Part shown: positions 1 through 64,000 of the stretch, one piece after another
How the letters are laid out: every line of letters starts with the position of its first letter
Position numbering within the stretch: the first letter of the stretch is position 1
NCBI GenBank assembly: GCA_036984305.1
Contig: BQWY01000002.1
Location: forward strand, 24,151 to 88,150
Direction: 5' to 3'
Origin: Nitrospira sp.
GTDB taxonomy: Bacteria > Nitrospirota > Nitrospiria > Nitrospirales > Nitrospiraceae
DNA: 64,000 nt
Program-made: the position numbers and the translations under genes
The notes under the pieces: model-generated
Databases searched by the model: none
The model's input: the letters and a program-made list of their open reading frames with translations, nothing else
What the model was told of the DNA's origin: nothing

Positions 1-822
1 AAGCCTACGGCTGCGCTCGGAGAGCCGGTCTATGCCACCGTGCACCTCAAGAACGGAGGGGCCTCCTCGATCGACGTACCGAGGATTCTCGATCCACAAT
101 TAGGGCACGTGCGGATCATCATATCGAGCGCTGACCGACCGCGCTTCGTCTATCTCCCATTGTTCGTGACCGATGCCGTACGGGCCACCGCCACGCTCGG
201 GCCCGGCGAGGAAACGTCCGCCACTTTTCCCATTTTTTACGGCGGCCTGGGATGGACATTTCGGAAGCCTGACACCTATCGTATCAGTGCAACGATCGGC
301 ACTTCGAAACCGACCGCGGCACGTGCCCTCTCTCAACCTGTCAATCTCAGGATCACGGAAGACGACGGTGCAAGCGCGATCCTCTTCCGCGAATCGAGGG
401 CCGGCGAGCAAGCGGCGAAATTCCTCCTTTGGCAGCGCGGCGACCACCTCCGCGACGGGCTGGCTCTGCTGGCAGACATACTGAAAATTCATCCCGATTC
501 ACACATGGCCGACTTTGTTCGCGCAGCACTCGGTCACAATTTCTCTCGTGACTTCCGCGATTACGTCGTCGGTCGCATGAGGCCGGCCGATTGTGAGACG
601 GCCCTCGAGCACCTACGCCACGTACGCGATGGGCGACTTCCGTCGTACCTGCAGGTGCAGAAGCATCTCGACGAAGCTCGCTGCCTCTCTCGCCAGTCTC
701 GGACGGAAGAGGCCGGTGCAGCCGTAAAGGCCGCGAATGACACGGCGGGCGGACGGCCCGAGTATCGGATATTGTTTCAGCAAGCAATCCGTTTGCAGCC
801 TTCCCTGTCCTCTCTCCCGTAG
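1..822 (+). CDS. hypothetical protein, 5'-partial (frame is open from base 1)
   Basis: ORF 40..822 starts at a GTG, but the same frame is open back to base 1 ([14 protein letters not shown]...). I recognise no motif. Confidence 0.5.
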
Positions 823-992
823 TCACTTTCACGGCACGTCCGTTCCTCCCCCGGCCTCGGGATCACGACCACGACAGGAATTCGTCGCCCGATCTCGGTC
901 GTTCGTGGTGGACAAACCCGCATGGCTCCCGACATACTGCCTCGTGTCATGATCGCCTCACCAAACAAGACGGTAATGGAGATCGGCTCCCG

Positions 993-1448
993 ATGATCGA
1001 AATCTTTACGGATGGAGCCTGTAGCGGTAATCCAGGCCCCGGTGGATGGGGCGTGCTGATGCGGATCAGTCAGGCGGAAACGGAATTGTGCGGGGGCGAA
1101 CCAGAGACGACGAACAATCGTATGGAGTTGCTCGCCGTCATCGAGGCCCTGCAGTCGCTGAAAGAGCCGATGACCGCCCTTGTGTACACCGACTCACAGT
1201 ATGTGCAGAAGGGCATCAGCGAGTGGATTCATTCGTGGAAGCGGCGCGGCTGGCGAACGGCCGGCAACCAGCCGGTGAAGAACGAGGACTTGTGGCGTCG
1301 CCTGGATGCGTTGGCTGCCTCCCACACCATTGAGTGGCGGTGGGTCAGGGGCCATGCGGGTCACCCGGAGAACGAGCGTGCCGACGCATTGGCCCGGGAA
1401 GGGTTGGAACGGGCCAGGAAGATGGGTCGTATTCTGGCTAAGGATTAG
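993..1448 (+). CDS. rnhA: ribonuclease HI
   Basis: 151 aa. Classic RNase HI signature: [42 protein letters not shown]. Confidence 0.93.
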
Positions 1449-1530
1449 GGGGGAGTGGAAAGGCCACATCCGCCCATCCTAAGCTGTACACCGGAGCGCC
1501 GACCGTCCGGCACTCCCTGGCCGTTTCCCC

Positions 1531-2298
1531 CTACTCGTTGGAATCTGTAAACGCGCGCAGCACATCCGACACCGATAAGACGCCGATGATGGTACCGTCC
1601 GCGGTAACGGGCACGTGACGGATGCCCTGCTTCTTCATCAAGCTCATCGCCTCGGAGAGCGGCTCGTCTTCCTCGATGGTCATCAACGACTTGCTCATGC
1701 ATGAGCGGACGGTCGCGGAATTTGGATCGAGTCCCTTGGCGACCGCCCGACGGCTCAGATCGGAATCCGTGATGATGCCGACGTAGCGAGATCCGTCATC
1801 GACGATCAGCGATCCGACCTTGTACTTTTGCAGCATCTTGCCCGCTTCCTTGATCGTCGCCCCATAATGGATGCTATGCACGTCGTGCGACATGTAGTCT
1901 TCCACGGTGGCGCGGAGTGGCCCGTTGCCGTCCCGATTCTGCCGGCTCATTTGAATTCTTCGCCGCAACTCCAGATCGGCGAGACAGCTTTCAAGTACCT
2001 GCCGCCGCTGTTGCAAGCTTTCCCGCTCGACATCGTGCGTGCCGTTCTCCTGCGCCTCCTCAGGAAGGAGACCGGACTCACCGGTCTTGGCATACACATA
2101 GGCCTCCGCTTCGTCCGAGGCCGCTCCAAAGACCTGCGCAATGAGTTCCTCGGCGGATTCGTCGAAATCGTCCAGCGACCCCGTGGCCCGCTTACGCGAG
2201 AGGAAGGGCTGGAGCTTGGTCAGTTGTGTTTTGATCCGCTCGATATAGCGATCGAGAATATCAATTCGTGTCAATCCTGTGCGTACGCGCTTTGGCAT
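1531..2298 (-). CDS. CBS-pair domain protein with a coiled-coil N-terminus
   Basis: The C-terminal half has two CBS-like repeats (VGSLIVDD...GIITDSDL, IRHVPVT..GVLSVSDV). ATG at 2298 is preceded by GAGGAG. The longer 268-aa ORF start is less likely. Last gene of the minus-strand nitrogen unit. Confidence 0.75.
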   Translation of the reverse strand: MPKRVRTGLTRIDILDRYIERIKTQLTKLQPFLSRKRATGSLDDFDESAEELIAQVFGAASDEAEAYVYAKTGESGLLPEEAQENGTHDVERESLQQRRQVLESCLADLELRRRIQMSRQNRDGNGPLRATVEDYMSHDVHSIHYGATIKEAGKMLQKYKVGSLIVDDGSRYVGIITDSDLSRRAVAKGLDPNSATVRSCMSKSLMTIEEDEPLSEAMSLMKKQGIRHVPVTADGTIIGVLSVSDVLRAFTDSNE

Positions 2299-2402
2299 CG
2301 TGGCTCTCCTCTGGTTCCGTGCGAGAGAATACCGCACGCCCCTTCCGGGCTCAAGAGCCTTGTCACGGTCGCCGGAATAACCGGATCACCACAGCAGCCA
2401 CA

Positions 2403-3815
2403 TCATCCTCCACCGCGCTTTCCCTGCATTTCCTTGTCGTAAAACTCCAACATTTGTGCGATCTCATCCTTGGTCATTCCCTTTTCGATCCACTGGTGCG
2501 TCTCCTGTTGGAGCAATTCCGTGGCGACGACCGGAGAAAGGTCCCTGACTTTCGGCAAAAACTTCGTGTAAAAGTGCTTCGCGACCTCATAGAAGCCCTG
2601 CCAATGGACATAGTCGGGCGCCATCTTGGACAGTCCGTGGCGGGCACGACGGCCCTCATGGTGCCACAATTCGTAGAACACCCATTCGATTTCTTCGTCG
2701 AATGGCGTGGGCGTGATCTTGCCGAGCTCTTTCAGACGATCCATGGCCACCTTTGCCGGCTTGCCGAACTTCTCGTTATAGAGATTGATGCCGCTGTCCA
2801 TTTGAGTGAAAAACCTCGCCACAATTTCCGCGCTGTGACAGGACGAGCAGACCTGCGTCATCGCTTTCCTTCGCGATTCATAATCCTCGAGACGCGTTGA
2901 CACCACTGGCCGAAGCGTCCAGCTAATGCGATCGCCCACGTCGTGCGTGACCTCCTGAGTCCCGGTCGCACTCATATGACACGTGGCGCAGGTCGGGAAG
3001 AGATAATCTTTTCCAGGCCGCCATTGCTCCTTGGGGTGACTGAGCTTCATCTTGTCCTTATTCGCGGTGAAGAGGACTCCGTGCTTGCTCTCATAGTACG
3101 CCTCGATCTGTGGGTGATCCGGCCCCATGTGGCATCTCCCGCAGCTCTCCGGTTGCCTGGCTTGCGCGACGGAGAAACTGTGCCGGGCATGACAGGCCGA
3201 ACAGGTGCCCTTCGACCCGTCCGGATTCACCCGACCGATGCCTGAATTGGGCCAGGTCGATGGGTGAAGCTTCCCTTTGTCCATGACCTTGACGACGCTG
3301 CCGTGGCAGCCCGCGCATCCGGAGGTCCCGACCTCGGGCCCCTCCACGACATTGCCCAGAAAGTTATCGAGCGAGCCGATGAACTGCGCCGCCTTGGCAT
3401 GGTGAGACTTTCCAAATTGCCGCGCTTCCTTGTCGTGGCACCGCATGCAATCTTTCGGCGTGACCAGCGTCGAAATGAGCGCTCCCTCGTGGTCATACGC
3501 ATCCGGATCGCCCTTTTCGGCCCGGTGACATTCCACGCAGCCGATGCCTTTGGGCGCATGCGCGCTGGTTTTCCAATCATTGATGCCGCCGACCCCCACG
3601 TCCTTTGTAGTATGGCAATCGATGCAACGTTTGTTGTCCGCGGAAATGAAGGGCCGTAGTCCGCCCCCGCGACGCTCCTCGACCTTGATATACCCGATCC
3701 CCGTCAAGGCGAAAAACAAGATCAGGCATAGGCCGCCGATCATGTACCGAGTCCAGTTGAGCGATCCGTTTTCGTGTGAGTCCGTTGCGGAGTGCTCGTG
3801 CGATGGTTCGTTCAT
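2403..3815 (-). CDS. membrane-anchored octaheme cytochrome c (HAO-family-like), candidate nitrite/hydroxylamine-converting enzyme
   Basis: 470 aa with eight CxxCH motifs (CIDCH, CVECH, CMRCH, CAGCH, CSACH, CGRCH, CATCH, CSSCH). N-terminal TM helix YMIGGLCLILFFALTGIGYI. AAGGAG lies before the ATG. Confidence 0.85.
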   Translation of the reverse strand: MNEPSHEHSATDSHENGSLNWTRYMIGGLCLILFFALTGIGYIKVEERRGGGLRPFISADNKRCIDCHTTKDVGVGGINDWKTSAHAPKGIGCVECHRAEKGDPDAYDHEGALISTLVTPKDCMRCHDKEARQFGKSHHAKAAQFIGSLDNFLGNVVEGPEVGTSGCAGCHGSVVKVMDKGKLHPSTWPNSGIGRVNPDGSKGTCSACHARHSFSVAQARQPESCGRCHMGPDHPQIEAYYESKHGVLFTANKDKMKLSHPKEQWRPGKDYLFPTCATCHMSATGTQEVTHDVGDRISWTLRPVVSTRLEDYESRRKAMTQVCSSCHSAEIVARFFTQMDSGINLYNEKFGKPAKVAMDRLKELGKITPTPFDEEIEWVFYELWHHEGRRARHGLSKMAPDYVHWQGFYEVAKHFYTKFLPKVRDLSPVVATELLQQETHQWIEKGMTKDEIAQMLEFYDKEMQGKRGGG

Positions 3816-3870
3816 TTGGGCTCCTTGTAATTCAGCGAGAGTCCCGCACCAGAAGCGGGCTTCCGTGTTC

Positions 3871-4962
3871 CTACATTTGGGTGTCGAGGTACATGAGGAT
3901 CACCAGCGCCCCGATGGCGATCGTCCCGACCGTGGCGTTGATAACACCCATTGGCCATCCGCGCCGGGCCAGTTCCCGATCAATAAACGGGTACACCACG
4001 AAGAGGAGCGCTCCTCCAAGCAACCCCCACAACGCCACCGGCCCCGGTAGCAGCGAAATGACCATGAAGGGAGCCGAGAAATACCACGGAGGAGAGACAT
4101 CGGCCGCCACTTCTTGCAGATCGGCTGGCGGTCCGAGGGTCGGCGGAAAGATCATGACCAGATCCACGATCAACAGCAGCATGCCAACAGCCACGGCACC
4201 CATCAGCAGCGTATGGACGGGATAAAAGGGATGAGATTGTCGGCTCCCCGCCACATCCGCGAACCCGATCAATCGCACGACGAGGACATGCCCGCCAACA
4301 AGCACCACAAGCAGGACCGGCAACAACTTGGTATGTAAATCGTACAAGCGCAAGAGTGTGTTGTCCGAGACCTCTTCCCCCCCGCGCAGAAGGTACAACA
4401 GCGGCGTGCCGACGATGGGCAATGCGCCCAACATGTTCGTCACCACCGTCATGCCCCAGTAGGACACGTTGTCAAAAATCAAGGAATAGCCGGTAAACCC
4501 CATGGCGAAGGTGACGAACAACACAATGGCGCCGGTCACCCATTTCCATTCTCCCGGTGTCCGGTAGGCACGTGTCAGAAATACGCGGATCACGTGAAAC
4601 AGCAGAAACAAGATCATGAGATCCACTGAAAATTTGTGCACGCCCCGCACAAACCATCCCAGATACACCTCTTCCGTGATGAACTCGACGCTCTCATAGG
4701 CCTTGCCGGGCGATGGCACATAATAAAACGTCAGCAACAGTCCCGTTACGATCAGGAAACCCAATAGCGTCAGCGGAATGGCCCCCAGCGTGTACGGCCA
4801 CCAATCAAGGTGCTCGGGCAAATCCTTCTGGATATAAGCGATCCAGCGTTGCGAGTTCCGGTCTTGGTCGACTTTGACGAGATCGGTGTCGGAATGCGCG
4901 CTTGGCATCATGTCTCCAAAAGGGACGTCCTCGATCGCACCAGCGTTCTGACTACGTGGCAA
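3871..4962 (-). CDS. cytochrome b (b6 plus subunit-IV-like, fused)
   Basis: 363 aa, polytopic. Four candidate heme-ligand His (GVHKF, LFHVIR, LHTKL, GGHVL). Qo-type motif reads PPWYF. Start is uncertain: TTG at 4962 or ATG at 4911/4908. Confidence 0.85.
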   Translation of the reverse strand: MPRSQNAGAIEDVPFGDMMPSAHSDTDLVKVDQDRNSQRWIAYIQKDLPEHLDWWPYTLGAIPLTLLGFLIVTGLLLTFYYVPSPGKAYESVEFITEEVYLGWFVRGVHKFSVDLMILFLLFHVIRVFLTRAYRTPGEWKWVTGAIVLFVTFAMGFTGYSLIFDNVSYWGMTVVTNMLGALPIVGTPLLYLLRGGEEVSDNTLLRLYDLHTKLLPVLLVVLVGGHVLVVRLIGFADVAGSRQSHPFYPVHTLLMGAVAVGMLLLIVDLVMIFPPTLGPPADLQEVAADVSPPWYFSAPFMVISLLPGPVALWGLLGGALLFVVYPFIDRELARRGWPMGVINATVGTIAIGALVILMYLDTQM

Positions 4963-5419
4963 GATTCACGTACACCTGTCCGGCCCGATTCACCACCTCG
5001 TAACGGTCCAGGGGGCGCGGCGGAGGCCCGGCAATGTTCCGGCCTTGCTTGTCGTAGATTCCCTGGTGACAGGGGCAGATAAACTGCTCTCTCCGCTTGT
5101 CCCAGGACACGAGACAGCCGAGGTCCGTGCAGCGCCTGGAAAACGCCGCGACGCCCTCGTTGGTTCTCAGGACCAACAGCTTATGGTTCCCTAATTCCAT
5201 CGTGATGGCATCGTTGAGCGGAAGGCTCTGTTCCACTCCGAGTAGGACCGGGACATTGCGTTTGGTCGTGCCCGTCGGCACGAGGAACTGCACGAACCGA
5301 AGCCCGAGCAAGCCCATCCCGAACAACAGGCCAAAGCCCATGACGGCCTGGCTTAAAAACCGTCTCCGCCCCGGATCATCATGAATAATGGCCATGCGCC
5401 ACGAATCCTTTCTCGCCAT
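4952..5419 (-). CDS. Rieske-type [2Fe-2S] protein with a Tat signal and a non-canonical box 1
   Basis: Twin-arginine motif GRRRFLSQAV. Cluster boxes are CTDLGC and CPCHQG. Start is ATG 5419 or 5395; the 175-aa ORF start at 5479 would overlap amt by 100 nt. Confidence 0.8.
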   Translation of the reverse strand: MARKDSWRMAIIHDDPGRRRFLSQAVMGFGLLFGMGLLGLRFVQFLVPTGTTKRNVPVLLGVEQSLPLNDAITMELGNHKLLVLRTNEGVAAFSRRCTDLGCLVSWDKRREQFICPCHQGIYDKQGRNIAGPPPRPLDRYEVVNRAGQVYVNLAT

Positions 5420-6539
5420 GTTGCGCCAGATCCAATCCGAAAATTTCGGCCTGTTCGTCCACGCGCGGGGACAGTACAAGCCTCAGCCCCTTCAATGATA
5501 AGAAGCTCATGCCGCCCGCGAACGCAGCCACCACGACCGTCGAGACCAGTTGCGCAAAGAACTGATAGGGATATCCAAAGAACAACCCATCGCTCCCATC
5601 CGGATTGGCCTCGGTCGAGGCGAACAGACCGGTCGCCACCATCCCCCACGCTCCGCCCACCCCATGCATGCCGAATACGTCCAAGGAGTCATCATATCCA
5701 AGGATCAGCTTGACGTAATTGACCGCCATATAGCAGAGTCCCCCCGCTCCGGTTCCGATCACCACCGCAGACACCGGACTGACATAGCCCGCAGCAGGCG
5801 AGATGGCCACCAATCCGGCGACCAGCCCGCTGCCCATGCCCAGCGCCGTCGGCTTCTCCCGTTGCAACCATTCTGCCACCATCCAGGTCAGCGCAGCCGA
5901 CGCCGCCGACAGTTGGATGGCGACAAACGCGGTCGTAACGATGGTCATGGACACCGGACCGGGTCCAACCGTCATTCCAAACCAACCCGCCCACATCAAC
6001 CCGACTCCCAGAAAGGAGAAGGGCAAATGGCTGGGCAACATTTCATTGCGACCATACCCCCGTCGTGTTCCCAGCACGATGGCTGCCACCAACGCTGTCA
6101 CCCCGGCACTGAGATGGACGACTGCCCCTCCCGCATAATCCAGGCTGCCCAACTTCGTCAGCCATCCTCCCGCCCACAGCCACGATGCCACCGGGCCGTA
6201 GACCAGCAGAATCCAGAGCGCTCCAAACGCCAGGAAGAACGAAAATCGAACCCGCTCGACGATCCCGCCTGCAATCAAGCCGAGCGAGAGGGAGGCCATG
6301 AGGGCATGATGGACCGCGCGTAGCGACCCGGTTTCATCGCCTCCGTAGAGGATCCTGTCACCGACACACAGCCACACGAGGGAGGCGACTGCAAGTGCGC
6401 TAAAGGGCATGCCGATGGTATTCAGCACGTTTTTTCTCCGCACCATCCCTCCGTAAAAGAGCGCCACACCCACAAGGACCAGCATCAGTAGGCTGGTTGC
6501 GATGAGGAACCAGAGCGTTTCGCCACCTGGGTTCGTCAT
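5379..6539 (-). CDS. amt: ammonium transporter (Amt family, short form, no signal peptide)
   Basis: 386 aa with Amt signatures: LFYGGMVRRKNVLNT, DYAGGAVVHLSAG, DDSLDVFGMHGVGG. Confidence 0.92.
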   Translation of the reverse strand: MTNPGGETLWFLIATSLLMLVLVGVALFYGGMVRRKNVLNTIGMPFSALAVASLVWLCVGDRILYGGDETGSLRAVHHALMASLSLGLIAGGIVERVRFSFFLAFGALWILLVYGPVASWLWAGGWLTKLGSLDYAGGAVVHLSAGVTALVAAIVLGTRRGYGRNEMLPSHLPFSFLGVGLMWAGWFGMTVGPGPVSMTIVTTAFVAIQLSAASAALTWMVAEWLQREKPTALGMGSGLVAGLVAISPAAGYVSPVSAVVIGTGAGGLCYMAVNYVKLILGYDDSLDVFGMHGVGGAWGMVATGLFASTEANPDGSDGLFFGYPYQFFAQLVSTVVVAAFAGGMSFLSLKGLRLVLSPRVDEQAEIFGLDLAQHGEKGFVAHGHYS

Positions 6540-6742
6540 TCTCGTCCGCCGCTCAGCGAGACCAGATAGTCAGGTCCTGCTGCCCGTCGCAGCCACACTT
6601 CACCTGATCGGCTCAACCGGTCGATCCCGGCGAAGACTTGCGCCCAGCAAAGGCCGGAACGAAGCCATAGCCGATCCAATGTTTGCGCACCCTCTCGTTG
6701 AAGGATCTCCTTGACGATGGTTTCTGTCGATGCACCTGCCAT
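6536..6742 (-). CDS. small hypothetical protein (68 aa), possibly winged-helix-like
   Basis: ATG at 6742 is preceded by AGGAGGTGA. Its stop overlaps the amt start (ATGA). The upstream part of the 106-aa ORF overlaps a terminator-like hairpin and is probably not coding. Confidence 0.55.
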   Translation of the reverse strand: MAGASTETIVKEILQREGAQTLDRLWLRSGLCWAQVFAGIDRLSRSGEVWLRRAAGPDYLVSLSGGRE

Positions 6743-6779
6743 AGTCACCTCCTGTCCCTTGAGACCAATAAAAAAGCGC

Positions 6780-6841
6780 CGCGCGGTGAGTGGGAGTCCC
6801 GTCATAGGATTCTCCCAGTCCCCGCCGGCGCCTTTGCCGGC
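6780..6841 (-). terminator. terminator/attenuator-like structure between amt (7040..8359) and the small ORF
   Basis: Minus strand: a long GC-rich imperfect hairpin (GCGCCGGCGG...CCGCGCGGCGC, inner stem CUGGGAG/CUCCCA) followed directly by UUUUUU. It ends about 20 nt before the small ORF's SD. Confidence 0.45.
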
Positions 6842-7039
6842 TTCCTTCGACCGCATTGTCGACTATCTCGACCTGAGCCGCCCTGTGGCCGTGACGCTAC
6901 CGCTGTGGGTCTCCACGGGCCCGTGGGCGACATTCGCACAATTCAGTTGGCTGCACGCACAAGGACCGATGTGACGTGCACATGGGAACGCACATAGCAC
7001 GACGACCGCCCCGGATAGCCCCCCTCAACCGCATTCGCA

Positions 7040-8359
7040 TCATGAATAGGCGCGCTCGTTGTGCTGGGCGAGGTCGAGCCCGATCCGCTCTTCCTCCAAC
7101 GTCACACGCAATCCCACCGCCCAATCGACCAATTTCAGGATCGCCAGCGTCCCGACAGCGGAATAGAGTCCTACGGCAATCGTCGCCACGACCTGTGCAC
7201 CGAAGAAGTGGGCGTTGCCGTACAACAACCCGTCGGCACCGGCCGCATTCACGGCTTTGGACGCCAGCAGACCGGTCGCCAACATTCCGACGACTCCAGC
7301 CATCCCATGAATTCCAACCACGTCCAGCGAGTCGTCATAGCCGAGTTTACTCTTCATCATGATCGCGCCGTAGGATAGCGCTCCAGCCATCACCCCCATG
7401 ACCACCGCGGAGTACTGACCGACATACCCGGCGCCCGGTGTCACCATCGCCAGACCGGCCACCGCACCGCTGGCAACCCCCAGCACGGTTGGCGTACCAC
7501 GATGCGCCCATTCCACGGCCATCCACGTCAAGGCGCCCGAGGTCGCTCCGATATGCGTCGTGAGAAAGGCCGCCACTGCCGTCCCATTCGCAGCCAAGGC
7601 ACTTCCCGCGTTGAAGCCGAACCACCCGAACCACAACAAGCCCGTGGCGAGCAGGACCATGGGGAGATTGTGTGGCGCCAGATAGTCCGTGCCGTAGCCA
7701 TGGCGGGGACCGAGGACGAGCGCACACACCAGGGCGCCGACTCCGCTACTCAGATGCACGACAGCCCCTCCTGCAAAATCCAATGCCCCGGCGCTCGCGA
7801 GCCACCCGCCTCCCCACAACCAGTGGGCAATCGGACAATAAATGGCCAACGACCAGAGCCCGGAGAACAGCAACACCGCGCTGAACTTCATGCGCTCTGC
7901 AAATGCCCCGGTAATCAGCGCCGGTGTGATAGCGGCGAACATCATCTGAAAGATCATGAATGCCTGGTGCGGTATGGTTGGAGCATACACAGCATGCGGT
8001 ACCAGCCCGACGCCGCTCAGGCCCACCCAGTCCAGGCTGCCGAGCAATCCCTTGGCATCGGGACCAAAGGCCAGACTGTATCCAAGGCTCATCCACAACA
8101 GGCTCACCAAACAGACGATCACAAAGCTTTGCATGATCGTTCCCAGGACGTTCTTGCTTCGAACCAGTCCTCCATAGAACAATGCGAGCCCGGGCATGGC
8201 CATCGCCAAGACCAACGCTGAGCTGACTAATACCCAGGCGGTATCCGCCACGTTGATGGTCGGTGAAGTGGCGGCGGTCGGTTCTTGGGCCCCCGCAATT
8301 GTAATCGGCGCAACGCAGGCAAGTACCAACCATACGCTCCATCGGCCGCTTCGATTCAT
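7040..8359 (-). CDS. amt: ammonium transporter with signal peptide
   Basis: 439 aa. N-terminal signal (WSVWLVLACVAPITIAGAQE). Amt motifs: LFYGGLVRSKNVLGT, DFAGGAVVHLSSG, DDSLDVVGIHGMAG. GAGGGG before the ATG. Confidence 0.93.
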   Translation of the reverse strand: MNRSGRWSVWLVLACVAPITIAGAQEPTAATSPTINVADTAWVLVSSALVLAMAMPGLALFYGGLVRSKNVLGTIMQSFVIVCLVSLLWMSLGYSLAFGPDAKGLLGSLDWVGLSGVGLVPHAVYAPTIPHQAFMIFQMMFAAITPALITGAFAERMKFSAVLLFSGLWSLAIYCPIAHWLWGGGWLASAGALDFAGGAVVHLSSGVGALVCALVLGPRHGYGTDYLAPHNLPMVLLATGLLWFGWFGFNAGSALAANGTAVAAFLTTHIGATSGALTWMAVEWAHRGTPTVLGVASGAVAGLAMVTPGAGYVGQYSAVVMGVMAGALSYGAIMMKSKLGYDDSLDVVGIHGMAGVVGMLATGLLASKAVNAAGADGLLYGNAHFFGAQVVATIAVGLYSAVGTLAILKLVDWAVGLRVTLEEERIGLDLAQHNERAYS

Positions 8360-8447
8360 AGCGACCCCTCGACGGTATCGGAGCCGACCGGCCTGATAGA
8401 TCTGAATCCAGCAGTACGTGTTCTCATCAAACGCTCACCACTCATTG

Positions 8448-8888
8448 TCAGAAGGTCTTGTACTCCAACCACTTCCCATTCAGCGTGATTTTACAGCGCG
8501 CTTCGCCCTGACTCCCGATGACCTTTTCCATATCGAGCGAAAAATCGATGGCGCTCATGATGCCGTCGCCGAACATTTCGTTGGCCATATCACGGAGCGA
8601 ATCGCCGTAGACTCCGATCACCTCAAGTAAGCGGTACTTGAACGGATCGGTCATGTTCGGAAAATCTCCCCGAATCGGGAACTTGCTGAGCGACGCCGTC
8701 TGCTCGGCATCCAGACCCAGCAACCCACCGACCTGCTTCGCTTCCTCCGCCGTAAACTTATGATTGCCATTGAGGACCGCCGCGACGAACGTGGGGTTCT
8801 TCCCCACCACCTTCGCCACCTCCGCAATCGTGACCTTTTTCGTCAACCGTTTCTCCTTGATCGCCTTGCGCACGTCCTCTTTCGTCAT
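8448..8888 (-). CDS. cynS: cyanase (cyanate hydratase)
   Basis: 146 aa, typical cyanase length and sequence (TIAEVAKVVGKNPTFVAAVLNG..., C-terminal ...KITLNGKWLEYKTF). AAGGAG before the ATG. Confidence 0.9.
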   Translation of the reverse strand: MTKEDVRKAIKEKRLTKKVTIAEVAKVVGKNPTFVAAVLNGNHKFTAEEAKQVGGLLGLDAEQTASLSKFPIRGDFPNMTDPFKYRLLEVIGVYGDSLRDMANEMFGDGIMSAIDFSLDMEKVIGSQGEARCKITLNGKWLEYKTF

Positions 8889-8954
8889 CGCCGTTCTCCT
8901 TCCACCGTAGGGGTTCTGGCTGTCCTGCAGTCTGACCCGTCACACCTTACGCCG

Positions 8955-9806
8955 TTACGAAAAACTCACCAGCACCGGCGTCGCTTCGCTCGTCTCCTCC
9001 ACCCGCGTTCCGCTCCCACGCCCTACGTGCGAACCATGGCGCATGAGGAAGTGAATGATGTGGTTGCGGATCTTGTAGTAATGCGGATGCTCGATGATCG
9101 ACTCGCGAGAGCGAGGTCGCGGGATCGTGACTTCAACGATCTCGGCCACGCGCGACGCGGGTCCATTGGTCATCAGAAGAATCCGGTCTGACAGAAGAAT
9201 GGCTTCATCGACGTCATGGGTCACCATGAACACGGTGTTCCGGGAGCTGTTCCACATTTGAATCAGTTCTTCTTGGATGACCCCCCGCGTCAGGGCGTCG
9301 ATCTGCGCAAAGGGTTCGTCCAGCAAGAGCACCTTTGGCTCAATCGAAAAGGCACGAGCCAGACCGACCCGTTGCTTCATTCCTCCCGACAACGCCGCCG
9401 GACGCTTGGCCTCCGCCCCCTTCAGCCCGACTAACGAAATGTATTTATGCACGTGATCTGCCACCTGGGCATGACTCCAATTTGGATACGCCGACCGGAC
9501 GGCCAAGGCGATGTTTTCGAAGACGGTCATCCACGGCATCAACGAGAAGTTCTGGAATACCACCATTCGATCAATGCCCGGACCAATCACCTCCTTGCCT
9601 TGAAGAATGATGCCGCCCTCGGAGGCGGTTTCAAGGCCGGCGATAATGTTCAGTAGCGTGCTCTTGCCACAGCCGGAATGGCCGATGACGGTGACGAATT
9701 CGCCCTGCTCGATTTTGATCGTCACGTCCTTGAAGATGCATACGTCGCCATCCCCCGAAGTACTGGGAAAAAACTTGCTGACATGGTCGATTTGTAGAAA
9801 TGACAT
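8955..9806 (-). CDS. ABC transporter ATP-binding protein (NrtD/CynD-type, nitrate/nitrite/cyanate family)
   Basis: Walker A GHSGCGKST, signature LSGGMKQR, Walker B LLLDEP. ATG 9806 is preceded by AGGAG and lies 2 nt after the permease stop. Confidence 0.88.
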   Translation of the reverse strand: MSFLQIDHVSKFFPSTSGDGDVCIFKDVTIKIEQGEFVTVIGHSGCGKSTLLNIIAGLETASEGGIILQGKEVIGPGIDRMVVFQNFSLMPWMTVFENIALAVRSAYPNWSHAQVADHVHKYISLVGLKGAEAKRPAALSGGMKQRVGLARAFSIEPKVLLLDEPFAQIDALTRGVIQEELIQMWNSSRNTVFMVTHDVDEAILLSDRILLMTNGPASRVAEIVEVTIPRPRSRESIIEHPHYYKIRNHIIHFLMRHGSHVGRGSGTRVEETSEATPVLVSFS

Positions 9807-9808
9807 GG

Positions 9809-10789
9809 TTACTCCTGATAGGTGACGAAGCCCGCCAGCTTGTTGAATCCTGCATCCAGAATGACGCCGACACATCCGACCACGAGAATTGCGAAGATGA
9901 CCCCGGAAATGTCCAGATTATTCCATTCGATCCAGCTCAGATAGCCGACGCCCAATTCCCCCAGCAGCATCTCGGCAGGGACCACCGCAACGAGCGCGCT
10001 TCCGAATGCGATCCGCAGACCGTTGATGATCGTGGGCGCCGCCCCCGGGAGAATGACCGTAAAGAGCCGCTTGAACCAGGAGAGTTGTAGAATGGATGCG
10101 ACGTGCAAGTAGTCCTTCCTGAGCGCATTCACTCCGAACGCTGTCGTGGCCAAGGTTGGCCACACGGCCGCCATGAAGACGACCAGAATGGCCGTCCACT
10201 TGGGATCCTTCACCGTGTACAGCATCAACGGCATCCAGGCCAACGGCGAGATCGGCTTGAGAATCTGGATGAACGGGTTGACCGCCTTGAACAGAACTTT
10301 GTTGAGGCCAAGAAAGACACCCACCACGATGGCAACAATCGAAGCGGCAAGAAATCCGGCGCCGAATCGCGAGACGGTGTAGAGCACTAAGTAGGCGATT
10401 CCATGATCGTTCGTGCCCTTCTTGGTAAAGGCCTCACCGAGTTCCTCACGAGCTTTGACGATGACCGCGTAGGGCCCCGGCACCCCTTTGACCTTTTCCT
10501 TTTCCGGATTCCAGACATAGACTCCGTCCGAACCGCGTACGATGTCGCCGTTGAATTCCATCAGCATGAGTTGCTCGTCGTTTAGCCCCGTCGCATCGAA
10601 CGGCGCCCGCACAGTCGCGAGATGCCATGCCGCCAGAAACACGGCCAGGAGGAAGAGTGTAATGATCCATGGACTATCCTTCGCCTGTCGGGTCATGGCG
10701 GCGCTCACGGTTTTCTTCGCCGTGGGGCGACATTCCGCCTCAACGCTTCCCAACGAGGCATGTCCTGCGTCGGCTATCTCCGTCAACAT
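9809..10789 (-). CDS. ABC transporter permease (NrtB/CynB-type)
   Basis: Polytopic BPD-type permease. ATG 10789 is preceded by AAGGAAGG. The 512-aa ORF N-terminus overlaps the binding-protein gene and looks non-coding. Confidence 0.85.
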   Translation of the reverse strand: MLTEIADAGHASLGSVEAECRPTAKKTVSAAMTRQAKDSPWIITLFLLAVFLAAWHLATVRAPFDATGLNDEQLMLMEFNGDIVRGSDGVYVWNPEKEKVKGVPGPYAVIVKAREELGEAFTKKGTNDHGIAYLVLYTVSRFGAGFLAASIVAIVVGVFLGLNKVLFKAVNPFIQILKPISPLAWMPLMLYTVKDPKWTAILVVFMAAVWPTLATTAFGVNALRKDYLHVASILQLSWFKRLFTVILPGAAPTIINGLRIAFGSALVAVVPAEMLLGELGVGYLSWIEWNNLDISGVIFAILVVGCVGVILDAGFNKLAGFVTYQE

Positions 10790-10827
10790 TCCGACCTTCC
10801 TTTCTGTTTCATTCGACAGCATGCCGC

Positions 10828-12162
10828 TCACGCCATGCTGTGAATGGAAAATCCCTTCAGATACTCCTCCGGCTTGGCTGGATCGAACTCCTTCCCCATA
10901 ATGACGTGCTTCATCGTCGTGGCTTGATGCGTCTGATAGCCGAGTTCTTTTGCGACTCGATCGCAATCCGCCGCGCGATAGACTTGCTCGGCGACCTTCG
11001 CATAGTCCACATCGCCTTTGAGATGCCCCCATCGCTTCATTTGGGTCAAAATCCAAATCGCCATCGAATGCCAGGGGTAGGGATCGAAGTCGATTCGATT
11101 GGGCTCTTTTCGAATATGCCCCAGGCCGTCGGCGTAGGTACCGGTCAGTACTTGCTCCAGCACAGTCACCGGTTGATTCAGATAGTTCGTCGGCGCAATC
11201 GCCGCCGCGATTTCCTTTCGATGGGACGGATCGGACGCGTAGTGCGTGGCGTCCACGATGGCTCGAAACAAAGCGTGAAACGTGTTGGGGTACTTTGTCG
11301 CAAATTCCTTGGATACCGTGAAGGCGCAGCAGGGATGCCGGTCCCATATTTCTTTCGATAGCTTAAAGAGGAACCCGACATTCTCGTAGACCGCCCGTTG
11401 ATTGAAGGGATCGGGTGCCAAATAACCGTCCACATTGCCTGCCTTGAGATTCGCCACCATTTCAGGTGGGGGCACCACTCGTATCTGCACATCCTTGTCG
11501 GGGTGCACACCCCCTTCCGCCAAAAAATACCGTAGCAAATAGTTGTGCATGGAGTAGTCGAATGGCACACAGAATCGAAACCCCTTCATATCGGCGGCGG
11601 TCTTTACGTTCTTGTGTTTGATGTGCAGCGTGATGGCTTGGCCGTTGATGTTCTCAACGGCCGGCATGTAGAAGGGCTTGGGGACGGAACCGGCCCCCAG
11701 CGTGATCGCCAAGGGCATAGGGGTCAGCATATGGGCCGCGTCGACGTCCCCGTTAATCGCCCAATCCCGCACCATCGCCCACCCCGCTGCGCGCTTCACC
11801 GATGCATTCAAGCCGTATTTCTTATAGAACCCCAGGGGTTCGGCCATGATGATGGGGGTGGCGCATGTGATGGGGATGAACCCGATCGTCAGGTCTTTCT
11901 TTTCCGGCTTCCCTCCCGCATCCGCCGCAAAGGCCACCAACCGGCTCAGTGGAAAGACCTCCGCGATACACGCCGTCACTACGGCCCGGCCCATCAGTTC
12001 AAGTACTCGGCGCCGACCCGGATCCGCGGCAGCCAACACCGCCGAGGTCACAACGTGTTCGAGACCCGCCCGATAGCGCTCGTCTGTGGATTGAACCGAA
12101 TGAGATTGTGTCTCTCCTGCACCGTCATTCTCGTGTCTCAGGACGTCGTTCATGGGATCCAT
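10828..12162 (-). CDS. periplasmic substrate-binding protein, NrtA/CmpA/CynA family, Tat signal
   Basis: GRRRVLELMGRAVV twin-arginine signal. NrtA-like core (TIGFIPITCATP..., DGYLAPDPFNQRAV, HPCCAF). ATG 12162 is preceded by GAGGAG. Confidence 0.87.
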   Translation of the reverse strand: MDPMNDVLRHENDGAGETQSHSVQSTDERYRAGLEHVVTSAVLAAADPGRRRVLELMGRAVVTACIAEVFPLSRLVAFAADAGGKPEKKDLTIGFIPITCATPIIMAEPLGFYKKYGLNASVKRAAGWAMVRDWAINGDVDAAHMLTPMPLAITLGAGSVPKPFYMPAVENINGQAITLHIKHKNVKTAADMKGFRFCVPFDYSMHNYLLRYFLAEGGVHPDKDVQIRVVPPPEMVANLKAGNVDGYLAPDPFNQRAVYENVGFLFKLSKEIWDRHPCCAFTVSKEFATKYPNTFHALFRAIVDATHYASDPSHRKEIAAAIAPTNYLNQPVTVLEQVLTGTYADGLGHIRKEPNRIDFDPYPWHSMAIWILTQMKRWGHLKGDVDYAKVAEQVYRAADCDRVAKELGYQTHQATTMKHVIMGKEFDPAKPEEYLKGFSIHSMA

Positions 12163-12242
12163 TGTCGTTCTCCTCGCCACGTTTGAGCTGTTGGTTGCGT
12201 GGCTTCTGTTCAACCTCCATCCCGCACTTCCGCCACACCCAC

Positions 12243-12284
12243 AAAAAAAAAGCGTCCCTATTCCCTTCAGGGGAACAAGGACGC
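12243..12284 (-). terminator. intrinsic terminator A in the 5' leader of the ABC-cynS unit
   Basis: Minus strand: GCGUCCUUGUUCCC-CUGAA-GGGAAUAGGGACGC followed by U9. Confidence 0.8.
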
Positions 12285-12292
12285 CGTCGTCC
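12279..12292 (-). promoter_or_regulatory. GGAC-GACGGC-GUCC hexaloop hairpin overlapping the 5' arm of terminator A (candidate antiterminator P2)
   Basis: Read directly. Its 3' arm GUCC is part of the terminator A stem. Loop has G1 and G4. Confidence 0.55.
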
Positions 12293-12315
12293 AAAGGCGG
12301 AGGCTTCGTGCCCCC

Positions 12316-12335
12316 GTGAGACTTCAGTGTCTCAC
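12316..12335 (-). promoter_or_regulatory. GUGAGAC-ACUGAA-GUCUCAC hexaloop hairpin (candidate ANTAR P1)
   Basis: Perfect 7-bp stem. Hexaloop has A1 and G4. Lies 23 nt upstream of the P2 hairpin at 12279..12292. Confidence 0.55.
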
Positions 12336-12342
12336 ATCGCCC

Positions 12343-12387
12343 AAAACTAAAAAGGCGTCCGCCATTCTTACACGAATGACGGACGCC
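12343..12387 (-). terminator. intrinsic terminator D downstream of glnA
   Basis: Minus strand: GGCGUCCGUCAUUC-GUGUAA-GAAUGGCGGACGCC followed by UUUUUAGUUUU. About 125 nt after the glnA stop. Confidence 0.75.
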
Positions 12388-12396
12388 TTTGTCCGT
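12379..12396 (-). promoter_or_regulatory. ACGGAC-AAAGGC-GUCCGU hexaloop hairpin overlapping the 5' arm of terminator D
   Basis: 6-bp stem. Hexaloop has A1 and G4. Mutually exclusive with the terminator D stem. A TATAAC -10-like hexamer lies at 12405..12410. Confidence 0.55.
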
Positions 12397-12515
12397 GACC
12401 TATTGTTATAGTGTGCCGTTAGTCCGGCGTCGTTGCCAAACCACGACCTATGGTGGGGAGCTTACCACAGCTTCTCTCGACTCGTCAACCTACTTAATCT
12501 CCCCCGTAAACCCGC

Positions 12516-13925
12516 CTATACATCGTAGTACAGGTAGTATTCATACGGCACCGGTCGCAAGCGCATGGGATCGACTTCCTTGGCGCGCTTGTAGCCAATC
12601 CAGGCCTCGATCAGATCTTCGCTGAAAACACCGCCCTTGAGCAGGAATTGGTGATCCTTCTCCAAGTTGCGCAACGACTCTTCCAGGCTGCCCGGCATGG
12701 TCGGGATCTTCGCCGCTTCCTTGGCCTCGAGGTCGTAGAGGTCCTTTTCGGCCGGTTCTCCGGGATTGATCTTGTTTTCGATGCCGTCGAGACCCGCCAT
12801 CAACATGGCTGAAAACGCCAGGTACGGGTTGCAGGATGGATCCGGAAAGCGCACCTCGATGCGTTTGGCCTTCGGACTCGGCGAATACATCGGTATTCTG
12901 ATCCCTGCCGAGCGATTACGGCTGGAGTAGGCCAGCAACACCGGCGCCTCGAAGCCGGGCGTCAGGCGCTTATACGAGTTGGTCGAAGGATTGGTGAAGG
13001 CCGCCAACGCGGGAGCGTGCTTCAAGATCCCGCCGATATAATACAGGCAGAGTTGCGAGACGCCCGCATACTCCTTGCCCGCGAACAACGGCTTCCCGTC
13101 TTTCCAAATGCTCTGATGCGTGTGCATACCCGACCCATTGTCCCCGAATATGGGTTTCGGCATGAAGGTCACGGTCTTCCCATGCCGGCGGGCTACGTTC
13201 TTGACGATATACTTATACATCATCATTTTGTCGGCCGTGCGCAGCAGCGAATCGAACCGGATATCGATCTCCGCCTGACCCGCCGTGGCCACCTCGTGGT
13301 GGTGCTTCTCGATCTGGATTCCGGCCTTTTCCATTTCCAAAATCATCTCGCTGCGGATGTCCTGCTGCGTATCGGTCGGGGCCACCGGGAAATAGCCTTC
13401 CTTATGGCGGATCTTCCCGCCCAAATTTGGGCCTTCCTGCCCGCTGTTCCAGATGCCCTCCTCCGAATCGACAAAGTAGTATCCGCTATGGCTGGTTTGA
13501 TCGTAGCGGGCCTGGTCGAAGATGAAGAACTCGGCCTCGGGGCCCCAATACGAGATGTCTCCGATCTTGGTGCTTTGCAAATGTTTCTCGGCCTTTTGGG
13601 CCACGTACCGCGGATCGCGATCGTACATTTCCCTCGTGATGGGATCCAACACGTTGCCGACCATGCTCAAGGTCGGGACCGTGCAGAACGGATCCAAACA
13701 GGCGGTCGCCGGATCGGGAATCAGCAACATGTCGCTGTTGTTGATAGCCTTCCAGCCGCGGATGGACGATCCGTCCAGGCCGGAGCCGTCTTTGAACAGC
13801 CCTTCGGTCAATTCCCCGACGGGAATGCTGAAATGCTGCCACGTCCCAATCAAATCGATGAACTTGAGATCGACGACTTGTACCTTGTTCTTCTTCGCGA
13901 GCTCCATCACTTCCTTGACCGTCAT
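12516..13925 (-). CDS. glnA: glutamine synthetase type I
   Basis: 469 aa from ATG 13925 (AAGGAGG upstream). GSI motifs FDGSSI-like (LDGSSIRGW), [32 protein letters not shown]. Confidence 0.95.
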
Positions 13926-13948
13926 TACGCCCCTCCTTTTCAAGACCG

Positions 13949-17034
<3,086 letters not shown>

Positions 17035-17071
17035 TCAACTGCACACCAGCCCGACCTTGCATCGCGCCGCA

Positions 17072-18424
17072 CTACGAGTAGGCTCGTTCATTGTGTCCGG
17101 ACAAATCCAACCCGCTGGCCTCTTCGTCCGGTGTCACGCGCAATCCGACTGCTCCATCGACCACTTTCAGGAGGATATACGTCACAATGATCGAAAAGAC
17201 GGTGACTGCGCACACGGTGAGAGCCTGAACACCGAAGAATGCCGCACCACCGAAGAACAACCCGTCGGCCCCTCCGGCATTAACGGCTTTGGAAGCGAAC
17301 AAGCCTGTGGCGAGAATACCCAAGATGCCGCCTACGCCGTGGATGCCCACCACGTCAAGCGCGTCATCATAGCCGAACTTCCCCTTCCAAACAATTGCCA
17401 AGTAGCACAGGCACGCTCCAATGGCTCCGATCAGGATGGACGAAAATGGCCCGACGTAACCGGCCGCGGCCGTCACCGTGGTTAGCCCGGCGACCGCTCC
17501 GCTCGCCATCCCGAGCACGGTTGACTTCCCGCGGTGTTTCCACTCCACGAACATCCACATGAGCCCGCCTGACGCTGCTCCGAGGTGCGTCGCGACGAGC
17601 GCGGTCACCGCCACCCCATTGGCCCCAAGGGCCCGTCCCGCATTGAGCCCGAACCAGCCGAACCACAGCAATCCTGCTCCCAGTAACGTTAAGGGAAGGT
17701 TATGTGGGGCAATGTAGTCGGTACGATAGCCACGCCGCTGCCCAAGTACCAACGCACACACGAGCGCGGCCACGCCCGAGTTGATGTGCACCACGGCCCC
17801 CCCGGCAAAATCCAGCGCGCCCAGCTTGCTCAGCCAGCCCCCACCCCATAGCCAATGGGCAACCGGCGCATAGACGATCAGCGACCAGAGGAGGGCAAAC
17901 AACAACATGGCGCTGAAACGAACACGCTCGGCAAGCGCCCCGCTAATCAACACGGGGGTGAATGCCGCAAGCATGAGTTGGAACAGCATAACGGCCTGAT
18001 GGGGTACGGTCGGCCCATACGTCCGGTGCGGGTCCAACCCCACGCCGGAAAGGAACATCCATTCAAGACTTCCGATCATTCCTCCAAGGTCGGTGCCGAA
18101 CGTGAGCGTGTAGCCGACCACGACCCATGCCAGTGATACCGCGCAAAGAATACTGAGGCCATGCATGATGGTGGCCAGCGCATTCTTTTTTCTGACGAGC
18201 CCCCCGTAGTACAGTGCGAGGCCCGGCACGATCATGACCAGCACGAGCGCCGTCGAGGCCAGCATCCATGCCGTGTCACCGCTATCAATGTTCGGTCCCC
18301 CGCTCCCGGGTTGGCCGGATTGCGCCCACGCTGTATCACCGCCCACTCCCGCTATCAGCAGCCCCACCAGTCCCCCCACGCTTGCCAGGGCAAGACCGTC
18401 TGCCGTACGCCGATGGAGTCTCAC
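17072..18424 (-). CDS. amt: ammonium transporter with signal peptide
   Basis: 450 aa. Amt motifs LYYGGLVRKKNALAT, DFAGGAVVHINSG, DDALDVVGIHGVGG. GTG start preceded by GGGAGGA. Confidence 0.92.
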   Translation of the reverse strand: MRLHRRTADGLALASVGGLVGLLIAGVGGDTAWAQSGQPGSGGPNIDSGDTAWMLASTALVLVMIVPGLALYYGGLVRKKNALATIMHGLSILCAVSLAWVVVGYTLTFGTDLGGMIGSLEWMFLSGVGLDPHRTYGPTVPHQAVMLFQLMLAAFTPVLISGALAERVRFSAMLLFALLWSLIVYAPVAHWLWGGGWLSKLGALDFAGGAVVHINSGVAALVCALVLGQRRGYRTDYIAPHNLPLTLLGAGLLWFGWFGLNAGRALGANGVAVTALVATHLGAASGGLMWMFVEWKHRGKSTVLGMASGAVAGLTTVTAAAGYVGPFSSILIGAIGACLCYLAIVWKGKFGYDDALDVVGIHGVGGILGILATGLFASKAVNAGGADGLFFGGAAFFGVQALTVCAVTVFSIIVTYILLKVVDGAVGLRVTPDEEASGLDLSGHNERAYS

Positions 18425-18495
18425 ATCGTCCTCCCTTCAGACACGCATCATTCAGGTGAGAAACGGGGCCTAGCCCTCGCCGGGGCCACCTGCCT

Positions 18496-20280
18496 CTAGC
18501 GTTCCTCCCGGTATCGGTTCGTGATCGGCATTCGCCGATCCTTACCTAATCCGCGGTGAGTAATCTTGATTCCTACCGGTGCCTGCCGGCGCTTGTACTC
18601 GCTCCGGTCGACTTGCGCGACAACATGCTCCACCGTGTCACGCGCAAATCCCATTCCGACCATCTCATCGACCGAACAATCGTCTTCTACATAGGCCTTG
18701 AGAATTGGGTCCAAGACCGCATAGGGCGGCAAGGAATCTTCATCGCGTTGGTCTGGACGAAGCTCGGCGGTCGGCGGACGATCCAGGATCCGTTTGGGAA
18801 TCACGGGATTCGCTTCGTGTTCGTTCCGCATCCGGGCCAGCTCGTACACGAGAGTTTTCGGTACGTCCTTGATGACGGCAAATCCACCTGCCATGTCGCC
18901 GTATAACGTCGCGTAGCCGACGCTCATCTCGCTCTTGTTGCCGGTGGTCAACACGAGATGTCCGAACTTGTTGGAGAAGGCCATCAGGAGATTGCCTCGG
19001 ATCCGCGCCTGCAGATTTTCTTCCGTCACATCGGATTGACACCCCTCGAAGGATGACGCCAGTGACTTCCGGTACGCCTCGAAGACCTGGGTGATCGGGA
19101 GCGAGCGGCATTCGATCCCAAGCCGGCGCGCCAGCGCGGCAACGTCCTCGTGGCTCTCCTCGGAGGTATAGGGAGACGGCATAAACAAAGCCAGTACGTT
19201 ACCTGGACCGAGCGCGTCCGCGGCAATGGTCGCCGTGAGCGCGGAATCCACCCCGCCGCTCACCCCAATGACCACACGCCGAAAGCCGTTTTTCCTCACG
19301 TAGTCACGGACTCCAACCACGAGGGCACGATAGACCTCGGCCAAAGGGGTCAATAGTGGAGTCTGGGCCGCCACGAGCCTCGGCCGCTTTACCGACGCCG
19401 GCTGCGTGCTCGGCAACAGCAGCCTTTCCACGCCCACATGCCGGCGTCCCATCGCGGCCTTGCGCGATCCCTGTCCGATGCGGCCGCGTCCGACAGGTTG
19501 CGCGTTCACATCAGCGAGGAGGAAATCCTCCTCGAATGCTTTTGCTCGCGCGATCACCTCGCCCGTCTGGTCGAGGATCACACTGTTTCCATCGAAGACG
19601 AGCTCGTCTTGTGCCCCGACGATGTTCGTGTATGTCACGATGACGTGATGATCCCGAGCACGCGTGGCCAACATCTGCTCACGCTGGCGGCTCTTGCCCA
19701 TGTGGAACGGGGACGCGTTAATATTTACGATGATTTCGGCCCCGGCTGCCGCCTGGGCTTTCGTGGGCCCTTCCGGGAGCCAGATATCCTCGCAGATATT
19801 CACGCCCAGACAGGTCCCATTGAGCATCAAAACCGGAACCCGGCTGCCGGGCATGAAGTAGCGGTTTTCATCGAACACCCCGTAGTTCGGCAGGTGTTGC
19901 TTGGCGTACACGGTGACCAATTGCCCATTGACGATCACAGCCGCGGCGTTATACAGCGCGCCTCGCCCTGACGGTAGCGAGACAGCTCGCCGAGACGACG
20001 CCGAAGGCTCCAGTTCCTGTCCCACATAGCCAACCACGACGGCGAGATCGCGGCATTGCGGTATCAGTTTCTCGAGTGCCAGTCGCGTGTCCTCGATGAA
20101 ACGCGGTTTGAGTAACAGATCTTCCGGCGGATATCCCGTCAATCCCAACTCGGGAAAGGCCACCAGATCGGCATTGGCTTTTCGTGCTTCCTTGATCCAT
20201 CGTTCAATTGCAGCGAGGTTACCCGTGAGATCTCCCACGGTCGGATTCATCTGCGCCATCGCGATCCGGAAGAGCCGCAT
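18496..20280 (-). CDS. nadE: glutamine-dependent NAD+ synthetase (nitrilase/CN-hydrolase domain plus NAD synthetase domain)
   Basis: ATG 20280 is preceded by AAGGAG. N-terminal CN-hydrolase (FPELGLTGYPPEDL, ICEDIW). C-terminal SGGVDS PP-loop. The upstream part of the 666-aa ORF covers the leader and terminator and is not coding. Confidence 0.9.
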   Translation of the reverse strand: MRLFRIAMAQMNPTVGDLTGNLAAIERWIKEARKANADLVAFPELGLTGYPPEDLLLKPRFIEDTRLALEKLIPQCRDLAVVVGYVGQELEPSASSRRAVSLPSGRGALYNAAAVIVNGQLVTVYAKQHLPNYGVFDENRYFMPGSRVPVLMLNGTCLGVNICEDIWLPEGPTKAQAAAGAEIIVNINASPFHMGKSRQREQMLATRARDHHVIVTYTNIVGAQDELVFDGNSVILDQTGEVIARAKAFEEDFLLADVNAQPVGRGRIGQGSRKAAMGRRHVGVERLLLPSTQPASVKRPRLVAAQTPLLTPLAEVYRALVVGVRDYVRKNGFRRVVIGVSGGVDSALTATIAADALGPGNVLALFMPSPYTSEESHEDVAALARRLGIECRSLPITQVFEAYRKSLASSFEGCQSDVTEENLQARIRGNLLMAFSNKFGHLVLTTGNKSEMSVGYATLYGDMAGGFAVIKDVPKTLVYELARMRNEHEANPVIPKRILDRPPTAELRPDQRDEDSLPPYAVLDPILKAYVEDDCSVDEMVGMGFARDTVEHVVAQVDRSEYKRRQAPVGIKITHRGLGKDRRMPITNRYREER

Positions 20281-20352
20281 GGTACTCCTTCGAAACTCCC
20301 GTGACCGACTCCATTTCCTGAGCGACCGGACGTGTCGCCGTCCTGCACGAAC

Positions 20353-20399
20353 AAAAAAAAACGTCCTTGATTCCCAGACGATTGGGAACCCAAGGACGT
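20353..20399 (-). terminator. intrinsic terminator B in the nadE leader, downstream of ureD
   Basis: Minus strand: ACGUCCUUGGGUUCCCA-AUCGUC-UGGGAAUCAAGGACGU followed by U9-10. Confidence 0.85.
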
Positions 20400-20407
20400 C
20401 ATTGTCC
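20394..20407 (-). promoter_or_regulatory. GGAC-AAUGAC-GUCC hexaloop hairpin overlapping the 5' arm of terminator B (candidate P2)
   Basis: Read directly. Loop has A1 and G4. Its 3' arm is the first part of the terminator B stem. Confidence 0.6.
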
Positions 20408-20435
20408 GTGGTTATGTCGTACCGACACCCTGATC

Positions 20436-20451
20436 GAGACGCCTTTGTCCC
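20436..20451 (-). promoter_or_regulatory. GGGAC-AAAGGC-GUCUC hexaloop hairpin (candidate P1)
   Basis: 5-bp stem including one G-U pair. Loop has A1 and G4. Lies 28 nt upstream of P2 and 15-20 nt downstream of the TATAAC -10. Confidence 0.55.
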
Positions 20452-20466
20452 AGGACGGTAGCAGGC

Positions 20467-20496
20467 GTTATAGCAGCCTCCCTCGCTCATTGTCAA
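20467..20496 (-). promoter_or_regulatory. sigma70-type promoter for the nadE unit
   Basis: Minus strand: TTGACA-18 nt-TATAAC. Located between the ureD stop (20560) and the leader hairpins. Confidence 0.6.
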
Positions 20497-20559
20497 TCAA
20501 GGCATGCCGTATCCTTACGCAGGGACACGTACGGGTCGAATGCTGCTGGGTGCCACCAG

Positions 20560-21537
20560 TCAATACCGTCGCAGATCGGGACGCGGCCGGCCCCAACACA
20601 TGCCCCGCACCGCTTCCCACAGGCCCTCGTACAGCCTGGTCAATGCCGGACACGATCTCGCCAGCACCTTGACCACGATACCGGGCGCAGCGGACCTGGA
20701 GACGCCGGCCAGAACGCCCTGCCCTTCCCATGCCCGGGCACATGATCGAAGAGACGAGTCCAGTCGATCCCACGTGGCTTCCCCAATGGCATCTCCGATG
20801 ACGTAGAGCGAGGCGGAATAATTCCACTCGCCCATGACATCCGATGTCCCCTGCCAAAGCCCCGGCCTGGCGACCGCACGATCGATCAGCCGAGCCCCCG
20901 AAGCAACCTGCACGCATACGTCATTCGTGTAGTCGTCGAACGCCCACCGCTCACCCCGAGCAATTCGGCCGGCTGCCATCGCATCCCAGATGACGAGGGT
21001 CGCCCCCGGGGCAAGCTTCGCCTCGAGGCGTTGGACATACCGGGAACCCGCAAAGGGAATGGTCAGCTCAGGCATCCATTCGAGGATGCTCCCCTGCCCA
21101 AGCCGCAGCGAAACGTGCTGCGTCGCCGGAAGAGAAAGGGAACGATACACGCGCGTCGCCGAAGGTGACGAAACGACCACGTGCGCGTTGTCCTTCAGAT
21201 CAACGGCACAGGAGACCACATCCCCACCCACCAGGCCCCCCGACGGGTTGACCAGCCACGTCAACAGCGCGCGGCCATCGTCAAGCTCGATCGGCGGCAC
21301 AGAGTGCCAGGGACTGGTGCACCGGACCGCGTCCAGAACCGTGCGGTCGTGGCAGGAAGAAAATGAGAGCGCGAGCTCACCCAGGCGTCCGACGCTGTCC
21401 AGCGATGGAGCCGTCGGTGACGAGATGGAGGACTTCGATGGGATTAGCCTGGAGTGACGCGTTGCGGCAGCCCGTGCTCGACCCACCCCACCACGGCCGG
21501 CACGCCTTCGCCCGTTAAGAGATTCGTGAAGATCCAC
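20560..21537 (-). CDS. ureD: urease accessory protein UreD
   Basis: UreD-like sequence (GELALSF..., [12 protein letters not shown]). Position after ureG. Start is uncertain: GTG 21537 or GTG 21486, and both overlap the ureG 3' end. Confidence 0.8.
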
Positions 21538-22121
21538 GGCAATTCTCCGCGCATGACTCGGCTGTCCCGCTCCATGACCCCCAGGTCGGCCCCGACGTGC
21601 GGCGCTAAGTCGATCTTGTTGATCACGAGCAGATCGGACCTCGTGATGCCGGGACCACCCTTGCGCGGGATCTTGTCCCCTGCGGCCACATCAATGACAT
21701 AGATCACGCGGTCGACGAGTTCCGGGCTGAAGGTCGCGGCGAGGTTGTCTCCTCCGCTTTCCACGAACATGACCTCGACTTCAGGATGGCGATCCAACAG
21801 ATCATCCAATGCCGCCTGGTTATGAGAGGCATCCTCGCGAATGGCGGTGTGCGGACATCCGCCCGTCTCCACGCCGAGGATGCGATCCGCCGCTAGCGCG
21901 CCTCGTCGCGTCAGAAACTCTGCGTCTTCTCTGGTAAAAATGTCATTCGTGACCACGGCAAGACTGTACCGGTCTCGGAGTCGACGACAGAGCGCTTCGA
22001 GTAACGCCGTCTTCCCCGAGCCGACGGGGCCGCCGATTCCAATCACCGGAATTCCGCGCGCGCGAGCCTTGGTCGGGCGGCCCCCGTCGTGATGAAGGTG
22101 ATGAACGTGATATCCCCCCAT
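21444..22121 (-). CDS. ureG: urease accessory GTPase UreG with a His-rich N-terminus
   Basis: ATG 22121. N-terminus [15 protein letters not shown]-loop [16 protein letters not shown] and NKIDL motifs. Confidence 0.93.
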
Positions 22122-22156
22122 AACCTTGTCCTTTCGTAGTCGCCGAACGAGACCCG

Positions 22157-22870
22157 TTACGATCGAAACAAGCGATGTTCGAGGCCGCCGTGCCGCATTG
22201 CAAACAGGTCGTGCAGGGGCGTCCATCCGGCCATGACCTGATCTGCCGAGACCGTCACGCTGAGTTCGGCCAGCGCCGGCAGGCATCCCTTGAGCAGACG
22301 TTGGCCGGCTTGTTGCCCGAGCGGCAGAAGTTTCAGCGCCGCGGACACCGTGCCAACGAGCGAGTGATAGAGGAACCCGGCCACGGCATGCTCGCAGGAC
22401 CACCCCTGCGCGCCGAGCACGACCCCCAGTGCAACGGCCAGATGCCCGGGTGTGGACTTGGTTTCGACTGCCGTTGCAAAGTCGGAGACCATGCTAGGGG
22501 TTTCCGGCTCGTCCGACAGCATGCGAGCCACTTGTCGTCCCATCTGGCGACTAGCTTCCCTCGTCGCACTGCTGAGCTTCAAGCTTTCGAGTTCCCAGTC
22601 GCACTCGATCGCGTTCCTCACATCACCGTCTACGGCCGCCTGGCGGGCCCGGGCTACAGCCACAGCCTCCCGTGTCCCCAATCCAAATCGAAGATGCGTC
22701 TGGAGAAAGCTCTGGAGCTCGGCCTCAGCCTTTACCGCCCCACCTTGCACCGCCGCTTCCAGCCCCGACGAGTAGGCGAATCCTCCCGAGGGGAAAAAGC
22801 TATCGATAAGTCGAATGCCCTCCACCAGTTCAAGCGCCGTGAACCTGGTGAGAGGCCTGCGTGACCGCAT
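22157..22870 (-). CDS. ureF: urease accessory protein UreF
   Basis: UreF-like ([18 protein letters not shown]). ATG 22870 lies just after the ureC stop. Confidence 0.85.
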
Positions 22871-22887
22871 GGACACAATCCGTTCAC

Positions 22888-24615
22888 CTAGAAGAGGAAA
22901 TAGCGTTGCGCCATTGGCAGCACCTTGAGCGGATCGCAACTGAGGAGTTGGCCGTCGGCCCGCACTTCGTAGGTCTCGGGATCAACCTCCAAATGCGGCA
23001 TCGCGCTGTTGAGCTTCATGTCTCGTTTCGTAATCGTCCGACACTGCCCCACCGTCGCGATGCGCTTCTGCAATTCCAGTTGGGCGGGCACCCCCCGCTG
23101 CACACCGGCCGCCGAGAGGAAGGTCAGACTGGTCGAGTACGGCGCGCGCCCGAACGATCCAAACATAGGACGGGTGTACACGGGCTGCGGGGTGGGGATC
23201 GACGCGTTTGGATCTCCCATGGCGGCGGACATGGGAAATCCCCCCTTGATGACGATCTCAGGCTTGACGCCGAAGAACGCGGGTCTCCAGAGCACCAAGT
23301 CGGCCAACTTGCCGACCTCGAGCGAGCCGACTTCATGAGCGATGCCATGTGCGATGGCCGGGTTGATCGTATACTTTGCTATGTAGCGGCGTGCCCGAAA
23401 ATTGTCTTGCCGTTCTTCCCCGCCTACCATGTCGTTTTGAGCGAGATGGCCACGCTGGATCTTCATCTTGTGCGCCGTCTGCCACGTGCGGATGATGACC
23501 TCCCCCACACGTCCCATGGCTTGTGAATCGGACGACATCATGCTGATGGCACCCATGTCGTGCAGGATATCCTCCGCGGCAATGGTCTCACGACGTATCC
23601 TCGATTCGGCAAATGCCACGTCCTCCGGCACGCGGGGGTTTAAGTGATGACACACCATCAACATGTCGAGATGTTCATCCATCGTATTGACGGTGAACGG
23701 CATCGTGGGATTGGTCGACGACGGCAGCACGTTGGCCTCGCCGCAGATTTTGATGATGTCCGGCGCATGGCCCCCGCCGGCTCCTTCGGTGTGGAATGAA
23801 TGGATGGTGCGACCCTTGAAGGCCTTGATGGTGTCCTCGAGGAATCCCGCCTCGTTGATGGTATCGGTGTGGATCGCCACTTGCACGTCGTACTCCTCCG
23901 CGACGTCGAGACAGGTCGAAATCGCCGCGGGCGTCGTGCCCCAATCCTCGTGCAGTTTCAACCCGATGGCTCCGGCCTCGACCTGCTCCCGCAAGCCCTC
24001 CGGTCGAGCGGCATTGCCCTTCCCAAAGAATCCGAGATTAATGGGAAATCCGTCCGCGGCCTCCAGCATGCGTCCGATGTTCCATGCGCCTGGGGTACAC
24101 GTCGTCGCGTTGGTCCCGGTCGCGGGACCGGTCCCCCCTCCGAGCAACGTCGTGAGGCCAGCGGCAACAGCCTCGTACACGATCTGGGGACAGATGAAAT
24201 GGATATGACTGTCGATTCCGCCGGCTGTGACGATCCGCCCTTCGGCGGAGAGGGCTTCAGTGCCAGGACCGATCTCCATTCCCGGCGTCACCCCATCCAT
24301 AAGGTCCGGATTGCCGGCTTTGCCGATCCCGACAATGCGACCGTCACGAATACCGATGTCCGCCTTGACCACGCCCCAATAGTCGAGGATCACCGCGTTG
24401 GTGATGACCAGATCGAGTGCCCCCTGCGCACGCGTCGCCGTCGGGGACTGTCCCATCCCATCCCGGATGACCTTCCCTCCGCCGAACTTGGCTTCCTCAC
24501 CGGGAACGGTGAGATCGCGCATGACTTCGATGATCAAATCCGTGTCGGCGAGGCGTATGCGGTCTCCGGTCGTCGGACCATAGAGATCGACGTATTGACG
24601 ACGAGACAAGTTCAT
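22888..24615 (-). CDS. ureC: urease alpha subunit
   Basis: 575 aa. [42 protein letters not shown] and other canonical urease alpha motifs. Confidence 0.97.
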
Positions 24616-24684
24616 GACGAAACCTCAGACGAATTGTGCGCGACCTGACGGCAATGCGTTCGCCCCTCTTCCCACGATCCTGCC

Positions 24685-25149
24685 TTACGCCTTTGCCCGC
24701 GGAATGAAGCCTTGATCGTATGCAGCCGCCAAGGCCCTCGCTTTCACATCCACGTCGTCGAGCGAACCGTTCACCAGCCCGTTGATGCCGTAGACGACTC
24801 GCCTGCCCCCAAATGCCACGAGAGCGACTCGTTTCTCCTCTCCAGGTTCAAATCTCACGGCGGTTCCCGCCGGCGTCTGCAGCCGAAACCCATAGGCCTG
24901 CTCCCGATCGAACTGCAGCGCCCGATTGACTTCGAAGAAGTGGCAATGCGAGCCGACCTGAATCGGCCGATCGCCCGTATTGGCGACCGTCATCTGAATC
25001 GTCGGACGACCCGGCAGCGCCACGATGTCGCCCTCACCCAACAGAATCTCCCCAGGATGAACGTCGGCGGAGTGCCTCTCGGGCCGAGCGCCCATCCGCT
25101 TCCGAGCCGGCTTTGCACGCCGGGCCCGCTTGGTGATGTTCTTGGCCAT
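24685..25149 (-). CDS. ureB: urease beta subunit with a basic N-terminal extension
   Basis: Core [19 protein letters not shown]...[12 protein letters not shown] is canonical UreB. ATG 25149 follows the ureA stop and adds about 30 basic residues. The alternative ATG 25095 gives about a 10-aa extension. Confidence 0.9.
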
Positions 25150-25157
25150 GCCTCGCC

Positions 25158-25460
25158 TCATCGGATCGGTTGATGTACCGTCACCAGCTTGGTCCCGTCC
25201 GGGAAGGTCCCCTCCACCTGGAGTTCCGAGATCATGTCGGACACTCCCGGCATGACATCATGTCGCTTCAAAAGAGTGGCCCCGTAACTCATCAAGTCGG
25301 ACACCGATCGTCCATCGCGAATTCCTTCCAGAATGGCCGCTGTCAGGTAGGCCATTGCCTCAGGATGATTCAGCTTGAGTCCCCGAGCCTTCCGGTCTCG
25401 AGCCAGCTGCGCGGCCACATAGATCAGCAATTTGTCTTGCTCCCTGGGCGTCAGATGCAT
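25158..25460 (-). CDS. ureA: urease gamma subunit
   Basis: 100 aa. [35 protein letters not shown] is canonical. Confidence 0.96.
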
Positions 25461-25463
25461 CGC

Positions 25464-25865
25464 TCAGTCTCTCCGCAGTCGGTTCAACTCGACAAGCACG
25501 GCATGGGCGTCATGAAACAACGTGGCCCCTTCTGGTATGGTTCCCTTGTACAACCTGACCATCACTGACGTGCTCCGGGTCAACATCAAACTGTCGAAAC
25601 GTTCTCCCATCTCGAAGTAGTCATATCCTCGCTGAACTGTCAGTTCGGCGCAGCGCAGCCGCACAAAATCATCCACCGTCTTCTGCGACGTCAGCGCGCC
25701 GGCCGAGTAGCGGACCTGGAACTCGCTCTCCGTGAGCTGCGTGATATCCTGCCCGTCGGTCCTGTCGAGCGATTGATACGCGGTCGTGACGCACCCGCAC
25801 AATCCCACCAGCACGCAGACCATTATCGTGCCAAGGCGCGCCCGGATGACAAGTCCTGAGATCAC
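25464..25865 (-). CDS. hypothetical lipoprotein between urtE and ureA
   Basis: Signal plus lipobox (MVCVLVGLCGC). Ends 4 nt before the ureA start. Start is GTG 25865 or ATG 25823. Confidence 0.6.
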   Translation of the reverse strand: MISGLVIRARLGTIMVCVLVGLCGCVTTAYQSLDRTDGQDITQLTESEFQVRYSAGALTSQKTVDDFVRLRCAELTVQRGYDYFEMGERFDSLMLTRSTSVMVRLYKGTIPEGATLFHDAHAVLVELNRLRRD

Positions 25866-25877
25866 GACGCGTCTCTC

Positions 25878-26588
25878 TTATACCACCAGATGCTGTCTGA
25901 CCACGTCGTCGCTCAATTCTCCGGAGTTGCCGGCTGCCACTACCGCCCCTTTTGCCATAATGACATAGGCATCGGCAAGCCGGGCGGCAAAGTGCAAGCC
26001 CTGCTCCACCAGTAGGATGGCAAAACGGCGCTGAGCTTTGAAGCCGATGATCACGTCTTCAATTTGGTCGACCACCGACGGCTGAATCCCTTCGGTCGGT
26101 TCATCAAGCAGCAACACCTTGGGATTGGTCAGCAACGCACGCGCAATGGCGAGTTGTTGCTGTTCGCCGCCGCTCAAAACGCCGCCCGGACGATCGAGAA
26201 TCTGTTTCAATTTTGGGAAAAGTGAAAACACTTCCTCGAAGGCCGCTGATTCCGTCTGCGCGCTGTCCACATCGGCTCTCGCCCATAGGCCCAGTTTGAG
26301 ATTCTCGCGAACGGTCAGATGCGGCAAAATTTCGCGCCCCTGCGGCACGAATCCCAAGCCATACCCCACGCGCCGGTCTGGGGTCGCTTTCGTGATGTCG
26401 GATCCATTGAAGCTGACCTGCCCGCTCCTGACCGGAATGAGCCCCATGATCGCCTTGAGCGTAGTCGTCTTGCCGACGCCGTTGCGCCCCATCAGGCAGA
26501 CGACTTGTCCGGAGTCCACGTCAAACGTGACATTCCGCAGGATATGACTCTCGCCGTAATACGCGTTGACGCCATCGAGTCGCAACAT
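25878..26588 (-). CDS. urtE: urea ABC transporter ATP-binding protein UrtE
   Basis: LivF-like ATPase (GRNGVGKTT, LSGGEQQQL, LLLDEP) at the fifth position of the urt operon. ATG 26588 is preceded by GAAGGG. Confidence 0.88.
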   Translation of the reverse strand: MLRLDGVNAYYGESHILRNVTFDVDSGQVVCLMGRNGVGKTTTLKAIMGLIPVRSGQVSFNGSDITKATPDRRVGYGLGFVPQGREILPHLTVRENLKLGLWARADVDSAQTESAAFEEVFSLFPKLKQILDRPGGVLSGGEQQQLAIARALLTNPKVLLLDEPTEGIQPSVVDQIEDVIIGFKAQRRFAILLVEQGLHFAARLADAYVIMAKGAVVAAGNSGELSDDVVRQHLVV

Positions 26589-26672
26589 AGCGCCCTTCAC
26601 CCTTCGACAGACGATGACGGCCGTTGAGCAAGCGTGCGTTTGGCGACGCCGTTCGCCAGTTCGTGCCGGTCG

Positions 26673-27440
26673 CTAGACGTGGGCGACCTTTTGCCGGCCT
26701 AGGTAGATCTCGCGCACGCGATCATCGGCCTGCACGGTTTCCACGGTTCCTTCGCAGATCACCGTTCCCTCGTGCATCACCGTCACCACCCGTGCGATCT
26801 GTCGTACGAATTCCATATCATGCTCAATCACCACAATGGCGTGCTCCTGCGCTAGGGACAGCAGGAGTTGGCCGGTTTGCTCGGTCTCTCGGTCGGTCAT
26901 CCCCGCCACCGGTTCGTCTACGAGAAGGAGCGACGGGTCCTGCAAGAGGACCATGCCGATTTCCAGCCATTGTTTCTGCCCATGTGACAACGATCCGGCA
27001 CGCGTGTGCCGATAGTCCGGCAACCCGATTGTCTCCAATACTCCCTCGATGCGATCCTGTTCCGGTTTTGTCGTAAGCCCTCTGAGCGTGGCCCATACGC
27101 CCTTGCTGGGACGCTTGAGCGACAGGTCGAGATTCTCCCACACGGTCAAATTGGCGTAGATCGACGGCGCTTGGAACTTCCGGCCGATGCCCAGCGAGGC
27201 GATCTCGTGCTCCCGCAGCGGTAAGAGATCCGTATCGTGGCCAAAGATCACTCTGCCCGCAACCGGCTTCGTCTTTCCCGATATGACGTCCAGCAAGGTC
27301 GTCTTCCCCGCTCCATTGGGACCAATCACGACCCGTAGTTCTTTGTACCCTACGATGAAATTCAGGCAGTTCAACGCTTTGAATCCGTCGTAGTCGACGG
27401 TGACCCCTTCGAGATAAATGATCGAACCATGATCCGTCAT
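26673..27440 (-). CDS. urtD: urea ABC transporter ATP-binding protein UrtD
   Basis: LivG-like ATPase ([26 protein letters not shown]). ATG 27440 overlaps the urtC stop (ATGA). Confidence 0.88.
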   Translation of the reverse strand: MTDHGSIIYLEGVTVDYDGFKALNCLNFIVGYKELRVVIGPNGAGKTTLLDVISGKTKPVAGRVIFGHDTDLLPLREHEIASLGIGRKFQAPSIYANLTVWENLDLSLKRPSKGVWATLRGLTTKPEQDRIEGVLETIGLPDYRHTRAGSLSHGQKQWLEIGMVLLQDPSLLLVDEPVAGMTDRETEQTGQLLLSLAQEHAIVVIEHDMEFVRQIARVVTVMHEGTVICEGTVETVQADDRVREIYLGRQKVAHV

Positions 27441-28588
27441 GTGAGAATCCACTTGCCAGGGCTCGATCCCTTGGCGATTTCCGATTGCTCGGGACGGACC
27501 CAGATCTTGACCCGTCCCCACAATCCGACGATCCCATCCGGCACGAATAAGACCACGGCAACAAACAGTCCCCCGAGTAAGAACGGCCACAGTTCAGGGA
27601 AGTAATTCGTCAACACGCTCCGCCCCCAATTGACGCCGATTGCCCCGATAATCGCCCCAATCAAGGTCCCTCGTCCACCAACCGCCACCCAAATCACCAT
27701 CTCCAGCGAGGGGAGGACCCCGATCTGCGCCGGAGTAATGATTCCGACTTGAGGCACATACAACGCCCCGGCGAGCCCCGCGAGGGCAGCAGAGACCACG
27801 AACACGAACAGCTTGTACTGGGCCGGTGAATACCCCGAAAACAACACGCGCTGCTCGCTGTCTCGAATCGCGACCAGCACTTTCCCCGCCCGGGATTGCA
27901 CGATGGCTCGACAGAGGATATAGGCCACGCCCAGACACACGACCGTGAACAAATAGAGCGACCGCTGTGTCCAAGGCTCGCTCAGGCGGAACCCCAAGAG
28001 CAGCTTGAAATCGGTGAGTCCGTTCGTCCCTCCGAGATTCGTCTCATTGCGGTTGAAAACCAGCCAGGCACAGAGCGCCAACGCTTGGGTGATGATGGCG
28101 AAATATACGCCTTTGATACGGCTTCGAAACGCCAGCGAACCGAAGACAAACGCACAGGCCGCCGGCACCATGAGCGCCCCGAGAACGGCAACGGGGAAAT
28201 AGTGAAATGGCTTCCAAAACAGCGGCAACTCCTGCACCTGGTTCCAGACCATGAAGTCGGGCAGCGCGCTCCCGTACACGCTCTCCGTCCCGATCGAGAG
28301 CGCCATGTACATCCCCATCGCATAGGCCCCCAGGCCGAAAAAGACACCATGACCGAGGCTCAGAATGCCTGCATAGCCCCAGATCAGGTCCAACCCCAGT
28401 GCAAGGATGGCGAACGAAAGGAACTTACCGAATCGATTGAGTGAGAAATCGGATACATGCCACCATGAATCGGCCGGAGGCACGATATTCAGCCCTGGAA
28501 GTACCACCAAAAACACGGCTGCCATGATCCATACGCCGGGGCCCACTTGCAGGCCACGTCGCTGGTCATTGGGCTCAGGATTCGGCAT
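27437..28588 (-). CDS. urtC: urea ABC transporter permease UrtC
   Basis: 383 aa LivM-like polytopic permease in urt context. Confidence 0.87.
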   Translation of the reverse strand: MPNPEPNDQRRGLQVGPGVWIMAAVFLVVLPGLNIVPPADSWWHVSDFSLNRFGKFLSFAILALGLDLIWGYAGILSLGHGVFFGLGAYAMGMYMALSIGTESVYGSALPDFMVWNQVQELPLFWKPFHYFPVAVLGALMVPAACAFVFGSLAFRSRIKGVYFAIITQALALCAWLVFNRNETNLGGTNGLTDFKLLLGFRLSEPWTQRSLYLFTVVCLGVAYILCRAIVQSRAGKVLVAIRDSEQRVLFSGYSPAQYKLFVFVVSAALAGLAGALYVPQVGIITPAQIGVLPSLEMVIWVAVGGRGTLIGAIIGAIGVNWGRSVLTNYFPELWPFLLGGLFVAVVLFVPDGIVGLWGRVKIWVRPEQSEIAKGSSPGKWILT

Positions 28589-30155
28589 GGCGTCCTTTGA
28601 TGGCGAACAGCCCGGAGGGCCGGCGTTGTAGAAATAGCACCACTAGCAGGAGAATCGTGACCTTGGCATATACGGCTCCCATGCTCGGTTCAAAAACTTT
28701 GTTGAGGCCGCCGATGCCAAGCGCCGCCGCAATCGTACCGGCAAGCTTTCCGACGCCACCGGTTACGACGACCATGAAGGAATCGACGATATAGTTCTGC
28801 CCAAGGCCAGGCTCCACATTCCCGATCAGTGTGAGCCCCCATCCCGCAAGTCCTGCAAGCCCGGAGCCGAAGGCAAAGGTATATGCATCGACCTGGCGAG
28901 TCGGGATTCCCAGGCACGCACTCATGTTCCGATTCTGCATGACCGCCCGGACCCGAAGGCCAACTCGCGTGCGGAACAGGAGCGCGTAGATCGCCATCAC
29001 GCTCACCGCCGAGAGCACGATCAAGAAGAGCCGGTTGTACGGGACGAACACGCCAACCATCACCTGCACCCCTCCACTGAACCATGCCGGCGCCGTCACC
29101 GCGGTCAGGTCTCCGAACATGACACGGGCCGACTGAATCAAGATCAAACTGACGCCCCACGTCGCCAACATCGTTTCCAGGGGCCGACCATACAAGAAAC
29201 GAATCACGGACATCTCCAAGAGCAAACCGACCAGAGCGGCCGCGAGAAACGAGCAGGGCAACGCCGCCCAAAAATACCAGTCGAACACCTCGGTGGGCAA
29301 ATACGCTTTGAAGAGTTCCTGGGTGACGAACGTCGCATAGGCCCCGATCATCATCAACTCGCCATGGGCCATGTTGATGACGCCCATGAGGCCAAAGACG
29401 ATCGCCAAGCCCAACGCCATCATTAGGAGGATGGAACTGAGGCTCAACCCGTGAAAAAGCGTTTCGAACACTCCAGCCCACACGCCCCACCGTTCGGTTT
29501 GCTCGATGGCCTGGTGGGCCGTGGCCAATACGTCCGGGCTCGGCTGGCCGCTCCCTGCGCCTGTGGTCTCTGATTCGTCGGCATTCGCCTCTTCGACCAG
29601 CTCCTTCAAACGCGGCAGTCCATTGGGGCTGGCCAGATCGCCCAGCGTACGCACGGCCTCCACTTGTTGCTGGGTGGTACCATGTGCCAGACGAATCAGC
29701 GCGAGTGATTCTCGTAGCGCGTAGCGGACCCATCGATGCGACTCCGAGACCAGCTGGCTCTCGAGCCACGGTACCGCGAGTGGGCTTCCCACCGAACCCA
29801 GATCCGTGGCCGCTGCACGCCGCACTTCTGGGTCGTCGTCGCCAAGCTTCGCGCGATTTTTCAGCAAGTCCAAAACGGGCTTGAGCGCCCGGCGCGTCGA
29901 CCGGTCCGCCTCCTCGCGCAATGCCTCCAACTGTGACAGCAAGTTTGGATCGGAAGATTCGACCAACTCGGCGGTCGCCGCCTCTTGCTCGGCGGGATCC
30001 TCCGCCGTCAACCGAGCAATCGTATGCTCGAGACCGGCGACGGGAGTCACCCCACCGCCGGTCTCGGCCCAACTCCCCGCCGGCCATGCCAACCAGAGCC
30101 ACGCTAGGGCGATCCCGGCCAACACCCGCACCACGGCTCTAGTCGGTTGCCTCAT
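28575..30155 (-). CDS. urtB: urea ABC transporter permease UrtB with an N-terminal HEAT-like periplasmic domain
   Basis: C-terminal LivH-like permease. The N-terminal roughly 200 aa has a signal peptide then helical repeats (DPEVRRAAATDLGSVGSPLAVPWL...). ATG 30155 lies after the urtA stop. Confidence 0.85.
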   Translation of the reverse strand: MRQPTRAVVRVLAGIALAWLWLAWPAGSWAETGGGVTPVAGLEHTIARLTAEDPAEQEAATAELVESSDPNLLSQLEALREEADRSTRRALKPVLDLLKNRAKLGDDDPEVRRAAATDLGSVGSPLAVPWLESQLVSESHRWVRYALRESLALIRLAHGTTQQQVEAVRTLGDLASPNGLPRLKELVEEANADESETTGAGSGQPSPDVLATAHQAIEQTERWGVWAGVFETLFHGLSLSSILLMMALGLAIVFGLMGVINMAHGELMMIGAYATFVTQELFKAYLPTEVFDWYFWAALPCSFLAAALVGLLLEMSVIRFLYGRPLETMLATWGVSLILIQSARVMFGDLTAVTAPAWFSGGVQVMVGVFVPYNRLFLIVLSAVSVMAIYALLFRTRVGLRVRAVMQNRNMSACLGIPTRQVDAYTFAFGSGLAGLAGWGLTLIGNVEPGLGQNYIVDSFMVVVTGGVGKLAGTIAAALGIGGLNKVFEPSMGAVYAKVTILLLVVLFLQRRPSGLFAIKGRHAES

Positions 30156-30172
30156 TGAATCGCTTCGTCGCC

Positions 30173-31543
30173 CTACTTCTTTTTGTAGGTACCCTGATGC
30201 GCAACCCAATCGCATCCCTTGTCTGGATTGGTATACTCACTCCAGGGCTCCGGTTTGACGAGTCCCTTCGAGCGCCAGATCGTCTTGAACTGGCCATCCT
30301 TGCGGATCTCTCCAATCAACACCGGTTTGTGGGTGTGATGATTCGCCGAATCCATCATGATCTCGCCGCCTGGGGCCAAGAACTTGCTGCCATAGACCGC
30401 CTTGCGCACCTTGTCCACCGCGGTCGAGCCAGCCTTCTCCACGGCTTGTTTCCACACATGCACCCCGAAGTAGGCGGCTTCGATCGGATCGTCCGTGACG
30501 CGATTGCCACCATCCGGCAGCTTGTTCTTTTCGCAATACGCCTTGAAGTTTGACACGAATTTTTTATTCTGCGGTGTATCGACGCTCTGGAAATAGTTCC
30601 ATGCCGCGAGGTGCCCCACCAACGGAGTCGTATCCATCCCACGCAACTCGTCTTCGGCGACGCTGAACGCCATGATCGGCGCATCCTCAGACCGAAGTCC
30701 TTGATTGGCGAATTCCTTGTAGAACGGAACATTGCTGTCTCCATTGATGGTGCTGATGACGCAGGCGCCGCCTCCGGCGGAAAATTTCTTAATCTTTCCG
30801 ACGATCGTTTGATAGTCCTGGTGATGAAAGGGCGTATACTCCTCCATGATATTGGCGGCTGCCACCTTCTTCGCCAACAACATGGCGCGAAGAATCTTGT
30901 TCGTCGTGCGTGGATACACGTAGTCAGTGCCCAACAGATAGAACTTCTTGTACTCGCCACCCTCCTTGCTCATGAGATACTCGACTGCCGGCACGGCCTG
31001 TTGATTGACCGCCGCCCCCGTATAGAAGACGTTGTGCGAGCATTCTTCGCCCTCGTATTGGACGGGGTAGAACAGCAAGCCGTTGTTCTTTTCGAATACG
31101 GGAAGCACTGATTTCCGGCTGACGGACGTCCAACACCCGAATACGACCGCCACCTTGTCCTGCAGGAGCAGACCCTTCGCCTTCTCCGCAAACAGATCCC
31201 AGTTCGACGCGGGATCCACCACCACCGGTTCGATCGGTCGTCCCATGACCCCGCCCTTGGCGTTGATCTCTTCGACAGCCATCATGACCACATCCCGCAG
31301 GGATACCTCGCTGATCGCCATCGTGCCGCTCAGCGAATGCAAGATACCGATCTTGATCGGTTCCTTCCCCGCTGCATATGACAATGCCCAATGTCCGAGG
31401 TTCCCCAGGAGCGCAGCCACACCGATCCCGGCCGCCGTTCGCCCCCCCTTGGACAAAAGTTCCCGACGGGAGAGGTTTTCAGGCCCGGCCTCGTCCGCAA
31501 GAGGCTTCTGTGTGTCGGTCGTCGTTTCGTTAATAGGTTTCAT
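30173..31543 (-). CDS. urtA: urea-binding periplasmic protein UrtA (Tat signal)
   Basis: 456 aa. SRRELLSKGGRTAAGIGVAAL signal. LivK/amide-binding fold sequence. AAGGAG before the ATG. Confidence 0.9.
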   Translation of the reverse strand: MKPINETTTDTQKPLADEAGPENLSRRELLSKGGRTAAGIGVAALLGNLGHWALSYAAGKEPIKIGILHSLSGTMAISEVSLRDVVMMAVEEINAKGGVMGRPIEPVVVDPASNWDLFAEKAKGLLLQDKVAVVFGCWTSVSRKSVLPVFEKNNGLLFYPVQYEGEECSHNVFYTGAAVNQQAVPAVEYLMSKEGGEYKKFYLLGTDYVYPRTTNKILRAMLLAKKVAAANIMEEYTPFHHQDYQTIVGKIKKFSAGGGACVISTINGDSNVPFYKEFANQGLRSEDAPIMAFSVAEDELRGMDTTPLVGHLAAWNYFQSVDTPQNKKFVSNFKAYCEKNKLPDGGNRVTDDPIEAAYFGVHVWKQAVEKAGSTAVDKVRKAVYGSKFLAPGGEIMMDSANHHTHKPVLIGEIRKDGQFKTIWRSKGLVKPEPWSEYTNPDKGCDWVAHQGTYKKK

Positions 31544-31568
31544 CGTTCGACTCCTTTTGCTTCTCGGC

Positions 31569-32951
31569 TTAGAAGTTGTACCACCAGGACAGCATGAAGT
31601 TGTCGCCTTGATTCTGGTCTCCAGTTGTCCAGTGCGTCATGAGGTGATTCCACTCCAGTCCGGTATAGAAGTCTCCCCACAGATGTCGGACCGCTGTCAG
31701 ATAGAACCGGTGGTTCAGCAGATATTGGGTATCGGGCCCGGCGGTGGTCCCGGCAAGGTCGGAGTTAAACGGATTGTCGAACCCGTACCCACCGACGAAG
31801 GTATACTTATGAGAGTGGGCATAGTTTAATTCCGCCCATCCCACCATCGTCCGAATCACCTTACCGGTGCCAAGGTTCCGTTCCTGCCCGTAACGAAACC
31901 ATTCCACGCCTAATCCCTGCCCGTAGGCAATTTCACCCGTGAACTTCAGGCGGCTCGTAATGGGCACGACTAACTCGCCGCCGACCACGAATGATTGGAT
32001 ATCCTGTCCAGACGGAATCCCACCGGTTGCCGCGGTGGGAGCGGATCGGTAGTACCGATAGGCCGCATTGGCGGCGATCATGAAACCCTGCTGTTTCCCG
32101 GTGCCGGTGTAGGCCCAGCGCGTTCCCACATACGGCATTTGCACAGGATCGTTGAAGGCGTTCTCCGAACAGGCAAACGCCCCGGTTGGATTCGTACAGC
32201 TCACCGGAGGCGATCCGCCGACGGCGCTTCCCGTGAAGGGCCGCCGCTGTGTCTGCGGCTGGATGGCAGAAAGACCGCGCTCAAACCGCATAACCGTCAA
32301 CAAACCATCCACATGGTCGCTGAATCGATGTTTTAACGTGATTTGCGGCAAGCGCTGCCAGAGATTGCCGTTGTACCCCATGATCGAGAAATCGATGAGA
32401 TTGGGGTGCAATCCCATGATCGGCGTCCAATCTTGCCCGACCGTCAACGTGGATCGCCCATTGTTGGGCGAGTACTTGACGTTGGCCAAACGCAAGCGCG
32501 GGAGAATGTTGCCTGCATTGTCCGTTTGCCCGTAAAAATCTGTCTCAACCACACCGGACAGCGAATGTTTGCCATCCGTTCGATCAGCGCGCAATCCGAA
32601 TACGCTGTATCGCGGATTGAGCGTGCTGCTGCTGTTCGAACTCGTTCCGGCCGCCGTGGCATACCCGTTGAACTGCCCCGGGTCCAGTGGGTTATTATTT
32701 CTCGTACTGTAAATGGCGTCCAATTCGACCCGCCCGTAGGGACTGATGCTGCCTTTTCCGTCCGTGGGAAACGCCGGTGCAATGCATCCTGCGCAAAGAA
32801 TCGGGGGCGGCGTCTCTTCTTCGCGGATGAGACGTCCCGCTCCTGCCGCCTCTTCCGCACTCTGCTCTTCGGCATAGGCCCCGGGCACCGCCACCAGCGT
32901 GGCAATGATCAGCACCCCCAACCACTTTCGATACATACCGTCCGCATTCAT
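31569..32951 (-). CDS. outer-membrane porin, likely urea/short-chain-amide selective (FmdC-like by position)
   Basis: Signal peptide (LGVLIIATLVAVPGAYA). Beta-rich sequence ending in the ...WWYNF C-terminal OMP signature. First gene of the urt unit. AGGAGG lies 9 nt before ATG 32951. Confidence 0.75.
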   Translation of the reverse strand: MNADGMYRKWLGVLIIATLVAVPGAYAEEQSAEEAAGAGRLIREEETPPPILCAGCIAPAFPTDGKGSISPYGRVELDAIYSTRNNNPLDPGQFNGYATAAGTSSNSSSTLNPRYSVFGLRADRTDGKHSLSGVVETDFYGQTDNAGNILPRLRLANVKYSPNNGRSTLTVGQDWTPIMGLHPNLIDFSIMGYNGNLWQRLPQITLKHRFSDHVDGLLTVMRFERGLSAIQPQTQRRPFTGSAVGGSPPVSCTNPTGAFACSENAFNDPVQMPYVGTRWAYTGTGKQQGFMIAANAAYRYYRSAPTAATGGIPSGQDIQSFVVGGELVVPITSRLKFTGEIAYGQGLGVEWFRYGQERNLGTGKVIRTMVGWAELNYAHSHKYTFVGGYGFDNPFNSDLAGTTAGPDTQYLLNHRFYLTAVRHLWGDFYTGLEWNHLMTHWTTGDQNQGDNFMLSWWYNF

Positions 32952-33006
32952 CCCTTCGCCCTCCTGGTTGAGAGACCGTCTAGTCTTGACCGCAGGGCGT
33001 CGGAAC

Positions 33007-33047
33007 AAAAAAAAACGCCCTTCCGGCCCATTTGGACCAAAAGGACG
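33007..33047 (-). terminator. intrinsic terminator C (T2) in the porin-urt leader
   Basis: Minus strand: CGUCCUUUUGGUCC-AAAU-GGGCCGGAAGGGCG (14 bp including G-U pairs) followed by U9. Lies about 55 nt upstream of the porin start codon. Confidence 0.8.
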
Positions 33048-33056
33048 CCGTTGTCC
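33043..33056 (-). promoter_or_regulatory. GGAC-AACGGC-GUCC hexaloop hairpin overlapping the 5' arm of terminator C (candidate P2)
   Basis: Read directly. Loop has A1 and G4. Its 3' arm is shared with the terminator stem. Confidence 0.6.
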
Positions 33057-33070
33057 TCATGTGAACTTGG

Positions 33071-33104
33071 AAAAAAATCGTCGTGGAACCACGCTGTTCC
33101 ACGA
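33071..33104 (-). promoter_or_regulatory. UCGUGGAAC-AGCGUG-GUUCCACGA hexaloop hairpin followed by CGAU7 (candidate P1, itself terminator-like)
   Basis: Perfect 9-bp stem. Hexaloop has A1 and G4. A U7 tract follows 3 nt after the stem, so it may act as a first attenuator. Confidence 0.55.
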
Positions 33105-33128
33105 ACTGACACACACAAAAACGGCCCT

Positions 33129-33158
33129 CTTGTATCGGATCGCTCTCTTGGTTGTCAA
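33129..33158 (-). promoter_or_regulatory. sigma70-like promoter for the porin-urt-ure unit
   Basis: Minus strand: TTGACA-17/18 nt-(A)TACAAG, about 25 nt upstream of the first leader hairpin. Confidence 0.4.
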
Positions 33159-33251
33159 TGGGTTTCTTCTTATCTGCACTCCTGTGGTACACTGCGGCAA
33201 ACCACGAAGTGCCCAGCCGTCCTCATGATGTTTGGGTACCCCCCAGCACAC

Positions 33252-34256
33252 ATGCACATTTTTACGTCCATTTTTCCGTGGCAGCTGGTCACGGGCTCTC
33301 TCCTCTGCCTAATCACGTTTCACGGTTGTGGACTGCTTTCCTCTTCCCGAACAGGGCTCTACGACGGACCTCGGGGACGCGTCTATCTCGAAACCGTCCC
33401 TGAGCGAGGCGCAAGCGGCGGCGTTGGGGTGCGGACTGGCTTGGATGCGTCACATCCCGCTCTCATCGAACCTGATGTGATCGCATCGCTTCTGAGAGGT
33501 CTTCAGATCAAAGAAACCTCAAGTTTCGGTGCGTTGTTGGACACGTCCGGAACGCCACGGCCGATCTTTACCAAGGAAGAGGCCGCTTTTTTGGCTCCGC
33601 TCCTGAGCTCGGCCTTGGCGAAGGCCTCTCCTTCCCAATTTGTCGTGTTTGAACTCCAGCAGCCACCGACCGGTTATCGCGCAAAGCGGGTTCCTGGAGC
33701 CGGAGCCGGCTCGTCCATTCCCAGTCCCGAACAGGTGAGCACAGAGGAAACCTCGGGGGCGCTGTACGTCTTTGGCCGCTCGTTGCACGCCGTGTTGACG
33801 AAATTCCGTTACGTGCCCGACCCACCCGACACGATCCGGATGGCCAATCGTCTCCTGCCGGATCCCACCGGTCTGGCCGAGTACAAGGTGTCCTTCTCTC
33901 CGGCGGCCGCTCTTCGACCAGATACGTATGCTCGCGAGGCACTGCCGGTTTCAGACGAACTACCCTCGTTTGTCATCGACTATCAAGCACTCCCCAGTTT
34001 GGTCGTAACGCCCGCCCCTGCGCCCGGGGCGTCGCAGGCATCCGGGACCACGTCCGCACCTGCGCCGTCGCGGCCGGCAAGCGCAGAGACCCCACCCCAG
34101 AATCAAATTCGTGAATTGAAAGATCTTGTTGTCGAGAAGGATCTGGAATTGGAACGATTGCGGAAAGAACTTGAACAGCTGAAACGGCGGCCGCCGACAC
34201 CGGGGCAGGCCCCTTCGAAAGTACCACCTGGCGGAAAAGTTACTCCCGCGCCGTAG
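33252..34256 (+). CDS. hypothetical secreted protein/lipoprotein with a C-terminal coiled coil and Pro-rich tail
   Basis: In-frame part of the 637-aa ORF that does not overlap the porin gene. Hydrophobic N-terminus with ...LLCLITFHGC. C-terminus IRELKDLVVEKDLELERLRKELEQLKRRPPTPGQAP. Start is uncertain (ATG 33225, 33228 or 33252) and has no clear SD. Confidence 0.5.
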   Translation: MHIFTSIFPWQLVTGSLLCLITFHGCGLLSSSRTGLYDGPRGRVYLETVPERGASGGVGVRTGLDASHPALIEPDVIASLLRGLQIKETSSFGALLDTSGTPRPIFTKEEAAFLAPLLSSALAKASPSQFVVFELQQPPTGYRAKRVPGAGAGSSIPSPEQVSTEETSGALYVFGRSLHAVLTKFRYVPDPPDTIRMANRLLPDPTGLAEYKVSFSPAAALRPDTYAREALPVSDELPSFVIDYQALPSLVVTPAPAPGASQASGTTSAPAPSRPASAETPPQNQIRELKDLVVEKDLELERLRKELEQLKRRPPTPGQAPSKVPPGGKVTPAP

Positions 34257-34265
34257 CACCCGCCG

Positions 34266-35534
34266 CTAGGATGCCGTCCCTGCCCCGCCAGCCTGCCCGT
34301 CGATCTCTCCGGCCAGTAAAATGGCCTCAGCAACCTCACGCATCGATTTACGCATCGCCATGCTTTGCCGTTGAATGAGGCGGAACGCCTCCTCCTCCGA
34401 GAGTCGCCGTGTCCGCATAATATAGCCCTTCGCGCGCTCCACCACTTTGCGCACCGCGAGTGCCTCCTGCATCTCGAAGGACTTGTCGATCAGCGTCGTG
34501 TGCTCGATCGCGATGGCCGCTTGATTGGCGATAGCCTGAAGGATCTTCGTTTCCTCGTTGGTGAACTCATGGGGAACGGAGGTGTAGGTGTTGATGACGC
34601 CGACGACCTTTTCTCGGACCAGCATCGGAACGGACAACAGGGAATAGAGTCCTTCGCGCCGTGCCAGATCTGGATACATGAAATCGTGATCTGTTGTGAC
34701 GTCCGGCACCATGATGGGGCGCCGTTCCTGCACGGCGCGACCACTGATGCTCTGGCCGACCCGCAGGTTTGGCTTGCGCCGATAGGCTTCGCTGAGGCTT
34801 TGGGTTGCCACGATTCGCAGTTCGCCCTTGTCGTGATCCAGCACCATGATCGAGCAGATCTTTGAGTTCATGAGTTGCGCAACCATCGCAACGATCAGTT
34901 GGAAGACGTCCTCAATCAATCGATTGGAGGTCACCGTTTCGGAAACCTGTGACAACGTCTCGACCTGAAGAGCCTTGCGCCGCATCTCTTCATAGAGTCG
35001 GGCATTCTCGATGGCTCCGCCCACCTGATTGGCAATCGTGGTCAGCAGGGCCAGTTCGTCTGTACCGTACCGGCGCGGTCGCTTGTGCTGCACATTGATG
35101 ACCCCGACCACTTCCTTCTTGGTCAAGATGGGCACGGACACAAACGCCTGATAGCGGTCTTCCGGCAAGTTGTGAAAAAACTTGAAGCGTGGATCGTCAC
35201 TGGCGCTGCTGGGAATGACAACGCTGGTCCGCTCTCGGGCGACCCACCCTGTGATACCTTCACCCAATCCGATCGTAATTCTGCCAATCAGGCGAGGATG
35301 CGGATTTTTCGATGCCCGCAGAACCAACTCATGCTTGTCCGCGGACAAGAGATAGAGCAGGCAAGCGTCGCATTTAGTCACCTCGACCACCACATCCACG
35401 ATATGGCGGAGGACCGCCGCGAGATCAAGGGTGTTGCTGATGGAGTCGCTGATACGATGTAGCACCTCGACTTCGCGCGTTTTGGTGCGCAAAGCGTGTT
35501 GGATTCGCTGCGTCGAATTGGAACTACGTTTCAT
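34266..35534 (-). CDS. GAF-GAF-ANTAR RNA-binding antitermination regulator
   Basis: Two GAF-like blocks (LEVLHRISDSISNTLDL...GITGWV; LSQVSETVTSNRL...). C-terminal ANTAR-like helix bundle (ALAVRKVVERAKGYIMRTRRLSEEEAFRLIQRQSMAMRKSMREVAEAIL). ATG 35534 lies 8 nt after the aroB stop. Confidence 0.8.
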   Translation of the reverse strand: MKRSSNSTQRIQHALRTKTREVEVLHRISDSISNTLDLAAVLRHIVDVVVEVTKCDACLLYLLSADKHELVLRASKNPHPRLIGRITIGLGEGITGWVARERTSVVIPSSASDDPRFKFFHNLPEDRYQAFVSVPILTKKEVVGVINVQHKRPRRYGTDELALLTTIANQVGGAIENARLYEEMRRKALQVETLSQVSETVTSNRLIEDVFQLIVAMVAQLMNSKICSIMVLDHDKGELRIVATQSLSEAYRRKPNLRVGQSISGRAVQERRPIMVPDVTTDHDFMYPDLARREGLYSLLSVPMLVREKVVGVINTYTSVPHEFTNEETKILQAIANQAAIAIEHTTLIDKSFEMQEALAVRKVVERAKGYIMRTRRLSEEEAFRLIQRQSMAMRKSMREVAEAILLAGEIDGQAGGAGTAS

Positions 35535-35541
35535 TGTTTCC

Positions 35542-36642
35542 CTAATCCCGGGTCCGTGTACGATACCACCGCGCGAACGTTGACCGTCCGATCGGTGCGA
35601 TCCGCACGGCTCCGATTCGTTCAGGCCATACACCATGAACCTGGCCCTGCACCACCTTTTTGTCGTGCTGCATCGCGTCCCACAGCTGGCGCTCGGTGCA
35701 TCGCGGCAGACGGCTTGGCAACCCGGCGGCCTCCACCAATGTGAGGATACGTTCCGGCACGTCCAACCGGCAGTAACCGAGCTTGTGCGAGATCCACGCT
35801 TCCTGCACCATTCCTATGGCCACCGCCTCACCGTGAATCAACGCGCGATAGTGTCCGAGCGTCTCCAATGCATGCCCGATCGTGTGTCCGTAGTTCAGGA
35901 TACGGCGACGATCGCCTTCCCGTTCGTCCGATGCCACGACCTCGGCCTTGATCTCACACGAACGCTGAATGATCTTCGCAATCGTGTCTTCATCCATCTT
36001 CAGGACGCTGGACATCGTCCGCTCGAGATACACGAAGAATTCCTGGTCGGCAATGACACCATATTTGATAACCTCCGCCACTCCCCCGAGCCGCTGTCGA
36101 AGCGGCAATGTCCGAAGGGTAGACGGATCGACCAGTACGGCGCGCGGCTGGTAGAAAGCACCGATAAGATTCTTCCCTTGGGGGTGGTTAATGCCGGTTT
36201 TTCCCCCGACACTAGAATCGACCTGGGCCACCACAGTGGTGGGTACCTGGACAAAGGGGATCCCGCGCAGGTAGCTCGCTGCGGCAAATCCCGTCAAGTC
36301 ACCGACAACCCCACCGCCGAGCGCAACGAGAAACGAACTGCGCTCCAGCCGGGCTTCCACGAAGCGGTCCAACACCCGCCCAAGCCAAACGAGGCTCTTG
36401 GCTCGTTCGCCGGCTGGCACCGTCACCAGCTGCGCGCCCAACCCCGCCCGCCGAATGGACCGTACGGCTGTCGGAGCATAGAGTCCCCCCACGGTCCGAT
36501 CGGTTACAATGCATACGGTTCCCTTGGCGCCGAGACGCCGGAGATGCCCTCCAAGCTCTCCGAGCAAACCGGATTGAATGGTGATGTCATAGCTACGATC
36601 GCCAAGGACAACCGGCACCGATATGGAAGCCATTGCCGTCAT
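35542..36642 (-). CDS. aroB: 3-dehydroquinate synthase
   Basis: AroB motifs (GGGVVGDLTGFAA, GGKTGINHPQGKNLIGAFYQP, LNYGHTIGHA). Start is ATG 36642 or 36633. The upstream 76 codons of the ORF look non-coding. Confidence 0.9.
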   Translation of the reverse strand: MTAMASISVPVVLGDRSYDITIQSGLLGELGGHLRRLGAKGTVCIVTDRTVGGLYAPTAVRSIRRAGLGAQLVTVPAGERAKSLVWLGRVLDRFVEARLERSSFLVALGGGVVGDLTGFAAASYLRGIPFVQVPTTVVAQVDSSVGGKTGINHPQGKNLIGAFYQPRAVLVDPSTLRTLPLRQRLGGVAEVIKYGVIADQEFFVYLERTMSSVLKMDEDTIAKIIQRSCEIKAEVVASDEREGDRRRILNYGHTIGHALETLGHYRALIHGEAVAIGMVQEAWISHKLGYCRLDVPERILTLVEAAGLPSRLPRCTERQLWDAMQHDKKVVQGQVHGVWPERIGAVRIAPIGRSTFARWYRTRTRD

Positions 36643-37133
36643 CAGATGCGAAATCTGGAGCCAGTAATCGGTAGGATCATCGACAGGACGACCGCGCTCC
36701 CGGCTCAAGGCCGTCTGGTCTCGTCCCTGTGCAGGGACAGGCAGGAGAGGTCGGATGGGAGAATCGTAGCACAGGCGTGAGGGACTTAAAAGTCCTTGGC
36801 GTCGAGCGCTGCATGTCTTGGTTCCCCGAGCTGTCCCCTCACGCCCTGCCGGACGGCTTCGTGAAGCCACGCTCCGGTTCCGCAGACAGACGTAGGCTAC
36901 CTACCCGCGCACGGCGCATGCAAAGGAGTGGTCCGATCACTGCACCAAGAGATCAAACGCCGTCGCGGTGGGTCGCGGGCCAATTCACCCAGGCCCGTGC
37001 TCTCCATACCGCGACAACCTCCTGCAACTGGTATCGTCAGTGATCAGAACGTAGGACCATGTCGAGAATCCATGCAAGATGCGGGGCGAAGGCGAACTGG
37101 GTGATGACCGTCGGTACGAAAGGGCAGTCCTTT

Positions 37134-37153
37134 GCCGCGGGTTTCCCCGCGGC
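37134..37153 (-). other. strong GNRA-capped hairpin just downstream of pilQ
   Basis: Minus strand: GCCGCGGG-GAAA-CCCGCGGC, 8 perfect GC-rich bp, 37 nt after the pilQ stop. No U tract follows. It may be a transcript-end, stabiliser or processing structure. Confidence 0.4.
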
Positions 37154-37189
37154 GTGGGACTCGCGTCGTGAACGGACGAAATCGGTCGG

Positions 37190-39382
37190 TTAGGTTTTCA
37201 CGATGTTGGGGGTGAGGAAGATCAACAGTTCCTGCCTGGCAATGTCTTCGATTTTGTTTTTGAACAGCCAGCCGAGGACAGGAATGCGCGAGAGATAGGG
37301 CACACCATTGACGTTGTTCTGTTGGGAATCCACGTAGACCCCACCGATCACCATCGTTTCCCCATCGCGCACCAACACCTGGGTATTGGCCTCTCGTTTA
37401 TCGATGCTGGGACCAGCAGGATTGCTTCTGGCCCCGACCGCGTTCCGGGTAGCCCTTACCTTCATCATGATGTTCTTGGCCACCTCGTTCGGATCGCGGG
37501 AAGTGATTTGTGGCGTCACTTGGAGCTCGAGGTTGGCATCGACAAACGTCGTCTGGGTTCCTTGCAATGATACGGTTTGGAACGGAATCGATTCACCTTG
37601 AGAGATCTTGGCATCCCGCTTGTCGAGCGTCGTGATTTTCGGCGAAGCGATGACCTTGGTCAATCCCAAAGCTTCTCCAGCGGACAGTCTCAGATCCAAT
37701 AAGGCCCCGTCGGTCTTGCCAAACTGGAATCCGAGGGCCGGAGGCGGCGTCAGCCCAGCGACCGACGCAGGCAAGTTGACCAGAAAATTGCTTTCGGGAG
37801 CGCCAAACGGACCGGTGGTCCCGGCACGGAAATTGGCAACCCCGTTCGAGTTCCCCAATTGATTGACGTTACTGAAGCCCCACTGAATGCCGAGCGACCG
37901 AGTATAGTTCGTATTGGCCTGCACGACGCGGGCTTCGATCTCCACCTGAGGCACCATAATGTCCAACCCATCGATCATCTGTTTGATGACACCGATCTTT
38001 GATTCGACGTCGCGGACGATAATGGCATTGCTTCCAACGTTGGATTGCATCATGCCGCGCGACGTGATGTATTGCCTCAACGACTGCTGCACTTCTTGCG
38101 CCTGGACATTCCGCAGATAGAAGATCCGGGTCACCAATTCTTCCGCCGCAGTCTTCGAATTCCTTGCGTTCGCCTCTTCCTGCTGTTGTTTGGCAATGTT
38201 GGAAAGCGTGTCGACCCAGACGATATTCCCTTGCTTGATCATTCCGAGACCATTCATCTTCAGCAACATGTCCAAGGCTTGGTCCCATGGTACGTTGACG
38301 ATTTTCATCGTGACCTTGGCCTTGACGCCCTCTCCCACGACAATGTTGAACCCGCTGACCTCCGCGATGAGCCGCAGGACATTGGTGATTTCGGCTGACT
38401 GGAAGTCCAGCGACATTCGACGGCCGACGTAGCGCGGCTGATCCACCACCGCTTCGTCTCTGGAGCGGGAGTCATCGATGTTGGCCATCTGCGTACGTTG
38501 CGGCTTGACCGCCAACCCGTAAGGGCGTGTACCGAGGAGCTGAGCCGGGGCGGCATGCGACACCCGAGTGACCAAGGTCGCAGACGACCGACTCTGTGGC
38601 CCCGATGGGGACGGCATCGCCTCAGTAACCGCGTCGGGCTGGTCTCTCGATATGCGAACGGTCAGTCCCGATGGCGCGGGCTCCACCACATAGTGGCTGG
38701 GGCCGGACAAATCCAACACGAGACGCAACTTGTCCGCATGGCGGCCCAAACGAATGCGCTCCACCACGGCGCTCGCTTCCGCCTGAACGGGGGAAGTCAG
38801 CGGCGTGGACACACCCGGAAGATCGACCACCAGCCGGTTCCCACTGGCCATGTGGGCGTCGAACTCCAATTGCCCATCGGCCGATACCATGACCGCCGTC
38901 TCTTCCGCCAGGGGATGCATACGGATGCCGGTGATGGTGGAAGCCGTTGCCGCCGCCCCGCGGGCCGCCGGGAAATCCACTTGCAGCCCTCGCTCGGTCC
39001 TCGTGATCTCCGGCACCACATAGTCGGTCAGTTGGAACACAACCCTCGAGCCATGACCGGCGGAAGCGATCTGATCGCGAATGACTCGTCGCACCGGAGG
39101 TTGATCTACCCTGAGTTCTCCGCTGGCACCAGTCTCAGTCCCGTTCAATGACACGGCCACCATGGGCGGGATACGACTGTCCTCGACCTGGTACATGTTC
39201 GAGGACTGAATACCGTCTATCGTCACCCGGACTCGATCGTGGAGCCGCTCCACGCTGATTCCTTGGAGCACCGCGGGCACGCTCATCCGGGAGTCGCTCT
39301 CGCGGACCGACTCCGCAAGCGCGCTGGCTGCGGTACCGAGCGTCAATGCCACTGCCACGGTGAGGATGGTATGCCGTTTCAT
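37190..39382 (-). CDS. pilQ: type IV pilus secretin PilQ (with N-terminal AMIN-like repeats)
   Basis: 730 aa. C-terminal secretin domain (GGVYVDSQQNNVNGVPYLSRIPVLGWLFK). Follows pilP with an ATGA overlap. Confidence 0.92.
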   Translation of the reverse strand: MKRHTILTVAVALTLGTAASALAESVRESDSRMSVPAVLQGISVERLHDRVRVTIDGIQSSNMYQVEDSRIPPMVAVSLNGTETGASGELRVDQPPVRRVIRDQIASAGHGSRVVFQLTDYVVPEITRTERGLQVDFPAARGAAATASTITGIRMHPLAEETAVMVSADGQLEFDAHMASGNRLVVDLPGVSTPLTSPVQAEASAVVERIRLGRHADKLRLVLDLSGPSHYVVEPAPSGLTVRISRDQPDAVTEAMPSPSGPQSRSSATLVTRVSHAAPAQLLGTRPYGLAVKPQRTQMANIDDSRSRDEAVVDQPRYVGRRMSLDFQSAEITNVLRLIAEVSGFNIVVGEGVKAKVTMKIVNVPWDQALDMLLKMNGLGMIKQGNIVWVDTLSNIAKQQQEEANARNSKTAAEELVTRIFYLRNVQAQEVQQSLRQYITSRGMMQSNVGSNAIIVRDVESKIGVIKQMIDGLDIMVPQVEIEARVVQANTNYTRSLGIQWGFSNVNQLGNSNGVANFRAGTTGPFGAPESNFLVNLPASVAGLTPPPALGFQFGKTDGALLDLRLSAGEALGLTKVIASPKITTLDKRDAKISQGESIPFQTVSLQGTQTTFVDANLELQVTPQITSRDPNEVAKNIMMKVRATRNAVGARSNPAGPSIDKREANTQVLVRDGETMVIGGVYVDSQQNNVNGVPYLSRIPVLGWLFKNKIEDIARQELLIFLTPNIVKT

Positions 39383-40008
39383 TCTGAACCCTCTTTTTGA
39401 TGGAGTAGTCTCACGAACTCACGTTCCTGTTTTTTCCCATAGATATCCGTGAAGCGCTCCACCACGATGAGTCCCCGTTCCGTGATGGAAGTCACGATCC
39501 CATTATTCGGCCCCATGCGTGTTCCGCGACGTATCGCATACCCCTTGCCATCGGGCGTTTGAACCATGGCGGTGTACCCAGCCCCCCCCCACACCACGCC
39601 GACCAAATTGATCTCCGTTAGCCCAATGCGCTGCAAGGGAGGTAGGTTCGCGTCGTCTTCCTTCTTTTGCTGCAACAGCTGGATGATCGCCACGAATGGA
39701 TCCCGGCGACCGGATGGATCATACGTCGCCGACTCCACGGGATCCGCCGGCGCCAGTTCTCCCGTCGCCGGTGCCAGGCCGGGCAGCGGATCCGAAGGCG
39801 GCAATGAGGGCCGCTCTTGTTGGATGTCCCCGATAGGCTTAAGCGGAATCGACGCCGGGGCGGGCGGAGTAAGCTGCCCGGTTGACTTGGCCTCGGAAAC
39901 CGGTTGCGCGTACCCTGGCAGCACCTCTGTGCACAGCACCGCAGCACACGACACGACAGCTGCGCCGACCAGCGCCCCCCGGAATCTCGTGGATGAGAAC
40001 AGTCGCAT
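39379..40008 (-). CDS. pilP: type IV pilus assembly protein PilP
   Basis: Signal/lipoprotein-like N-terminus, Pro-rich linker, conserved C-terminal beta domain. Position in pilMNOPQ. GTG 40011 is an alternative start. Confidence 0.8.
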   Translation of the reverse strand: MRLFSSTRFRGALVGAAVVSCAAVLCTEVLPGYAQPVSEAKSTGQLTPPAPASIPLKPIGDIQQERPSLPPSDPLPGLAPATGELAPADPVESATYDPSGRRDPFVAIIQLLQQKKEDDANLPPLQRIGLTEINLVGVVWGGAGYTAMVQTPDGKGYAIRRGTRMGPNNGIVTSITERGLIVVERFTDIYGKKQEREFVRLLHQKEGSE

Positions 40009-40688
40009 CACTTCGCTCCTGCCGGGGTCGCAGGCACCGGCGGTTTCGGCGCCGTAGCTCCGCCCGGAGCAGCCGCCATCCTGGCTGTCTCCGCGGAGGC
40101 AGGCTTTTCCTCCGGCGCGGCGTAGGCGACCAGATCGAAAACGGTTTTGGTGACGACCCGGCCCTGCGATACGTTCGGATCGGCCATCTTGAGATCTGAC
40201 ACGTTGATGATCCTGGGCATGTGATTCACACGATCAAAAAACAAGGCAGCCGTGTGATATCCGCCCGTCACTTCGACATTGACCGGCATCTTCACGAACA
40301 GCTTGGAGGGATCCTCCGACGGCGGTCCTGGCTTCCACAGCTTGATATCCAATCCCAGGCGGATTCCCAGGTCCGAAAGCTGCTTGAGCAACATGACCGC
40401 CTCTTCCGCCGGCGGCAGCTTCTCCTTCTTTTTAGCCAGTTCGATTTCCAGTTGCTTGCTCGCCGCGATCAACTCATCCAGGTGTTTGACCTTGATCGTC
40501 AGCGTTTGGATCTCGGAATCCAGCTGGCCAATCTGGCTCGTCAGTTGCGCGATCTGTGCTTCCTCCGGCTCGACAAAATAGTAGTACGTCACGCCGACGA
40601 ACACGGCGATCACCAACGCCACGAGCGCCAGCTTCTGGACCAGCGGGATGCTCTGCAGGGAACTCACGCTGATTTTGGGCATTTGCAT
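40008..40688 (-). CDS. pilO: type IV pilus assembly protein PilO
   Basis: Single TM helix plus coiled coil (QIAQLTSQIGQLDSEIQTLTIKVKHL). Position in the operon. Confidence 0.8.
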   Translation of the reverse strand: MQMPKISVSSLQSIPLVQKLALVALVIAVFVGVTYYYFVEPEEAQIAQLTSQIGQLDSEIQTLTIKVKHLDELIAASKQLEIELAKKKEKLPPAEEAVMLLKQLSDLGIRLGLDIKLWKPGPPSEDPSKLFVKMPVNVEVTGGYHTAALFFDRVNHMPRIINVSDLKMADPNVSQGRVVTKTVFDLVAYAAPEEKPASAETARMAAAPGGATAPKPPVPATPAGAK

Positions 40689-40690
40689 GG

Positions 40691-41245
40691 TCAAACCTTC
40701 AGAGCGAATCTAAGTTTGAACGAGTACAGGTCGATCTTATTTTCCGTCGATGCCCGCGATTCGACGAGCTGAATATTGTTGAATGAATCGGTTCGTCGCA
40801 GATTGTTGACGAATTCCACGATGTCGTCGTTGGTCAACGCGCGTCCCTCGACCTCGACCGTCCCGTTCGTCAGACTCAGTCTGAGCAACCACAGCTTGAG
40901 CGGTTCAATGCTGCGACTCACCTGGTCCAGCACTTTCACCGGTCCAGACCGCGCTGCTTCCAACTGGTCGATGATTCGATTTTTGTCCTCCAGCACCTTC
41001 TTTTTTTGCTCAAAATCCTGAACCTGCTTCACCTGTTCCTTGAGAACAGCAACTTGCTTGTCCTTGTCTCGCTTTTCCTGTTCTTTCAACTCTCGCTCGG
41101 CCTGAACGCTGCTCACATACATCCAGCACCCGAACAACGTGAGGAGCAACACCGTCCCGAACATCAAGCCTTCGACCCTGGCGTCGAGCTGTCCGGTTTG
41201 GGCTTTTTTGACGCGCGGTCCCGCGATCAGGTTTATGCGAATCAT
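40691..41245 (-). CDS. pilN: type IV pilus assembly protein PilN
   Basis: MIRINLI... N-terminus typical of PilN, TM helix, coiled coil. ATG 41245 overlaps the pilM stop. Confidence 0.82.
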   Translation of the reverse strand: MIRINLIAGPRVKKAQTGQLDARVEGLMFGTVLLLTLFGCWMYVSSVQAERELKEQEKRDKDKQVAVLKEQVKQVQDFEQKKKVLEDKNRIIDQLEAARSGPVKVLDQVSRSIEPLKLWLLRLSLTNGTVEVEGRALTNDDIVEFVNNLRRTDSFNNIQLVESRASTENKIDLYSFKLRFALKV

Positions 41246-42351
41246 CAGTCCCCCATTGCGCGAAGCGCCAATCCGACGCCCACTGCGGCCGCCGTTTCGA
41301 CCTGGGTCAACTGTGCTGCGTCGACTTCGGAACCGGAACAATCGATTTCTCCGAACGCATTGACCAGTTCCACGGTGATTTGCATCCGCTCCTGAAGGTG
41401 GTCAACCAGACCGTGGACCTTAGCGCCCCCTCCACACAGCAACAGCCGCTCCACATCGCCCTCGCCCGTCGTACTCTTGTAGTAATCGACCGTTCTGGCA
41501 ATTTCCGAGGCTACCTCGGCATTGACGCCATCGAGGACCATGCTGACGGAGTCCTCCGTCCCGGCACGCTTGCGCGCGCCCGTCTTCAGATCCTCGGCTT
41601 CCTCGAACGACAAACCTAATTCGCGCTGAATCGCTTCCGTGTATTTGTTGCCGCCCAATGGGATGTCACGTGTGAACAGAGAGGCGCCGTTTCGAATGAT
41701 GTTGATGTTCATCACGCTCGCACCGACGTTTACGATCGTGGTCACTTCCCCCTTCGAGGCCGGATAGTTCAAGTCATGCATGTTCTGAATGGCAAAGGCA
41801 TCCACGTCCATCACGACCGGGACCAAACCGGCGGTTTTCACAAGCTCGCAGAGTTCGTTGACCTTGTCCTTCTTGGCGGCCACCAGGAGAACGGACATTT
41901 GTCCATCTCCTTCATCACCCTCGTCTCCCGGATGCAGAACGTGAAAGTCGAGGTTGACTTCGTTGATGTCGAACGGGATGTATTGCTCAGCCGCAAGTTT
42001 GACCTGTCCTTCCAGCTCCTCGTCCGGCATGGGCGGGAGACTGATCTTTTTCACGATCACCGCATGGCCGGAAATCGAGATCGCCACATTCTTGCTCTTA
42101 ATGCCCTGTTCTTCCAGGAGTTCCTTGATAGCCGCCACGACCCGTCCTTCGTCCATGACCGTCCCATCGACGATCACTTCGGGCTCGAGGGGCTTGATCC
42201 CGCACTTCTGCAAAACGTAGCGGCCTTTGACTTCCTTCAATTGCACGACCTTGATGGCGCTCGACCCAATGTCCAATCCAATCAGCAACCGCTTGGGTGC
42301 GAGCAGGGAGGAGAAGTCTGTGGATAACACGTTGCGTAACTGCGCCAGCAT
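41245..42351 (-). CDS. pilM: type IV pilus assembly ATPase-like protein PilM
   Basis: Actin-like fold motifs (IGLDIGSSAIKVVQL, LLCGGGAKVHGL). ATG 42351. Confidence 0.9.
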   Translation of the reverse strand: MLAQLRNVLSTDFSSLLAPKRLLIGLDIGSSAIKVVQLKEVKGRYVLQKCGIKPLEPEVIVDGTVMDEGRVVAAIKELLEEQGIKSKNVAISISGHAVIVKKISLPPMPDEELEGQVKLAAEQYIPFDINEVNLDFHVLHPGDEGDEGDGQMSVLLVAAKKDKVNELCELVKTAGLVPVVMDVDAFAIQNMHDLNYPASKGEVTTIVNVGASVMNINIIRNGASLFTRDIPLGGNKYTEAIQRELGLSFEEAEDLKTGARKRAGTEDSVSMVLDGVNAEVASEIARTVDYYKSTTGEGDVERLLLCGGGAKVHGLVDHLQERMQITVELVNAFGEIDCSGSEVDAAQLTQVETAAAVGVGLALRAMGD

Positions 42352-42484
42352 GAGTTCTGACTCCTTACCGCCCGACGGGCGCCGACAAACGGTTTGGGCC
42401 ACGCAGCGCCATTTTACCTAGTCATTTCAGCGTGTGGTAAAGGATGCGTACCGACTAGGTACTTAGCTTGTGCGGACAATGCCA

Positions 42485-42512
42485 AGTATAGTCCATGCCT
42501 TCAGGCTGTCAA
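42485..42512 (-). promoter_or_regulatory. sigma70 promoter upstream of pilM
   Basis: Minus strand: TTGACA-16 nt-TATACT, about 130 nt upstream of the pilM start. Confidence 0.6.
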
Positions 42513-42559
42513 GGAAAGCACTATTCCGCGCACCGCCGTTCGCGCTAGGCGGCAGCCCG

Positions 42560-43426
42560 TCAGACTTTGTGGATATCGCGATGAAACAGGATGGATTCGA
42601 ATCCGCTGCTGGCGAGCGCTTCCTTCACGTGACAGGCGATGGCGATGGAGCGGTGCCGTCCGCCGGTGCACCCGAAACCGATGTTGAGGTAGCTGCGTCG
42701 CTCTCGTTCATAGAGAGGTATGGCGAATCGGAGCATGTCGAGCAACATGTCCACAAACCGTCTAGACGAATCATCTTGTAGCACATAGGACTGCACCACC
42801 GAATCCTCTCCGGTCTTGTGTTTCAGATCCTCATGAAAGTATGGATTGCGCATGAAACGGACGTCAAACAGGAGATCGATGTCATAGGGGACACCGAATT
42901 TATAGCCGAACGTGACCAGGGAAATGGTCATCCGGCGACCGGCCGACTCTCGGTGGACGTAGCGCTCAAGGACGCCCTTGAGCTCGTGGACGGTCAGATC
43001 GCTGGTATCAATGATGCGGTCTGCCGCACTCCGCAACTCGTGCAACCGCTCGCGTTCCCACCGGACGGCATCGAGCAACGGGGCATTTGGCATCACCGGA
43101 TGGGGCCGGCGAGATTCGGAAAATCGCCGGGCAAGCACGTCCTCCCGGGCCTCAAAAAAGAGGAGGCGGAATTTAAAACCACGTTCCTTGACACGATCGA
43201 GGTTGTCCGTGAGGTCACCGAGAAACGCCCGCTCCCGGATATCGATCCCGAGCGCTACGTTGCGGACCTCACCACCCTGCTGACGGCACAGCTCCACGAA
43301 CGTAGGCAGGAGCGCAGGCGGCAGATTGTCGACACAGAAGTATCCCTCGTCTTCAAAACATTTAAGGGCATGGGTTTTCCCGGATCCTGACAACCCACTG
43401 ATGACAATGAGTTGAAACTCGCTCAT
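42560..43426 (-). CDS. rapZ: RNase adapter/nucleotide-binding protein RapZ (YhbJ)
   Basis: 288 aa. LIVISGLSGSGKTHALKCFEDEGYFCVDNLP and C-terminal GCTGGRHRS motifs. Confidence 0.92.
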   Translation of the reverse strand: MSEFQLIVISGLSGSGKTHALKCFEDEGYFCVDNLPPALLPTFVELCRQQGGEVRNVALGIDIRERAFLGDLTDNLDRVKERGFKFRLLFFEAREDVLARRFSESRRPHPVMPNAPLLDAVRWERERLHELRSAADRIIDTSDLTVHELKGVLERYVHRESAGRRMTISLVTFGYKFGVPYDIDLLFDVRFMRNPYFHEDLKHKTGEDSVVQSYVLQDDSSRRFVDMLLDMLRFAIPLYERERRSYLNIGFGCTGGRHRSIAIACHVKEALASSGFESILFHRDIHKV

Positions 43427-43965
43427 CCGGCTCCACGAGAGCGTCGACGACGAGGCACAAGCAGCTCGGCACGCCCGTCCGTCGACCGACGGAGGACGCT
43501 CATCTCCTCGGTCTCTCCGTCCACAAACACCACCGGTGAGTCGGGATCGGCCTCTAGAATGGCAATCGCCTCATCCAAAGCGAGTGTCGGCACGATCGGC
43601 CTGACGATCTGGAGGGATGGACGCAAGGGAGGCTGAGACTCCAATGCTGCGGCAACCAGCCGGCGTCGCGCCTTCCCCTTGTGGTTGACCAGTCGGGCCT
43701 TCTTCTCGCGAAGCTGCCGCTCGATCTTATCCATCACAAGATCGATGGAAGCGTACATCTCGGAAGACGAAGCCTTCGCCCGATATTGTCGCCGATTGAA
43801 AACGCACAGGACCTCCGCAGAATGACGGAATTTCTCGACCGCAATGATGACTTGCACCGTGTGCAGTCCGAGACCGAACCGGTCCAACCGGTCGGCCTTA
43901 CTCTCGACGTAGCGTCGCAACGCTGGCGTCACCGCCACGTGCCTCCCCGTAATCGACACACTCAT
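43423..43965 (-). CDS. hpf: ribosome hibernation promoting factor (long HPF)
   Basis: MSVSITGRHVAVTPALRRYVESK... is canonical. AAGGAG before ATG 43965. Downstream of rpoN. Confidence 0.9.
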   Translation of the reverse strand: MSVSITGRHVAVTPALRRYVESKADRLDRFGLGLHTVQVIIAVEKFRHSAEVLCVFNRRQYRAKASSSEMYASIDLVMDKIERQLREKKARLVNHKGKARRRLVAAALESQPPLRPSLQIVRPIVPTLALDEAIAILEADPDSPVVFVDGETEEMSVLRRSTDGRAELLVPRRRRSRGAG

Positions 43966-44088
43966 GCGTTTCTCCTTAGTTGGCTGATCGATCGATGCTC
44001 TTCTCTTGGACACGCGCACCACATGGGCGCGAGGTTACCCGTCCGGCCCTTCCACACTCGTAACGGATCGCGCTGCATGCGGGACGAA

Positions 44089-45600
44089 CTAGAAGAAACG
44101 TCGTCGCTGGCTGGCGGACGGGATATTCTCCTCGGCTCGATACTTGGCCACCGTTCTTCGTGCAATCAGAATATGTTGACGTCGGAGACGGTCCGCAATC
44201 TCTTCGTCCTTAAGCGGATGTGCTGAGTCTTCCTCTGCGACCATCTTACGAATCATCTCCCGCACCGTCACCGAGGACAGCATCTCCCCTTGTTGGTCAG
44301 CACGCTGCAAGCCCGCATTGAAAAAATACTTCAATTCGAACATCCCCTGTGGGCAATACACGTACTTATTGGCGGTCACCCGACTGATGGTGGATTCGTG
44401 CATCCCCACATCGTCTGCCACCTGTTTCAAAACCAGCGGCCTGAGCGCTACGACACCATGATCGAAAAATGCCTGCTGAAATTTCACGATGCTGGCCACG
44501 ACCTTCACGATCGTCTTATTCCGCTGTTCGATGCTGCGGAGCACCCATTGGGCTGCGCGAAGCTTTTCGTCGAGATAGGCTTTAGTTTCTCCCGTCGTGG
44601 ACTGTCCTCCCATAAGTTGTTTATAGTAGGGGCTAATGCGCATTCTCGGCAAGCCATCGTCGTTCAAGAGCACGACCCATTCCCCCTCATGTCGCGCAAC
44701 GAATACATCCGGGACGATGACGTGATTGTCCGAAGAGGAGAACGGTCGCCCCGGCTTAGGCTCCAGGGATTCAATGACCTTGGTAGCCTGAAACACCTCC
44801 TCGCACGTCACATCCAGAGTCTTGGCAATTTTCGCATACTGCTTCTTTTCAAGATCCTTGAGGTGGTGCTTGATGACCGCCTCGACGACGCTGCCCCGGA
44901 GGGCGCCCGGTCTAGCTCCCACAGAGCCCATTGGCCCTTTTCCCAAGTAGCCTAATTGAAGCAATAAACACTCAGGCAAATCGCGCGCACCGACGCCGGC
45001 CGGGTCAAGCTTCTGTACCTCCTGCAGCGCCTGCTCCGCCTCCTCCACGGTAAAGTCTGTGCCGGCGATCACCTCTTCAAGGGTGGTTCTGAGATAGCCG
45101 TCCTCTTCCAGATTCCCGATGATGAGCCGGGCCAATGCCTTCTGACGATCATCCAGTGTGGACAACGACAACTGCCACACCAGATGCTCCTCCAACGATT
45201 TGGCCGTCGTCAGAGTCTGTTCGAATGAAGGCATGTCGTCCTGGGCCGAACCAGGATATTCGACATCGCCGGCCCGTCGATCCTGATCGAAGTAATCCTC
45301 CCAGCCTGCAGCGGACAGCTCCTCTGCATTCGTGCGATCATCGGCCGGAGCAGGTAGCTCGGCCTCGGTGCTGGTGGGGGAGGTCGCGGTGAGAGCCTCA
45401 GTTGGAGACTCTGATTCCCTGGCTTCGTCAGCTTCTTCGATTTCAGTCTGGGCTTCCTCGAGGAGGGGATTATCGAGTAGGTGCTGTTCTAGCGTTTGCT
45501 GCAATTCCAGTCTGGAGAGCTGCAACAGCTTGATCGCCTGCTGCAGCTGCGGCGTCATGATGAGCTTTTGACTGAGTCGAAGATCGAGCCTGAGCTTCAT
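44089..45600 (-). CDS. rpoN: RNA polymerase sigma-54 factor
   Basis: 503 aa. N-terminal LxQxLxLTPQLQQAIKLLQLSRLEL. C-terminal RpoN box ARRTVAKYR. Confidence 0.96.
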   Translation of the reverse strand: MKLRLDLRLSQKLIMTPQLQQAIKLLQLSRLELQQTLEQHLLDNPLLEEAQTEIEEADEARESESPTEALTATSPTSTEAELPAPADDRTNAEELSAAGWEDYFDQDRRAGDVEYPGSAQDDMPSFEQTLTTAKSLEEHLVWQLSLSTLDDRQKALARLIIGNLEEDGYLRTTLEEVIAGTDFTVEEAEQALQEVQKLDPAGVGARDLPECLLLQLGYLGKGPMGSVGARPGALRGSVVEAVIKHHLKDLEKKQYAKIAKTLDVTCEEVFQATKVIESLEPKPGRPFSSSDNHVIVPDVFVARHEGEWVVLLNDDGLPRMRISPYYKQLMGGQSTTGETKAYLDEKLRAAQWVLRSIEQRNKTIVKVVASIVKFQQAFFDHGVVALRPLVLKQVADDVGMHESTISRVTANKYVYCPQGMFELKYFFNAGLQRADQQGEMLSSVTVREMIRKMVAEEDSAHPLKDEEIADRLRRQHILIARRTVAKYRAEENIPSASQRRRFF

Positions 45601-45626
45601 GGGTATGTATTCGAGCGATCTTACTA

Positions 45627-46415
45627 CTACAGCTGAAAGCGCTCCCCTAAGTATACCGCTCGAGCGACTGCGCTGTTCACAATGACTTCGGGCGTCCCCG
45701 CCTCAAGGATCGTACCCTCGTTGATGATGTAAGCCCGATCCGTGATCGAGAGCGTTTCCTGCACATTGTGATCGGTGATCAGAATTCCAATATGCTTGTG
45801 TTTCATTCGGGTAATGATGTGTTGAATTTCGGACACCGCAATCGGGTCAATTCCCGCAAATGGCTCATCGAGCAGTAAGAATCGAGGACGGGTCGCGAGG
45901 GCTCGGGTAATTTCTAGCCGGCGTCGTTCGCCTCCGGAAAGCGCATATGCCTTGCTGCGCCTGAGCGGCGTCAAGTCGAGTTCCTTTAACAAGGCCTCCA
46001 GACGTTGTGCGCGTTCCTCTCTGTCGGAAACAAACATCTCCAAGATGGCCATGATGTTGTCTTCCACGGACAATCGACGAAAAACCGAGGACTCCTGAGG
46101 AAGGTATCCAATCCCGAGCCGGGCGCGCTGATACATCGGCAACTCGGTCACTGTCGTGTCTCCCAGCTGGATCACACCCTCATCGGGCTCAGACAGGCCT
46201 ACCATCATGTCAAAGATGGTTGTTTTTCCAGCACCGTTCGGACCGAGCAAGCCCACGACTTCGCCGGAGGAGACATCCAAGGCCACTCCCTTGACGACAC
46301 GACGCCCTTTGAAGCTCTTCACCAAACCAGCACCCGCGAGGCGCTCGCTCGATGCGGTTGGTGCTAGCCCTATGGACGTTTTGGCCTCTAGCACCGCGCC
46401 GTGTTCTCCTCCCAT
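45627..46415 (-). CDS. lptB: LPS export ABC transporter ATP-binding protein LptB
   Basis: [32 protein letters not shown]. Position between lptA and rpoN. About 20 aa of N-terminal extension. Confidence 0.9.
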
Positions 46416-46418
46416 GGT

Positions 46419-47051
46419 CTAACAGCGCCCCCCTTCGGGGTTGATCATCACCTGCGATCCACCTTCGACCTCGCTGCGGTCCTCGTCCAAAAACATCGTG
46501 ATCCGTTCGCCGCTGACTCGAGTGCCTCGCTGACATGCGACGGGGTCCCCGGTCAGGACGATCCGCTTATCGGTGACGTAGTAGACAGCCTTCTGGCTCG
46601 TGGCACGACCACCGTCTTTTTCTATCGTCACGTGACCAGTCGCTTCCATCAAACAAACGGACCGATTGGACACGGCCGGCAACACATCCCCCTGTTTCGC
46701 GCCACCTGTGGCCTTGGAAGATGCCCCCGGTTTGCCCCCCTGAGTTCGGCATGAGCTGGGAAGCCTAGACGAATCTGTCCCTCCATCACCCACCGCCTGA
46801 AACGTCACGATCATGACGTCCGAGTGCACGACCAGAGTTCCGCGCGTCAGCACCACTGCACCTTCGAAGATAGCGCGACTCTCCTGATTCTTGACTGTCA
46901 TGCGCTTCGAGGTGATCGTGGTTTTCTCGTCCGGCGTTCGCGGGGCCACCGGTTTGAGCGATTCCCCGCTTGCGCGGGACACCCATAAGGCCTCCCCGCC
47001 AAACAGCATGCTACTCACCAGTAGGGAGAAAATCCACATGAACATTTTCAA
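46419..47051 (-). CDS. lptA: LPS transport periplasmic protein LptA (OstA-like)
   Basis: Signal peptide plus OstA-type beta-jellyroll repeats (SKRMTVKNQE..., ATGHVTIEKDG...). Operon position. Confidence 0.75.
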   Translation of the reverse strand: MKMFMWIFSLLVSSMLFGGEALWVSRASGESLKPVAPRTPDEKTTITSKRMTVKNQESRAIFEGAVVLTRGTLVVHSDVMIVTFQAVGDGGTDSSRLPSSCRTQGGKPGASSKATGGAKQGDVLPAVSNRSVCLMEATGHVTIEKDGGRATSQKAVYYVTDKRIVLTGDPVACQRGTRVSGERITMFLDEDRSEVEGGSQVMINPEGGRC

Positions 47052-47592
47052 GGACTTGGAACTCCTCTTGGGCTAATTTTCCGCGCAACCCTCGTCCTCT
47101 GATTATGAGACCATTTCCCTCGATGCTCACCGGGTCCTCGGTCGTGAGTTCTTGCAGCTTGTCCGTCCATTGTAGGTGATTTGTATAGACGGTGTAGCCG
47201 CCGTCGAGGTGAACGGCGATATCGGTGGATCGATTGGAAAGTGTAAAATCCTTCGTCTGTGTGTTGAGCTGTCCTTCTTCCCCATGCACGGTCATCTGTC
47301 GACCGCGGGCACCCAACAATGCGACTTGAACAGTGCTGAGCAAGGCTTGGTTGCGCTCTTCGAACAGGCTCGCCTCCTCAGCCTTGACTTCCCACTGCAC
47401 GACGCCATCTTTGGTCTGCCGGAACACAAACTCCTCCATTCCGGCATCTGCATGGTCGAGGGGTTGCTTATGCGTCGAAACGGAAGATGATGTGGTGTCC
47501 GTGCGAGTCAGCAGGATATACGCGAGGAAGGCACTTGACGCAACTATGAGCAACAACAGGAATCGACGGGCCCACTGCTGCCAGGACGTCAC
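47011..47592 (-). CDS. lptC: LPS export protein LptC
   Basis: N-terminal TM anchor, LptC-like periplasmic domain. Position upstream of lptA. GTG start. Confidence 0.7.
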   Translation of the reverse strand: MTSWQQWARRFLLLLIVASSAFLAYILLTRTDTTSSSVSTHKQPLDHADAGMEEFVFRQTKDGVVQWEVKAEEASLFEERNQALLSTVQVALLGARGRQMTVHGEEGQLNTQTKDFTLSNRSTDIAVHLDGGYTVYTNHLQWTDKLQELTTEDPVSIEGNGLIIRGRGLRGKLAQEEFQVLENVHVDFLPTGE

Positions 47593-47749
47593 TTGAAACA
47601 GGCTTATCCCTTGACCAGTGATCCTCTCTCAATGGAGAGTAGCATGGGGGCCAGCACATGTAAACACGCGCATCGTTTATCCGACGAGCGGGCAGCACGA
47701 ACCAGCCGACCAACTTGGGGTCGGAGAGGAAATGCCAGGAGGTGGATGG

Positions 47750-48229
47750 CTATTGCGGAGCGGCTTCGGTCGCTGGTTGGGCCACACTCGATGATTCCTC
47801 GCCGGTACGCGCGGTGGGTTTCGGCTTGGACTTTGACGCCGAATCGCCGCCTTTCCCGGACGAAGCGGGCTGCGCTTGGGCGACTAATTCGATCGCCACC
47901 ATCTTGGCAGCGTCACCAGCCCGACGCCGAGTCTTCGTGATGCGCGTATAGCCTCCGCTGCGATCCTTAAATCGAGAGGCGACCTCGTCAAAGAGTTTTG
48001 AGACTACGCCTTTTTGGCGAAGAAAGGCCAGCGCCCGTCGCCTCGCCGCGAGCCCCCCATCCTTTCCCAGCGTGATCATGCGATCGGCAAAGCCACGGAT
48101 TTCCTTCGCCTTGGCTTCGGTCGTTTCGATTCGCTCATGCTCGAGCAAGGACGTCACCAAGCTGCGAAAGAGCGCCCACCGGTGTTTGGTTTGCCGTCCC
48201 AGTTGTCGTCCACGTTTTCGATGTCGCAC
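47750..48229 (-). CDS. rplQ: 50S ribosomal protein L17 with a low-complexity C-terminal tail
   Basis: [24 protein letters not shown]... is canonical. About 40 extra C-terminal residues rich in A/S/K/P. Confidence 0.95.
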
Positions 48230-48265
48230 GGCGATGTATCCTTCGTATTCGTCGAGGTGGTTGAG

Positions 48266-49282
48266 CTACGCGCCTTCAGTCCGCCCAGCCGGCTCGCTCG
48301 CGGGTTGAAGCGCTTCTGATTCGAGCCTCATTCCGAGACCCAACCCCATTTCCGTAAGAATCTCTTTGATTTCGTTCAGTGACTTCTTGCCGAAATTCTT
48401 GGTCTTCAACATCTCCAATTCGGTCTTCTGCACCAAATCGGCAATCGTCTTGATGTTGGCATTTTTAAGACAGTTGGCCGCACGGACGGACAACTCCAAT
48501 TCGCTGACGTTCCGGAACAGATTGCGATTGACTGCCTGCGATTGATCCTCTCGGCCAGCCTCCGCCTTCGCTTCGACGCGATCCTCCGGGTTGATGAAGA
48601 TGTCGAGATGATCCCGAAGGATGCTCGCAGCGGTGGACAATGCGTCTCTCGGCGTCGTCGTTCCATCCGTCCAAATTTCGATGGTCAACTTGTCGTAATC
48701 GGTCATGCGTCCCACGCGCGCGTTCTCCACCTGAAAATTGACGCGCTTTACAGGCGAAAATATTGAATCGACGGCGATGACTCCGATCGGTAGGCCCTCT
48801 TCTTTGTTTCGCTCGGCGGGCACATAGCCGCGCCCATGCTTGACAACCAGTTCCATATCCAGGACGGCATCTTTATCGAGTGTGGCAATGTGCAAATCCG
48901 GCGTGAGCACCGTCACATCACCATCATGCACGATATCCGAGCCCTTGGCTTCTCCGGGCCCTTTCTTGCGGAGTCGGATCGTCTTCGGTTTGTCGCCATG
49001 AAGCACCAAGCGAAGGCTCTTCACGTTGAGAATGATCGTCGTCACATCCTCGGTCACGCCGGGAATAGTCGAAAATTCATGGAGGACGCCCTCAATGCGA
49101 ACGCTCGTGACCGCTGCTCCCGTCAACGTCGAGAGCAACACCCGTCGCATGGCATTACCGACCGTTGTTCCAAACCCTCGCTCAAACGCTTCCGCCGAAA
49201 ACTTTCCATACGTCGGGGAAAGCGTATCCTTTTCGACTTCCACCCGGAGCGGGATTTGAAAGTCTTTCATGAGCTTGATCAT
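48266..49282 (-). CDS. rpoA: DNA-directed RNA polymerase alpha subunit
   Basis: 338 aa. Canonical NTD and CTD ([24 protein letters not shown]). Confidence 0.97.
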
Positions 49283-49357
49283 GGGTCCCCCTTCATCTCA
49301 CCAAAGTTGTCAGGCACGCACTATTCATGTGGCTCCCGAGAGTGCCTCTACGCTCGA

Positions 49358-49984
49358 CTACCGGGAATACAATTCGACAACGAGCTGTTCATTGACCGGC
49401 ACCGCTGCGTCTTGCTTGGTCGGAAGCGCCTTCACCGTCCCCCTGAACGCCGCACGGTCCAGCTCCAGCCAAGCGGGCACACCGCGCGAATCGATCGCGT
49501 CGAGCGCTCCGACGATGCCCGGAATCTCTCGGCTCCCCGGACGGATCTCCACGATGTCCCCCGATTTGAGCGTCTGGGAGGCAATATCGGCCTTGTGTCC
49601 GTTGACCGTCACATGACCGTGATTAACCAGCTGCCGAGCCTGCTTGCGCGACACGCCGAAACCCAACCGATACACGACGTTGTCGAGCCGACATTCCAGC
49701 AACGACAGTAGGAGTTCCCCTGTCACACCCGTCCGGCGCTCCGCTCGTTGGAACACGCCTCGAAACTGCCGCTCTTGTAAACCATAGATGCGTCGGAGCT
49801 TCTGTTTCTCTCGGAGCTGCACGCTGTAATCCGTCGTACGCTGACGCCCCTGTCCATGCTGCCCGGGAGGATAGCTGCGGCGCTCGATCGCGCATTTTTC
49901 CGTCATACAGCGCGAGCCTTTGAGGAAGAGTTTCTCCCCTTCGCGCCGGCAGAGCCGACAGACTGGACCTCGATACCGTGCCAC
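49358..49984 (-). CDS. rpsD: 30S ribosomal protein S4
   Basis: MARYRGPVCRLCRREGEKLFLKG... is canonical. GTG start. Confidence 0.96.
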   Translation of the reverse strand: MARYRGPVCRLCRREGEKLFLKGSRCMTEKCAIERRSYPPGQHGQGRQRTTDYSVQLREKQKLRRIYGLQERQFRGVFQRAERRTGVTGELLLSLLECRLDNVVYRLGFGVSRKQARQLVNHGHVTVNGHKADIASQTLKSGDIVEIRPGSREIPGIVGALDAIDSRGVPAWLELDRAAFRGTVKALPTKQDAAVPVNEQLVVELYSR

Positions 49985-50063
49985 AACACCCTCCTTACGT
50001 TAATCGTTCGGCGCGAGTCGCTCACACGCGAATTCTGGCGCCGGGAATATTCGCTGGCTCCCT

Positions 50064-50447
50064 CTAGACACGCCGACGCTTCGGAGGCCGGCACCCATTG
50101 TGGGGAATAGGCGTGACATCCCGAATCAAATTGATTCGTAGTCCCGCACTCTGCAGGGCTCGGATGGCCGACTCACGGCCGGCACCCGGTCCATTGACGT
50201 ACACATCGATCTGGCGCATGCCGTTTTCCATCGCCTTGCGGGCAGCAGTTTCTCCTGCGCGCTGGGCCGCAAACGGGGTGCTCTTTCGCGATCCCTTGAA
50301 ACCCTGATTTCCAGCACTGGACCATACAACGGTGTTGCCACCCACATCCGTGATCGTCACGATCGTATTGTTGAATGACGCCTGTATGTGTGCGACGCCC
50401 GCCTGAACGATCTTGCGCTCCTTCTTCTTTCCCTTTTTGACGCTCAT
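50064..50447 (-). CDS. rpsK: 30S ribosomal protein S11
   Basis: [18 protein letters not shown]...[16 protein letters not shown] is canonical. Confidence 0.96.
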
Positions 50448-50484
50448 ACCAAATTCCTTCCGAATAATTCAGCCGTCGTCACGC

Positions 50485-50865
50485 TCAGGCTCTCGTTGGC
50501 TTCGGCTTACTTCCCATGGAGGCACGTCGGCCCTTGCGCGTCCGCGCGTTGGTTTTGGTACGCTGGCCTCGTACCGGGAGCCCCTTGCGATGCCTCAGGC
50601 CGCGGTACGTGCCAGAATCCACCAACCGCTTGATATTGAGAGAAACCTCCTTGCGCAAATCGCCCTCCACTTTGAGGTCCCGCTCGATCACCTCGCGGAG
50701 TTTGACGATCTTGTCCTCTGTCAAATCTTTGATGCGAATGGCCCCGTCGACACCCGCTTTCGCAAGAATATCGCGTGCAGCCGCACGCCCGATTCCATAA
50801 ATGTATGTGAGGCCGATATCGGTCCGCTTCTCACGTGGTAAGTCGATGCCCGCAATACGTGCCAT
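50485..50865 (-). CDS. rpsM: 30S ribosomal protein S13
   Basis: [14 protein letters not shown]...[26 protein letters not shown] is canonical. Confidence 0.96.
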
Positions 50866-50963
50866 TGTCTCCCCTCGATCGAATCGTTATGTCGAGTTCG
50901 CGGTTCGCGACCCTCTGGATACCGCTCCGTTGAATACCAGACGTTGCGCCTCCAAGCACGTCC

Positions 50964-51077
50964 TTAACCCTGCCGCTGCTTGTGGCGAGGATTCTCGCAC
51001 AAGACGCGTACAACGCCGCGGCGGCGAACCACCTTGCACTTCGAACAAATTGGCTTGACTGACGATTTCACTTTCAT
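50964..51077 (-). CDS. rpmJ: 50S ribosomal protein L36
   Basis: Not in the ORF track because it is under 60 aa. My translation of the minus strand gives [37 protein letters not shown] followed by a stop. Confidence 0.9.
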
Positions 51078-51125
51078 ACGCTTCCTTCTTTCGGAGGCTG
51101 CTCGCCGTCAGAGATCCTTCACGCC

Positions 51126-51344
51126 CTATTTAAAACGATAGGTAATACGCCCCCGCGTAAGATCATAGGGAGACAGTTCCACTGTCACCTTGTCACCAGG
51201 GAGGATGCGGATAAAGTGCATGCGCATCTTGCCTGAAATATGCGCGAGGATGCGGTGCCCATTTTCCAGTTCGACTCTGAACATGGCGTTTGGCAGGGTT
51301 TCCGAGACCGTGCCTTGTACCTCGATGACGTCTTCCTTGGCCAC
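51126..51344 (-). CDS. infA: translation initiation factor IF-1
   Basis: 72 aa. [30 protein letters not shown]... is canonical. Confidence 0.96.
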
Positions 51345-51374
51345 TCGAAAAGTCGCCTCCCTTACCTCACCGCT

Positions 51375-52127
51375 TTATGCCGCCTGAGACAGCACGCGCG
51401 CGGGCCCCTGCGCACTAATCGCGATCGTATGCTCAAAATGCGCCGACAAGCTACCGTCTGCGGTCACAGCAGTCCACTGATCGTCCAGAATCCGCACGGC
51501 CGGTTTTCCTGCGTTCACCATCGGCTCGATCGCCAGCACCATGCCCACCTGCAGTCGAGGCCCTTGACCCGGCTTGCCATAATTGGGCACCTGGGGCTCT
51601 TCATGCAGATTACGACCAATGCCGTGACCCACAAACTCGGTTACCACCGAGAATCCAGCCGATTCGGCCACGTTCTGGACTGCATAAGAGATGTCGCTCA
51701 GACGATTGCCGACCACGGCCCGCTCAATGGCGGCTCGTAACGACCGCTCCGTTACCTGTACCAACTTTTCGGCCTGCGGGGATACGCTACCGATCATCAC
51801 TGTTATGGCGGCATCCCCGTAAAACCCGTCCACAATCGCCCCAAGGTCCAGCCCGACGATGTCTCCCTCTTTCACCACGCGTTTGGACGGAATCCCGTGC
51901 ACCACTTCATCATTAATCGACACACAAAGGGTCTTTGGATAACTGCGATATCCCTTGAACGCTGGCGTCCCTCCGCGAGCACGAATATTCTCTTCGGCCA
52001 AGCGGTCCAGCTCGTTGGTGGTCATCCCGGGCTTGATCTCCCGCCTGAGCACCACGAGCGTTTCAGCCACTATCTTCGCCGCCTGTGCGATGAGCTCCGT
52101 TTCACCAGGCGTCTTCAAAATAATCAT
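51375..52127 (-). CDS. map: methionine aminopeptidase type I
   Basis: 250 aa. Canonical metal-ligand regions (VVHGIP, DIVGLDLG, GHGIG, EPM). Confidence 0.94.
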   Translation of the reverse strand: MIILKTPGETELIAQAAKIVAETLVVLRREIKPGMTTNELDRLAEENIRARGGTPAFKGYRSYPKTLCVSINDEVVHGIPSKRVVKEGDIVGLDLGAIVDGFYGDAAITVMIGSVSPQAEKLVQVTERSLRAAIERAVVGNRLSDISYAVQNVAESAGFSVVTEFVGHGIGRNLHEEPQVPNYGKPGQGPRLQVGMVLAIEPMVNAGKPAVRILDDQWTAVTADGSLSAHFEHTIAISAQGPARVLSQAA

Positions 52128-52780
52128 GCTCGCCCGGACAACCCTAACAGGTGGTGCACCCGCTGCTGGACCACCTCGACCGGACCCGCGCCATCCAGAT
52201 CCGCCAACAATCCCCGATCCCGATAGTACCGAATCAATGGCGCTGTTTGCTCCTCATACACGTTCAGACGTGCTTCGATCGTCTCCGGTTTGTCATCGCT
52301 GCGCTGGACTAACCCGCCTCCACAGCGATCGCACACATCGGCCACTTTGGGCGGAGAAAATTCGACATGGTACACTGCCTGACACTTCGGACAACTGCGC
52401 CGACCACTCAGCCGTCGGACGAGATCCTTCTTCGGCACGGAGAAATTCACCACACGATCGAGCGTCAGGCGCTTTTGTTCCAGCAATGCACCTAATTCTT
52501 CAGCTTGGGCGACGGTACGGGGGAATCCGTCGAGGATGAATTCCTCCGCGCAACCCGGTTCGTTCAATTTGTCTCTCACCATTCCGATGACAACTGCGTC
52601 CGGAACCAATTGTCCCTGATCCATGAACGACTTTGCTTCAATTCCCAACGGCGTCTGATTTTTCACCGCCGCACGGAGTAGGTCGCCGGTCGATATTTTC
52701 GTATGCCTGAATTGATCGACTATTCGATCGGCCTGCGTGCCTTTGCCGACGCCGGGAGCTCCGAGAAAAACGATCCGCAT
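52124..52780 (-). CDS. adk: adenylate kinase (zinc-lid type)
   Basis: ATG 52780. MRIVFLGAPGVGKGTQ. Lid with CPKC...CDRCG. Confidence 0.95.
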   Translation of the reverse strand: MRIVFLGAPGVGKGTQADRIVDQFRHTKISTGDLLRAAVKNQTPLGIEAKSFMDQGQLVPDAVVIGMVRDKLNEPGCAEEFILDGFPRTVAQAEELGALLEQKRLTLDRVVNFSVPKKDLVRRLSGRRSCPKCQAVYHVEFSPPKVADVCDRCGGGLVQRSDDKPETIEARLNVYEEQTAPLIRYYRDRGLLADLDGAGPVEVVQQRVHHLLGLSGRA

Positions 52781-52790
52781 GGCTGAATCC

Positions 52791-54110
52791 TTACCCGCTA
52801 CGTCCGCGAAGCGGACGGCCTTTGGGCCCAAGGAACCCGTCATAATTCCGCATCAGCATATGGGACTCAATTTGTTGCGCTGTATCCAAACCGACACCGA
52901 TGACGATCAAGAGCGACGTACCGCCAAAATAAAATGGAACATTGAGCCGGTAGATTAAAACCTCCGGGATGACGCACACGATCGCGAGGTAGATGGCTCC
53001 GGCAAAAGTAATTCTCGTTAAGACCTTATAAATAAAATCGGAGGTGTGCTGTCCCGGACGAATCCCGGGAATAAAGCCTCCATACTTTTTCATGTTGTCA
53101 GCCATATCGACTGGATTGAGTACGACGGCCGTATAAAAAAAGCAGAAGAAGATGATCAATCCCACGTACATAAGCGTATAAAGCACCGACCCTGGTGCCA
53201 GTTGCGCGCCAATCGATTGCACCCACGGCACCTGTATGAAGCCGGCGATCGTGGCCGGGAACGCGATCAACGACGACGCGAAGATCGGCGGAATTACTCC
53301 TGCCGTATTGATCTTCAACGGAATATGCTGGCTCTGGCCCCCGTAGACTCGACGCCCCACCACCCGCTTGGCGTACTGCACCGGAATTTTCCGCCGCCCA
53401 CTCTCCAAAAATACGATGGCTGCCACTACCGCAACCATCAGCAGCGCAAGCATGACCAGCACGGCGAAGCTCAATTGGCCGACTGTATAGAGATCGTACG
53501 TCTGCACAACCGCATTCGGCAGTCTGGCGACGATCCCGGCAAAGATAATGAGTGAAATTCCGTTTCCAATCCCTCGTTCGGTAATTTGTTCACCCAGCCA
53601 CATCAGAAATCCGGTCCCTGCCGTGAGGGTGATGACCGTCATGAACCGAAACCCCCATCCGGGCGTCAACACGAATTGCCCTTGGTTCATGCCCTCCAAT
53701 CCGACAGCGATGCCGAAACCCTGGATGAGCGCAATACCAATGGTGCCGAACCTGGTGTACTGAATTATCTTCTTCCGACCTCGTTCTCCTTCTTTGGCCA
53801 GCTTCGCCAGATGGGGGATGACCACCGTCAGCAGCTGGAGGATAATCGATGCGCTAATGTACGGCATGATGCCGAGCGCAAAGATCGTCAAGCGCGAGAG
53901 AGCCCCACCTGAAAAAATATCGAGGAACCCTAGAAGGGCTCCTCCCTGCTTCTGCAGGAATTCGGCCAGCGCCTCCCCATTGATTCCTGGGGTGGGAATG
54001 TGGGCGCCGACCCGGTACACCACCAGCATCCCGAGGGTAAAAAGAATTCGGGTGCGGAGTTCCGGAATCTTGAGAATGTTCTGAAAACTGGTTAGGAGTC
54101 GCTCAAACAC
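52791..54110 (-). CDS. secY: preprotein translocase subunit SecY
   Basis: 439 aa polytopic protein with canonical SecY sequence. GTG start. Confidence 0.96.
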   Translation of the reverse strand: MFERLLTSFQNILKIPELRTRILFTLGMLVVYRVGAHIPTPGINGEALAEFLQKQGGALLGFLDIFSGGALSRLTIFALGIMPYISASIILQLLTVVIPHLAKLAKEGERGRKKIIQYTRFGTIGIALIQGFGIAVGLEGMNQGQFVLTPGWGFRFMTVITLTAGTGFLMWLGEQITERGIGNGISLIIFAGIVARLPNAVVQTYDLYTVGQLSFAVLVMLALLMVAVVAAIVFLESGRRKIPVQYAKRVVGRRVYGGQSQHIPLKINTAGVIPPIFASSLIAFPATIAGFIQVPWVQSIGAQLAPGSVLYTLMYVGLIIFFCFFYTAVVLNPVDMADNMKKYGGFIPGIRPGQHTSDFIYKVLTRITFAGAIYLAIVCVIPEVLIYRLNVPFYFGGTSLLIVIGVGLDTAQQIESHMLMRNYDGFLGPKGRPLRGRSG

Positions 54111-54552
54111 CTCGAATGACCTCAGCCCTCCCCCCAGCTGCCTTGATTTTCTCTTCAGCGGACTTGCTGAACTTGTGCGCTTGGATCACAAGGGGCCTGG
54201 TCAGTTCGCCGCTGCCGAGCACTTTGATCGGCCACGTTTTCTGCTTCACTATGCCGAATTCCACCAGTTTTGCAGGTGTAATGGGTTCAACGGTTTGCAG
54301 TTGGGCCAAGGTTTCCAGGTTGACGATGCTATACTCGATCCGCGTGGGGTTTCGAAACCCGAACTTCGGAGTCCGTCGAATCAAGGGCATCTGTCCGCCC
54401 TCAAAACCCGGCTGCTTTCCCCCGCCTGATCTTGCCAGCAAGCCCTTATGTCCTTTGGTGGCAGTCTTCCCGTGCCCGGATCCGGGCCCGCGTCCGATTC
54501 TCTTTCTCGCTCGGGTGGCTCCTTGGGCCGGAGCAAGTTGATGTAGTTTCAT
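54103..54552 (-). CDS. rplO: 50S ribosomal protein L15
   Basis: MKLHQLAPAQGATRARKRIGRGPGSGHGKT is canonical. Confidence 0.95.
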   Translation of the reverse strand: MKLHQLAPAQGATRARKRIGRGPGSGHGKTATKGHKGLLARSGGGKQPGFEGGQMPLIRRTPKFGFRNPTRIEYSIVNLETLAQLQTVEPITPAKLVEFGIVKQKTWPIKVLGSGELTRPLVIQAHKFSKSAEEKIKAAGGRAEVIRGV

Positions 54553-54761
54553 TTTTGCTGCACCTCGAGCAAATAGCCGACCTTATGGATCAATCCGCGC
54601 GTTTGAGGGGTATCGGGTACGACAACCCGCTGGTGTGGACGACGAAGGCGGAGGGCTCGCAGGACCAACCGATGACCCTCAGGAGTTCCGATCATGCTCC
54701 TCTTCAACGTCACGACCAACTGTCTCGATTTCGCTTTTGCTACCGACTGACTCCCTGACAT
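54549..54761 (-). CDS. rpmD: 50S ribosomal protein L30
   Basis: ATG 54761. LVVTLKRSMIGTPEGHRLVLRALRL is canonical. Confidence 0.9.
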   Translation of the reverse strand: MSGSQSVAKAKSRQLVVTLKRSMIGTPEGHRLVLRALRLRRPHQRVVVPDTPQTRGLIHKVGYLLEVQQK

Positions 54762-54777
54762 ACGTGCCTCACTTGTT

Positions 54778-55287
54778 TCAAACTGCTGCGACGCTACCAG
54801 CGGCGGCGACACCTCGCCGAATTCGCAAGATATCGTCAGGGTTTTTTAACTGGGTCAAGCCATTCAGCGTGGCACGCACCGCATTAAACGGATTGCCTCG
54901 CCCCAGAGTTTTGGCAATGATATTATGGATACCTGCAAGCTCGACGATGACCCGCACGGCACCCCCCGCGATGATACCGGTCCCCTCGACGGCGGGTTTG
55001 AGAATAATGGATTCGCTGCCGAACTTCCCAAGAACCTCGTGCGGAATCGTGCCCTCCAACACCGGAATCCGAACCAGGTGTTTTTTCGCCTGTTCGACGG
55101 CTTTGGAGATAGCCGCCGGAACCTCCGCCGCTTTCCCCTTTCCCACTCCAACCCACCCATGGCCGTCTCCGACCGCTACGAGCGCACAAAAATTGAAGCG
55201 CTTGCCGCCCTTAACGACCTTGGCCACACGATTAATGAAAATGACCTTGTCCTTGAGACTGAGTTCTTCCGCATTCACACGTGCCAA
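54778..55287 (-). CDS. rpsE: 30S ribosomal protein S5
   Basis: VIFINRVAKVVKGGKRFNFCALVAVGDG is canonical. TTG start. Confidence 0.95.
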   Translation of the reverse strand: MARVNAEELSLKDKVIFINRVAKVVKGGKRFNFCALVAVGDGHGWVGVGKGKAAEVPAAISKAVEQAKKHLVRIPVLEGTIPHEVLGKFGSESIILKPAVEGTGIIAGGAVRVIVELAGIHNIIAKTLGRGNPFNAVRATLNGLTQLKNPDDILRIRRGVAAAGSVAAV

Positions 55288-55347
55288 TGAAGACTCCCTC
55301 TGTCGTGAGCAGGAGCCCGATGGACCCCCGCCTGGGTAAAAACTTCC

Positions 55348-55713
55348 CTAGAACTGCAAGCCACCTTCGCGTGACGCGTCGGCCAAGGCCTTGATCCGAC
55401 CGTGATAGACCCGTCCACCTCGATCGAACACAACGGTCTGTACATTGGCAGCCTTCGCCCGCTCAGCCAGCAAGGCCCCAACGGCTTTGGCCGCAGCGAT
55501 CGTCCCGGTCGTACTGAGTGTCCCCCTCAACTTTGCGTCCATCGTGGAGGCAGCCGCCAGCGTGTGTCCTTTGAGGTCGTCGATAATCTGAGCATAAATG
55601 TGGCCCTTGCTCCGATAGACGCTCAGTCGTGGGCGGAGGTGGCTCCCAAATATCCGCTTCCGAATCCGGCGACGGCGGCGCTCCAACGTAACTGTCTTAC
55701 GCGTGGTCTTCAT
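55348..55713 (-). CDS. rplR: 50S ribosomal protein L18
   Basis: [18 protein letters not shown]...[27 protein letters not shown] is canonical. Confidence 0.95.
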
Positions 55714-55723
55714 ACCAGTCTAC

Positions 55724-56260
55724 CTACTTCCCTGTTTTGCCTTCCTTCTTACGCAGAACTTCACCGGCGTACCGGATACCCTTTTGCTTGTATACATCCG
55801 GCGGCTTCACGGCTCGGAGCTTTGCCGCCAGCTCGCCGACCATTCGCTTGTCGACGCCGGTCAATGTGATCTGCGTCTGCTTTTCAACCTTTCCATCAAC
55901 ACCAGGCAGAAGTTTAAATTCGACGGGATTGATATAGCCGACGTTCAGGGTCAAGACTTTCCCCTGAATCTGGGCTTTATAGCCGACGCCGGTCATCTCG
56001 AGCACCCGCTCGTAGCCTTTAGTCACCCCGATCACCATGTTACTGAGGTTCGCTCGAGTGAGCCCGTGCATAGCCCTCAACCGGCGATCGTCGTTAGCTC
56101 GCTTCACGTGAGCCTGACTGCCCTCGACCGCAACGGTTAGCCCAGGCTCGAGGGACCATTTTAGTTGGCCGAGGGGCCCTTTCACCGTCACTTGGTCGCC
56201 GACCACCTTAAAGTCGACACCCGTCGGAATAACAATCGGTTTCTTTCCAATTCTGGACAT
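55724..56260 (-). CDS. rplF: 50S ribosomal protein L6
   Basis: MSRIGKKPIVIPTGVDFKV is canonical. Confidence 0.95.
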   Translation of the reverse strand: MSRIGKKPIVIPTGVDFKVVGDQVTVKGPLGQLKWSLEPGLTVAVEGSQAHVKRANDDRRLRAMHGLTRANLSNMVIGVTKGYERVLEMTGVGYKAQIQGKVLTLNVGYINPVEFKLLPGVDGKVEKQTQITLTGVDKRMVGELAAKLRAVKPPDVYKQKGIRYAGEVLRKKEGKTGK

Positions 56261-56304
56261 GGTGTCCCTTTACTCGTGACAAACCAACTCGATGACGTGG
56301 CTAT

Positions 56305-56700
56305 CTACCAAACAGAGCAGAGCACCTCGCCGCCCAACCCGGCACGCCGGCATTCACGCTCGGTCATCACACCCTTCGATGTGGACATAATAGTAATACC
56401 GAGGCCCCCGCGAGTTCTGGGAACTTCTCGTTTCCCGACGTAGACCCGTCGACCCGGTTTGCTGACCCGCGATGCCCCGACAATCATCGGTTGGCCGGCT
56501 TCTACGTATCGTAGCTGAACACGGAAGGCGGGATGCCCCTCATTGTCGCCTGGCTCGACGCCGCCCACGAACCCCTCCTCCTGAAGAACTCTCAGGACTT
56601 CCCTCTTCAGTCGCGAGGCAGGAATGATGACACTTTCGTGGCCGCGATGTGCCGCGTTACGTATTCGCACCAGCAAATCAGCAATGGGATCAGTTACCAT
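56305..56700 (-). CDS. rpsH: 30S ribosomal protein S8
   Basis: ATG 56700. MVTDPIADLLVRIRNA is canonical. The upstream ORF extension overlaps rpsZ. Confidence 0.94.
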   Translation of the reverse strand: MVTDPIADLLVRIRNAAHRGHESVIIPASRLKREVLRVLQEEGFVGGVEPGDNEGHPAFRVQLRYVEAGQPMIVGASRVSKPGRRVYVGKREVPRTRGGLGITIMSTSKGVMTERECRRAGLGGEVLCSVW

Positions 56701-56750
56701 AATCGTCAGTACTCCCCTCCCGGGATCATCAGAATACCTCGGAGCACTAT

Positions 56751-56936
56751 TTACCAACTCGACTTGCGCACGCCGGGAATATCTCCTCGCAAGCTCAAGA
56801 AACGAAAGCAGATGCGACACATTTCGAAGCGCCGAAGATAGCCGCGAACGCGCCCACAGAGACCACACCGATTGTATTGCCGAACGGCAAATTTCGGCTT
56901 GCGGGACGACTTCAGCTTCAAGGCCAATCTTGCCAC
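56751..56936 (-). CDS. rpsZ: 30S ribosomal protein S14 type Z (zinc-binding)
   Basis: 61 aa with CGLCGR...CRIC zinc ribbon. GTG start. Confidence 0.93.
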
Positions 56937-56980
56937 AACAGTCTCCTTCGTCCGGTCAATTCACATGGGAATAGGGCTGT

Positions 56981-57646
56981 CTAAGCTCGGAACGGCATCC
57001 CGAGCAAGCGAAGCAACGCCTTCCCCTCATCATTCGTACGAGCCGTCGTCACAAAAGTAATATCCATTCCATGAATAGCCGCTACGCTGTCGTACTTGAT
57101 TTCAGGGAAAATGAGTTGTTCCTTTAGACCGAGCGTATAGTTCCCCCGCCCGTCGAATGACTTTGGCGAGACGCCGCGGAAGTCCCGAATGCGCGGCAGC
57201 GCCAATGTGACCAGACGGTCGAGAAATTCGAACATCCGACGGTTCCGGAGCGTCACCTTGGCTCCAATGGGCATCCCTTGCCGCAGCTTGAAGCCCGCGA
57301 TGGCCTTCTTCGCACGAGTGATCACCGGACGTTGTCCGGTAATGACTCCTAACTCACCGACCGCGCTTTCCAGCAGCTTCATATTCTGGATGGCTTCGCC
57401 CATCCCCACATTGATCACGATTTGGCGAATCCGCGGCACCTGCATCGGATTGCGATAATTGAATTCCTTCATCAGTGCCGGCACGACCTCTCCACGGTAT
57501 TTTTCGACCATCCGCGGGATTCCCGCCTGACTGTCCGGCGTCGATTCGCCCGCTTCCATCTCGACGGATGGGCCCTTTTTGCGCCCCGTCGGCTTTCCGC
57601 CTTGCGCCTTGTCGGATTTGCTTTTTCCGGTCTCTTTCGTAGCCAT
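56981..57646 (-). CDS. rplE: 50S ribosomal protein L5, possibly with a 45-aa Lys/Gly-rich N-terminal extension
   Basis: Conserved L5 core begins at [26 protein letters not shown] (ATG 57511). ATG 57646 overlaps the rplX stop (TAATG) and would add the extension. Confidence 0.9.
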
Positions 57647-57975
57647 TACTCAATCGCCTGTTTTGCCTGTTTACTGAACCGAACTCGACGCCCATCATCG
57701 CGCAACTGGACGCCCACACGAGTCGGCTTTTGTGTCGTCGGGCACAGAAGCATCACATTGCTGATGTGAAGTGGGGCCTCGCGTTCAATAATGCCCCCTT
57801 GCCGTACTTTCGCATTCGGCTTGGTGTGACGCTTCATGATATTCAGCTTCTCGACGACGACCTTGCGCTTTTCTCGGTTGATCGAGAGAACTTTCCCACT
57901 CTTCCCGCGTTCACGCCCGGCGATCACCACCACTGTATCGCCCTTTTTGATTCGTGACTTGACTGGTACGCCCAC
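57646..57975 (-). CDS. rplX: 50S ribosomal protein L24
   Basis: [22 protein letters not shown] is canonical. GTG start. Confidence 0.94.
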
Positions 57976-57994
57976 GATCGACGACTCCTTTTCC

Positions 57995-58363
57995 TTAGAG
58001 CACTTCCGGAGCGAGGGAGATAATCTTCATGAATTTCTTCCACCGCAGCTCACGGGCTACCGGACCGAATATGCGGGTTCCGACTGGTTCGCCCTGAGCG
58101 TTGATGAGTACACAGGCATTCCGGTCGAATTTGATATAGGATCCGTCGTCGCGGCGGACCCCTTTGGTAGTGCGAACAATCACTGCCCGACTCACGTCAC
58201 CCTTTTTTACGGATGCTTGCGGGATGGCCTCTTTGACGGCGACTACGACAATGTCTCCGACCGACCCATATCTCCGCCGTGTGCCACCTAAAACGTGAAA
58301 GCACATGACTTGACGTGCGCCGGAGTTATCCGCCACATCCATGTAGGTGTAGTTTTGAATCAT
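57995..58363 (-). CDS. rplN: 50S ribosomal protein L14
   Basis: [27 protein letters not shown] is canonical. Confidence 0.96.
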
Positions 58364-58410
58364 TGTCGCCTTGAACTATCCTTCCTCACAACGGGAGGCC
58401 GTGGCTCACC

Positions 58411-58677
58411 CTATTTCTCAACCTGGCCCTTCTCCATTACCTGGACGACACGCCAATGCTTCTGTTTGCTGATAGGCCTGGTTTCAATCAATTTCACTCG
58501 ATCCCCGACCTTGCACACACTGTTTTCGTCGTGGGCCTTGAGGCGGGTAATTCGCTTCAACACCTTTTTGTACATCCGATGAATGACCGACCTCTCGATT
58601 TCCACGACGACGGTCTTCTGCATCTTGGTGCCTACAACGCTTCCGAACCAATGATGCCTGTGCTCCACATCAGCCAT
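58411..58677 (-). CDS. rpsQ: 30S ribosomal protein S17
   Basis: ATG 58677. GSVVGTKMQKTVVVEIER...HDENSVCKVGDRV is canonical. Confidence 0.93.
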   Translation of the reverse strand: MADVEHRHHWFGSVVGTKMQKTVVVEIERSVIHRMYKKVLKRITRLKAHDENSVCKVGDRVKLIETRPISKQKHWRVVQVMEKGQVEK

Positions 58678-58681
58678 CGTC

Positions 58682-58900
58682 CTACCCTTTACCCTTCCGC
58701 GCGCGAGTATCCTTGAGCGCAGCTTCCCGTCGTACGGTCTTGACACGCGCCAAGTCCCGTCTCGTATTTCGCAATTGCATGGGATTTTCTAGCCGCCCGG
58801 TGGCCAGTTGAAACCGGTGATTGAACTGCTCTTGATAGAGCTGTCGCTCCTTCTCCTTCAGTTCTTCGTCCGTCAAGCCACGTAGATCCTTCACGTCCAT
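58682..58900 (-). CDS. rpmC: 50S ribosomal protein L29
   Basis: LRGLTDEELKEKERQLYQEQFNHRFQLATGRLENP is canonical. Confidence 0.93.
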   Translation of the reverse strand: MDVKDLRGLTDEELKEKERQLYQEQFNHRFQLATGRLENPMQLRNTRRDLARVKTVRREAALKDTRARKGKG

Positions 58901-58909
58901 GACAGGCTC

Positions 58910-59329
58910 CTACGCTTCAAGCGAGCCACGCACCACGATCTTCGTGGCAACTGGCAGTTTATGGGCCGCCAACCGCAAGGCTTCGGTGGCGACATCTGCC
59001 GTAACCCCATCCATCTCGTAGAGAATGCGGCCCGGCTTCACCACGGCCACCCAGTACTCGGGATTGCCCTTTCCCTTTCCCATGCGAGTCTCGGCAGGCT
59101 TCTTGGTAATTGGCTTGTCAGGGAAGATGCGAGTCCACACCTGCCCGCCTCGTTTGACGCACCTGGTGATGGCAATGCGTGCGGCCTCGATCTGCCGGCT
59201 CGTAACCCATCCGGGCTCAAGGGCCTTGAGCCCATACTCTCCCAGCGTGAGCGAGGAGCCGCGGTAGGCCTTCCCGCGCATTCTGCCCTTCTGCATCTTT
59301 CTAAATTTGACCTTCTTTGGCGCTAACAC
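58910..59329 (-). CDS. rplP: 50S ribosomal protein L16
   Basis: GTG 59329 gives (M)[18 protein letters not shown], which is canonical. The longer ORF overlaps rpsC. Confidence 0.93.
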
Positions 59330-59339
59330 GTCATCCTCT

Positions 59340-60026
59340 CTAAAGAGCCATCCCTCGACCCTCAGGATGGCCGAATCCCAATTCCGCCTTACCGGACTGT
59401 CGCGGGTTGAGTTCGCCCTTATAGATCCACGTTTTGACTCCGATTTGTCCCATCGTGGTCTTCGCTTCGGCAAATCCGTAATCGATGTCAGCCCTCAAGG
59501 TATGCAGGGGCACGCGGCCCTCTCGGTACCACTCGGTTCTGGCGATCTCAGCTCCTGCGAGTCGACCAGCACAGGTAATCTTGATACCCTGCGCACCAAG
59601 CCGTAGCGCCGCGGCAACACTGCGCTTCATAGCGCGCCGAAATGCCACACGCTTCTCCAATTGAGTCGCGATATTTTCGCTGACCAATTGAGCATCAAGT
59701 TCCGGTTTCTTAATCTCCTTGACGTTAATGTAAACCTGTCCCCCGTATTGCTTCTCGACCGCGGCCTTGAGCTTGTCGACTTCCGCGCCTTTTCGACCGA
59801 TGATGATCCCCGGACGAGCCGTGTGAATAATGATGCGCGTCTGATCACCGGACCGCTCAATCTCCACCTTCGCAACGCCCGCATGATACAATCGATCCTT
59901 GACCATCCGCTTGATGCGAATGTCCTGATGCAACAACTTGGCGTACTCCTTGGACGCATACCACCGGGATGTCCACGTAGTGCTGTATCCAAGACGAAAC
60001 CCGTACGGATGTGATTTTTGCCCCAT
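59340..60026 (-). CDS. rpsC: 30S ribosomal protein S3
   Basis: [24 protein letters not shown] is canonical. Confidence 0.96.
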
Positions 60027-60063
60027 AGATCCTCAGCCGAAACGGCTAAACTCCCTTGTAAGG

Positions 60064-60426
60064 CTACGCGTCGGCAGCCTGTCCAGACTGGTTCGCGGTT
60101 CCCACAACAATTGTGATGTGACTGGTTCTCTTATGGATGGAATTCGCCCGGCCCATCGATCGGGCGCGAAAGCGCTTGAGAATAGGCCCCCCATCCACAA
60201 AGGCCTTCGCCACAACGAGTTGTTCAGGGTCGTCCATGTTTTTTTGTTCGGCGTTAGCCACAGCCGACCGCAGAATTTTCTCGATCATATGCGCGGCAGC
60301 GCGCGGTGTATGCTTCAATATCGCAAGGGCCAAAGGCACCTGTTTTCCACGAATCATGTTGACGACAGGCCGCGCCTTCCGTGGTGAAACCCTGGCATAC
60401 CTGAGCATTGCTTGAGCTTGAGCCAT
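60064..60426 (-). CDS. rplV: 50S ribosomal protein L22
   Basis: [19 protein letters not shown]...SHITIVV is canonical. Confidence 0.95.
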
Positions 60427-60513
60427 CGTTGTCTCGTCTTCCCGTTCAAATCCAACGTGAAGGGCAGAACTTCATGTACGCCAGAAGGTCCGCCTTGCAC
60501 GTCGCAATAGCAC

Positions 60514-60801
60514 CTATTTCAGCGCGACCGCCTTTTCACTCTTGGCCTGACCGTGCCCCTTGAAGAAGCGCGTTGCGGCAAACTCCCCCAGTTTGTGTCC
60601 GACCATATTCTCGGTCACATACACAGGGATAAACTTCTTCCCATTGTGTACAGCAAAAGTATGACCAATCATGTCCGGTACGACCGTCGATCGGCGAGAC
60701 CAAGTCTTGATCAGTTTCTTATCGCGCGCTTGGTTCATCTGCTCAACCTTCTTGAGCAGATGATCATCGACGAATGCACCCTTACTTATCGAGCGCGGCA
60801 T
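60514..60801 (-). CDS. rpsS: 30S ribosomal protein S19
   Basis: ATG 60801. [19 protein letters not shown]...[23 protein letters not shown] is canonical. Confidence 0.95.
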
Positions 60802-60811
60802 ACCTTCTCCT

Positions 60812-61642
60812 CTACTTCTTCTTTCCTCGCGAGATAATGAATTTATCCGTGCGCTTGTTCTGCCTGGTTTTGTAGCCCTTGGTCGGTTGCCCCCAAGGCG
60901 AGACCGGATGAGGATTGCCCTGGCCGGATTTCCCCTCACCACCGCCGTGGGGATGGTCGACCGGATTCATGACAACACCACGCACATGTGGGCGACGTCC
61001 CATCCATCGCTTCCGCCCGGCCTTCCCCACGCTAATATTCTCGTGGTCCAGGTTGCCCACCTGACCGACCGTCGCCATACACGCGCCCAGTACTTTTCGC
61101 ATTTCCCCAGACTTCAGACGCAGCTGTACATAGATACCGTCGCGCCCCATCACCTGGGCGCTTCCTCCGGCGCTCCGGATCAACTGCCCGCCCTTACCCG
61201 GCTTGAGCTCGATATTGTGGACGGTCGTACCGAGAGGCATGTTCATCAGCGGCAGGGCATTCCCCGTACGGATTTCAACTTCAGACCCAGACTCAACAAT
61301 CTGCCCGATCGATATTCCGTCGGGGGCCAGAACATAGCGTTTTTCTCCATCTCGATAGTGCAGGAGCGCAATGCGCGCCGAGCGATTCGGATCGTATTCA
61401 AGCGCAGCTACCTTGGCGGGAATACCAAACTTGTCACGGCGAAAGTCAATCTTCCTGTACAGCCGCTTATGCCCCGCCCCACGAAATCGAACAGTTTGTT
61501 CCCCATATCCGTTGCGCCCACCGGTACGCAGGTTGAATGAGGTGAGGCTCTTTTCCGGTCGCTTCTTTGTCAATCCCTCGCCGGTCACCGCACTCATGCC
61601 GCGACGCGCAGCCGAAGTTGGTCGATAGTTTTTGAGTCCCAT
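60812..61642 (-). CDS. rplB: 50S ribosomal protein L2
   Basis: 276 aa. [23 protein letters not shown] is canonical. Confidence 0.97.
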
Positions 61643-61667
61643 AAATTTACGCTCGATTCGTCGATCC

Positions 61668-61961
61668 CTACACCGTCTCGTAGAGCTCCAACTTCTCGCC
61701 TTTCTTCAGAGTCACAAGGGCCTTTTTCCAGTCCGGCTTCTTCCCGCCGAATCTGCCAAGTCGCTTGAATTTGCCCATGACGTTCATCAGATTCACGCGG
61801 TCAACTTTGACCTTGAGCATCTCCTCGACGGCGCGCTTCACTTGAATCCGATTGGCTTTGGCGGCCACCACAAACGCAACCGTGTTCTGACTCTCCCTCA
61901 AAGCCGTCACCTTCTCAGTGAGCAGTGGGCGCAGCAGGATTCGACCATTTTCAATGCTCAT
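61668..61961 (-). CDS. rplW: 50S ribosomal protein L23
   Basis: ATG 61961 overlaps the rplD stop (ATGA). [11 protein letters not shown]...AFVV is canonical. Confidence 0.92.
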
Positions 61962-62584
61962 ACCCAAATCTCCTGCAACCGCTCAAGCGCCGGTTGAGCA
62001 ATCACCAGCGACCGATACTTCAACAGATCGTAGACATTCACCTGCTCCGGCGTCACAACTTTCACACCGGACAGATTTTTCGCCGCACGACGGATGACAT
62101 CAACGCCTGCGGCCGACGGAATGATCAGCACGGATTGCGTGACGCCCAACTGCAGCAGAAGCTTTTCCAGCGTCCCAGTCTTGCCACCCGCATCCCCAAG
62201 ATCGGAGACCACCACAAGCTCGCCTGCCGACAACTTGGCCGACAAAGCGGTCTGGATTGCCCGATGATATTTGCCCTTGGGAATGGAAAATCCGTACGAG
62301 CGCGGCTTGGGGCCGAAAACCGACCCACCGTGACGCCATATGGGCGACCTCACTGAGCCCGCTCGTGCTCGCCCGGTGTGCTTTTGTTTCCAGGGCTTCT
62401 TCCCAGATCCTCTGACTTCACCCCTGCGAAGAGTGGAGGCCGTCCCCTGTCGCTCTCCAGCCCGCTGCATCACAACGGCCTCATGCACGAGCGGACCGTT
62501 CGGTGTTCGCGAGAACACTTCGGATGAGAGTTCGGCGGTCGAGACCTTCCGATTTGTGCTATCCACGACATCAACGCTCGGCAC
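61958..62584 (-). CDS. rplD: 50S ribosomal protein L4
   Basis: GSGKKPWKQKHTGRARAGSVRSPIWRHGG is canonical. Confidence 0.96.
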   Translation of the reverse strand: MPSVDVVDSTNRKVSTAELSSEVFSRTPNGPLVHEAVVMQRAGERQGTASTLRRGEVRGSGKKPWKQKHTGRARAGSVRSPIWRHGGSVFGPKPRSYGFSIPKGKYHRAIQTALSAKLSAGELVVVSDLGDAGGKTGTLEKLLLQLGVTQSVLIIPSAAGVDVIRRAAKNLSGVKVVTPEQVNVYDLLKYRSLVIAQPALERLQEIWV

Positions 62585-62587
62585 GAC

Positions 62588-63211
62588 TTACCCCTTTTTC
62601 GACTTTCTCACGACCACAATGCCGTTTTCCGAACCGGGAATCGAACCGCGGACAAACAAGAGGTTCTCGTCGGGCCGCGCCTCCACGACCTTTAACCGCT
62701 GGGCAGTGACCCGGTCGCTCCCCAAATGCCCCGGCAGGGCCTTGTTCTTCCAAACTCGAGATGGGAACGAACTGCTGCCGATGGATCCAGGATGCCGGTG
62801 AAACATTGATCCGTGCGTTTCCGGTCCTCCCCCATAGTGATGCCGCTTCACGACGCCCTGAAACCCTTTGCCCTTGGATACGCCGATCACATCTACAAAC
62901 TCACCGGGCTTAAAAACGTCGGCCTTCACGACTTGACCGAGAGACACCTCACCCATCTTCTTGAACTCTCGCAGATGTCGCTGCGGTGCACCCTGAGAGG
63001 CCTTGAAATGTCCACGTTCCGCCTTCGACAAGCGGTCAGCCTTGACGTCCCCAAACGACAGCTGCACGGCCTCGTACCCATCGCGATCCGCAGTCTTCAC
63101 TTGAACGACCCGGCAAGGACCTGCCTCAATCACCGTCACAGGAATGAGAGTATTCCCATCGCCGTAAATCTGCGTCATCCCCAGCTTCCTACCGATCAAT
63201 CCGTTCGTCAC
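62588..63211 (-). CDS. rplC: 50S ribosomal protein L3
   Basis: [13 protein letters not shown]...[12 protein letters not shown] is canonical. GTG start. Confidence 0.96.
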
Positions 63212-63248
63212 AACCGCTCCAGTCTCTGTTCAGCTGCCATCCTCAGGC

Positions 63249-63563
63249 TTACAACTTGATTTCGACGTCCACTCCGGCCGCAAGATTCAGCTTCATCAGC
63301 GAATCCATCGTTTCCGGGGTAGGCTCCATAATGTCGAGCAAACGTTTGTGGGTCCGCACTTCAAATTGCTCACGAGACTTCTTATCGCAGTGCGTCGCCC
63401 GCTGTACCGTGACCCGCTCGATACGCGTCGGCAAGGGAATGGGTCCCACGACCTTGGCACCACTACGCTTGACAGTCTCCACAATCTCAGCCACTGACTG
63501 ATCGAGCACACGGTAGTCGAACCCCCGCAGCCGAATTCTAATTCGCTGATCTACTCTGACCAC
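63249..63563 (-). CDS. rpsJ: 30S ribosomal protein S10
   Basis: [17 protein letters not shown]...GPIPLPT is canonical. GTG start. Confidence 0.96.
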
Positions 63564-63594
63564 GCTATTCCCCTTGCCCGTCAGCCCTTGTTAA

Positions 63595-64000
63595 CTACGC
63601 CAGAATTTCGGTGACGACGCCGGAGCCGACCGTTTTGCCGCCCTCGCGAACCGCAAAGCGCAACCCCACGTCCATCGCGATCGGCGAAATCAGCTCCGCC
63701 GTCAGACTCACGTTGTCCCCCGGCATCACCATCTCCACCCCCGGATTCAACTGCACCACCCCCGTCACATCCGTCGTCCGGAAATAGAACTGCGGCCGAT
63801 ACCCATTGAAAAACGGCGTGTGCCGCCCACCCTCTTCCTTCGTCAGGACGTACACCTCCGCCTTGAACTTCGTATGCGGCGTGATGCTGCCCCCCTTGGC
63901 CAACACCATCCCCCGCTCCACTTCTTCCTTCTTCGTGCCGCGCAGCAACACCCCGATGTTGTCCCCCGCCTGCCCCTCGTCGAGCACCTTGCGGAACATC
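63595..64000 (-). CDS. tuf: elongation factor Tu, 3' part (the 5' end lies beyond the window)
   Basis: C-terminal EF-Tu sequence ...[23 protein letters not shown]...[20 protein letters not shown]. The frame is open to base 64000. Confidence 0.96.

Follow-up and report, generated by a model that had tools for sequence, protein, structure and literature searches.

A conserved ANTAR-type leader, probably an attenuator, before the nadE-amt-glnK-glnD-glnA operon of Nitrospira and its candidate GAF-GAF-ANTAR regulator

What decides whether RNA polymerase enters a unit that joins nadE, amt, glnK, glnD and glnA in a nitrifying bacterium? In soils, waters and treatment plants the dominant nitrite oxidisers belong to Nitrospira, a genus that also includes the complete nitrifiers known as comammox organisms. 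The regulation of nitrogen assimilation in this genus is essentially undescribed. Here we analyze a 64-kb stretch of Nitrospira DNA (hereafter the window) in which an initial annotation had proposed that this unit possesses its own promoter, followed by a dual-hexaloop and terminator leader of the ANTAR type. We computed directly the structure of this leader, its conservation and covariation, the overlap of its second hairpin with the terminator and its linkage to an ANTAR gene. Our reading is that the nadE-amt-glnK-glnD-glnA operon is headed by an ANTAR-target leader that acts by transcription attenuation and is opened by a GAF-GAF-ANTAR protein, with a probability of about 0.8.

According to Pfam, the genes at the locus follow the order ureA, ureB, ureC, ureF, ureG, ureD, leader, nadE, amt, glnK, glnD, glnA. 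The gaps within the last five genes measure 71, 55, -4 and 23 nt, and a search of these gaps for a strong terminator returned none. All the leader elements named by the initial annotation, from TTGACA to the nadE ATG, were found on the minus strand where it had placed them. The leader and the unit behind it consist of the following features.

20467..20496, minus strand: promoter of the nadE unit, TTGACA-18 nt-TGcTATAAC (sequence and conservation)
20496-20491, minus strand: -35 box of the nadE unit, TTGACA (sequence)
20472-20467, minus strand: -10 box, TATAAC; a TG at 20475-20474 makes it an extended -10, TGcTATAAC, 20475-20467
20452-20435, minus strand: hairpin P1, (U)GGGAC-AAAGGC-GUCUC(G), with a hexaloop carrying A1 and G4
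20408..20434, minus strand: P1-P2 linker of 27-28 nt (28 counted from the end of GUCUC; sequence)
20407-20394, minus strand: hairpin P2, GGAC-AAUGAC-GUCC, with a hexaloop carrying A1 and G4
20399-20361, minus strand: terminator stem, ACGUCCUUGGGUUCCCA-AUCGUC-UGGGAAUCAAGGACGU, 16-17 bp with one bulge (unpaired base)
20361-20353, minus strand: U9 tract of the terminator; the whole intrinsic terminator spans 20353..20399
20290-20285, minus strand: nadE ribosome-binding site, AAGGAG (sequence)
20280, minus strand: nadE ATG (sequence)
12516..20290, minus strand: controlled unit, ribosome-binding site-nadE-amt-glnK-glnD-glnA (Pfam; short intergenic gaps)
18496-20280, minus strand: nadE, glutamine-dependent, CN_hydrolase and NAD_synthase domains (Pfam; NCBIfam NAD+ synthase)
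17072-18424, minus strand: amt (Pfam)
16678-17016, minus strand: glnK (Pfam)
13949-16681, minus strand: glnD (Pfam)
12516-13925, minus strand: glnA (Pfam)

P1 starts 15 nt past the -10 box. The pairs A-U and C-G close its loop, and the stem includes one G.U pair within GGGAC/GUCUC as well as the outer U.G; the linker behind it could form a mini-hairpin, UGUCG-GUA-CGACA (20427-20415). The base of the 5' arm of the terminator (ACGUCC, 20399-20394) is drawn from P2, namely from the last part of its loop and from its 3' strand. Folding of the 126-nt leader yields -54 kcal/mol (z = -4.3 relative to shuffles), with P1 and the terminator present and P2 absent from the minimum-energy structure; taken alone, the terminator amounts to -24.7 kcal/mol and P2 to -5.4 kcal/mol. 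As expected for rho-independent termination, the G+C-rich stem is followed directly by a U-tract. A generic terminator scan did not list this element, the stem of which has one unpaired base.

Of the three A1/G4 hexaloops counted initially, those of P1 and P2 stand. The terminator loop AUCGUC matches by coincidence, varying in both length and sequence in orthologous leaders, and was discarded as a third hexaloop since it is unconserved. Leader-peptide or translational control of nadE was likewise rejected: the ribosome-binding site and the ATG lie 62-72 nt past the terminator in a stretch that is unconserved and that relatives have replaced by 150-250 nt including REP-like inserts.

The leader is not single in the window. 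A strict motif, in which a run of six or more T follows two A1/G4 hexaloop hairpins separated by no more than 45 nt, occurs five times, always intergenic and on the minus, coding strand (mean of 0.02 over 100 dinucleotide shuffles). A covariance-model search, suggested as a check along with the initial annotation, used a model termed R1 that was built from Nitrospira leader copies in place of a published ANTAR model. R1 recovers exactly these five leaders in the window at 37-47 bits, with the score dropping from 37.5 to 12.6 for the next best match, and finds homologues in other Nitrospira loci (below). The four further leaders are the following.

33007..33158, minus strand: paralogous promoter and leader before a porin-like gene, urtABCDE and ure genes (R1, 47.1 bits)
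33104-33081 and 33058-33041, minus strand: P1 and P2 of this urt leader, with a terminator ending in U9 (motif, R1 and folding)
12243..12443, minus strand: two tandem leaders before a cyanate/nitrate-type ABC transporter, cynS and amt (R1, 38.7 and 46.7 bits)
12443-12379 and 12336-12279, minus strand: P1/P2 of the tandem leaders, each with a terminator (motif, R1 and folding)
6770..6862, minus strand: leader before a 68-aa ORF, amt, Rieske, cytochrome b and multihaem cytochrome genes (R1, 37.5 bits)
6862-6847 and 6841-6824, minus strand: P1 and P2 of this amt-cytochrome leader, with a terminator (motif, R1 and folding)

The cytochrome cluster in the window is of the ONR type, which hints at a lineage resembling N. 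moscoviensis or N. japonica; the assignment to Nitrospira itself comes from the relatives of NadE and of the ANTAR protein.

Several similar copies within one window might also represent a dispersed REP- or MITE-like repeat with no function for nitrogen genes, and REP-like palindromic inserts do adjoin some Nitrospira nadE leaders. We give this explanation next to no weight. The copies share only their hairpin cores, while their linkers and terminator stems are wholly different; all of them lie on the coding strand, 5' of nitrogen-metabolism operons and each behind its own promoter; their orthologous positions are retained between genomes; and R1 detects no copies in the rest of the window, including its ribosomal-protein and pilus regions.

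Conservation was assessed in two samples. The first covers 893 kb of sequence flanking 80 homologues of nadE, drawn from many phyla, and all of its 19 significant R1 matches fall in Nitrospira loci; the orthologous nadE leader is carried by seven Nitrospira loci. The second, independent sample comprises 80 metagenome loci (928 kb) picked only for an orthologue of the GAF-GAF-ANTAR protein described below. R1 identifies 54 leaders there, 53 of them on the strand of the orthologous regulator, which lies no more than 10 kb away. The next recognisable gene is nadE after 21 of these leaders, a porin gene after 16, urtA after 6 and amt after 2; counted by operon, the urea-uptake operon comes next after 22. 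Behind the nadE-type leaders, amt, glnK, glnD and glnA usually come next where the contig continues.

The initial annotation had staked its reading on conservation of the GGAC-N6-GUCC elements in orthologous nadE leaders. This holds for P2, whose GGAC/GUCC is nearly invariant across the homologous copies around the loop consensus AAYGRC. Several Nitrospira loci have nadE but no leader, namely after ureD (L004, L006, L007, L011), after aroB (L008, L009) and directly after the ANTAR gene (L001, L024, L059, L074). Thus, the position of the leader before nadE is lineage-specific. One locus (L016) is a variant with just the second half of the leader, P2 and terminator, immediately in front of nadE, and R1 does not score it.

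At the level of structure, the ANTAR-type architecture originally proposed is borne out by A1/G4 loops, a covarying P1 and the P2-terminator overlap in homologues. Loop 1 has A1 in 52/54 copies and G4 in 54/54; the corresponding counts for loop 2 are 53/54 and 54/54. Both loops are closed by A-U and C-G in 50-51 of the 51 distinct copies, with variable pairs further out. Compensatory changes affect five of the seven P1 pairs (18 and 51 distinct homologues) with 97-98% of cells paired, and the stems contain 31 G.U pairs versus 2 A.C mismatches; both the paired percentage and the G.U excess are inflated because the seed copies were chosen by a scan that requires pairing and alignment A3 was fitted to a model. 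The P2 GUCC is paired inside the terminator in 44/45 homologous leaders having a U-run, and the apical part of the terminator stem covaries among orthologous nadE leaders. Linkers differ in sequence and in length (median 26 nt, range 14-40, above 25 nt in 32/54 copies), and a small hairpin can be folded in about half of them.

These patterns bear on the idea that GGAGAC-N6-GUCUCC and GGAC-N6-GUCC are DNA operators of a dimeric transcription factor rather than RNA hairpins. Every hairpin is a DNA inverted repeat as well, the elements sit at about +8 to +60 of the presumed start, where a repressor could act, and the P2 sequence is invariant. However, the excess of G.U over A.C is a strand-specific bias, albeit one that model fitting favours, and so points to an RNA made from the coding strand rather than to a palindrome in DNA. 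Pairing in the outer P1 stem is kept although its sequence changes, the conserved loops are non-palindromic, P2 overlaps the terminator in nearly all homologues, and the linked protein is an ANTAR protein of the RNA-binding type. We consider DNA operators very improbable.

The nadE unit appears to have a promoter of its own, as first annotated. TTGACA-N17/18-TA.... lies just upstream of 44/54 homologous leaders compared to 0/162 control windows, and TTGACA and TGnTAT are kept in an alignment of 8 orthologous nadE leaders. The final T of the -10 is absent in every leader copy. A generic promoter scan is silent on the nadE promoter because it demands a T at -10 position 6, which TATAAC does not have. 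Judged by conservation alone, this promoter looks sigma-70-like. None of the five leader regions contains a sigma-54 box (TGGCAC-N5-TTGCW), and the 30 matches to this box over the whole window are at chance level (27 expected).

A rival account would see in the leader an ordinary intrinsic terminator of the ure operon, with nadE served by a constitutive promoter unrelated to it and no regulatory role for the small hairpins. In favour of this account, the leader folds by default into a strong terminator, and ureD is followed by nadE without a leader in some Nitrospira loci. The interval from the ureD stop (20560) to the leader contains nothing else that is terminator-like, and no other terminator precedes nadE, which makes the ure-termination role noted in the initial annotation plausible in this genome. 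That role is nevertheless incidental, as the leader accompanies nadE irrespective of the gene upstream, be it ureD, the ANTAR gene or one for a lipoprotein. Moreover the conserved promoter is located upstream of the terminator, so that its own transcripts must cross it; P1, P2 and the A1/G4 positions of the loops are far better conserved than the terminator apex; and each of the five paralogous copies heads a nitrogen-metabolism operon. A mere ure terminator is therefore unlikely, and we retain the attenuation leader as our reading.

Such a leader calls for a protein, and the window encodes one candidate.

34266..35636, minus strand: GAF-GAF-ANTAR protein, candidate trans-acting regulator (Pfam; start codon uncertain)

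Its gene lies 14 kb upstream of the nadE leader. The protein has an ANTAR domain (Pfam PF03861, 3.3e-19) and two GAF domains. GAF1 resembles the GAF domain of PtsP/EI-Ntr (NF008283, 1e-41; PDB 3ci6, E = 7e-22 over about 160 residues) and GAF2 resembles the N-terminal GAF domain of NifA (TIGR01817, 3e-30), with scores far under the full-length family cut-offs of PtsP and NifA. The NifA GAF domain binds 2-oxoglutarate. That of EI-Ntr (PtsP) binds glutamine (PMC4848567). It is only through moderate similarity that these ligands are suggested for the Nitrospira protein. Among the ORFs scanned in the 64-kb window we found neither a second ANTAR gene nor an NtrC-like gene. The link between the leader and an ANTAR-domain protein, part of the original proposal, has gained ground, with the protein encoded in the window and its orthologues adjoining leaders; in many genomes, the ANTAR gene is directly upstream of nadE or of the urt leader.

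There remains a small but appreciable chance that the leader is a genuine ANTAR attenuator with another controller than the adjacent GAF-GAF-ANTAR protein, or with a signal other than nitrogen status. The true partner could be an ANTAR protein elsewhere in a genome of which 64 kb is in view; the GAF domains, a fold that binds many different ligands (PMC3369931) and here scores far under the PtsP and NifA full-length cut-offs, could sense nitrite, urea, cyanate, redox state or a cyclic nucleotide; or a partner such as PII could be in control. ANTAR proteins controlled by partners are frequent, for example AmiC-AmiR and NasS-NasT (PMC2995071; PMC3795266), and glnK and glnD are inside the controlled unit. 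The placement of 53 of the 54 leaders on the strand of the regulator and within 10 kb of it, the ANTAR gene standing directly before nadE or before the urt leader in many genomes, the single ANTAR gene among the window ORFs scanned and a regulon content that is uniformly nitrogen assimilation all favour the GAF-GAF-ANTAR protein instead.

The following steps are what we infer on the attenuation reading, including where transcription starts, that it is the GAF-GAF-ANTAR protein that binds, in which direction it regulates and which ligand it senses. Transcription would start about 8 nt before P1 from TTGACA-N18-TGnTATAAC, with its perfect -35 box. By default the nascent RNA would fold into P1 and the terminator of -25 kcal/mol with its U9, and transcription would stop before nadE. 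When active, the GAF-GAF-ANTAR protein, probably as a dimer, would bind both AAYGRN hexaloops together with their A-U/C-G closing pairs. With the protein bound, the weak P2 helix (GGAC/GUCC) would stay closed, the terminator would be deprived of the base of its 5' arm and the polymerase would therefore enter the operon. The four further leaders would apply the same module to the urea uptake and urease operon, to the genes for the cyanate transporter, cyanase and amt (two leaders in tandem) and to the amt-cytochrome cluster; together, the five appear to gate most of the nitrogen-assimilation genes as one regulon. The signal is likely cellular nitrogen status, given the resemblance of GAF1 to the glutamine-binding PtsP GAF and of GAF2 to the NifA GAF.

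A bolder version, which we regard as possible but on balance doubtful, holds that in Nitrospira a single GAF-GAF-ANTAR sensor of glutamine and/or 2-oxoglutarate controls nitrogen assimilation once transcription has begun, acting at terminators behind near-identical constitutive promoters, in place of initiation control by NtrC/sigma-54 or an NtcA-type regulator. If so, this sensor would govern the uptake and hydrolysis of urea and cyanate, the transport of ammonium, GS and PII/GlnD; PII/GlnD would lie downstream and not upstream of the primary sensor, and linkers of about 26 nt would mean that the RNA is bound in a geometry unlike that of the EutV dimer.

This analysis supplies a testable regulon, with five leaders in the window and dozens in metagenomes, as well as a candidate regulator from an uncharacterised GAF-ANTAR class. 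It also provides an annotation signature for Nitrospira genomes and metatranscriptomes, namely TTGACA-N18-TATAnn followed by GGRGAC-AAYGRN-GUCUCC ... GGAC-AAYGRC-GUCC.

How does this leader relate to known RNAs? Rfam 15 contains no relevant family matching the whole window at the gathering threshold or the leader at E up to 10, where the matches are chance only (narK and RSV_PBS); no covariance-model match in the region points to a glutamine riboswitch or another Rfam cis-regulatory RNA. ANTAR-target RNAs have been defined, and the importance of the closing pairs for EutV described, in PMC3369931, with the loop definition also given in PMC8164766; both papers connect the family with nitrogen metabolism. 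The nadE leader displays the hallmarks of these RNAs: tandem stem-loops, A1/G4 hexaloops, the closing pairs, mutual exclusion of P2 and terminator, and a nearby ANTAR gene. On this sequence evidence, it is a real, conserved ANTAR antiterminator target, an RNA of a known type. Its linker of 27-28 nt exceeds the short linkers by which such RNAs have been collected, a habit of curation and not a strict definition: linkers are 5-12 nt in eut leaders, where 14 nt already impairs induction, and 2-25 nt in the curation of an actinobacterial set (PMC3369931, PMC8164766).

With EutV/eutP, NasR/nasF and AmiR/amiE (PMC3369931), the Nitrospira leaders have in common the tandem stem-loops, the A1/G4 hexaloops with conserved closing pairs, the mutually exclusive P2 and terminator, the nearby ANTAR gene and targets in nitrogen metabolism. 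They differ in their linkers (27-28 nt, median 26, versus 5-12 nt in eut leaders), in tighter loops (AAYGRN) and stem tops fixed as AC...GU compared to the ANTAR RNAs of Ramesh et al. 2012, in a one-component GAF-GAF-ANTAR partner instead of REC-, NIT- or AmiR_N-ANTAR proteins, and in their host, Nitrospirota being absent from the tables of Ramesh et al. 2012.

The initial annotation had called such control of PII, Amt and GS unusual, which is overstated, as Desulfotomaculum ANTAR regulons and Geobacter GnfR precede it. In Desulfotomaculum carboxydivorans, genes for GS, Amt-PII, urea transporter/urease and an NAD+ synthetase are preceded by ANTAR RNAs according to Ramesh et al. 2012 (PMC3369931, Table S2). 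These regulons, which are predictions only, as in Nitrospira, have nearly the same content, tandem matches before one operon and an ANTAR gene inside the cluster. Their regulators are annotated as ANTAR response regulators of two-component systems, whereas the Nitrospira protein is one-component, and their genes are spread over several units with glnD unlisted, whereas nadE-amt-glnK-glnD-glnA forms a single unit in Nitrospira.

In Geobacter sulfurreducens, GnfR of the GnfK/GnfR system controls glnK-amtB (Ueki and Lovley 2010, PMC2995071). As in our model, an ANTAR regulator overrides terminators in nitrogen-gene leaders, and premature termination at nifH is experimental in Geobacter (PMC2995071). 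The Geobacter targets have sigma-54 promoters activated by GnfM, antitermination being a second layer, while the Nitrospira promoters look sigma-70-like; and GnfR is a phosphorylated response regulator, unlike the GAF-GAF-ANTAR protein. Compared to PtsP and NifA, whose outputs are a phosphotransferase and an AAA+ activator, the Nitrospira GAF-GAF protein has as its predicted output an RNA-binding ANTAR domain. The value of this locus thus lies in Nitrospira biology; it is not a new regulatory principle or mechanism. In the literature searched we found no paper linking ANTAR or antitermination to Nitrospira, and what appears to be undescribed, set against these known systems, is Nitrospira as a host, the uncharacterised one-component regulator and the unusually long linkers.

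The leader of nadE (20353-20496, minus strand) contains every element that the initial annotation had placed there, each at its position, and the TG before TATAAC makes its promoter an extended -10 promoter.

Elements of the nadE leader and start, read from the sequence (window positions)
20496-20491, minus strand: promoter -35 box, TTGACA
20472-20467, minus strand: promoter -10 box, TATAAC, 18-nt spacer from the -35 box
20452-20435, minus strand: first hexaloop hairpin (P1), (U)GGGAC-AAAGGC-GUCUC(G), beginning 15 nt past the -10 box
20407-20394, minus strand: second hexaloop hairpin (P2), GGAC-AAUGAC-GUCC, separated from P1 by 28 nt
20399-20361, minus strand: terminator, ACGUCCUUGGGUUCCCA-AUCGUC-UGGGAAUCAAGGACGU, then U9 with its last nucleotide at 20353
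20290-20285, minus strand: ribosome-binding site of nadE, AAGGAG
20280, minus strand: nadE ATG

The leader folds at -54 kcal/mol (z = -4.3 versus shuffled sequence) into a minimum-energy structure that has P1 and the terminator and lacks P2; computed alone, the terminator reaches -24.7 kcal/mol and P2 -5.4 kcal/mol. Because P2 is missing from this fold and the terminator is much stronger, termination is the predicted default state and P2 formation would require outside help. In the established ANTAR model (PMC3369931) that help comes from an active regulator that binds both hexaloops and their closing pairs. Binding would stabilise P2 and withhold the base of the terminator 5′ arm, leading to read-through by RNA polymerase.

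The nadE leader is one of several in the window. A strict scan required a pair of ANNGNN-hexaloop hairpins separated by no more than 45 nt and then a run of at least 6 T. It returned five matches, all intergenic and on the minus (coding) strand, compared with a mean of 0.02 in 100 dinucleotide-preserving shuffles. One of the five combines hairpins from two adjacent leaders, and a genuine copy at 12443-12342, whose T run is just T5, was located separately. A covariance model, R1, built from 18 Nitrospira leader copies (P1 of 7 bp, P2 of 4 bp), recovers exactly five copies in the window at 37-47 bits, the next match scoring 12.6 bits. In each of the five, the minimum-energy fold consists of P1 and a terminator that consumes P2.

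Leaders in the window and the genes that follow
33104-33007, minus strand: porin-like gene, urtABCDE, urease genes
20452-20353, minus strand: nadE unit
12443-12342 and 12336-12243, minus strand, tandem: nitrate/cyanate-type ABC transporter, cyanase, amt
6862-6770, minus strand: 68-aa ORF, amt, Rieske, cytochrome b, multihaem cytochrome cluster

The tandem region (12243-12443, minus strand) holds two complete leaders with one terminator each, and a recognisable promoter, TTGACG-N17-TAAGCT, stands only before the first. The genes behind it encode an NMT1_2 binding protein, an NtrB-like permease, an ATPase, cyanase (8448-8888) and Amt (7040-8359). P1 of the urt leader (33071-33104, minus strand) is a 9-bp hairpin that runs directly into CGA and U7, so it could provide an extra termination point before the P2 terminator. 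Right behind the last leader, the 68-aa ORF (6536-6742, minus strand) has a good ribosome-binding site and a stop codon overlapping the amt start (ATGA), and gave no match in Pfam or NCBIfam. This amt is immediately followed by a cluster (2403-5479, minus strand) that encodes a Rieske protein, a cytochrome b and a multihaem cytochrome, the last with c554 and seven-haem domains. In N. moscoviensis and N. japonica, an octahaem nitrite reductase gene is reported near glnA, amtB and glnK (PMC5767232), and the multihaem cytochrome may be that enzyme.

By its NadE relatives, the best of them 72% identical, the window belongs to Nitrospira. A first sample covered 80 nadE homologues of many phyla with 893 kb of surrounding sequence; in it the strict motif occurred in Nitrospira loci only, one weak match included, and all 19 significant R1 matches were likewise in Nitrospira. 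The nadE leader is shared by relatives, with orthologous copies at seven of these loci (L002, L005, L010, L012, L013, L014 and L015). Their alignment conserves the -35 box, TGnTAT, both hairpin cores and the 3′ base of the terminator (GAGGRCG plus U-run), while the linker between P1 and P2 and the terminator apex vary in sequence and length, the apex retaining its pairing. In several Nitrospira genomes (L002, L004, L005 and L012-L015), inserts of about 150-200 nt between terminator and nadE contain long imperfect palindromes (for example GGTGAAAATGGCC...GGCCATTTTGACC); these look like REP or MITE-type elements and are absent from the window.

A second sample comprised 80 metagenome loci chosen solely for an orthologue (76-87% identity) of a GAF-GAF-ANTAR protein. 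R1 found 54 leaders there, 53 on the strand of the regulator; the next recognisable gene was nadE in 21, porin-like in 16, urtA in 6 and amt in 2, and the order leader-nadE-amt-glnK-glnD-glnA recurred at many loci. Loop position 1 is A in 52/54 first and 53/54 second hairpins, and position 4 is G in all 54 of both. The GUCC of P2 is paired within the terminator in 44 of the 45 copies with a downstream U-run, and the median terminator energy of homologous leaders is -24 kcal/mol. The closing A-U and C-G pairs of both hairpins are invariant; compensatory changes are frequent in the outer P1 pairs, and GGAC/GUCC of P2 is fixed. Paired fractions are inflated, because seeds were picked by pairing and alignment A3 was fitted to the model; loop identities, terminator overlap, strand and gene context are free of such selection. 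The stems have 31 G.U pairs and just 2 A.C mismatches, which favours an RNA on the leader strand over a DNA palindrome.

The promoter is part of the conserved arrangement. In 44/54 leaders, TTGACA-N17/18-TA.... precedes P1 by 12-26 nt; it occurs in 0/162 control windows taken 400-1000 nt upstream, and nadE-type leaders add the extended -10 TG and a constant 15 nt to P1. All leader promoters lack the final T of the -10 hexamer; they are thus imperfect by E. coli rules, and the promoter call depends on conservation. No sigma-54 box was found in the five leader regions of the window. Near-identical, consensus-like promoters suggest that control would act mainly at the terminator.

The candidate regulator is an ORF just upstream of the urt leader (34266-35636, same strand), with two GAF domains and a C-terminal ANTAR domain (PF03861, 3.3e-19); no second ANTAR gene was found among the window ORFs scanned. 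GAF1 can be aligned with the PtsP/EI-Ntr GAF along about 160 residues (NF008283, 1e-41; PDB 3ci6, 7e-22), and GAF2 with the N-terminal GAF of NifA (TIGR01817, 3e-30; Aquifex Nlh1 structure 4g3k, 1e-8). The NifA GAF domain binds 2-oxoglutarate. That of EI-Ntr binds glutamine (PMC4848567). Such resemblances are leads on the regulator's signal, not tests of it. This single protein would coordinate urea uptake and hydrolysis, cyanate uptake and cyanase, and three ammonium transporters with GS, PII, GlnD and glutamine-dependent NAD synthetase; the cytochrome cluster adjoining amt is probably under the same control.

Between the ANTAR gene and the urt leader, a divergent ORF (~33300-34256, plus strand) with a proline-rich, coiled-coil-like C-terminus (...KDLVVEKDLELERLRKEL...) matched no family and resembles an ORF of Nitrospira lenta (L024, 7764-8753, minus strand). 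The ANTAR gene of the window lies directly behind aroB, whereas in two Nitrospiraceae loci (L008, L009) nadE-glnK-(glnD)-glnA comes immediately after aroB, with neither ANTAR gene nor leader upstream of nadE; this pattern hints at joint gain or loss of regulator and leaders. In a sponge-associated Nitrospira (L016, ~5900-6000), the ANTAR gene and nadE directly flank an element made up of a promoter, a P2 hairpin (GGGAC-AAAGGC-GUCCU) and a terminator ending in U9; this element has no recognisable P1 and no R1 score.

By Pfam, the gene order is ureA, ureB, ureC, ureF, ureG, ureD, leader, then nadE (glutamine-dependent), amt, glnK, glnD and glnA. Gaps of 71, 55, -4 and 23 nt between the last five, with ribosome-binding sites present and no strong terminator found inside them, are consistent with one transcription unit. 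Since the leader-headed genes all lie on one strand (33.1 kb to ~2.4 kb), each leader's terminator also closes the unit upstream of it. The proposal that the nadE leader terminates the ure operon is thus reasonable, but that role is incidental, because the leader accompanies nadE whatever gene precedes it. The sole Rfam match of the window at the gathering threshold, RF02514 (5′ ureB sRNA; 24174-24469, plus strand; 86.8 bits, full length), is antisense within ureC (22888-24615, minus strand) and may reflect mere coding conservation of the urease alpha subunit, not a real antisense RNA. The remainder of the window carries aroB, pilMNOPQ, the rpoN cluster and ribosomal-protein operons.

Comparative analysis supports the ANTAR-type interpretation of the structure. 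The nadE leader shows all structural hallmarks of ANTAR-target RNAs except linker length. Its P1-P2 linker is 27-28 nt (median 26, range 14-40 across copies), whereas eut leaders have 5-12 nt and stretching to 14 nt impaired induction (PMC3369931); curation of the actinobacterial set allowed 2-25 nt (PMC8164766). We found no published link of ANTAR proteins or antitermination to Nitrospira, and no characterised GAF-ANTAR protein in the literature searched: as of 2012 there was no characterised example according to Ramesh et al. (PMC3369931), and a 2025 review names GAF-ANTAR merely as a domain combination. The initial annotation regarded a conditional terminator as an unusual way to control nitrogen-sensing genes, a view that precedents show to be overstated. 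ANTAR RNA matches mostly precede nitrogen genes, PII, ammonium and urea transporters and glutamine synthetase among those named, and in Desulfotomaculum carboxydivorans they include GS, Amt-PII, a urea transporter/urease and an 'uncharacterized NAD+ synthetase' (PMC3369931, Table S2); Geobacter GnfR antiterminates nif genes and glnK-amtB (PMC2995071). The novelty is a new phylum and a new regulator architecture within well-known riboregulation, with regulation, ligand and transcription start site as predictions; it is of value for Nitrospira physiology and genome annotation, and as a principle it is unsurprising.

Follow-up and report, generated by a model that had tools for sequence, protein, structure and literature searches.

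A predicted ANTAR-type transcription attenuator before the porin-urt-ure operon of Nitrospira

How is the expression of urea-uptake and urease genes controlled in Nitrospira? In soils, waters and wastewater plants, nitrite oxidation and complete nitrification are dominated by members of this genus, whose consumption of urea and cyanate influences the nitrogen cycle. In the searchable literature we found no paper linking Nitrospira with ANTAR proteins or antitermination, and nothing on the regulation of nitrogen uptake in the genus. The DNA analyzed here, referred to as the window, is a 64-kb stretch from Nitrospira sp. (assembly GCA_036984305.1, contig BQWY01000002.1, positions 24,151-88,150, forward strand). 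Its minus strand at 33007-33158 is probably the 5' leader of a porin-urtABCDE-ureABC-accessory gene operon, and we predict from the sequence that it acts as an ANTAR-type transcription attenuator, which appears to be part of a genus-wide nitrogen regulon. By default, transcription would probably stop before the urea-uptake and urease genes, and the stop would be overridden by an ANTAR protein encoded in the neighborhood. For the control of nitrogen uptake in Nitrospira, the urt leader and its sister leaders suggest a specific mechanism open to experimental test, together with a candidate regulator, and they could serve as a natural model of the GAF-ANTAR subclass.

Anatomy and conservation of the leader

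All of the elements listed for this region in the preliminary description are present on the minus strand. The sigma-70-type promoter consists of an exact -35 hexamer, TTGACA (33153-33158), a spacer of 18 nt (17 or 18 had been proposed), and the -10 hexamer TACAAG (33129-33134), which aligns with TATAAG, TATACA, and TATAGA in orthologues; transcription is predicted to start near 33122. The first hairpin, P1 (33081-33104), has a 9-bp stem formed by UCGUGGAAC (33104-33096) and GUUCCACGA (33089-33081) around the hexaloop AGCGUG (33095-33090), a loop also found in one other leader, L097. Weak pairs can lengthen P1 to 33110-33078, and the extended form has a folding energy of -14.7 kcal/mol. The second hairpin, P2 (33041-33058), is the putative antiterminator element. 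Its core, GGAC (33056-33053), loop AACGGC (33052-33047), and GUCC (33046-33043), can be extended to GAGGAC/GUCCUU. Both hexaloops have A at position 1 and G at position 4 (A1/G4). The linker between the hairpins had been given as 23 nt beyond the CGAU7 that follows P1; a linker is indeed there, but it measures 24 nt in all, CGAU7 included.

The intrinsic terminator (33007-33049) is built from CGUCCUUUUGGUCC (33047-33034), the loop AAAU, and GGGCCGGAAGGGCG (33029-33016), which pair over 14 bp with four G-U pairs; a terminator scanner lengthens the stem to 16 pairs. This G+C-rich stem lies directly before U9 (33015-33007), the arrangement of a Rho-independent terminator, and is kept in orthologues. 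The 5' arm of the terminator shares with P2 its last loop base, C33047, and its 3' arm (33046-33043, or as far as 33041 in the extended form). The two structures are therefore mutually exclusive, as had been proposed, with folding energies of -25.5 kcal/mol (z = -5.3) for the terminator versus -6.9 kcal/mol for P2. The SD sequence AGGAGG (32965-32960) and the porin start codon (ATG, 32951-32949) follow, the ATG lying 55 nt after U9, which matches the distance first reported. Two other assignments of the terminator were rejected. It does not belong to an upstream gene on the same strand: the 1.1-kb gap contains a divergent, plus-strand gene for an exported protein (approximately 33225-34256), so that the region is an intergenic spacer between divergent genes and has a conserved promoter of its own. 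Nor is it a bidirectional terminator serving plus-strand transcripts, as neither hairpin is followed by a T-run on that strand.

The operon downstream (20560-32951, minus strand), assigned by Pfam and by the fold of the porin, comprises the porin gene, urtABCDE, a lipoprotein gene, ureABC, and accessory genes, namely an unscanned ORF that is probably ureF, ureG, and ureD. Their common strand and tight packing suggest a single transcription unit from the porin to the accessory genes. Neither the porin nor the product of the divergent gene matched a Pfam or NCBIfam family, and databases annotate the porin as hypothetical. An AlphaFold model of it (pLDDT 66) is a 16-strand barrel matching DcaP, OmpU, Omp32, PorB, and OmpF, and the label "porin" used in the preliminary description appears reasonable from this predicted fold despite the lack of a family match. 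Of 80 Nitrospira loci, 32 show the order aroB, ANTAR gene, divergent lipoprotein gene, porin, urtA.

The leader is well conserved in the genus. A set of 61 distinct orthologous Nitrospira leaders retains the TTGACA -35 hexamer, two hairpins with AxxGxx hexaloops, and an almost invariant overlap of P2 with the terminator. In 54 of 57 leaders, an exact TTGACA stands 16-19 nt 5' of a hexamer that begins with TA and is the candidate -10. Among these 57, A1 of the P1 loop is kept in 54 and G4 in 56; the P2 loop has both in all 61 leaders, where the GGAC/GUCC core is invariant. The closing C-G pair and the adjacent A-U pair are invariant in both hairpins, a conservation of the same general kind as in the eut leaders. 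Of the two stem-loops of at least 3 bp in the definition of an ANTAR RNA, P1 provides 9 bp and P2 4-6 bp, and both are kept in the orthologues. The linker (median 22 nt, range 7-32 nt in 57 leaders) is otherwise unconserved in sequence. Metagenomic porin loci likewise carry the motif upstream (34 of 34).

An alignment of orthologues had been proposed as a check on the hairpins, and it bears out their conservation. Compensatory changes are found in P1, where 10 of 12 pairs vary on both sides (74 cells); none of 500 shuffles reached the covariation score, slid controls scored far lower, and the result was reproduced on a metagenomic set and on all genome-locus matches. In P2 and the terminator no covariation was detected. 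Both are almost invariant, terminator pairing being retained in 99.6% of cells in 32 orthologues, and for these elements the alignment speaks to conservation only. A covariance model (CM R1), trained on other genomes with the window left out, finds the urt leader at 45.4 bits (E = 3e-10), which answers the model search suggested at the outset. A scan of the window for paired A1/G4 hexaloop hairpins with a T-run after them gave five matches, compared with 0.1 expected from shuffles. The leader also fits the ANTAR RNA definition of PMC3369931, except for the short linker of the eut type. Given the conservation across 61 leaders, the covariation in P1, the covariance-model match, and the further leaders in the window, the original reading of a sigma-70-type promoter and two A1/G4 hexaloops, the second exclusive with a U9 terminator, as an ANTAR substrate is well supported, also by the GAF-GAF-ANTAR gene upstream. 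We consider it very likely, from sequence evidence, that this is an ANTAR-type antitermination leader as such.

One feature sets the window apart. P1 is followed by CGA and then by a U7 tract (33071-33077), 3 nt past the perfect stem. Among the linkers of 57 leaders, a T-run of six or more occurs only here, apart from an unrelated T6 at a different linker position in L010. The leader of the nearest relative found, L115 (porin 86% identical), has the same GGAAC/GUUCC top of P1 without the U-tract. Near relatives were sought by a metagenome scan, which yielded at most 76% porin identity, and by a protein search, which yielded one contig at 86%; no closer kin was found, and the comparison is accordingly one between relatives at no more than 86% porin identity. 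P1 with U7 could be an unregulated, lineage-specific leaky stop or pause that lowers basal expression or buys time for loading of P1 before P2 is made. The geometry is terminator-like, and a pause is plausible under the revised EutV model, where a dimer settles on P1 first and then on P2 as transcription advances. However, the tract is not conserved, a 3-nt spacer and bulges separate the solid stem from the U-run, and neutral drift in a linker that is otherwise unconserved could account for it, so that we regard such a role as unlikely. The U7 is best described as a peculiarity of this lineage that acts, if at all, as a leaky constitutive stop or pause outside ANTAR control.

The neighboring GAF-GAF-ANTAR gene and the sister leaders

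The next gene upstream on the strand of the leader (34266-35636, minus strand) encodes a GAF-GAF-ANTAR protein, a candidate for the cognate antiterminator. Its ANTAR domain (Pfam PF03861, residues 389-440) scored 68.8 bits (cutoff 27.3) and is accompanied by two GAF domains; no further ANTAR domain was found within the 64-kb window. The domain aligns with those of Rv1626, EutV, and NasR. A Phe (in EEAFRLI) stands opposite a Tyr of EutV (in EEAYQML, chain 6wsh), where Rv1626 has Phe and NasR Trp. From a chain-numbering offset of 2 we infer that the EutV residue is Tyr164, which stacks on the G4 base of the loop (PMC8934654). The alignment would thus place an aromatic residue opposite the G4-stacking Tyr of EutV.

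Orthologues of the ANTAR gene were found in 263 Nitrospira loci, with synteny in all 80 of the loci fetched. In all loci the gene adjoins aroB, whether urt is present or absent, and loci without urt, that of N. defluvii included, have the ANTAR gene followed by a leader and nadE. As part of the conserved core beside aroB, the ANTAR gene could owe its adjacency to urt partly to the site where the operon was inserted. The same attenuator might then be worked by a different ANTAR protein or another RNA-binding factor encoded elsewhere, the neighboring gene being only syntenic. The constancy of the aroB neighborhood, which makes the adjacency not specific to the urea operon, is compatible with this, and the search for ANTAR genes covered 64 kb of the genome. 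On the other hand, what comes first 3' of the ANTAR gene is always an operon with the same type of leader (urt, nadE, or others). What is more, all 62 matches of the covariance model in 80 genome loci share the strand of the ANTAR gene, all listed coordinates being 3' of it, and the window holds no second ANTAR domain. A regulator from elsewhere is therefore improbable in our judgment, and the adjacent GAF-GAF-ANTAR protein is the likely regulator of the leader.

The window contains further leaders of this type, all on the minus strand. The one before nadE-amt-glnB-glnD-glnA (20353-20496; 32.2 bits and E = 1e-6 with CM R1) has TTGACA, an 18-nt spacer, and TATAAC, followed by P1 (UGGGAC-AAAGGC-GUCUCG), P2 (GGAC-AAUGAC-GUCC), and a terminator with U9. 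It is kept before nadE in 18 loci, N. defluvii among them. Two tandem attenuators (12243-12488), found with the same model at 25.2 bits (E = 8e-5) and 16.2 bits (E = 0.019), precede an operon for an NMT1-like SBP, an ABC transporter, cynS, and amt; the P2 loop of the second is GACGGC, with G at position 1. The dual-hexaloop scan also picked out 6766-6862, before a small ORF and amt, with P1 (UCGAC-AAUGCG-GUCGA), a 5-nt linker, P2 (GCCGGC-AAAGGC-GCCGGC), and a long terminator with U6. CM R1 did not detect this one, which is therefore a candidate only. The urt leader would thus be one of several such switches before nitrogen-assimilation genes.

Near-identical P1/P2 modules stand before nadE-amt-glnB-glnD-glnA and before the operon for the ABC transporter, cynS, and amt, and what is signaled is therefore probably nitrogen status in general, perceived as 2-oxoglutarate and/or glutamine by the two GAF domains, rather than urea. 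GAF1 resembles the GAF domain found in EI-Ntr/PtsP (1e-41) and GAF2 the one found in NifA (3e-30); these similarities are at the domain level, far below family cutoffs, and ligand specificity cannot be read from them. GAF domains of the EI-Ntr/PtsP and NifA types bind glutamine (PMC4848567) and 2-oxoglutarate (PMC8219145). That nitrogen status is what the GAF domains of the Nitrospira protein perceive is plausible, though we would put it slightly short of even.

Proposed mechanism and remaining alternatives

The following sequence of events, which we regard as likely as a whole, would account for the leader. The conserved sigma-70-like promoter would start a transcript with approximately 170 nt ahead of the porin ATG. 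In the default state the strong terminator would form and RNA polymerase would halt before it reaches the porin gene. When active, the antiterminator protein, most likely the product of the GAF-GAF-ANTAR gene immediately upstream on this strand, would bind the hexaloop of P1 and then that of P2, both with A1/G4 and a conserved AC/GU top of the stem. Weak P2, held closed in this way, would withhold the first bases of the 5' arm of the terminator, and the polymerase would read through into the urea-uptake and urease genes.

A wider version, which we offer only tentatively, makes the tandem-GAF ANTAR protein the master nitrogen regulator of Nitrospira, sensing 2-oxoglutarate and/or glutamine directly and acting purely by antitermination at leaders whose transcription starts constitutively, with a possible anti-SD layer in many urt leaders. 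It could turn on an entire supercluster of nitrogen-scavenging genes: porin-urt-ure, nadE-amt-glnB-glnD-glnA, the operon of the ABC transporter, cynS, and amt, and additional porin and amt genes. In the anti-SD layer, the 3' arm of the terminator, once freed, may capture the conserved anti-SD element CCCUCCGG, such that only protein-bound read-through transcripts are translated. If this version is true, the system would be the first characterized with a GAF-ANTAR protein and the first nitrogen-control mechanism described in Nitrospira; as of 2020, no characterized GAF-ANTAR protein had been reported (PMC7496416).

The preliminary description had also suggested that the leader holds two consecutive termination checkpoints, P1 with U7 acting as a first regulated terminator and P2/U9 as the second. 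The scanner does rate P1 plus CGAU7 as terminator-like, and the extended stem, at -14.7 kcal/mol, comes up to the U-run. A first checkpoint that is conserved and regulated, however, finds no support, since the U-tract is absent from the 56 other leaders and from L115. ANTAR proteins bind and stabilize P1 (PMC3369931, PMC8934654), and because binding needs P1 folded, such a protein could not antiterminate there. Moreover, the transcribed 5' part shows no evident competing pairing by which P1 could be melted, and the helper helix in the minimum free energy fold draws on promoter bases upstream of the predicted start. We consider a regulated stop at P1 very unlikely.

That ANTAR acts here mainly on translation, rather than on termination, is also very unlikely. 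A post-terminator element, CGCCCUGCGGUC (32988-32999, minus strand), the variant in the window of a conserved CCCUCCGGUC, is complementary both to the 3' arm of the terminator and to the SD region, and the conserved CCCUCCGG found after the terminator can pair with either; its function is hypothetical. Translation-repressing ANTAR RNAs are reported from actinobacteria (bioRxiv 10.1101/660928). What speaks for an anti-SD is the thermodynamics of individual sequences and the pairing of the terminator 3' arm with the anti-SD element. RNAalifold, applied to the post-terminator region alone, gave no consensus helix and hence no anti-SD:SD consensus, and the predicted accessibility of the SD in the window is unchanged, 0.20 in both states. 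P2 overlaps a canonical terminator, whereas the ribosome-binding site lies approximately 75 nt downstream, so that translational control would at best be a layer added to control of termination.

A riboswitch or leader-peptide attenuator with no protein involved is barely credible: the leader as a whole is structured (z = -4.3) and a 26-codon ORF begins at an AUG just 5' of P2, but this AUG lacks an SD and is not conserved in orthologues, for which reasons leader-peptide attenuation was rejected, what is conserved amounts to two minimal hairpins without a core resembling a ligand pocket, and a search of 30000-36000 against Rfam at E <= 10 returned no relevant family, only a chance microRNA match elsewhere. 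For the ANTAR reading itself, the missing Rfam match counts as a point against.

Relation to known antitermination systems

Predictions of ANTAR leaders ahead of urea and nitrogen genes date from 2012 (PMC3369931). In the supplement to that work, Desulfotomaculum predictions cover the same gene set (urea transporter/urease, glutamine synthetase, and ammonium transporter/P-II), with tandem ANTAR RNA matches before the urea genes. Those cases are from Firmicutes, involve response-regulator ANTAR proteins, and are predictions only; the supplement has no Nitrospira entry. In GnfK/GnfR of Geobacter sulfurreducens (PMC2995071), an ANTAR protein likewise relieves the terminators of several nitrogen leaders (nifH, glnK, amtB). 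GnfR, however, is a response regulator that works by phosphorylation within a sigma-54 cascade, whereas the Nitrospira promoters have the appearance of constitutive sigma-70 promoters and the sensor is fused to ANTAR.

NasR/nasF of Klebsiella oxytoca and AmiR/amiE of Pseudomonas aeruginosa are alike in that a one-component or partner-controlled ANTAR protein antiterminates a nitrogen-source operon, and their leaders have an A1/G4 hexaloop 5' of the terminator, as here (PMC3369931, PMC7496416). Their sensing is by NIT (nitrate) or through AmiC (amide) in place of tandem GAF domains, and they are single-operon systems, while a multi-operon regulon is apparent in Nitrospira. The mycobacterial ANTAR RNAs have the dual hexaloop too, but are reported to overlap ORF starts and repress translation (bioRxiv 10.1101/660928), whereas in the urt leader it is the terminator that P2 overlaps.

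There is a close likeness to the eut leaders of Enterococcus faecalis, controlled by EutV (PMC3369931, PMC8934654). These also have two short A1/G4 hexaloop hairpins with conserved closing pairs, a P2 3' arm common to the intrinsic terminator, termination as the default, and several leaders per gene cluster. The targets differ, being ethanolamine genes there and nitrogen-scavenging genes here, and so does the regulator, which in eut is a response regulator with a kinase and here is a one-component tandem-GAF protein. The linker differs as well, at 5-12 nt in eut compared with approximately 22-24 nt in Nitrospira. Antitermination by EutV was lost when the eutP linker was set at 14 nt in vivo (PMC3369931) or lengthened by 20 nt in vitro (PMC8934654), which weighs against the ANTAR reading of the longer Nitrospira linkers, although the 2012 search model for ANTAR RNAs allowed a linker of variable length (PMC3369931). 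If the Nitrospira leaders work as predicted, ANTAR dual hairpins would function with linkers about twice as long as eut tolerates, which matters for searches for ANTAR targets.

Anatomy and conservation of the porin-urt-ure leader

Read on the minus strand, the leader of the porin-urt-ure operon has all the parts that the preliminary description gave it. The -35 hexamer TTGACA (33158-33153) and the -10 hexamer TACAAG (33134-33129), separated by an 18-nt spacer, are followed by the first hexaloop hairpin, P1 (UCGUGGAAC-AGCGUG-GUUCCACGA, 33104-33081), by CGA and a U7 run (33077-33071), by the second hairpin, P2 (GGAC-AACGGC-GUCC, 33056-33043), and by the overlapping terminator (CGUCCUUUUGGUCC-AAAU-GGGCCGGAAGGGCG, 33047-33016) with its U9 tract (33015-33007). 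Both loops carry A at position 1 and G at position 4 (A1/G4). The SD AGGAGG lies at 32965-32960 and the porin ATG at 32951. The hairpin sequences stand as first given, but the linker, put at 23 nt, spans 24 nt when the whole P1-P2 distance is counted. A consensus scanner applied to the leader region scored both hairpins as terminator-like. The computed folding energies are -25.5 kcal/mol (terminator), -6.9 (P2) and -14.7 (P1 with its stem drawn out to the U-run), so that by default the leader folds into P1 and the terminator.

In minus-strand order along the window, which comes from a Nitrospira, aroB and a gene for a GAF-GAF-ANTAR protein (34266-35636) come first, and the leader is followed by porin, urtABCDE, a lipoprotein gene, ureABC, an unscanned ORF that is probably ureF (22157-22939), ureG and ureD. 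Between the ANTAR gene and the leader, 1.1 kb of DNA encodes an exported protein on the plus strand, a divergent gene that is kept there in most loci. The leader thus lies in the spacer between divergently transcribed genes, which rules out P1 as a terminator serving a same-strand gene upstream of it. The product of the divergent gene (33225-34256), about 343 residues long, begins with a lipobox-like sequence, ends in a coiled region rich in Pro and Ala, and has no family match. At its N-terminus UrtB (28575-30215, minus) has an extension of HEAT repeats (Pfam HEAT_2, HEAT_PBS) joined to the permease domain. The label "porin" (31569-32951, minus) finds no backing in Pfam or NCBIfam matches, and database annotation is everywhere "hypothetical"; it is made reasonable by the predicted fold, an AlphaFold model (pLDDT 66) with a 16-strand barrel nearest to DcaP (6eus, E = 1e-17) and general porins.

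Orthologues of the ANTAR protein (71-89% identity) occur in 263 Nitrospira loci, 80 of which were fetched and compared. Gene order matches that of the window (aroB, ANTAR, divergent gene, porin, urtA) in 32 of the 80, and ahead of the porin gene all 32 carry a pair of AxxGxx hexaloop hairpins with the same terminator; the motif is also present at 34/34 metagenomic porin loci. Among 61 distinct leaders surveyed, the P2 loop has both A1 and G4 in every case, while the P1 loop has A1 in 54/57 and G4 in 56/57. In 54/57 leaders there is an exact TTGACA and, 16-19 nt further on, a hexamer beginning with TA as the -10 candidate; the P1-P2 linker has a median of 22 nt (range 7-32).

The proposed alignment of orthologous leaders shows that the hairpins are conserved and that P1 carries compensatory changes, with both sides altered at 10 of its 12 pairs (74 cells). 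The P1 covariation score is 0.334 vs 0.152 in shuffles, none of 500 reaching the observed value, and falls to 0.13 or less when partners are slid; the signal was reproduced with all genome-locus hits and with an independent metagenomic set. The P2 and terminator sequences hardly vary, with pairing in 96% and 99.6% of cells respectively; across these leaders they show conservation but no covariation. The top two pairs (A-U, C-G) never vary in either hairpin, in parallel with the eut leaders of Enterococcus faecalis, whose closing pairs are reported to be sequence-specific (PMC3369931).

Probable ANTAR antitermination and the U7 run

The covariance-model scan suggested in the preliminary description was made with our own model, R1, built from 30 orthologous leaders with the window left out. 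It found the leader at 45.4 bits (E = 3e-10), together with 20461-20390 (32.2 bits, E = 1e-6), 12448-12379 (25.2 bits, E = 8e-5) and 12343-12275 (16.2 bits, E = 0.019), and no further match with E < 0.2 in the 64-kb window. Each of the four is an intergenic minus-strand site upstream of a nitrogen operon. An independent pattern scan returned five dual-hexaloop-plus-T-run sites in the window vs 0.1 expected, and the MFE fold of all five contains P1 together with a terminator into which P2 is absorbed. The adjacent protein has two GAF domains and one ANTAR domain in Pfam (ANTAR 68.8 bits, cutoff 27.3). Its ANTAR segment aligns with Rv1626, EutV and NasR, and a Phe occupies the place of the EutV Tyr that stacks on loop G4 (PMC8934654).

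Conservation, P1 covariation, the R1 matches and the adjacent GAF-GAF-ANTAR gene thus support the reading as an ANTAR substrate, and classical ANTAR antitermination is the best-supported explanation of the leader. A constitutive promoter would fire and the terminator would form by default. An active ANTAR protein would bind P1 and then P2, keeping P2 closed; the terminator 5' arm would therefore be withheld, and polymerase would read on into the porin-urt-ure genes.

The U7 run had been taken as a possible sign of a second termination checkpoint at P1, and scanner and folding do find it terminator-like. However, a T-run of at least 6 directly after P1 is unique to the window among the leaders compared; the closest relative found (L115) has the same GGAAC/GUUCC P1 top without a U-run. 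Moreover, P1 is stabilised by ANTAR binding, so a P1-dependent stop could not be relieved by ANTAR. We therefore reject a second regulated checkpoint; the U7 run may be a leaky stop or pause site, or the product of neutral drift.

The leader fits the published definition of an ANTAR substrate (PMC3369931) except in its linker, about twice the length tolerated by EutV (PMC3369931, PMC8934654). ANTAR leaders had already been predicted in Desulfotomaculum before urea transporter/urease, glnA and amt/P-II genes (PMC3369931), and in Geobacter an ANTAR response regulator antiterminates nitrogen genes (PMC2995071). The tandem-GAF sensor, the long linker and the scope of the regulon are the variant features in Nitrospira, an ecologically important genus; no GAF-ANTAR protein was reported as characterised by 2020 (PMC7496416). 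In our literature search no publication connected Nitrospira with either ANTAR or antitermination. A figure legend in a review of Nitrospira nitrogen-gene clusters names the same genes (UrtABCDE, UreABC, NadE, GlnB, GlnD, GlnA, CynS, AmtB), and a term search of that review found no leader-based regulation.

Sister leaders and the likely signal

A second ANTAR-type leader (20353-20496, minus), with its own TTGACA-18-TATAAC promoter, precedes nadE, amt, glnB, glnD and glnA, and is kept before nadE in 18 other Nitrospira loci, N. defluvii included. Two tandem attenuators (12243-12488, minus) precede genes for an NMT1-like binding protein, an ABC permease and ATPase, cynS and amt; in the second of them G replaces A at position 1 of the P2 loop (GACGGC). 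A candidate attenuator (6766-6862, minus), before an ORF of about 68 codons and amt, has a 5-nt linker, a GC-only P2 stem and a long branched terminator using the P2 3' arm, and was missed by the urt-trained R1. In the 80 genome loci R1 gave 62 matches, all on the strand of the ANTAR gene and, by the coordinates listed, all 3' of it. Loci lacking the urea cluster, such as that of N. defluvii, have the ANTAR gene, then leader and nadE; other matches precede a different porin and amt, or lipoprotein genes.

Since near-identical P1/P2 modules stand before general nitrogen-assimilation operons, we infer a response to nitrogen status, not to urea. GAF1 resembles the EI-Ntr/PtsP-type domain, which binds glutamine (PMC4848567), and GAF2 the NifA-type domain, which binds 2-oxoglutarate (PMC8219145). 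Because these matches are at domain level only, they may point toward the signal as a lead, not a demonstration.

A post-terminator element and variant leaders

A CCCUCCGG(UC) element, 8-15 nt downstream of the U-tract (columns ~160-170 of the leader alignment), is conserved among urt leaders; the window has the variant CCCUGCGG (32988-32999, minus). The element is complementary to the SD and to the terminator 3' arm. Pairing with the arm is the RNAalifold consensus when the arm is included, with one compensatory case (locus L096); the post-terminator region alone gave no consensus helix. Withholding the terminator 5' arm raises the median predicted SD accessibility from 0.07 to 0.41 (n=54, Wilcoxon p = 2e-8); for the window variant it is unchanged. 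We hypothesise that the element may couple translation to antitermination.

Relic-like urt-type leaders occur at L017 8365-8444, L025 5434-5504, L027 3896-3963, L030 8370-8440, L046 9461-9531, L055 9244-9313, L060 8409-8479 and L072 8342-8412 (other Nitrospira loci), which suggests that the urea cluster was lost in that clade. Their P1 and P2 are still matched by the covariance model (41-51 bits), but both the U-tract and the 3' arm of the terminator are degraded (…GGGCCTTTTCC…). Downstream lie genes for a protein of about 745 aa with an N-terminal hydrophobic segment and a 214-aa protein read as a LuxR-type response regulator. In some genomes the porin leader is preceded, at about 1.1 kb, by a second urt-type leader (L020 4993-5061, L098 1181-1249, L084 1239-1301, L088 367-427, L081 71-130); at L020, the one locus inspected, it fronts a lipoprotein-like gene of about 143 aa. 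ANTAR-type leaders also precede a different predicted outer-membrane protein at L043 (10235-10304) and L064 (9572-9641); at L043 an ammonium transporter gene follows directly, and L064 ends within the first gene.

Follow-up and report, generated by a model that had tools for sequence, protein, structure and literature searches.

A GAF-GAF-ANTAR protein as a probable antiterminator of nitrogen-assimilation genes in Nitrospira

The RNA substrate of ANTAR regulators has been defined as a pair of hexaloop hairpins with A and G at loop positions 1 and 4 (A1/G4), an element found in excess ahead of nitrogen genes (PMC3369931). In 2012, Ramesh et al. made broad predictions of ANTAR regulons that cover PII, amt, urea transporters and glutamine synthetase (GS) (PMC3369931), and GnfK/GnfR has been shown in Geobacter (PMC2995071). 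The mechanism considered here is not new, since ANTAR nitrogen regulons have been known since 2010–2012, and the remark of an earlier note on this DNA, that it knew of no description of such a regulon, is not supported. Two further systems are close to the one discussed below. NasR of Klebsiella oxytoca is a one-component, ligand-sensing nitrogen antiterminator in which a NIT domain binds nitrate or nitrite, and it acts on one operon (nasF), while EutV/EutW of Enterococcus faecalis takes its input from a phosphorylated receiver domain and targets ethanolamine genes.

In Nitrospira, the clustering of the octahaem nitrite reductase (ONR) gene with amt, glnK and glnA is already known (PMC5767232), and onr is expressed without ammonium (PMC12342949). 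The published clusters of N. moscoviensis and N. japonica, with ONR/NirA beside amtB, glnK and glnA together with urease and cyanase, match the present locus in gene content and clustering, and the two papers (PMC5767232, PMC12342949) make no mention of the regulator, the leaders or antitermination. Our literature search returned neither a paper on ANTAR proteins or antitermination of this kind in Nitrospira nor a GAF-ANTAR protein that had been characterised; Nitrospira is absent from the text supplements of Ramesh et al. 2012, and the searchable papers state nothing on the regulation of nitrogen assimilation in this genus.

In the whole stretch of DNA analysed here, 64 kb long (the window), about 31 kb of nitrogen-uptake genes adjoins a gene for a GAF-GAF-ANTAR protein, on the same strand and in four transcription units. 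The genes concerned are as follows.

34266 to 35534, minus strand: GAF-GAF-ANTAR regulator gene, 422 amino acids (Pfam; Nitrospirales orthologues 70–89% identical; AF2 model).
35542 to 36639, minus strand: aroB, 3-dehydroquinate synthase (Pfam; sequence).
33240 to 34256, plus strand: lipoprotein-like gene, convergent, separating regulator and porin operon (conservation).
20560 to 32951, minus strand: Unit 1, putative porin, urtABCDE, CC0125-type lipoprotein, ureA, ureB, ureC, ureF, ureG, ureD (Pfam/NCBIfam).
12516 to 20282, minus strand: Unit 2, nadE, amt, glnK, glnD, glnA (Pfam).
7040 to 12294, minus strand: Unit 3, NrtA/CynA-type ABC transporter (three genes), cynS, amt (Pfam).
2403 to 6742, minus strand: Unit 4, 68-amino-acid open reading frame, amt, Rieske protein, cytochrome b, multihaem (octahaem-type) cytochrome c (Pfam/NCBIfam).

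Pfam and NCBIfam searches returned the gene order that the earlier note had given downstream of the regulator; the ONR role of the Unit 4 module is taken from PMC5767232 and PMC12342949. The regulator is indeed the first minus-strand gene upstream of the cluster, but it does not head a single transcript, because the convergent gene at 33240–34256 intervenes and runs towards the regulator stop, leaving regulator and porin operon non-contiguous. This gene, which has no Pfam or NCBIfam family, is present in many loci and is 47% identical to its positional counterpart in locus L004. The regulator is not co-transcribed with its presumed nitrogen targets. Upstream, the aroB stop codon (TAG at 35544–35542) lies 7 nt from the regulator ATG, rather than the 8 nt given before. 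Since aroB directly precedes the regulator in 78 of 78 loci, and overlaps it by 4 nt in N. bockiana, the co-transcription of the two genes that had been suggested is plausible.

The two GAF blocks and C-terminal ANTAR segment that had been read from the protein were borne out by Pfam. The C-terminal peptide quoted for it occurs in the sequence, and its parts are placed as follows.

35010 to 35426, minus strand: GAF1, PtsP/EI-Ntr-like, residues 37–175 (PDB, NCBIfam and Foldseek matches).
34503 to 34916, minus strand: GAF2, NifA/Nlh1-like, residues 207–344 (NCBIfam and PDB matches).
34317 to 34472, minus strand: ANTAR domain, residues 355–406, with a long helix (residues 326–376) before the domain (PF03861).

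The two GAF stretches (about residues 37–175 and 207–344) match GAF, GAF_2 and GAF_3 with E 2e-49 to 2e-34, and the ANTAR domain scores 69 bits (gathering score 27.3; E 2.9e-19, profile positions 3–54 of 54). No NIT or Response_reg domain was found with Pfam, leaving GAF-GAF as the input and placing the protein outside the NasR, NasT, AmiR and EutV subclasses with their NIT, REC or pseudo-REC inputs. A start at 35534 fits the 418–423 amino acids of the orthologues. In an AF2 model (mean pLDDT 77.5), the protein adopts a tandem-GAF fold with long linker helices, followed by helices 326–376, 380–394 and 398–417, in which the C-terminal three-helix unit after the long helix reaches a pLDDT of about 84–88 in this monomer model. 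By sequence comparison the ANTAR domain is similar to those of Rv1626, EutV and NasR, the last aligning with E 1e-4. Using the list of EutV RNA contacts in PMC8934654, we found 8 of 11 residues kept or conservatively replaced. Regulator residues R362, K369, E380, F384, M392 and R395 correspond to EutV R142, K149, E160, Y164, M172 and R175 (PMC8934654), so that the G4-recognition residues (R, K, E, aromatic) and the Met plug are present; the three changed contacts are backbone contacts (EutV R168 to Q, N173 to A, R177 to S).

The leaders of the four units contain RNA elements of the canonical ANTAR-target type. Five attenuator units were recognised in four leader regions, together with two promoters read by eye.

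33129 to 33158, minus strand: sigma-70-like promoter of Unit 1, TTGACA-N18-TACAAG (read by eye).
33011 to 33104, minus strand: leader element 1, preceding porin-urtABCDE-ureABCFGD (covariance model, E 1.8e-6).
20467 to 20496, minus strand: sigma-70-like promoter of Unit 2, TTGACA-N18-TATAAC (read by eye).
20357 to 20452, minus strand: leader element 2, preceding nadE (covariance model, E 6.9e-10).
12349 to 12443, minus strand: leader element 3a, upstream in tandem with 3b (covariance model, E 2.4e-4).
12247 to 12336, minus strand: leader element 3b, in tandem with 3a (covariance model, E 1.3e-3).
6771 to 6862, minus strand: leader element 4, preceding Unit 4 (descriptor; covariance model marginal, E 0.54).

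The earlier claim of three units with ANTAR-type leaders therefore needs widening: leaders precede every unit, but there are four regions with five attenuator units, and element 4 had gone unlisted. Each unit consists of two hairpins, P1 and P2, and a terminator. In element 1, P1 is UCGUGGAAC-AGCGUG-GUUCCACGA and P2 is GGAC-AACGGC-GUCC, with an overlapping terminator and U9; in element 2, which has orthologues in loci L001, L003 and L004, GGGAC-AAAGGC-GUCUC and GGAC-AAUGAC-GUCC are followed by a terminator and U9. Element 3a has P1 GGUUUGGC-AACGAC-GCCGGACU and P2 ACGGAC-AAAGGC-GUCCGU with a terminator, element 3b has P1 GUGAGAC-ACUGAA-GUCUCAC and P2 GGAC-GACGGC-GUCC with a terminator and U9, and element 4 has P1 UCGAC-AAUGCG-GUCGA, a 5-nt linker, P2 GCCGGC-AAAGGC-GCCGGC and a terminator with U6. 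Nine of the ten window hexaloops read ANNGNN, the exception being the P2 loop GACGGC, and loops of this A1/G4 type also occur in 36 leaders from other genomes. In all five units P2 contributes its 3' half as the 5' arm of the terminator. Complete leaders have the terminator as their minimum-free-energy fold, and leaders cut before the 3' arm of the terminator fold into P1 and P2. The TTGACA...TAnAAG layout of the Unit 1 promoter recurs in orthologous leaders of other loci. The leader promoters were missed by a promoter scanner, their -10 boxes ending in G or C.

The motif GACRANGRCGTC occurs five times in the 64-kb window, each time in a leader on the minus strand, with 0.27 expected by chance, and the full descriptor (P1, P2 and overlapping terminator) also has five, against a mean of 0.4 in 30 shuffles. 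No attenuator was found in the internal gaps of Unit 2 or in the cynS-amt gap of Unit 3. A search of Rfam gave no family for the leaders at gathering scores or at E ≤ 1, its sole matches being a urease-antisense model and a weak P11 hit (27.5 bits vs 70). With no such match, and with conserved parts that amount to two small protein-type hairpins, a riboswitch reading of the leaders was rejected.

We built a covariance model from the 36 leaders of other genomes only. Of the five window units, the model finds four (E 7e-10 to 1e-3), and nothing else lies below E 0.5 in the 64 kb. In the P1 stem, four of six pairs vary on both sides, in 39 cells against 9.9 in shuffles, none of which reached the observed value, for leaders that had been pre-selected by a descriptor requiring pairing, a choice that raises the share of paired cells. 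Positions 1, 2 and 4 of the loop do not vary among the model leaders, and for position 2 this had not been imposed by the filter. In P2, four of five pairs never vary; GGAC/GUCC is invariant across Nitrospirales, hence there is no covariation, and the only compensatory variant in the window is the CCGGC/GCCGG of element 4. The layout resembles that of EutV/EutW, with which it shares the G4-contact residues of the ANTAR domain, the A1/G4 hexaloops of P1 and P2, the overlap of P2 and terminator, and the presence of several attenuators per locus. In addition to what is fixed in EutV leaders, the A at position 2 of the hexaloop and the GAC/GUC closure are constant here. P1 and P2 are separated by 22–27 nt in elements 1, 2, 3a and 3b, by 5 nt in element 4 and by 19–43 nt in other genomes (5–43 nt overall), whereas EutV tolerates little change in linker length.

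At least 593 relatives of the regulator are found in GTDB genomes, and the best 80 all belong to Nitrospirales. In a comparison of 82 Nitrospirales loci with a regulator 70–89% identical, nadE-(amt-glnK)-glnD-glnA or porin-urtABC lies downstream of the regulator in almost every locus with enough flank. The co-occurrence of regulator and leader that the earlier note had proposed to check is seen in 58 of the 82 loci, with 64 covariance-model matches, of which 62 share the strand of the regulator and all lie downstream of it; there were none in the approximately 10 kb upstream of it in the 82 loci. Nine further loci have P2 and a terminator, recognised by eye or by regular expression. In about 15 of the 82 no leader element was found; in most of these the flanking sequence is short, but in L029, L040 and L074 it extends over 10 kb. 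A recognisable P1 was not found in marine lineages. Outside this set, locus L086, with a homologue 48% identical, has the same layout of promoter, hexaloops, terminator and amt after the regulator, and other distant homologues sit near glnA, nadE, glnK and amt. A search of representatives, which otherwise returned giant multi-GAF proteins, gave P0168 (50% identity) and P0254 (41%) as distant full-length homologues. The conservation of this adjacency across Nitrospirales and beyond backs the proposal, already made in the earlier note, that a single GAF-ANTAR protein may coordinate urea, cyanate and ammonium uptake, urease, GS, PII and GlnD, NadE and the octahaem module by antitermination.

The same comparison bears on the possibility that the leaders are genuine ANTAR attenuators run by a different ANTAR protein from another part of the genome, such as one of the REC-ANTAR NasT/GnfR type, with the GAF-GAF-ANTAR protein having other targets or sharing the task. 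The characterised nitrogen-linked ANTAR regulators are of REC, pseudo-REC or NIT types, and the present regulator is plausibly transcribed with aroB, and not with the nitrogen genes. We nevertheless consider this unlikely, because promoter and leader directly follow the regulator from 89% down to 70% identity and again in the 48%-identical homologue, because this adjacency persists though the downstream operon differs (nadE or porin-urt), because such lasting proximity of regulator and cis-element generally marks cognate partners, and because 64 of 64 model matches lie downstream. With GnfK/GnfR of Geobacter sulfurreducens and the regulons of Desulfotomaculum acetoxidans and Pelobacter in Ramesh et al. 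2012, the system would share ANTAR antitermination of several nitrogen units, with targets that include glnK, amtB, PII, urea transporters and GS. Those systems are two-component REC-ANTAR pairs or have unassigned regulators; here the sensor is a one-component GAF-GAF protein, which, unlike them, adjoins its targets across a whole order, and the predicted regulon adds urease, cyanase, NadE, GlnD and the nitrifier octahaem nitrite-reductase module.

Taken together, these data make it likely that the GAF-GAF-ANTAR protein is a one-component, metabolite-sensing antiterminator of the four nitrogen units, and it is probably an undescribed nitrogen master switch of these nitrifiers. The regulator would be translated from the aroB transcript and would dimerise through the helices linking its tandem GAFs and the coiled coil that leads into the ANTAR domain. 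Each unit would start at a sigma-70-like promoter, Unit 4 possibly being reached by read-through from Unit 3, and the first ~100 nt of each transcript could take up two alternative folds, either a strong intrinsic terminator or the hairpins P1 and P2 with their AANGNN hexaloops. Without the protein, the terminator should win, as the more stable fold; an active ANTAR dimer would bind P1 and then P2, keeping P2 closed until RNA polymerase clears the U-run, so that the operon is transcribed. As a weaker inference, nitrogen status may be the signal, sensed as a low level of glutamine, a high level of 2-oxoglutarate or both, or by way of contact with PII, with nitrogen limitation turning on read-through. 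Given that glnK and glnD lie within the proposed regulon, the circuit would feed back on PII signalling.

There is a slight chance that the protein does bind the hexaloops and yet exerts its main effect post-transcriptionally, through translation or the stability of the mRNA, or that it answers to a non-nitrogen signal such as cyclic nucleotides, redox or ligand-free contact with PII. Distant homologues have a single hexaloop hairpin before glnA without an obvious terminator, and translational control mediated by ANTAR proteins is reported for mycobacteria (bioRxiv 10.1101/660928); in the window and across Nitrospirales, however, all P2 hairpins overlap canonical terminators with U-runs, which argues for antitermination. 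With respect to the signal, the best full-length structural matches are the cNMP-binding tandem GAFs of PDE2A, CyaB2 and PDE5 (top Foldseek matches 1mc0, 1ykd and 3lfv, E 1e-15 to 5e-19), which support tandem GAFs joined by long helices, with a relative domain orientation that is unreliable in these matches (rmsd 14–21 Å). GAF2 is also weakly similar to the GAFs of DevS/DosS and NorR. At the level of single domains, by contrast, the nearest relatives are the GAFs of PtsP and NifA rather than the cNMP-binding ones.

That the hairpins and U-runs are ordinary operon-end terminators (of ureD, glnA and amt) plus chance hairpins, next to an unrelated GAF-ANTAR gene, fits the placing of each element between the end of one operon and the start of another and the strength of the terminators by themselves, but this reading is hardly credible and was rejected, since a conserved TTGACA-N17/18-TAnAAG promoter stands between the preceding stop codon and P1, the leader is also found where the upstream gene is the regulator itself or a convergent gene, the porin leader follows a divergent gene and no operon end, the AANGNN hexaloops are invariant in the model leaders while paired positions of the P1 stems vary on both sides, and five elements are observed against 0.4 expected.

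For the antiterminator, the domain-level comparison also points to candidate ligands. GAF1 matches PDB entries 3e0y (E 1.6e-26) and 3ci6 (E 5.9e-22), as well as 3trc, and is superimposed by Foldseek on 3ci6 with a target-normalised TM-score of 0.85–0.88 and an rmsd of 2.1–2.3 Å; it is 29% identical to the PtsP GAF. Its match to NCBIfam PRK11061 covers positions 5–164 of 748 (E 6.8e-42, 143.6 bits vs a cut-off of 583). GAF2 matches positions 2–213 of TIGR01817, nifA (E 2.1e-30, 106 bits vs a cut-off of 528.85), and the Nlh1 GAF in PDB 4g3k (E 1e-8). The likeness to PtsP and NifA is limited to the GAFs, whereas the output of this regulator is predicted RNA binding. Pfam and NCBIfam found no PEP-utiliser, Sigma54_activat or HTH domain in the protein. 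An identity as PtsP/EI-Ntr was rejected, as only the GAF part matches PRK11061, below the cut-off and without the enzyme I domains; so was an identity as NifA, the match being confined to positions 2–213, below the cut-off and without the AAA+ sigma-54 activator and HTH parts. The JGI name 'signal transduction protein with GAF and PtsI domain' is misleading.

The GAF domain of EI-Ntr responds to glutamine and 2-oxoglutarate, and that of NifA to 2-oxoglutarate or PII. The similarity of GAF1 to the PtsP GAF and of GAF2 to the NifA GAF therefore suggests glutamine and/or 2-oxoglutarate as the signal. By this analogy, these two are more likely ligands than nitrite, cyanate or urea, which retains 2-oxoglutarate from the ligands guessed at before, adds glutamine and puts the other three further back. 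A bolder reading, which we put forward tentatively and think somewhat doubtful, is that the tandem GAF senses glutamine and/or 2-oxoglutarate directly, making the protein the master nitrogen regulator of Nitrospirales, which would act at elongation only, on constitutive sigma-70 promoters, in place of NtrBC/sigma-54. If so, glutamine/2-oxoglutarate-sensing GAFs would govern GS, PII, GlnD, NadE, three Amt proteins, the use of urea and cyanate, and the octahaem nitrite reductase; no GAF-ANTAR protein before this regulator would have had both its ligand and its regulon defined, and its family would span other phyla sharing a GAC-AANGNN-GUC hairpin code.

As nitrite oxidisers and as complete ammonia oxidisers, Nitrospira are dominant in soils, waters and treatment plants. 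If the antitermination model is true, a single conserved protein together with an RNA hairpin code of 14 nt would explain how they switch on the assimilation of urea, cyanate, ammonium and nitrite. Nitrospira transcriptomes could then be interpreted through read-through at defined terminators, a simple motif would predict the nitrogen regulon in any metagenome-assembled Nitrospirales genome, and the regulator would offer the first tractable GAF-ANTAR protein in which to follow the coupling of a small-molecule sensor to an RNA-binding output.

The gene at 34266-35534 (minus strand) encodes a regulator of 422 residues, in which Pfam identified two GAF domains, at roughly residues 37-175 and 207-344 (E values from 2e-49 to 2e-34), and, far over its gathering score, an ANTAR domain at residues 355-406 (69 bits against 27.3, E 2.9e-19), bearing out the GAF-GAF-ANTAR architecture that an earlier note had read from the sequence. 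A longer ORF from 35636 was set aside because orthologues are 418-423 aa long and can be aligned from residue 1. The structure prediction proposed in that note was made with AlphaFold2 (34-sequence alignment, mean pLDDT 77.5) and gives an N-terminal helix, GAF1, a 40-residue helix, GAF2 and a 50-residue helix leading into a three-helix C-terminal unit; whole-model Foldseek matches were tandem-GAF modules (PDE2A 1mc0, CyaB2 1ykd and PDE5).

Checked with Pfam and NCBIfam, the same-strand genes downstream of the regulator confirmed the nitrogen gene order described earlier:

Unit 1 (minus strand): 'porin', urtABCDE, CC0125-type lipoprotein, ureA, B, C, F, G, D
Unit 2 (minus strand): glutamine-dependent nadE, amt, glnK, glnD, glnA
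Unit 3 (minus strand): NMT1_2-type (NrtA/CynA-like) ABC transporter, cynS, amt
Unit 4 (minus strand): 68-aa ORF, third amt, Rieske, cytochrome b, multihaem cytochrome c (octahaem nitrite-reductase kind)

The product previously called a porin has a signal peptide and is outer-membrane-like, with no family match in Pfam or NCBIfam. Ahead of its permease domain, UrtB (546 aa; 28575-30215, minus strand) has HEAT_2 repeats in its N-terminal part (aa 87-172). The 68-aa ORF (6536-6742, minus strand) has no family match, follows a leader element (element 4) and overlaps the third amt start with its stop (ATGA); its small product may act in unit 4 as an accessory or regulatory protein. A match to RF02514 (5_ureB_sRNA) at 24174-24469 (plus strand, 86.8 bits) lies antisense to ureC (22888-24615, minus strand). 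This Helicobacter antisense model was built from urease alpha-subunit coding sequence, whose conservation probably explains the match; the match does not in itself indicate an sRNA.

Upstream of the regulator lie pilMNOPQ, rapZ, hpf, rpoN and lptB, as well as aroB (DHQ_synthase and DHQS_C in Pfam), whose TAG at 35544-35542 is separated from the regulator ATG by 7 nt, rather than by 8 nt as first reported. A plus-strand gene at 33240-34256, missing from the earlier note, runs convergently into the regulator stop, and its product is 47% identical to that of the same-position gene of a related genome, indicating a real gene. It follows that the aroB unit ends with the regulator and that the porin operon is served by a separate promoter; the regulator is the first minus-strand gene upstream of the cluster, but does not head it as a single transcript, since the plus-strand gene lies in between. 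The product of 33240-34256 is lipoprotein-like, rich in Pro and Ala over one region and ending in a coiled coil; many Nitrospira loci have a counterpart in the same place, in some cases as two copies (L008, L009). In loci L001, L003 and L004 of other genomes aroC lies between pilQ and aroB; tblastn found aroC nowhere in the window, where the corresponding interval (36640-37190) comprises about 550 nt without a recognised gene.

The 12-mer GACRANGRCGTC occurs five times against 0.27 expected, always on the minus strand and within three intergenic leaders. We scanned the window with a descriptor consisting of an [A/G]NNGNN hexaloop hairpin (stem of at least 4 bp), a 2-50-nt linker, a second such hairpin and a terminator (stem of at least 6 bp, beginning in or next to the second hairpin's 3' half, then T5). 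This returned exactly five units, against a mean of 0.4 in 30 first-order Markov shuffles:

33104-33011 (minus strand): leader element 1, before unit 1
20452-20357 (minus strand): leader element 2, before unit 2
12443-12349 (minus strand): leader element 3a, before unit 3
12336-12247 (minus strand): leader element 3b, in tandem with 3a
6862-6771 (minus strand): leader element 4, before unit 4

All three leaders noticed earlier were recovered, and the count was corrected by a fifth element, before unit 4. An independent terminator scanner detected four of the element terminators, the top-ranked in 40 kb, and missed that of the nadE leader, which is present in the leader fold. Full-length leaders fold as the terminator (z-scores -4.4 to -7.2), and leaders truncated ahead of the terminator 3' arm fold as the two small hairpins, P1 and P2. 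ANTAR substrates are defined by this same layout, in which two hexaloops carry A1 and G4 and the terminator incorporates P2 (Ramesh et al. 2012, PMC3369931; PMC8934654). Three of the four leader regions have a sigma-70-like promoter, read by eye, that precedes P1 by 7-25 nt (TTGACA/TTGACG, 16-18-nt spacer, -10-like TACAAG or TATAAC, or, before unit 3, a weaker GGTAAG). No hexaloop hairpin element was found in the window ahead of the regulator or aroB, and Rfam contains no family for the window leaders. A weak match to P11, a Pseudomonas sRNA (12354-12499, minus strand; E 0.047), spans element 3a together with its promoter, but its 27.5 bits fall short of the gathering score (70). Two complete attenuators stand one behind the other before the ABC-cynS-amt unit (12247-12443, minus strand), and the other units have one each; the response of the tandem would be steeper, or AND-like, compared with that of a single attenuator.

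Among more than 7,600 database relatives of the regulator, the best 120 are 78-89% identical and come from Nitrospira or Nitrospiraceae wherever the source names them; a GTDB scan with one genome per species yielded at least 593, the best 80 all from Nitrospirales (70-89% identity). In each of 78 loci aroB is the immediate upstream neighbour, and tblastn placed same-strand nadE-(amt-glnK)-glnD-glnA or porin-urtABC downstream in nearly all loci with sufficient flank. Three relatives (Ca. N. bockiana, Nitrospira sp. Kam-Ns4a and the closest metagenome-assembled genome) share the order rpoN-hpf-rapZ-pilMNOPQ-aroC-aroB-regulator-(leader)-nadE-amt-glnK-glnD-glnA, and their regulator-nadE spacers contain a TTGACA promoter, P1, P2 and a terminator, with P1 stems that vary and loops that stay constant (AAYGRY). 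Applied to relatives' loci, the descriptor matched 63 times on the regulator strand and three times on the opposite one.

A covariance model of the leaders, R1, was seeded with 36 leaders, none from the window, picked with a pairing filter; in this pairing-filtered set both bases vary in four of six P1 pairs (39 cells; shuffles gave 9.9) and hexaloop positions 1, 2 and 4 are invariant. The P2 stem shows zero variation within Nitrospirales. R1 found four of the window units (E 6.9e-10, 1.8e-6, 2.4e-4 and 1.3e-3) and scored the fifth, element 4, at E 0.54, with no other match in the 64 kb below that value. The co-occurrence of orthologues and leader motif, which the earlier note had suggested examining, was observed in 58 of 82 loci (64 matches, E <= 0.01), 62 matches lying on the regulator strand and all 64 downstream of the regulator stop; upstream flanks of equal length held zero. 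The only two opposite-strand matches stand side by side in L028 (12368-12517, minus strand), a locus with a rearranged gene order in which the lipoprotein gene comes after nadE, and probably belong to an inverted nitrogen operon.

Eight marine/sponge-type Nitrospirales loci missed by R1 and one locus with masked bases nevertheless have the promoter, GGACAAAGGCGTCC and the terminator between regulator and nadE, with a divergent P1. In the marine/sponge-type loci L062-L073 and L084 these spacers keep promoter, P2 (GGACAAAGGCGTCC) and terminator with no recognisable hexaloop P1, and nadE-glnD follows directly without amt-glnK; the switch may exist here in a version with one hairpin. Outside Nitrospirales, the sequence downstream of a 48% identical homologue (L086) contains TTGACA, GGGC-AACGCG-GCCC and GGAC-AGUGAC-GUCC with a terminator, then amt. 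Other distant homologues have glnA, nadE, glnK and amt within 10 kb and AAGAC-AAYGRN-GUCUU hairpins ahead of glnA. For distant, low-GC homologues (L094 9737-9765 and L100 9736-9784, plus strand), an AAGAC-AACGGY-GUCUU hairpin precedes the regulator gene itself by some 150-250 nt, a hint of autoregulation in those lineages. Comparative genomics gives strong support to the regulator as the putative partner of the leaders, and we regard its predicted control of those in the window as fairly probable.

Contact residues of EutV (6wsh), with roles taken from Walshe et al. 2022 (PMC8934654), were transferred by ungapped alignment. R142, K143, K149, E160, M172 and R175 are retained in the regulator (R362, K363, K369, E380, M392 and R395), K147 and Y164 are conservatively replaced (R367 and F384), and R168, N173 and R177 differ (Q388, A393 and S397). 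On this mapping, the predicted readers of the flipped G4 are in place.

GAF1 is nearest to a Geobacter GAF (3e0y, function unknown) and the PtsP GAFs 3ci6 (E 5.9e-22) and 3trc; alone, it matched 3ci6 in Foldseek with a target-normalised TM-score of 0.85-0.88 and an rmsd of 2.1-2.3 A, and the best NCBIfam match was PtsP (first 164 positions, E 6.8e-42). GAF2 matched NifA (NCBIfam, first 213 positions, E 2.1e-30) and the Nlh1 GAF. In E. coli, Sinorhizobium and Caulobacter, glutamine and 2-oxoglutarate are the effectors of the GAF of EI-Ntr (PtsP); the NifA GAF is a 2-oxoglutarate-binding domain in Azotobacter, and in other diazotrophs it takes its input from PII. Because GAF1 is PtsP-like and GAF2 NifA-like, a similarity at the domain level only, glutamine, 2-oxoglutarate or PII rank as candidate signals above the nitrite, cyanate and urea suggested earlier. 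That the signal is glutamine or 2-oxoglutarate itself is a tentative proposal.

ANTAR antitermination of nitrogen genes is established for AmiR, NasR, NasT and EutV, and the same mechanism is proposed for the regulator, which differs from known ANTAR systems in its tandem-GAF one-component input. The earlier note knew of no such regulon; this is too strong, since Geobacter GnfK/GnfR control nifH, glnK and amtB leaders (PMC2995071), and Ramesh et al. predicted ANTAR substrates ahead of PII, amt, urea transporter and GS genes in many phyla, including 13 elements in six units of a single organism (PMC3369931). No PAS- or GAF-ANTAR protein had been characterised as of 2012 (PMC3369931), and by 2020 the characterised one-component ANTAR proteins were limited to two, namely NasR and PAL, a LOV protein (PMC7496416); a 2025 review mentions GAF as an ANTAR architecture only. 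In Nitrospira, ONR or NirA clusters with amt, glnK and glnA have been published with no regulator named (PMC5767232, PMC12342949), likewise the expression of onr without ammonium (PMC12342949), and our literature search found no paper tying ANTAR or antitermination to this genus. Taken together, the observation of regulator and leaders is confirmed and extended, and both the anatomy and the comparison of genomes support a putative role as nitrogen antiterminator well. The novelty lies in the tandem-GAF one-component input and in a predicted regulon spanning essentially all nitrogen acquisition, together with GS/PII/GlnD, in an ecologically central group.
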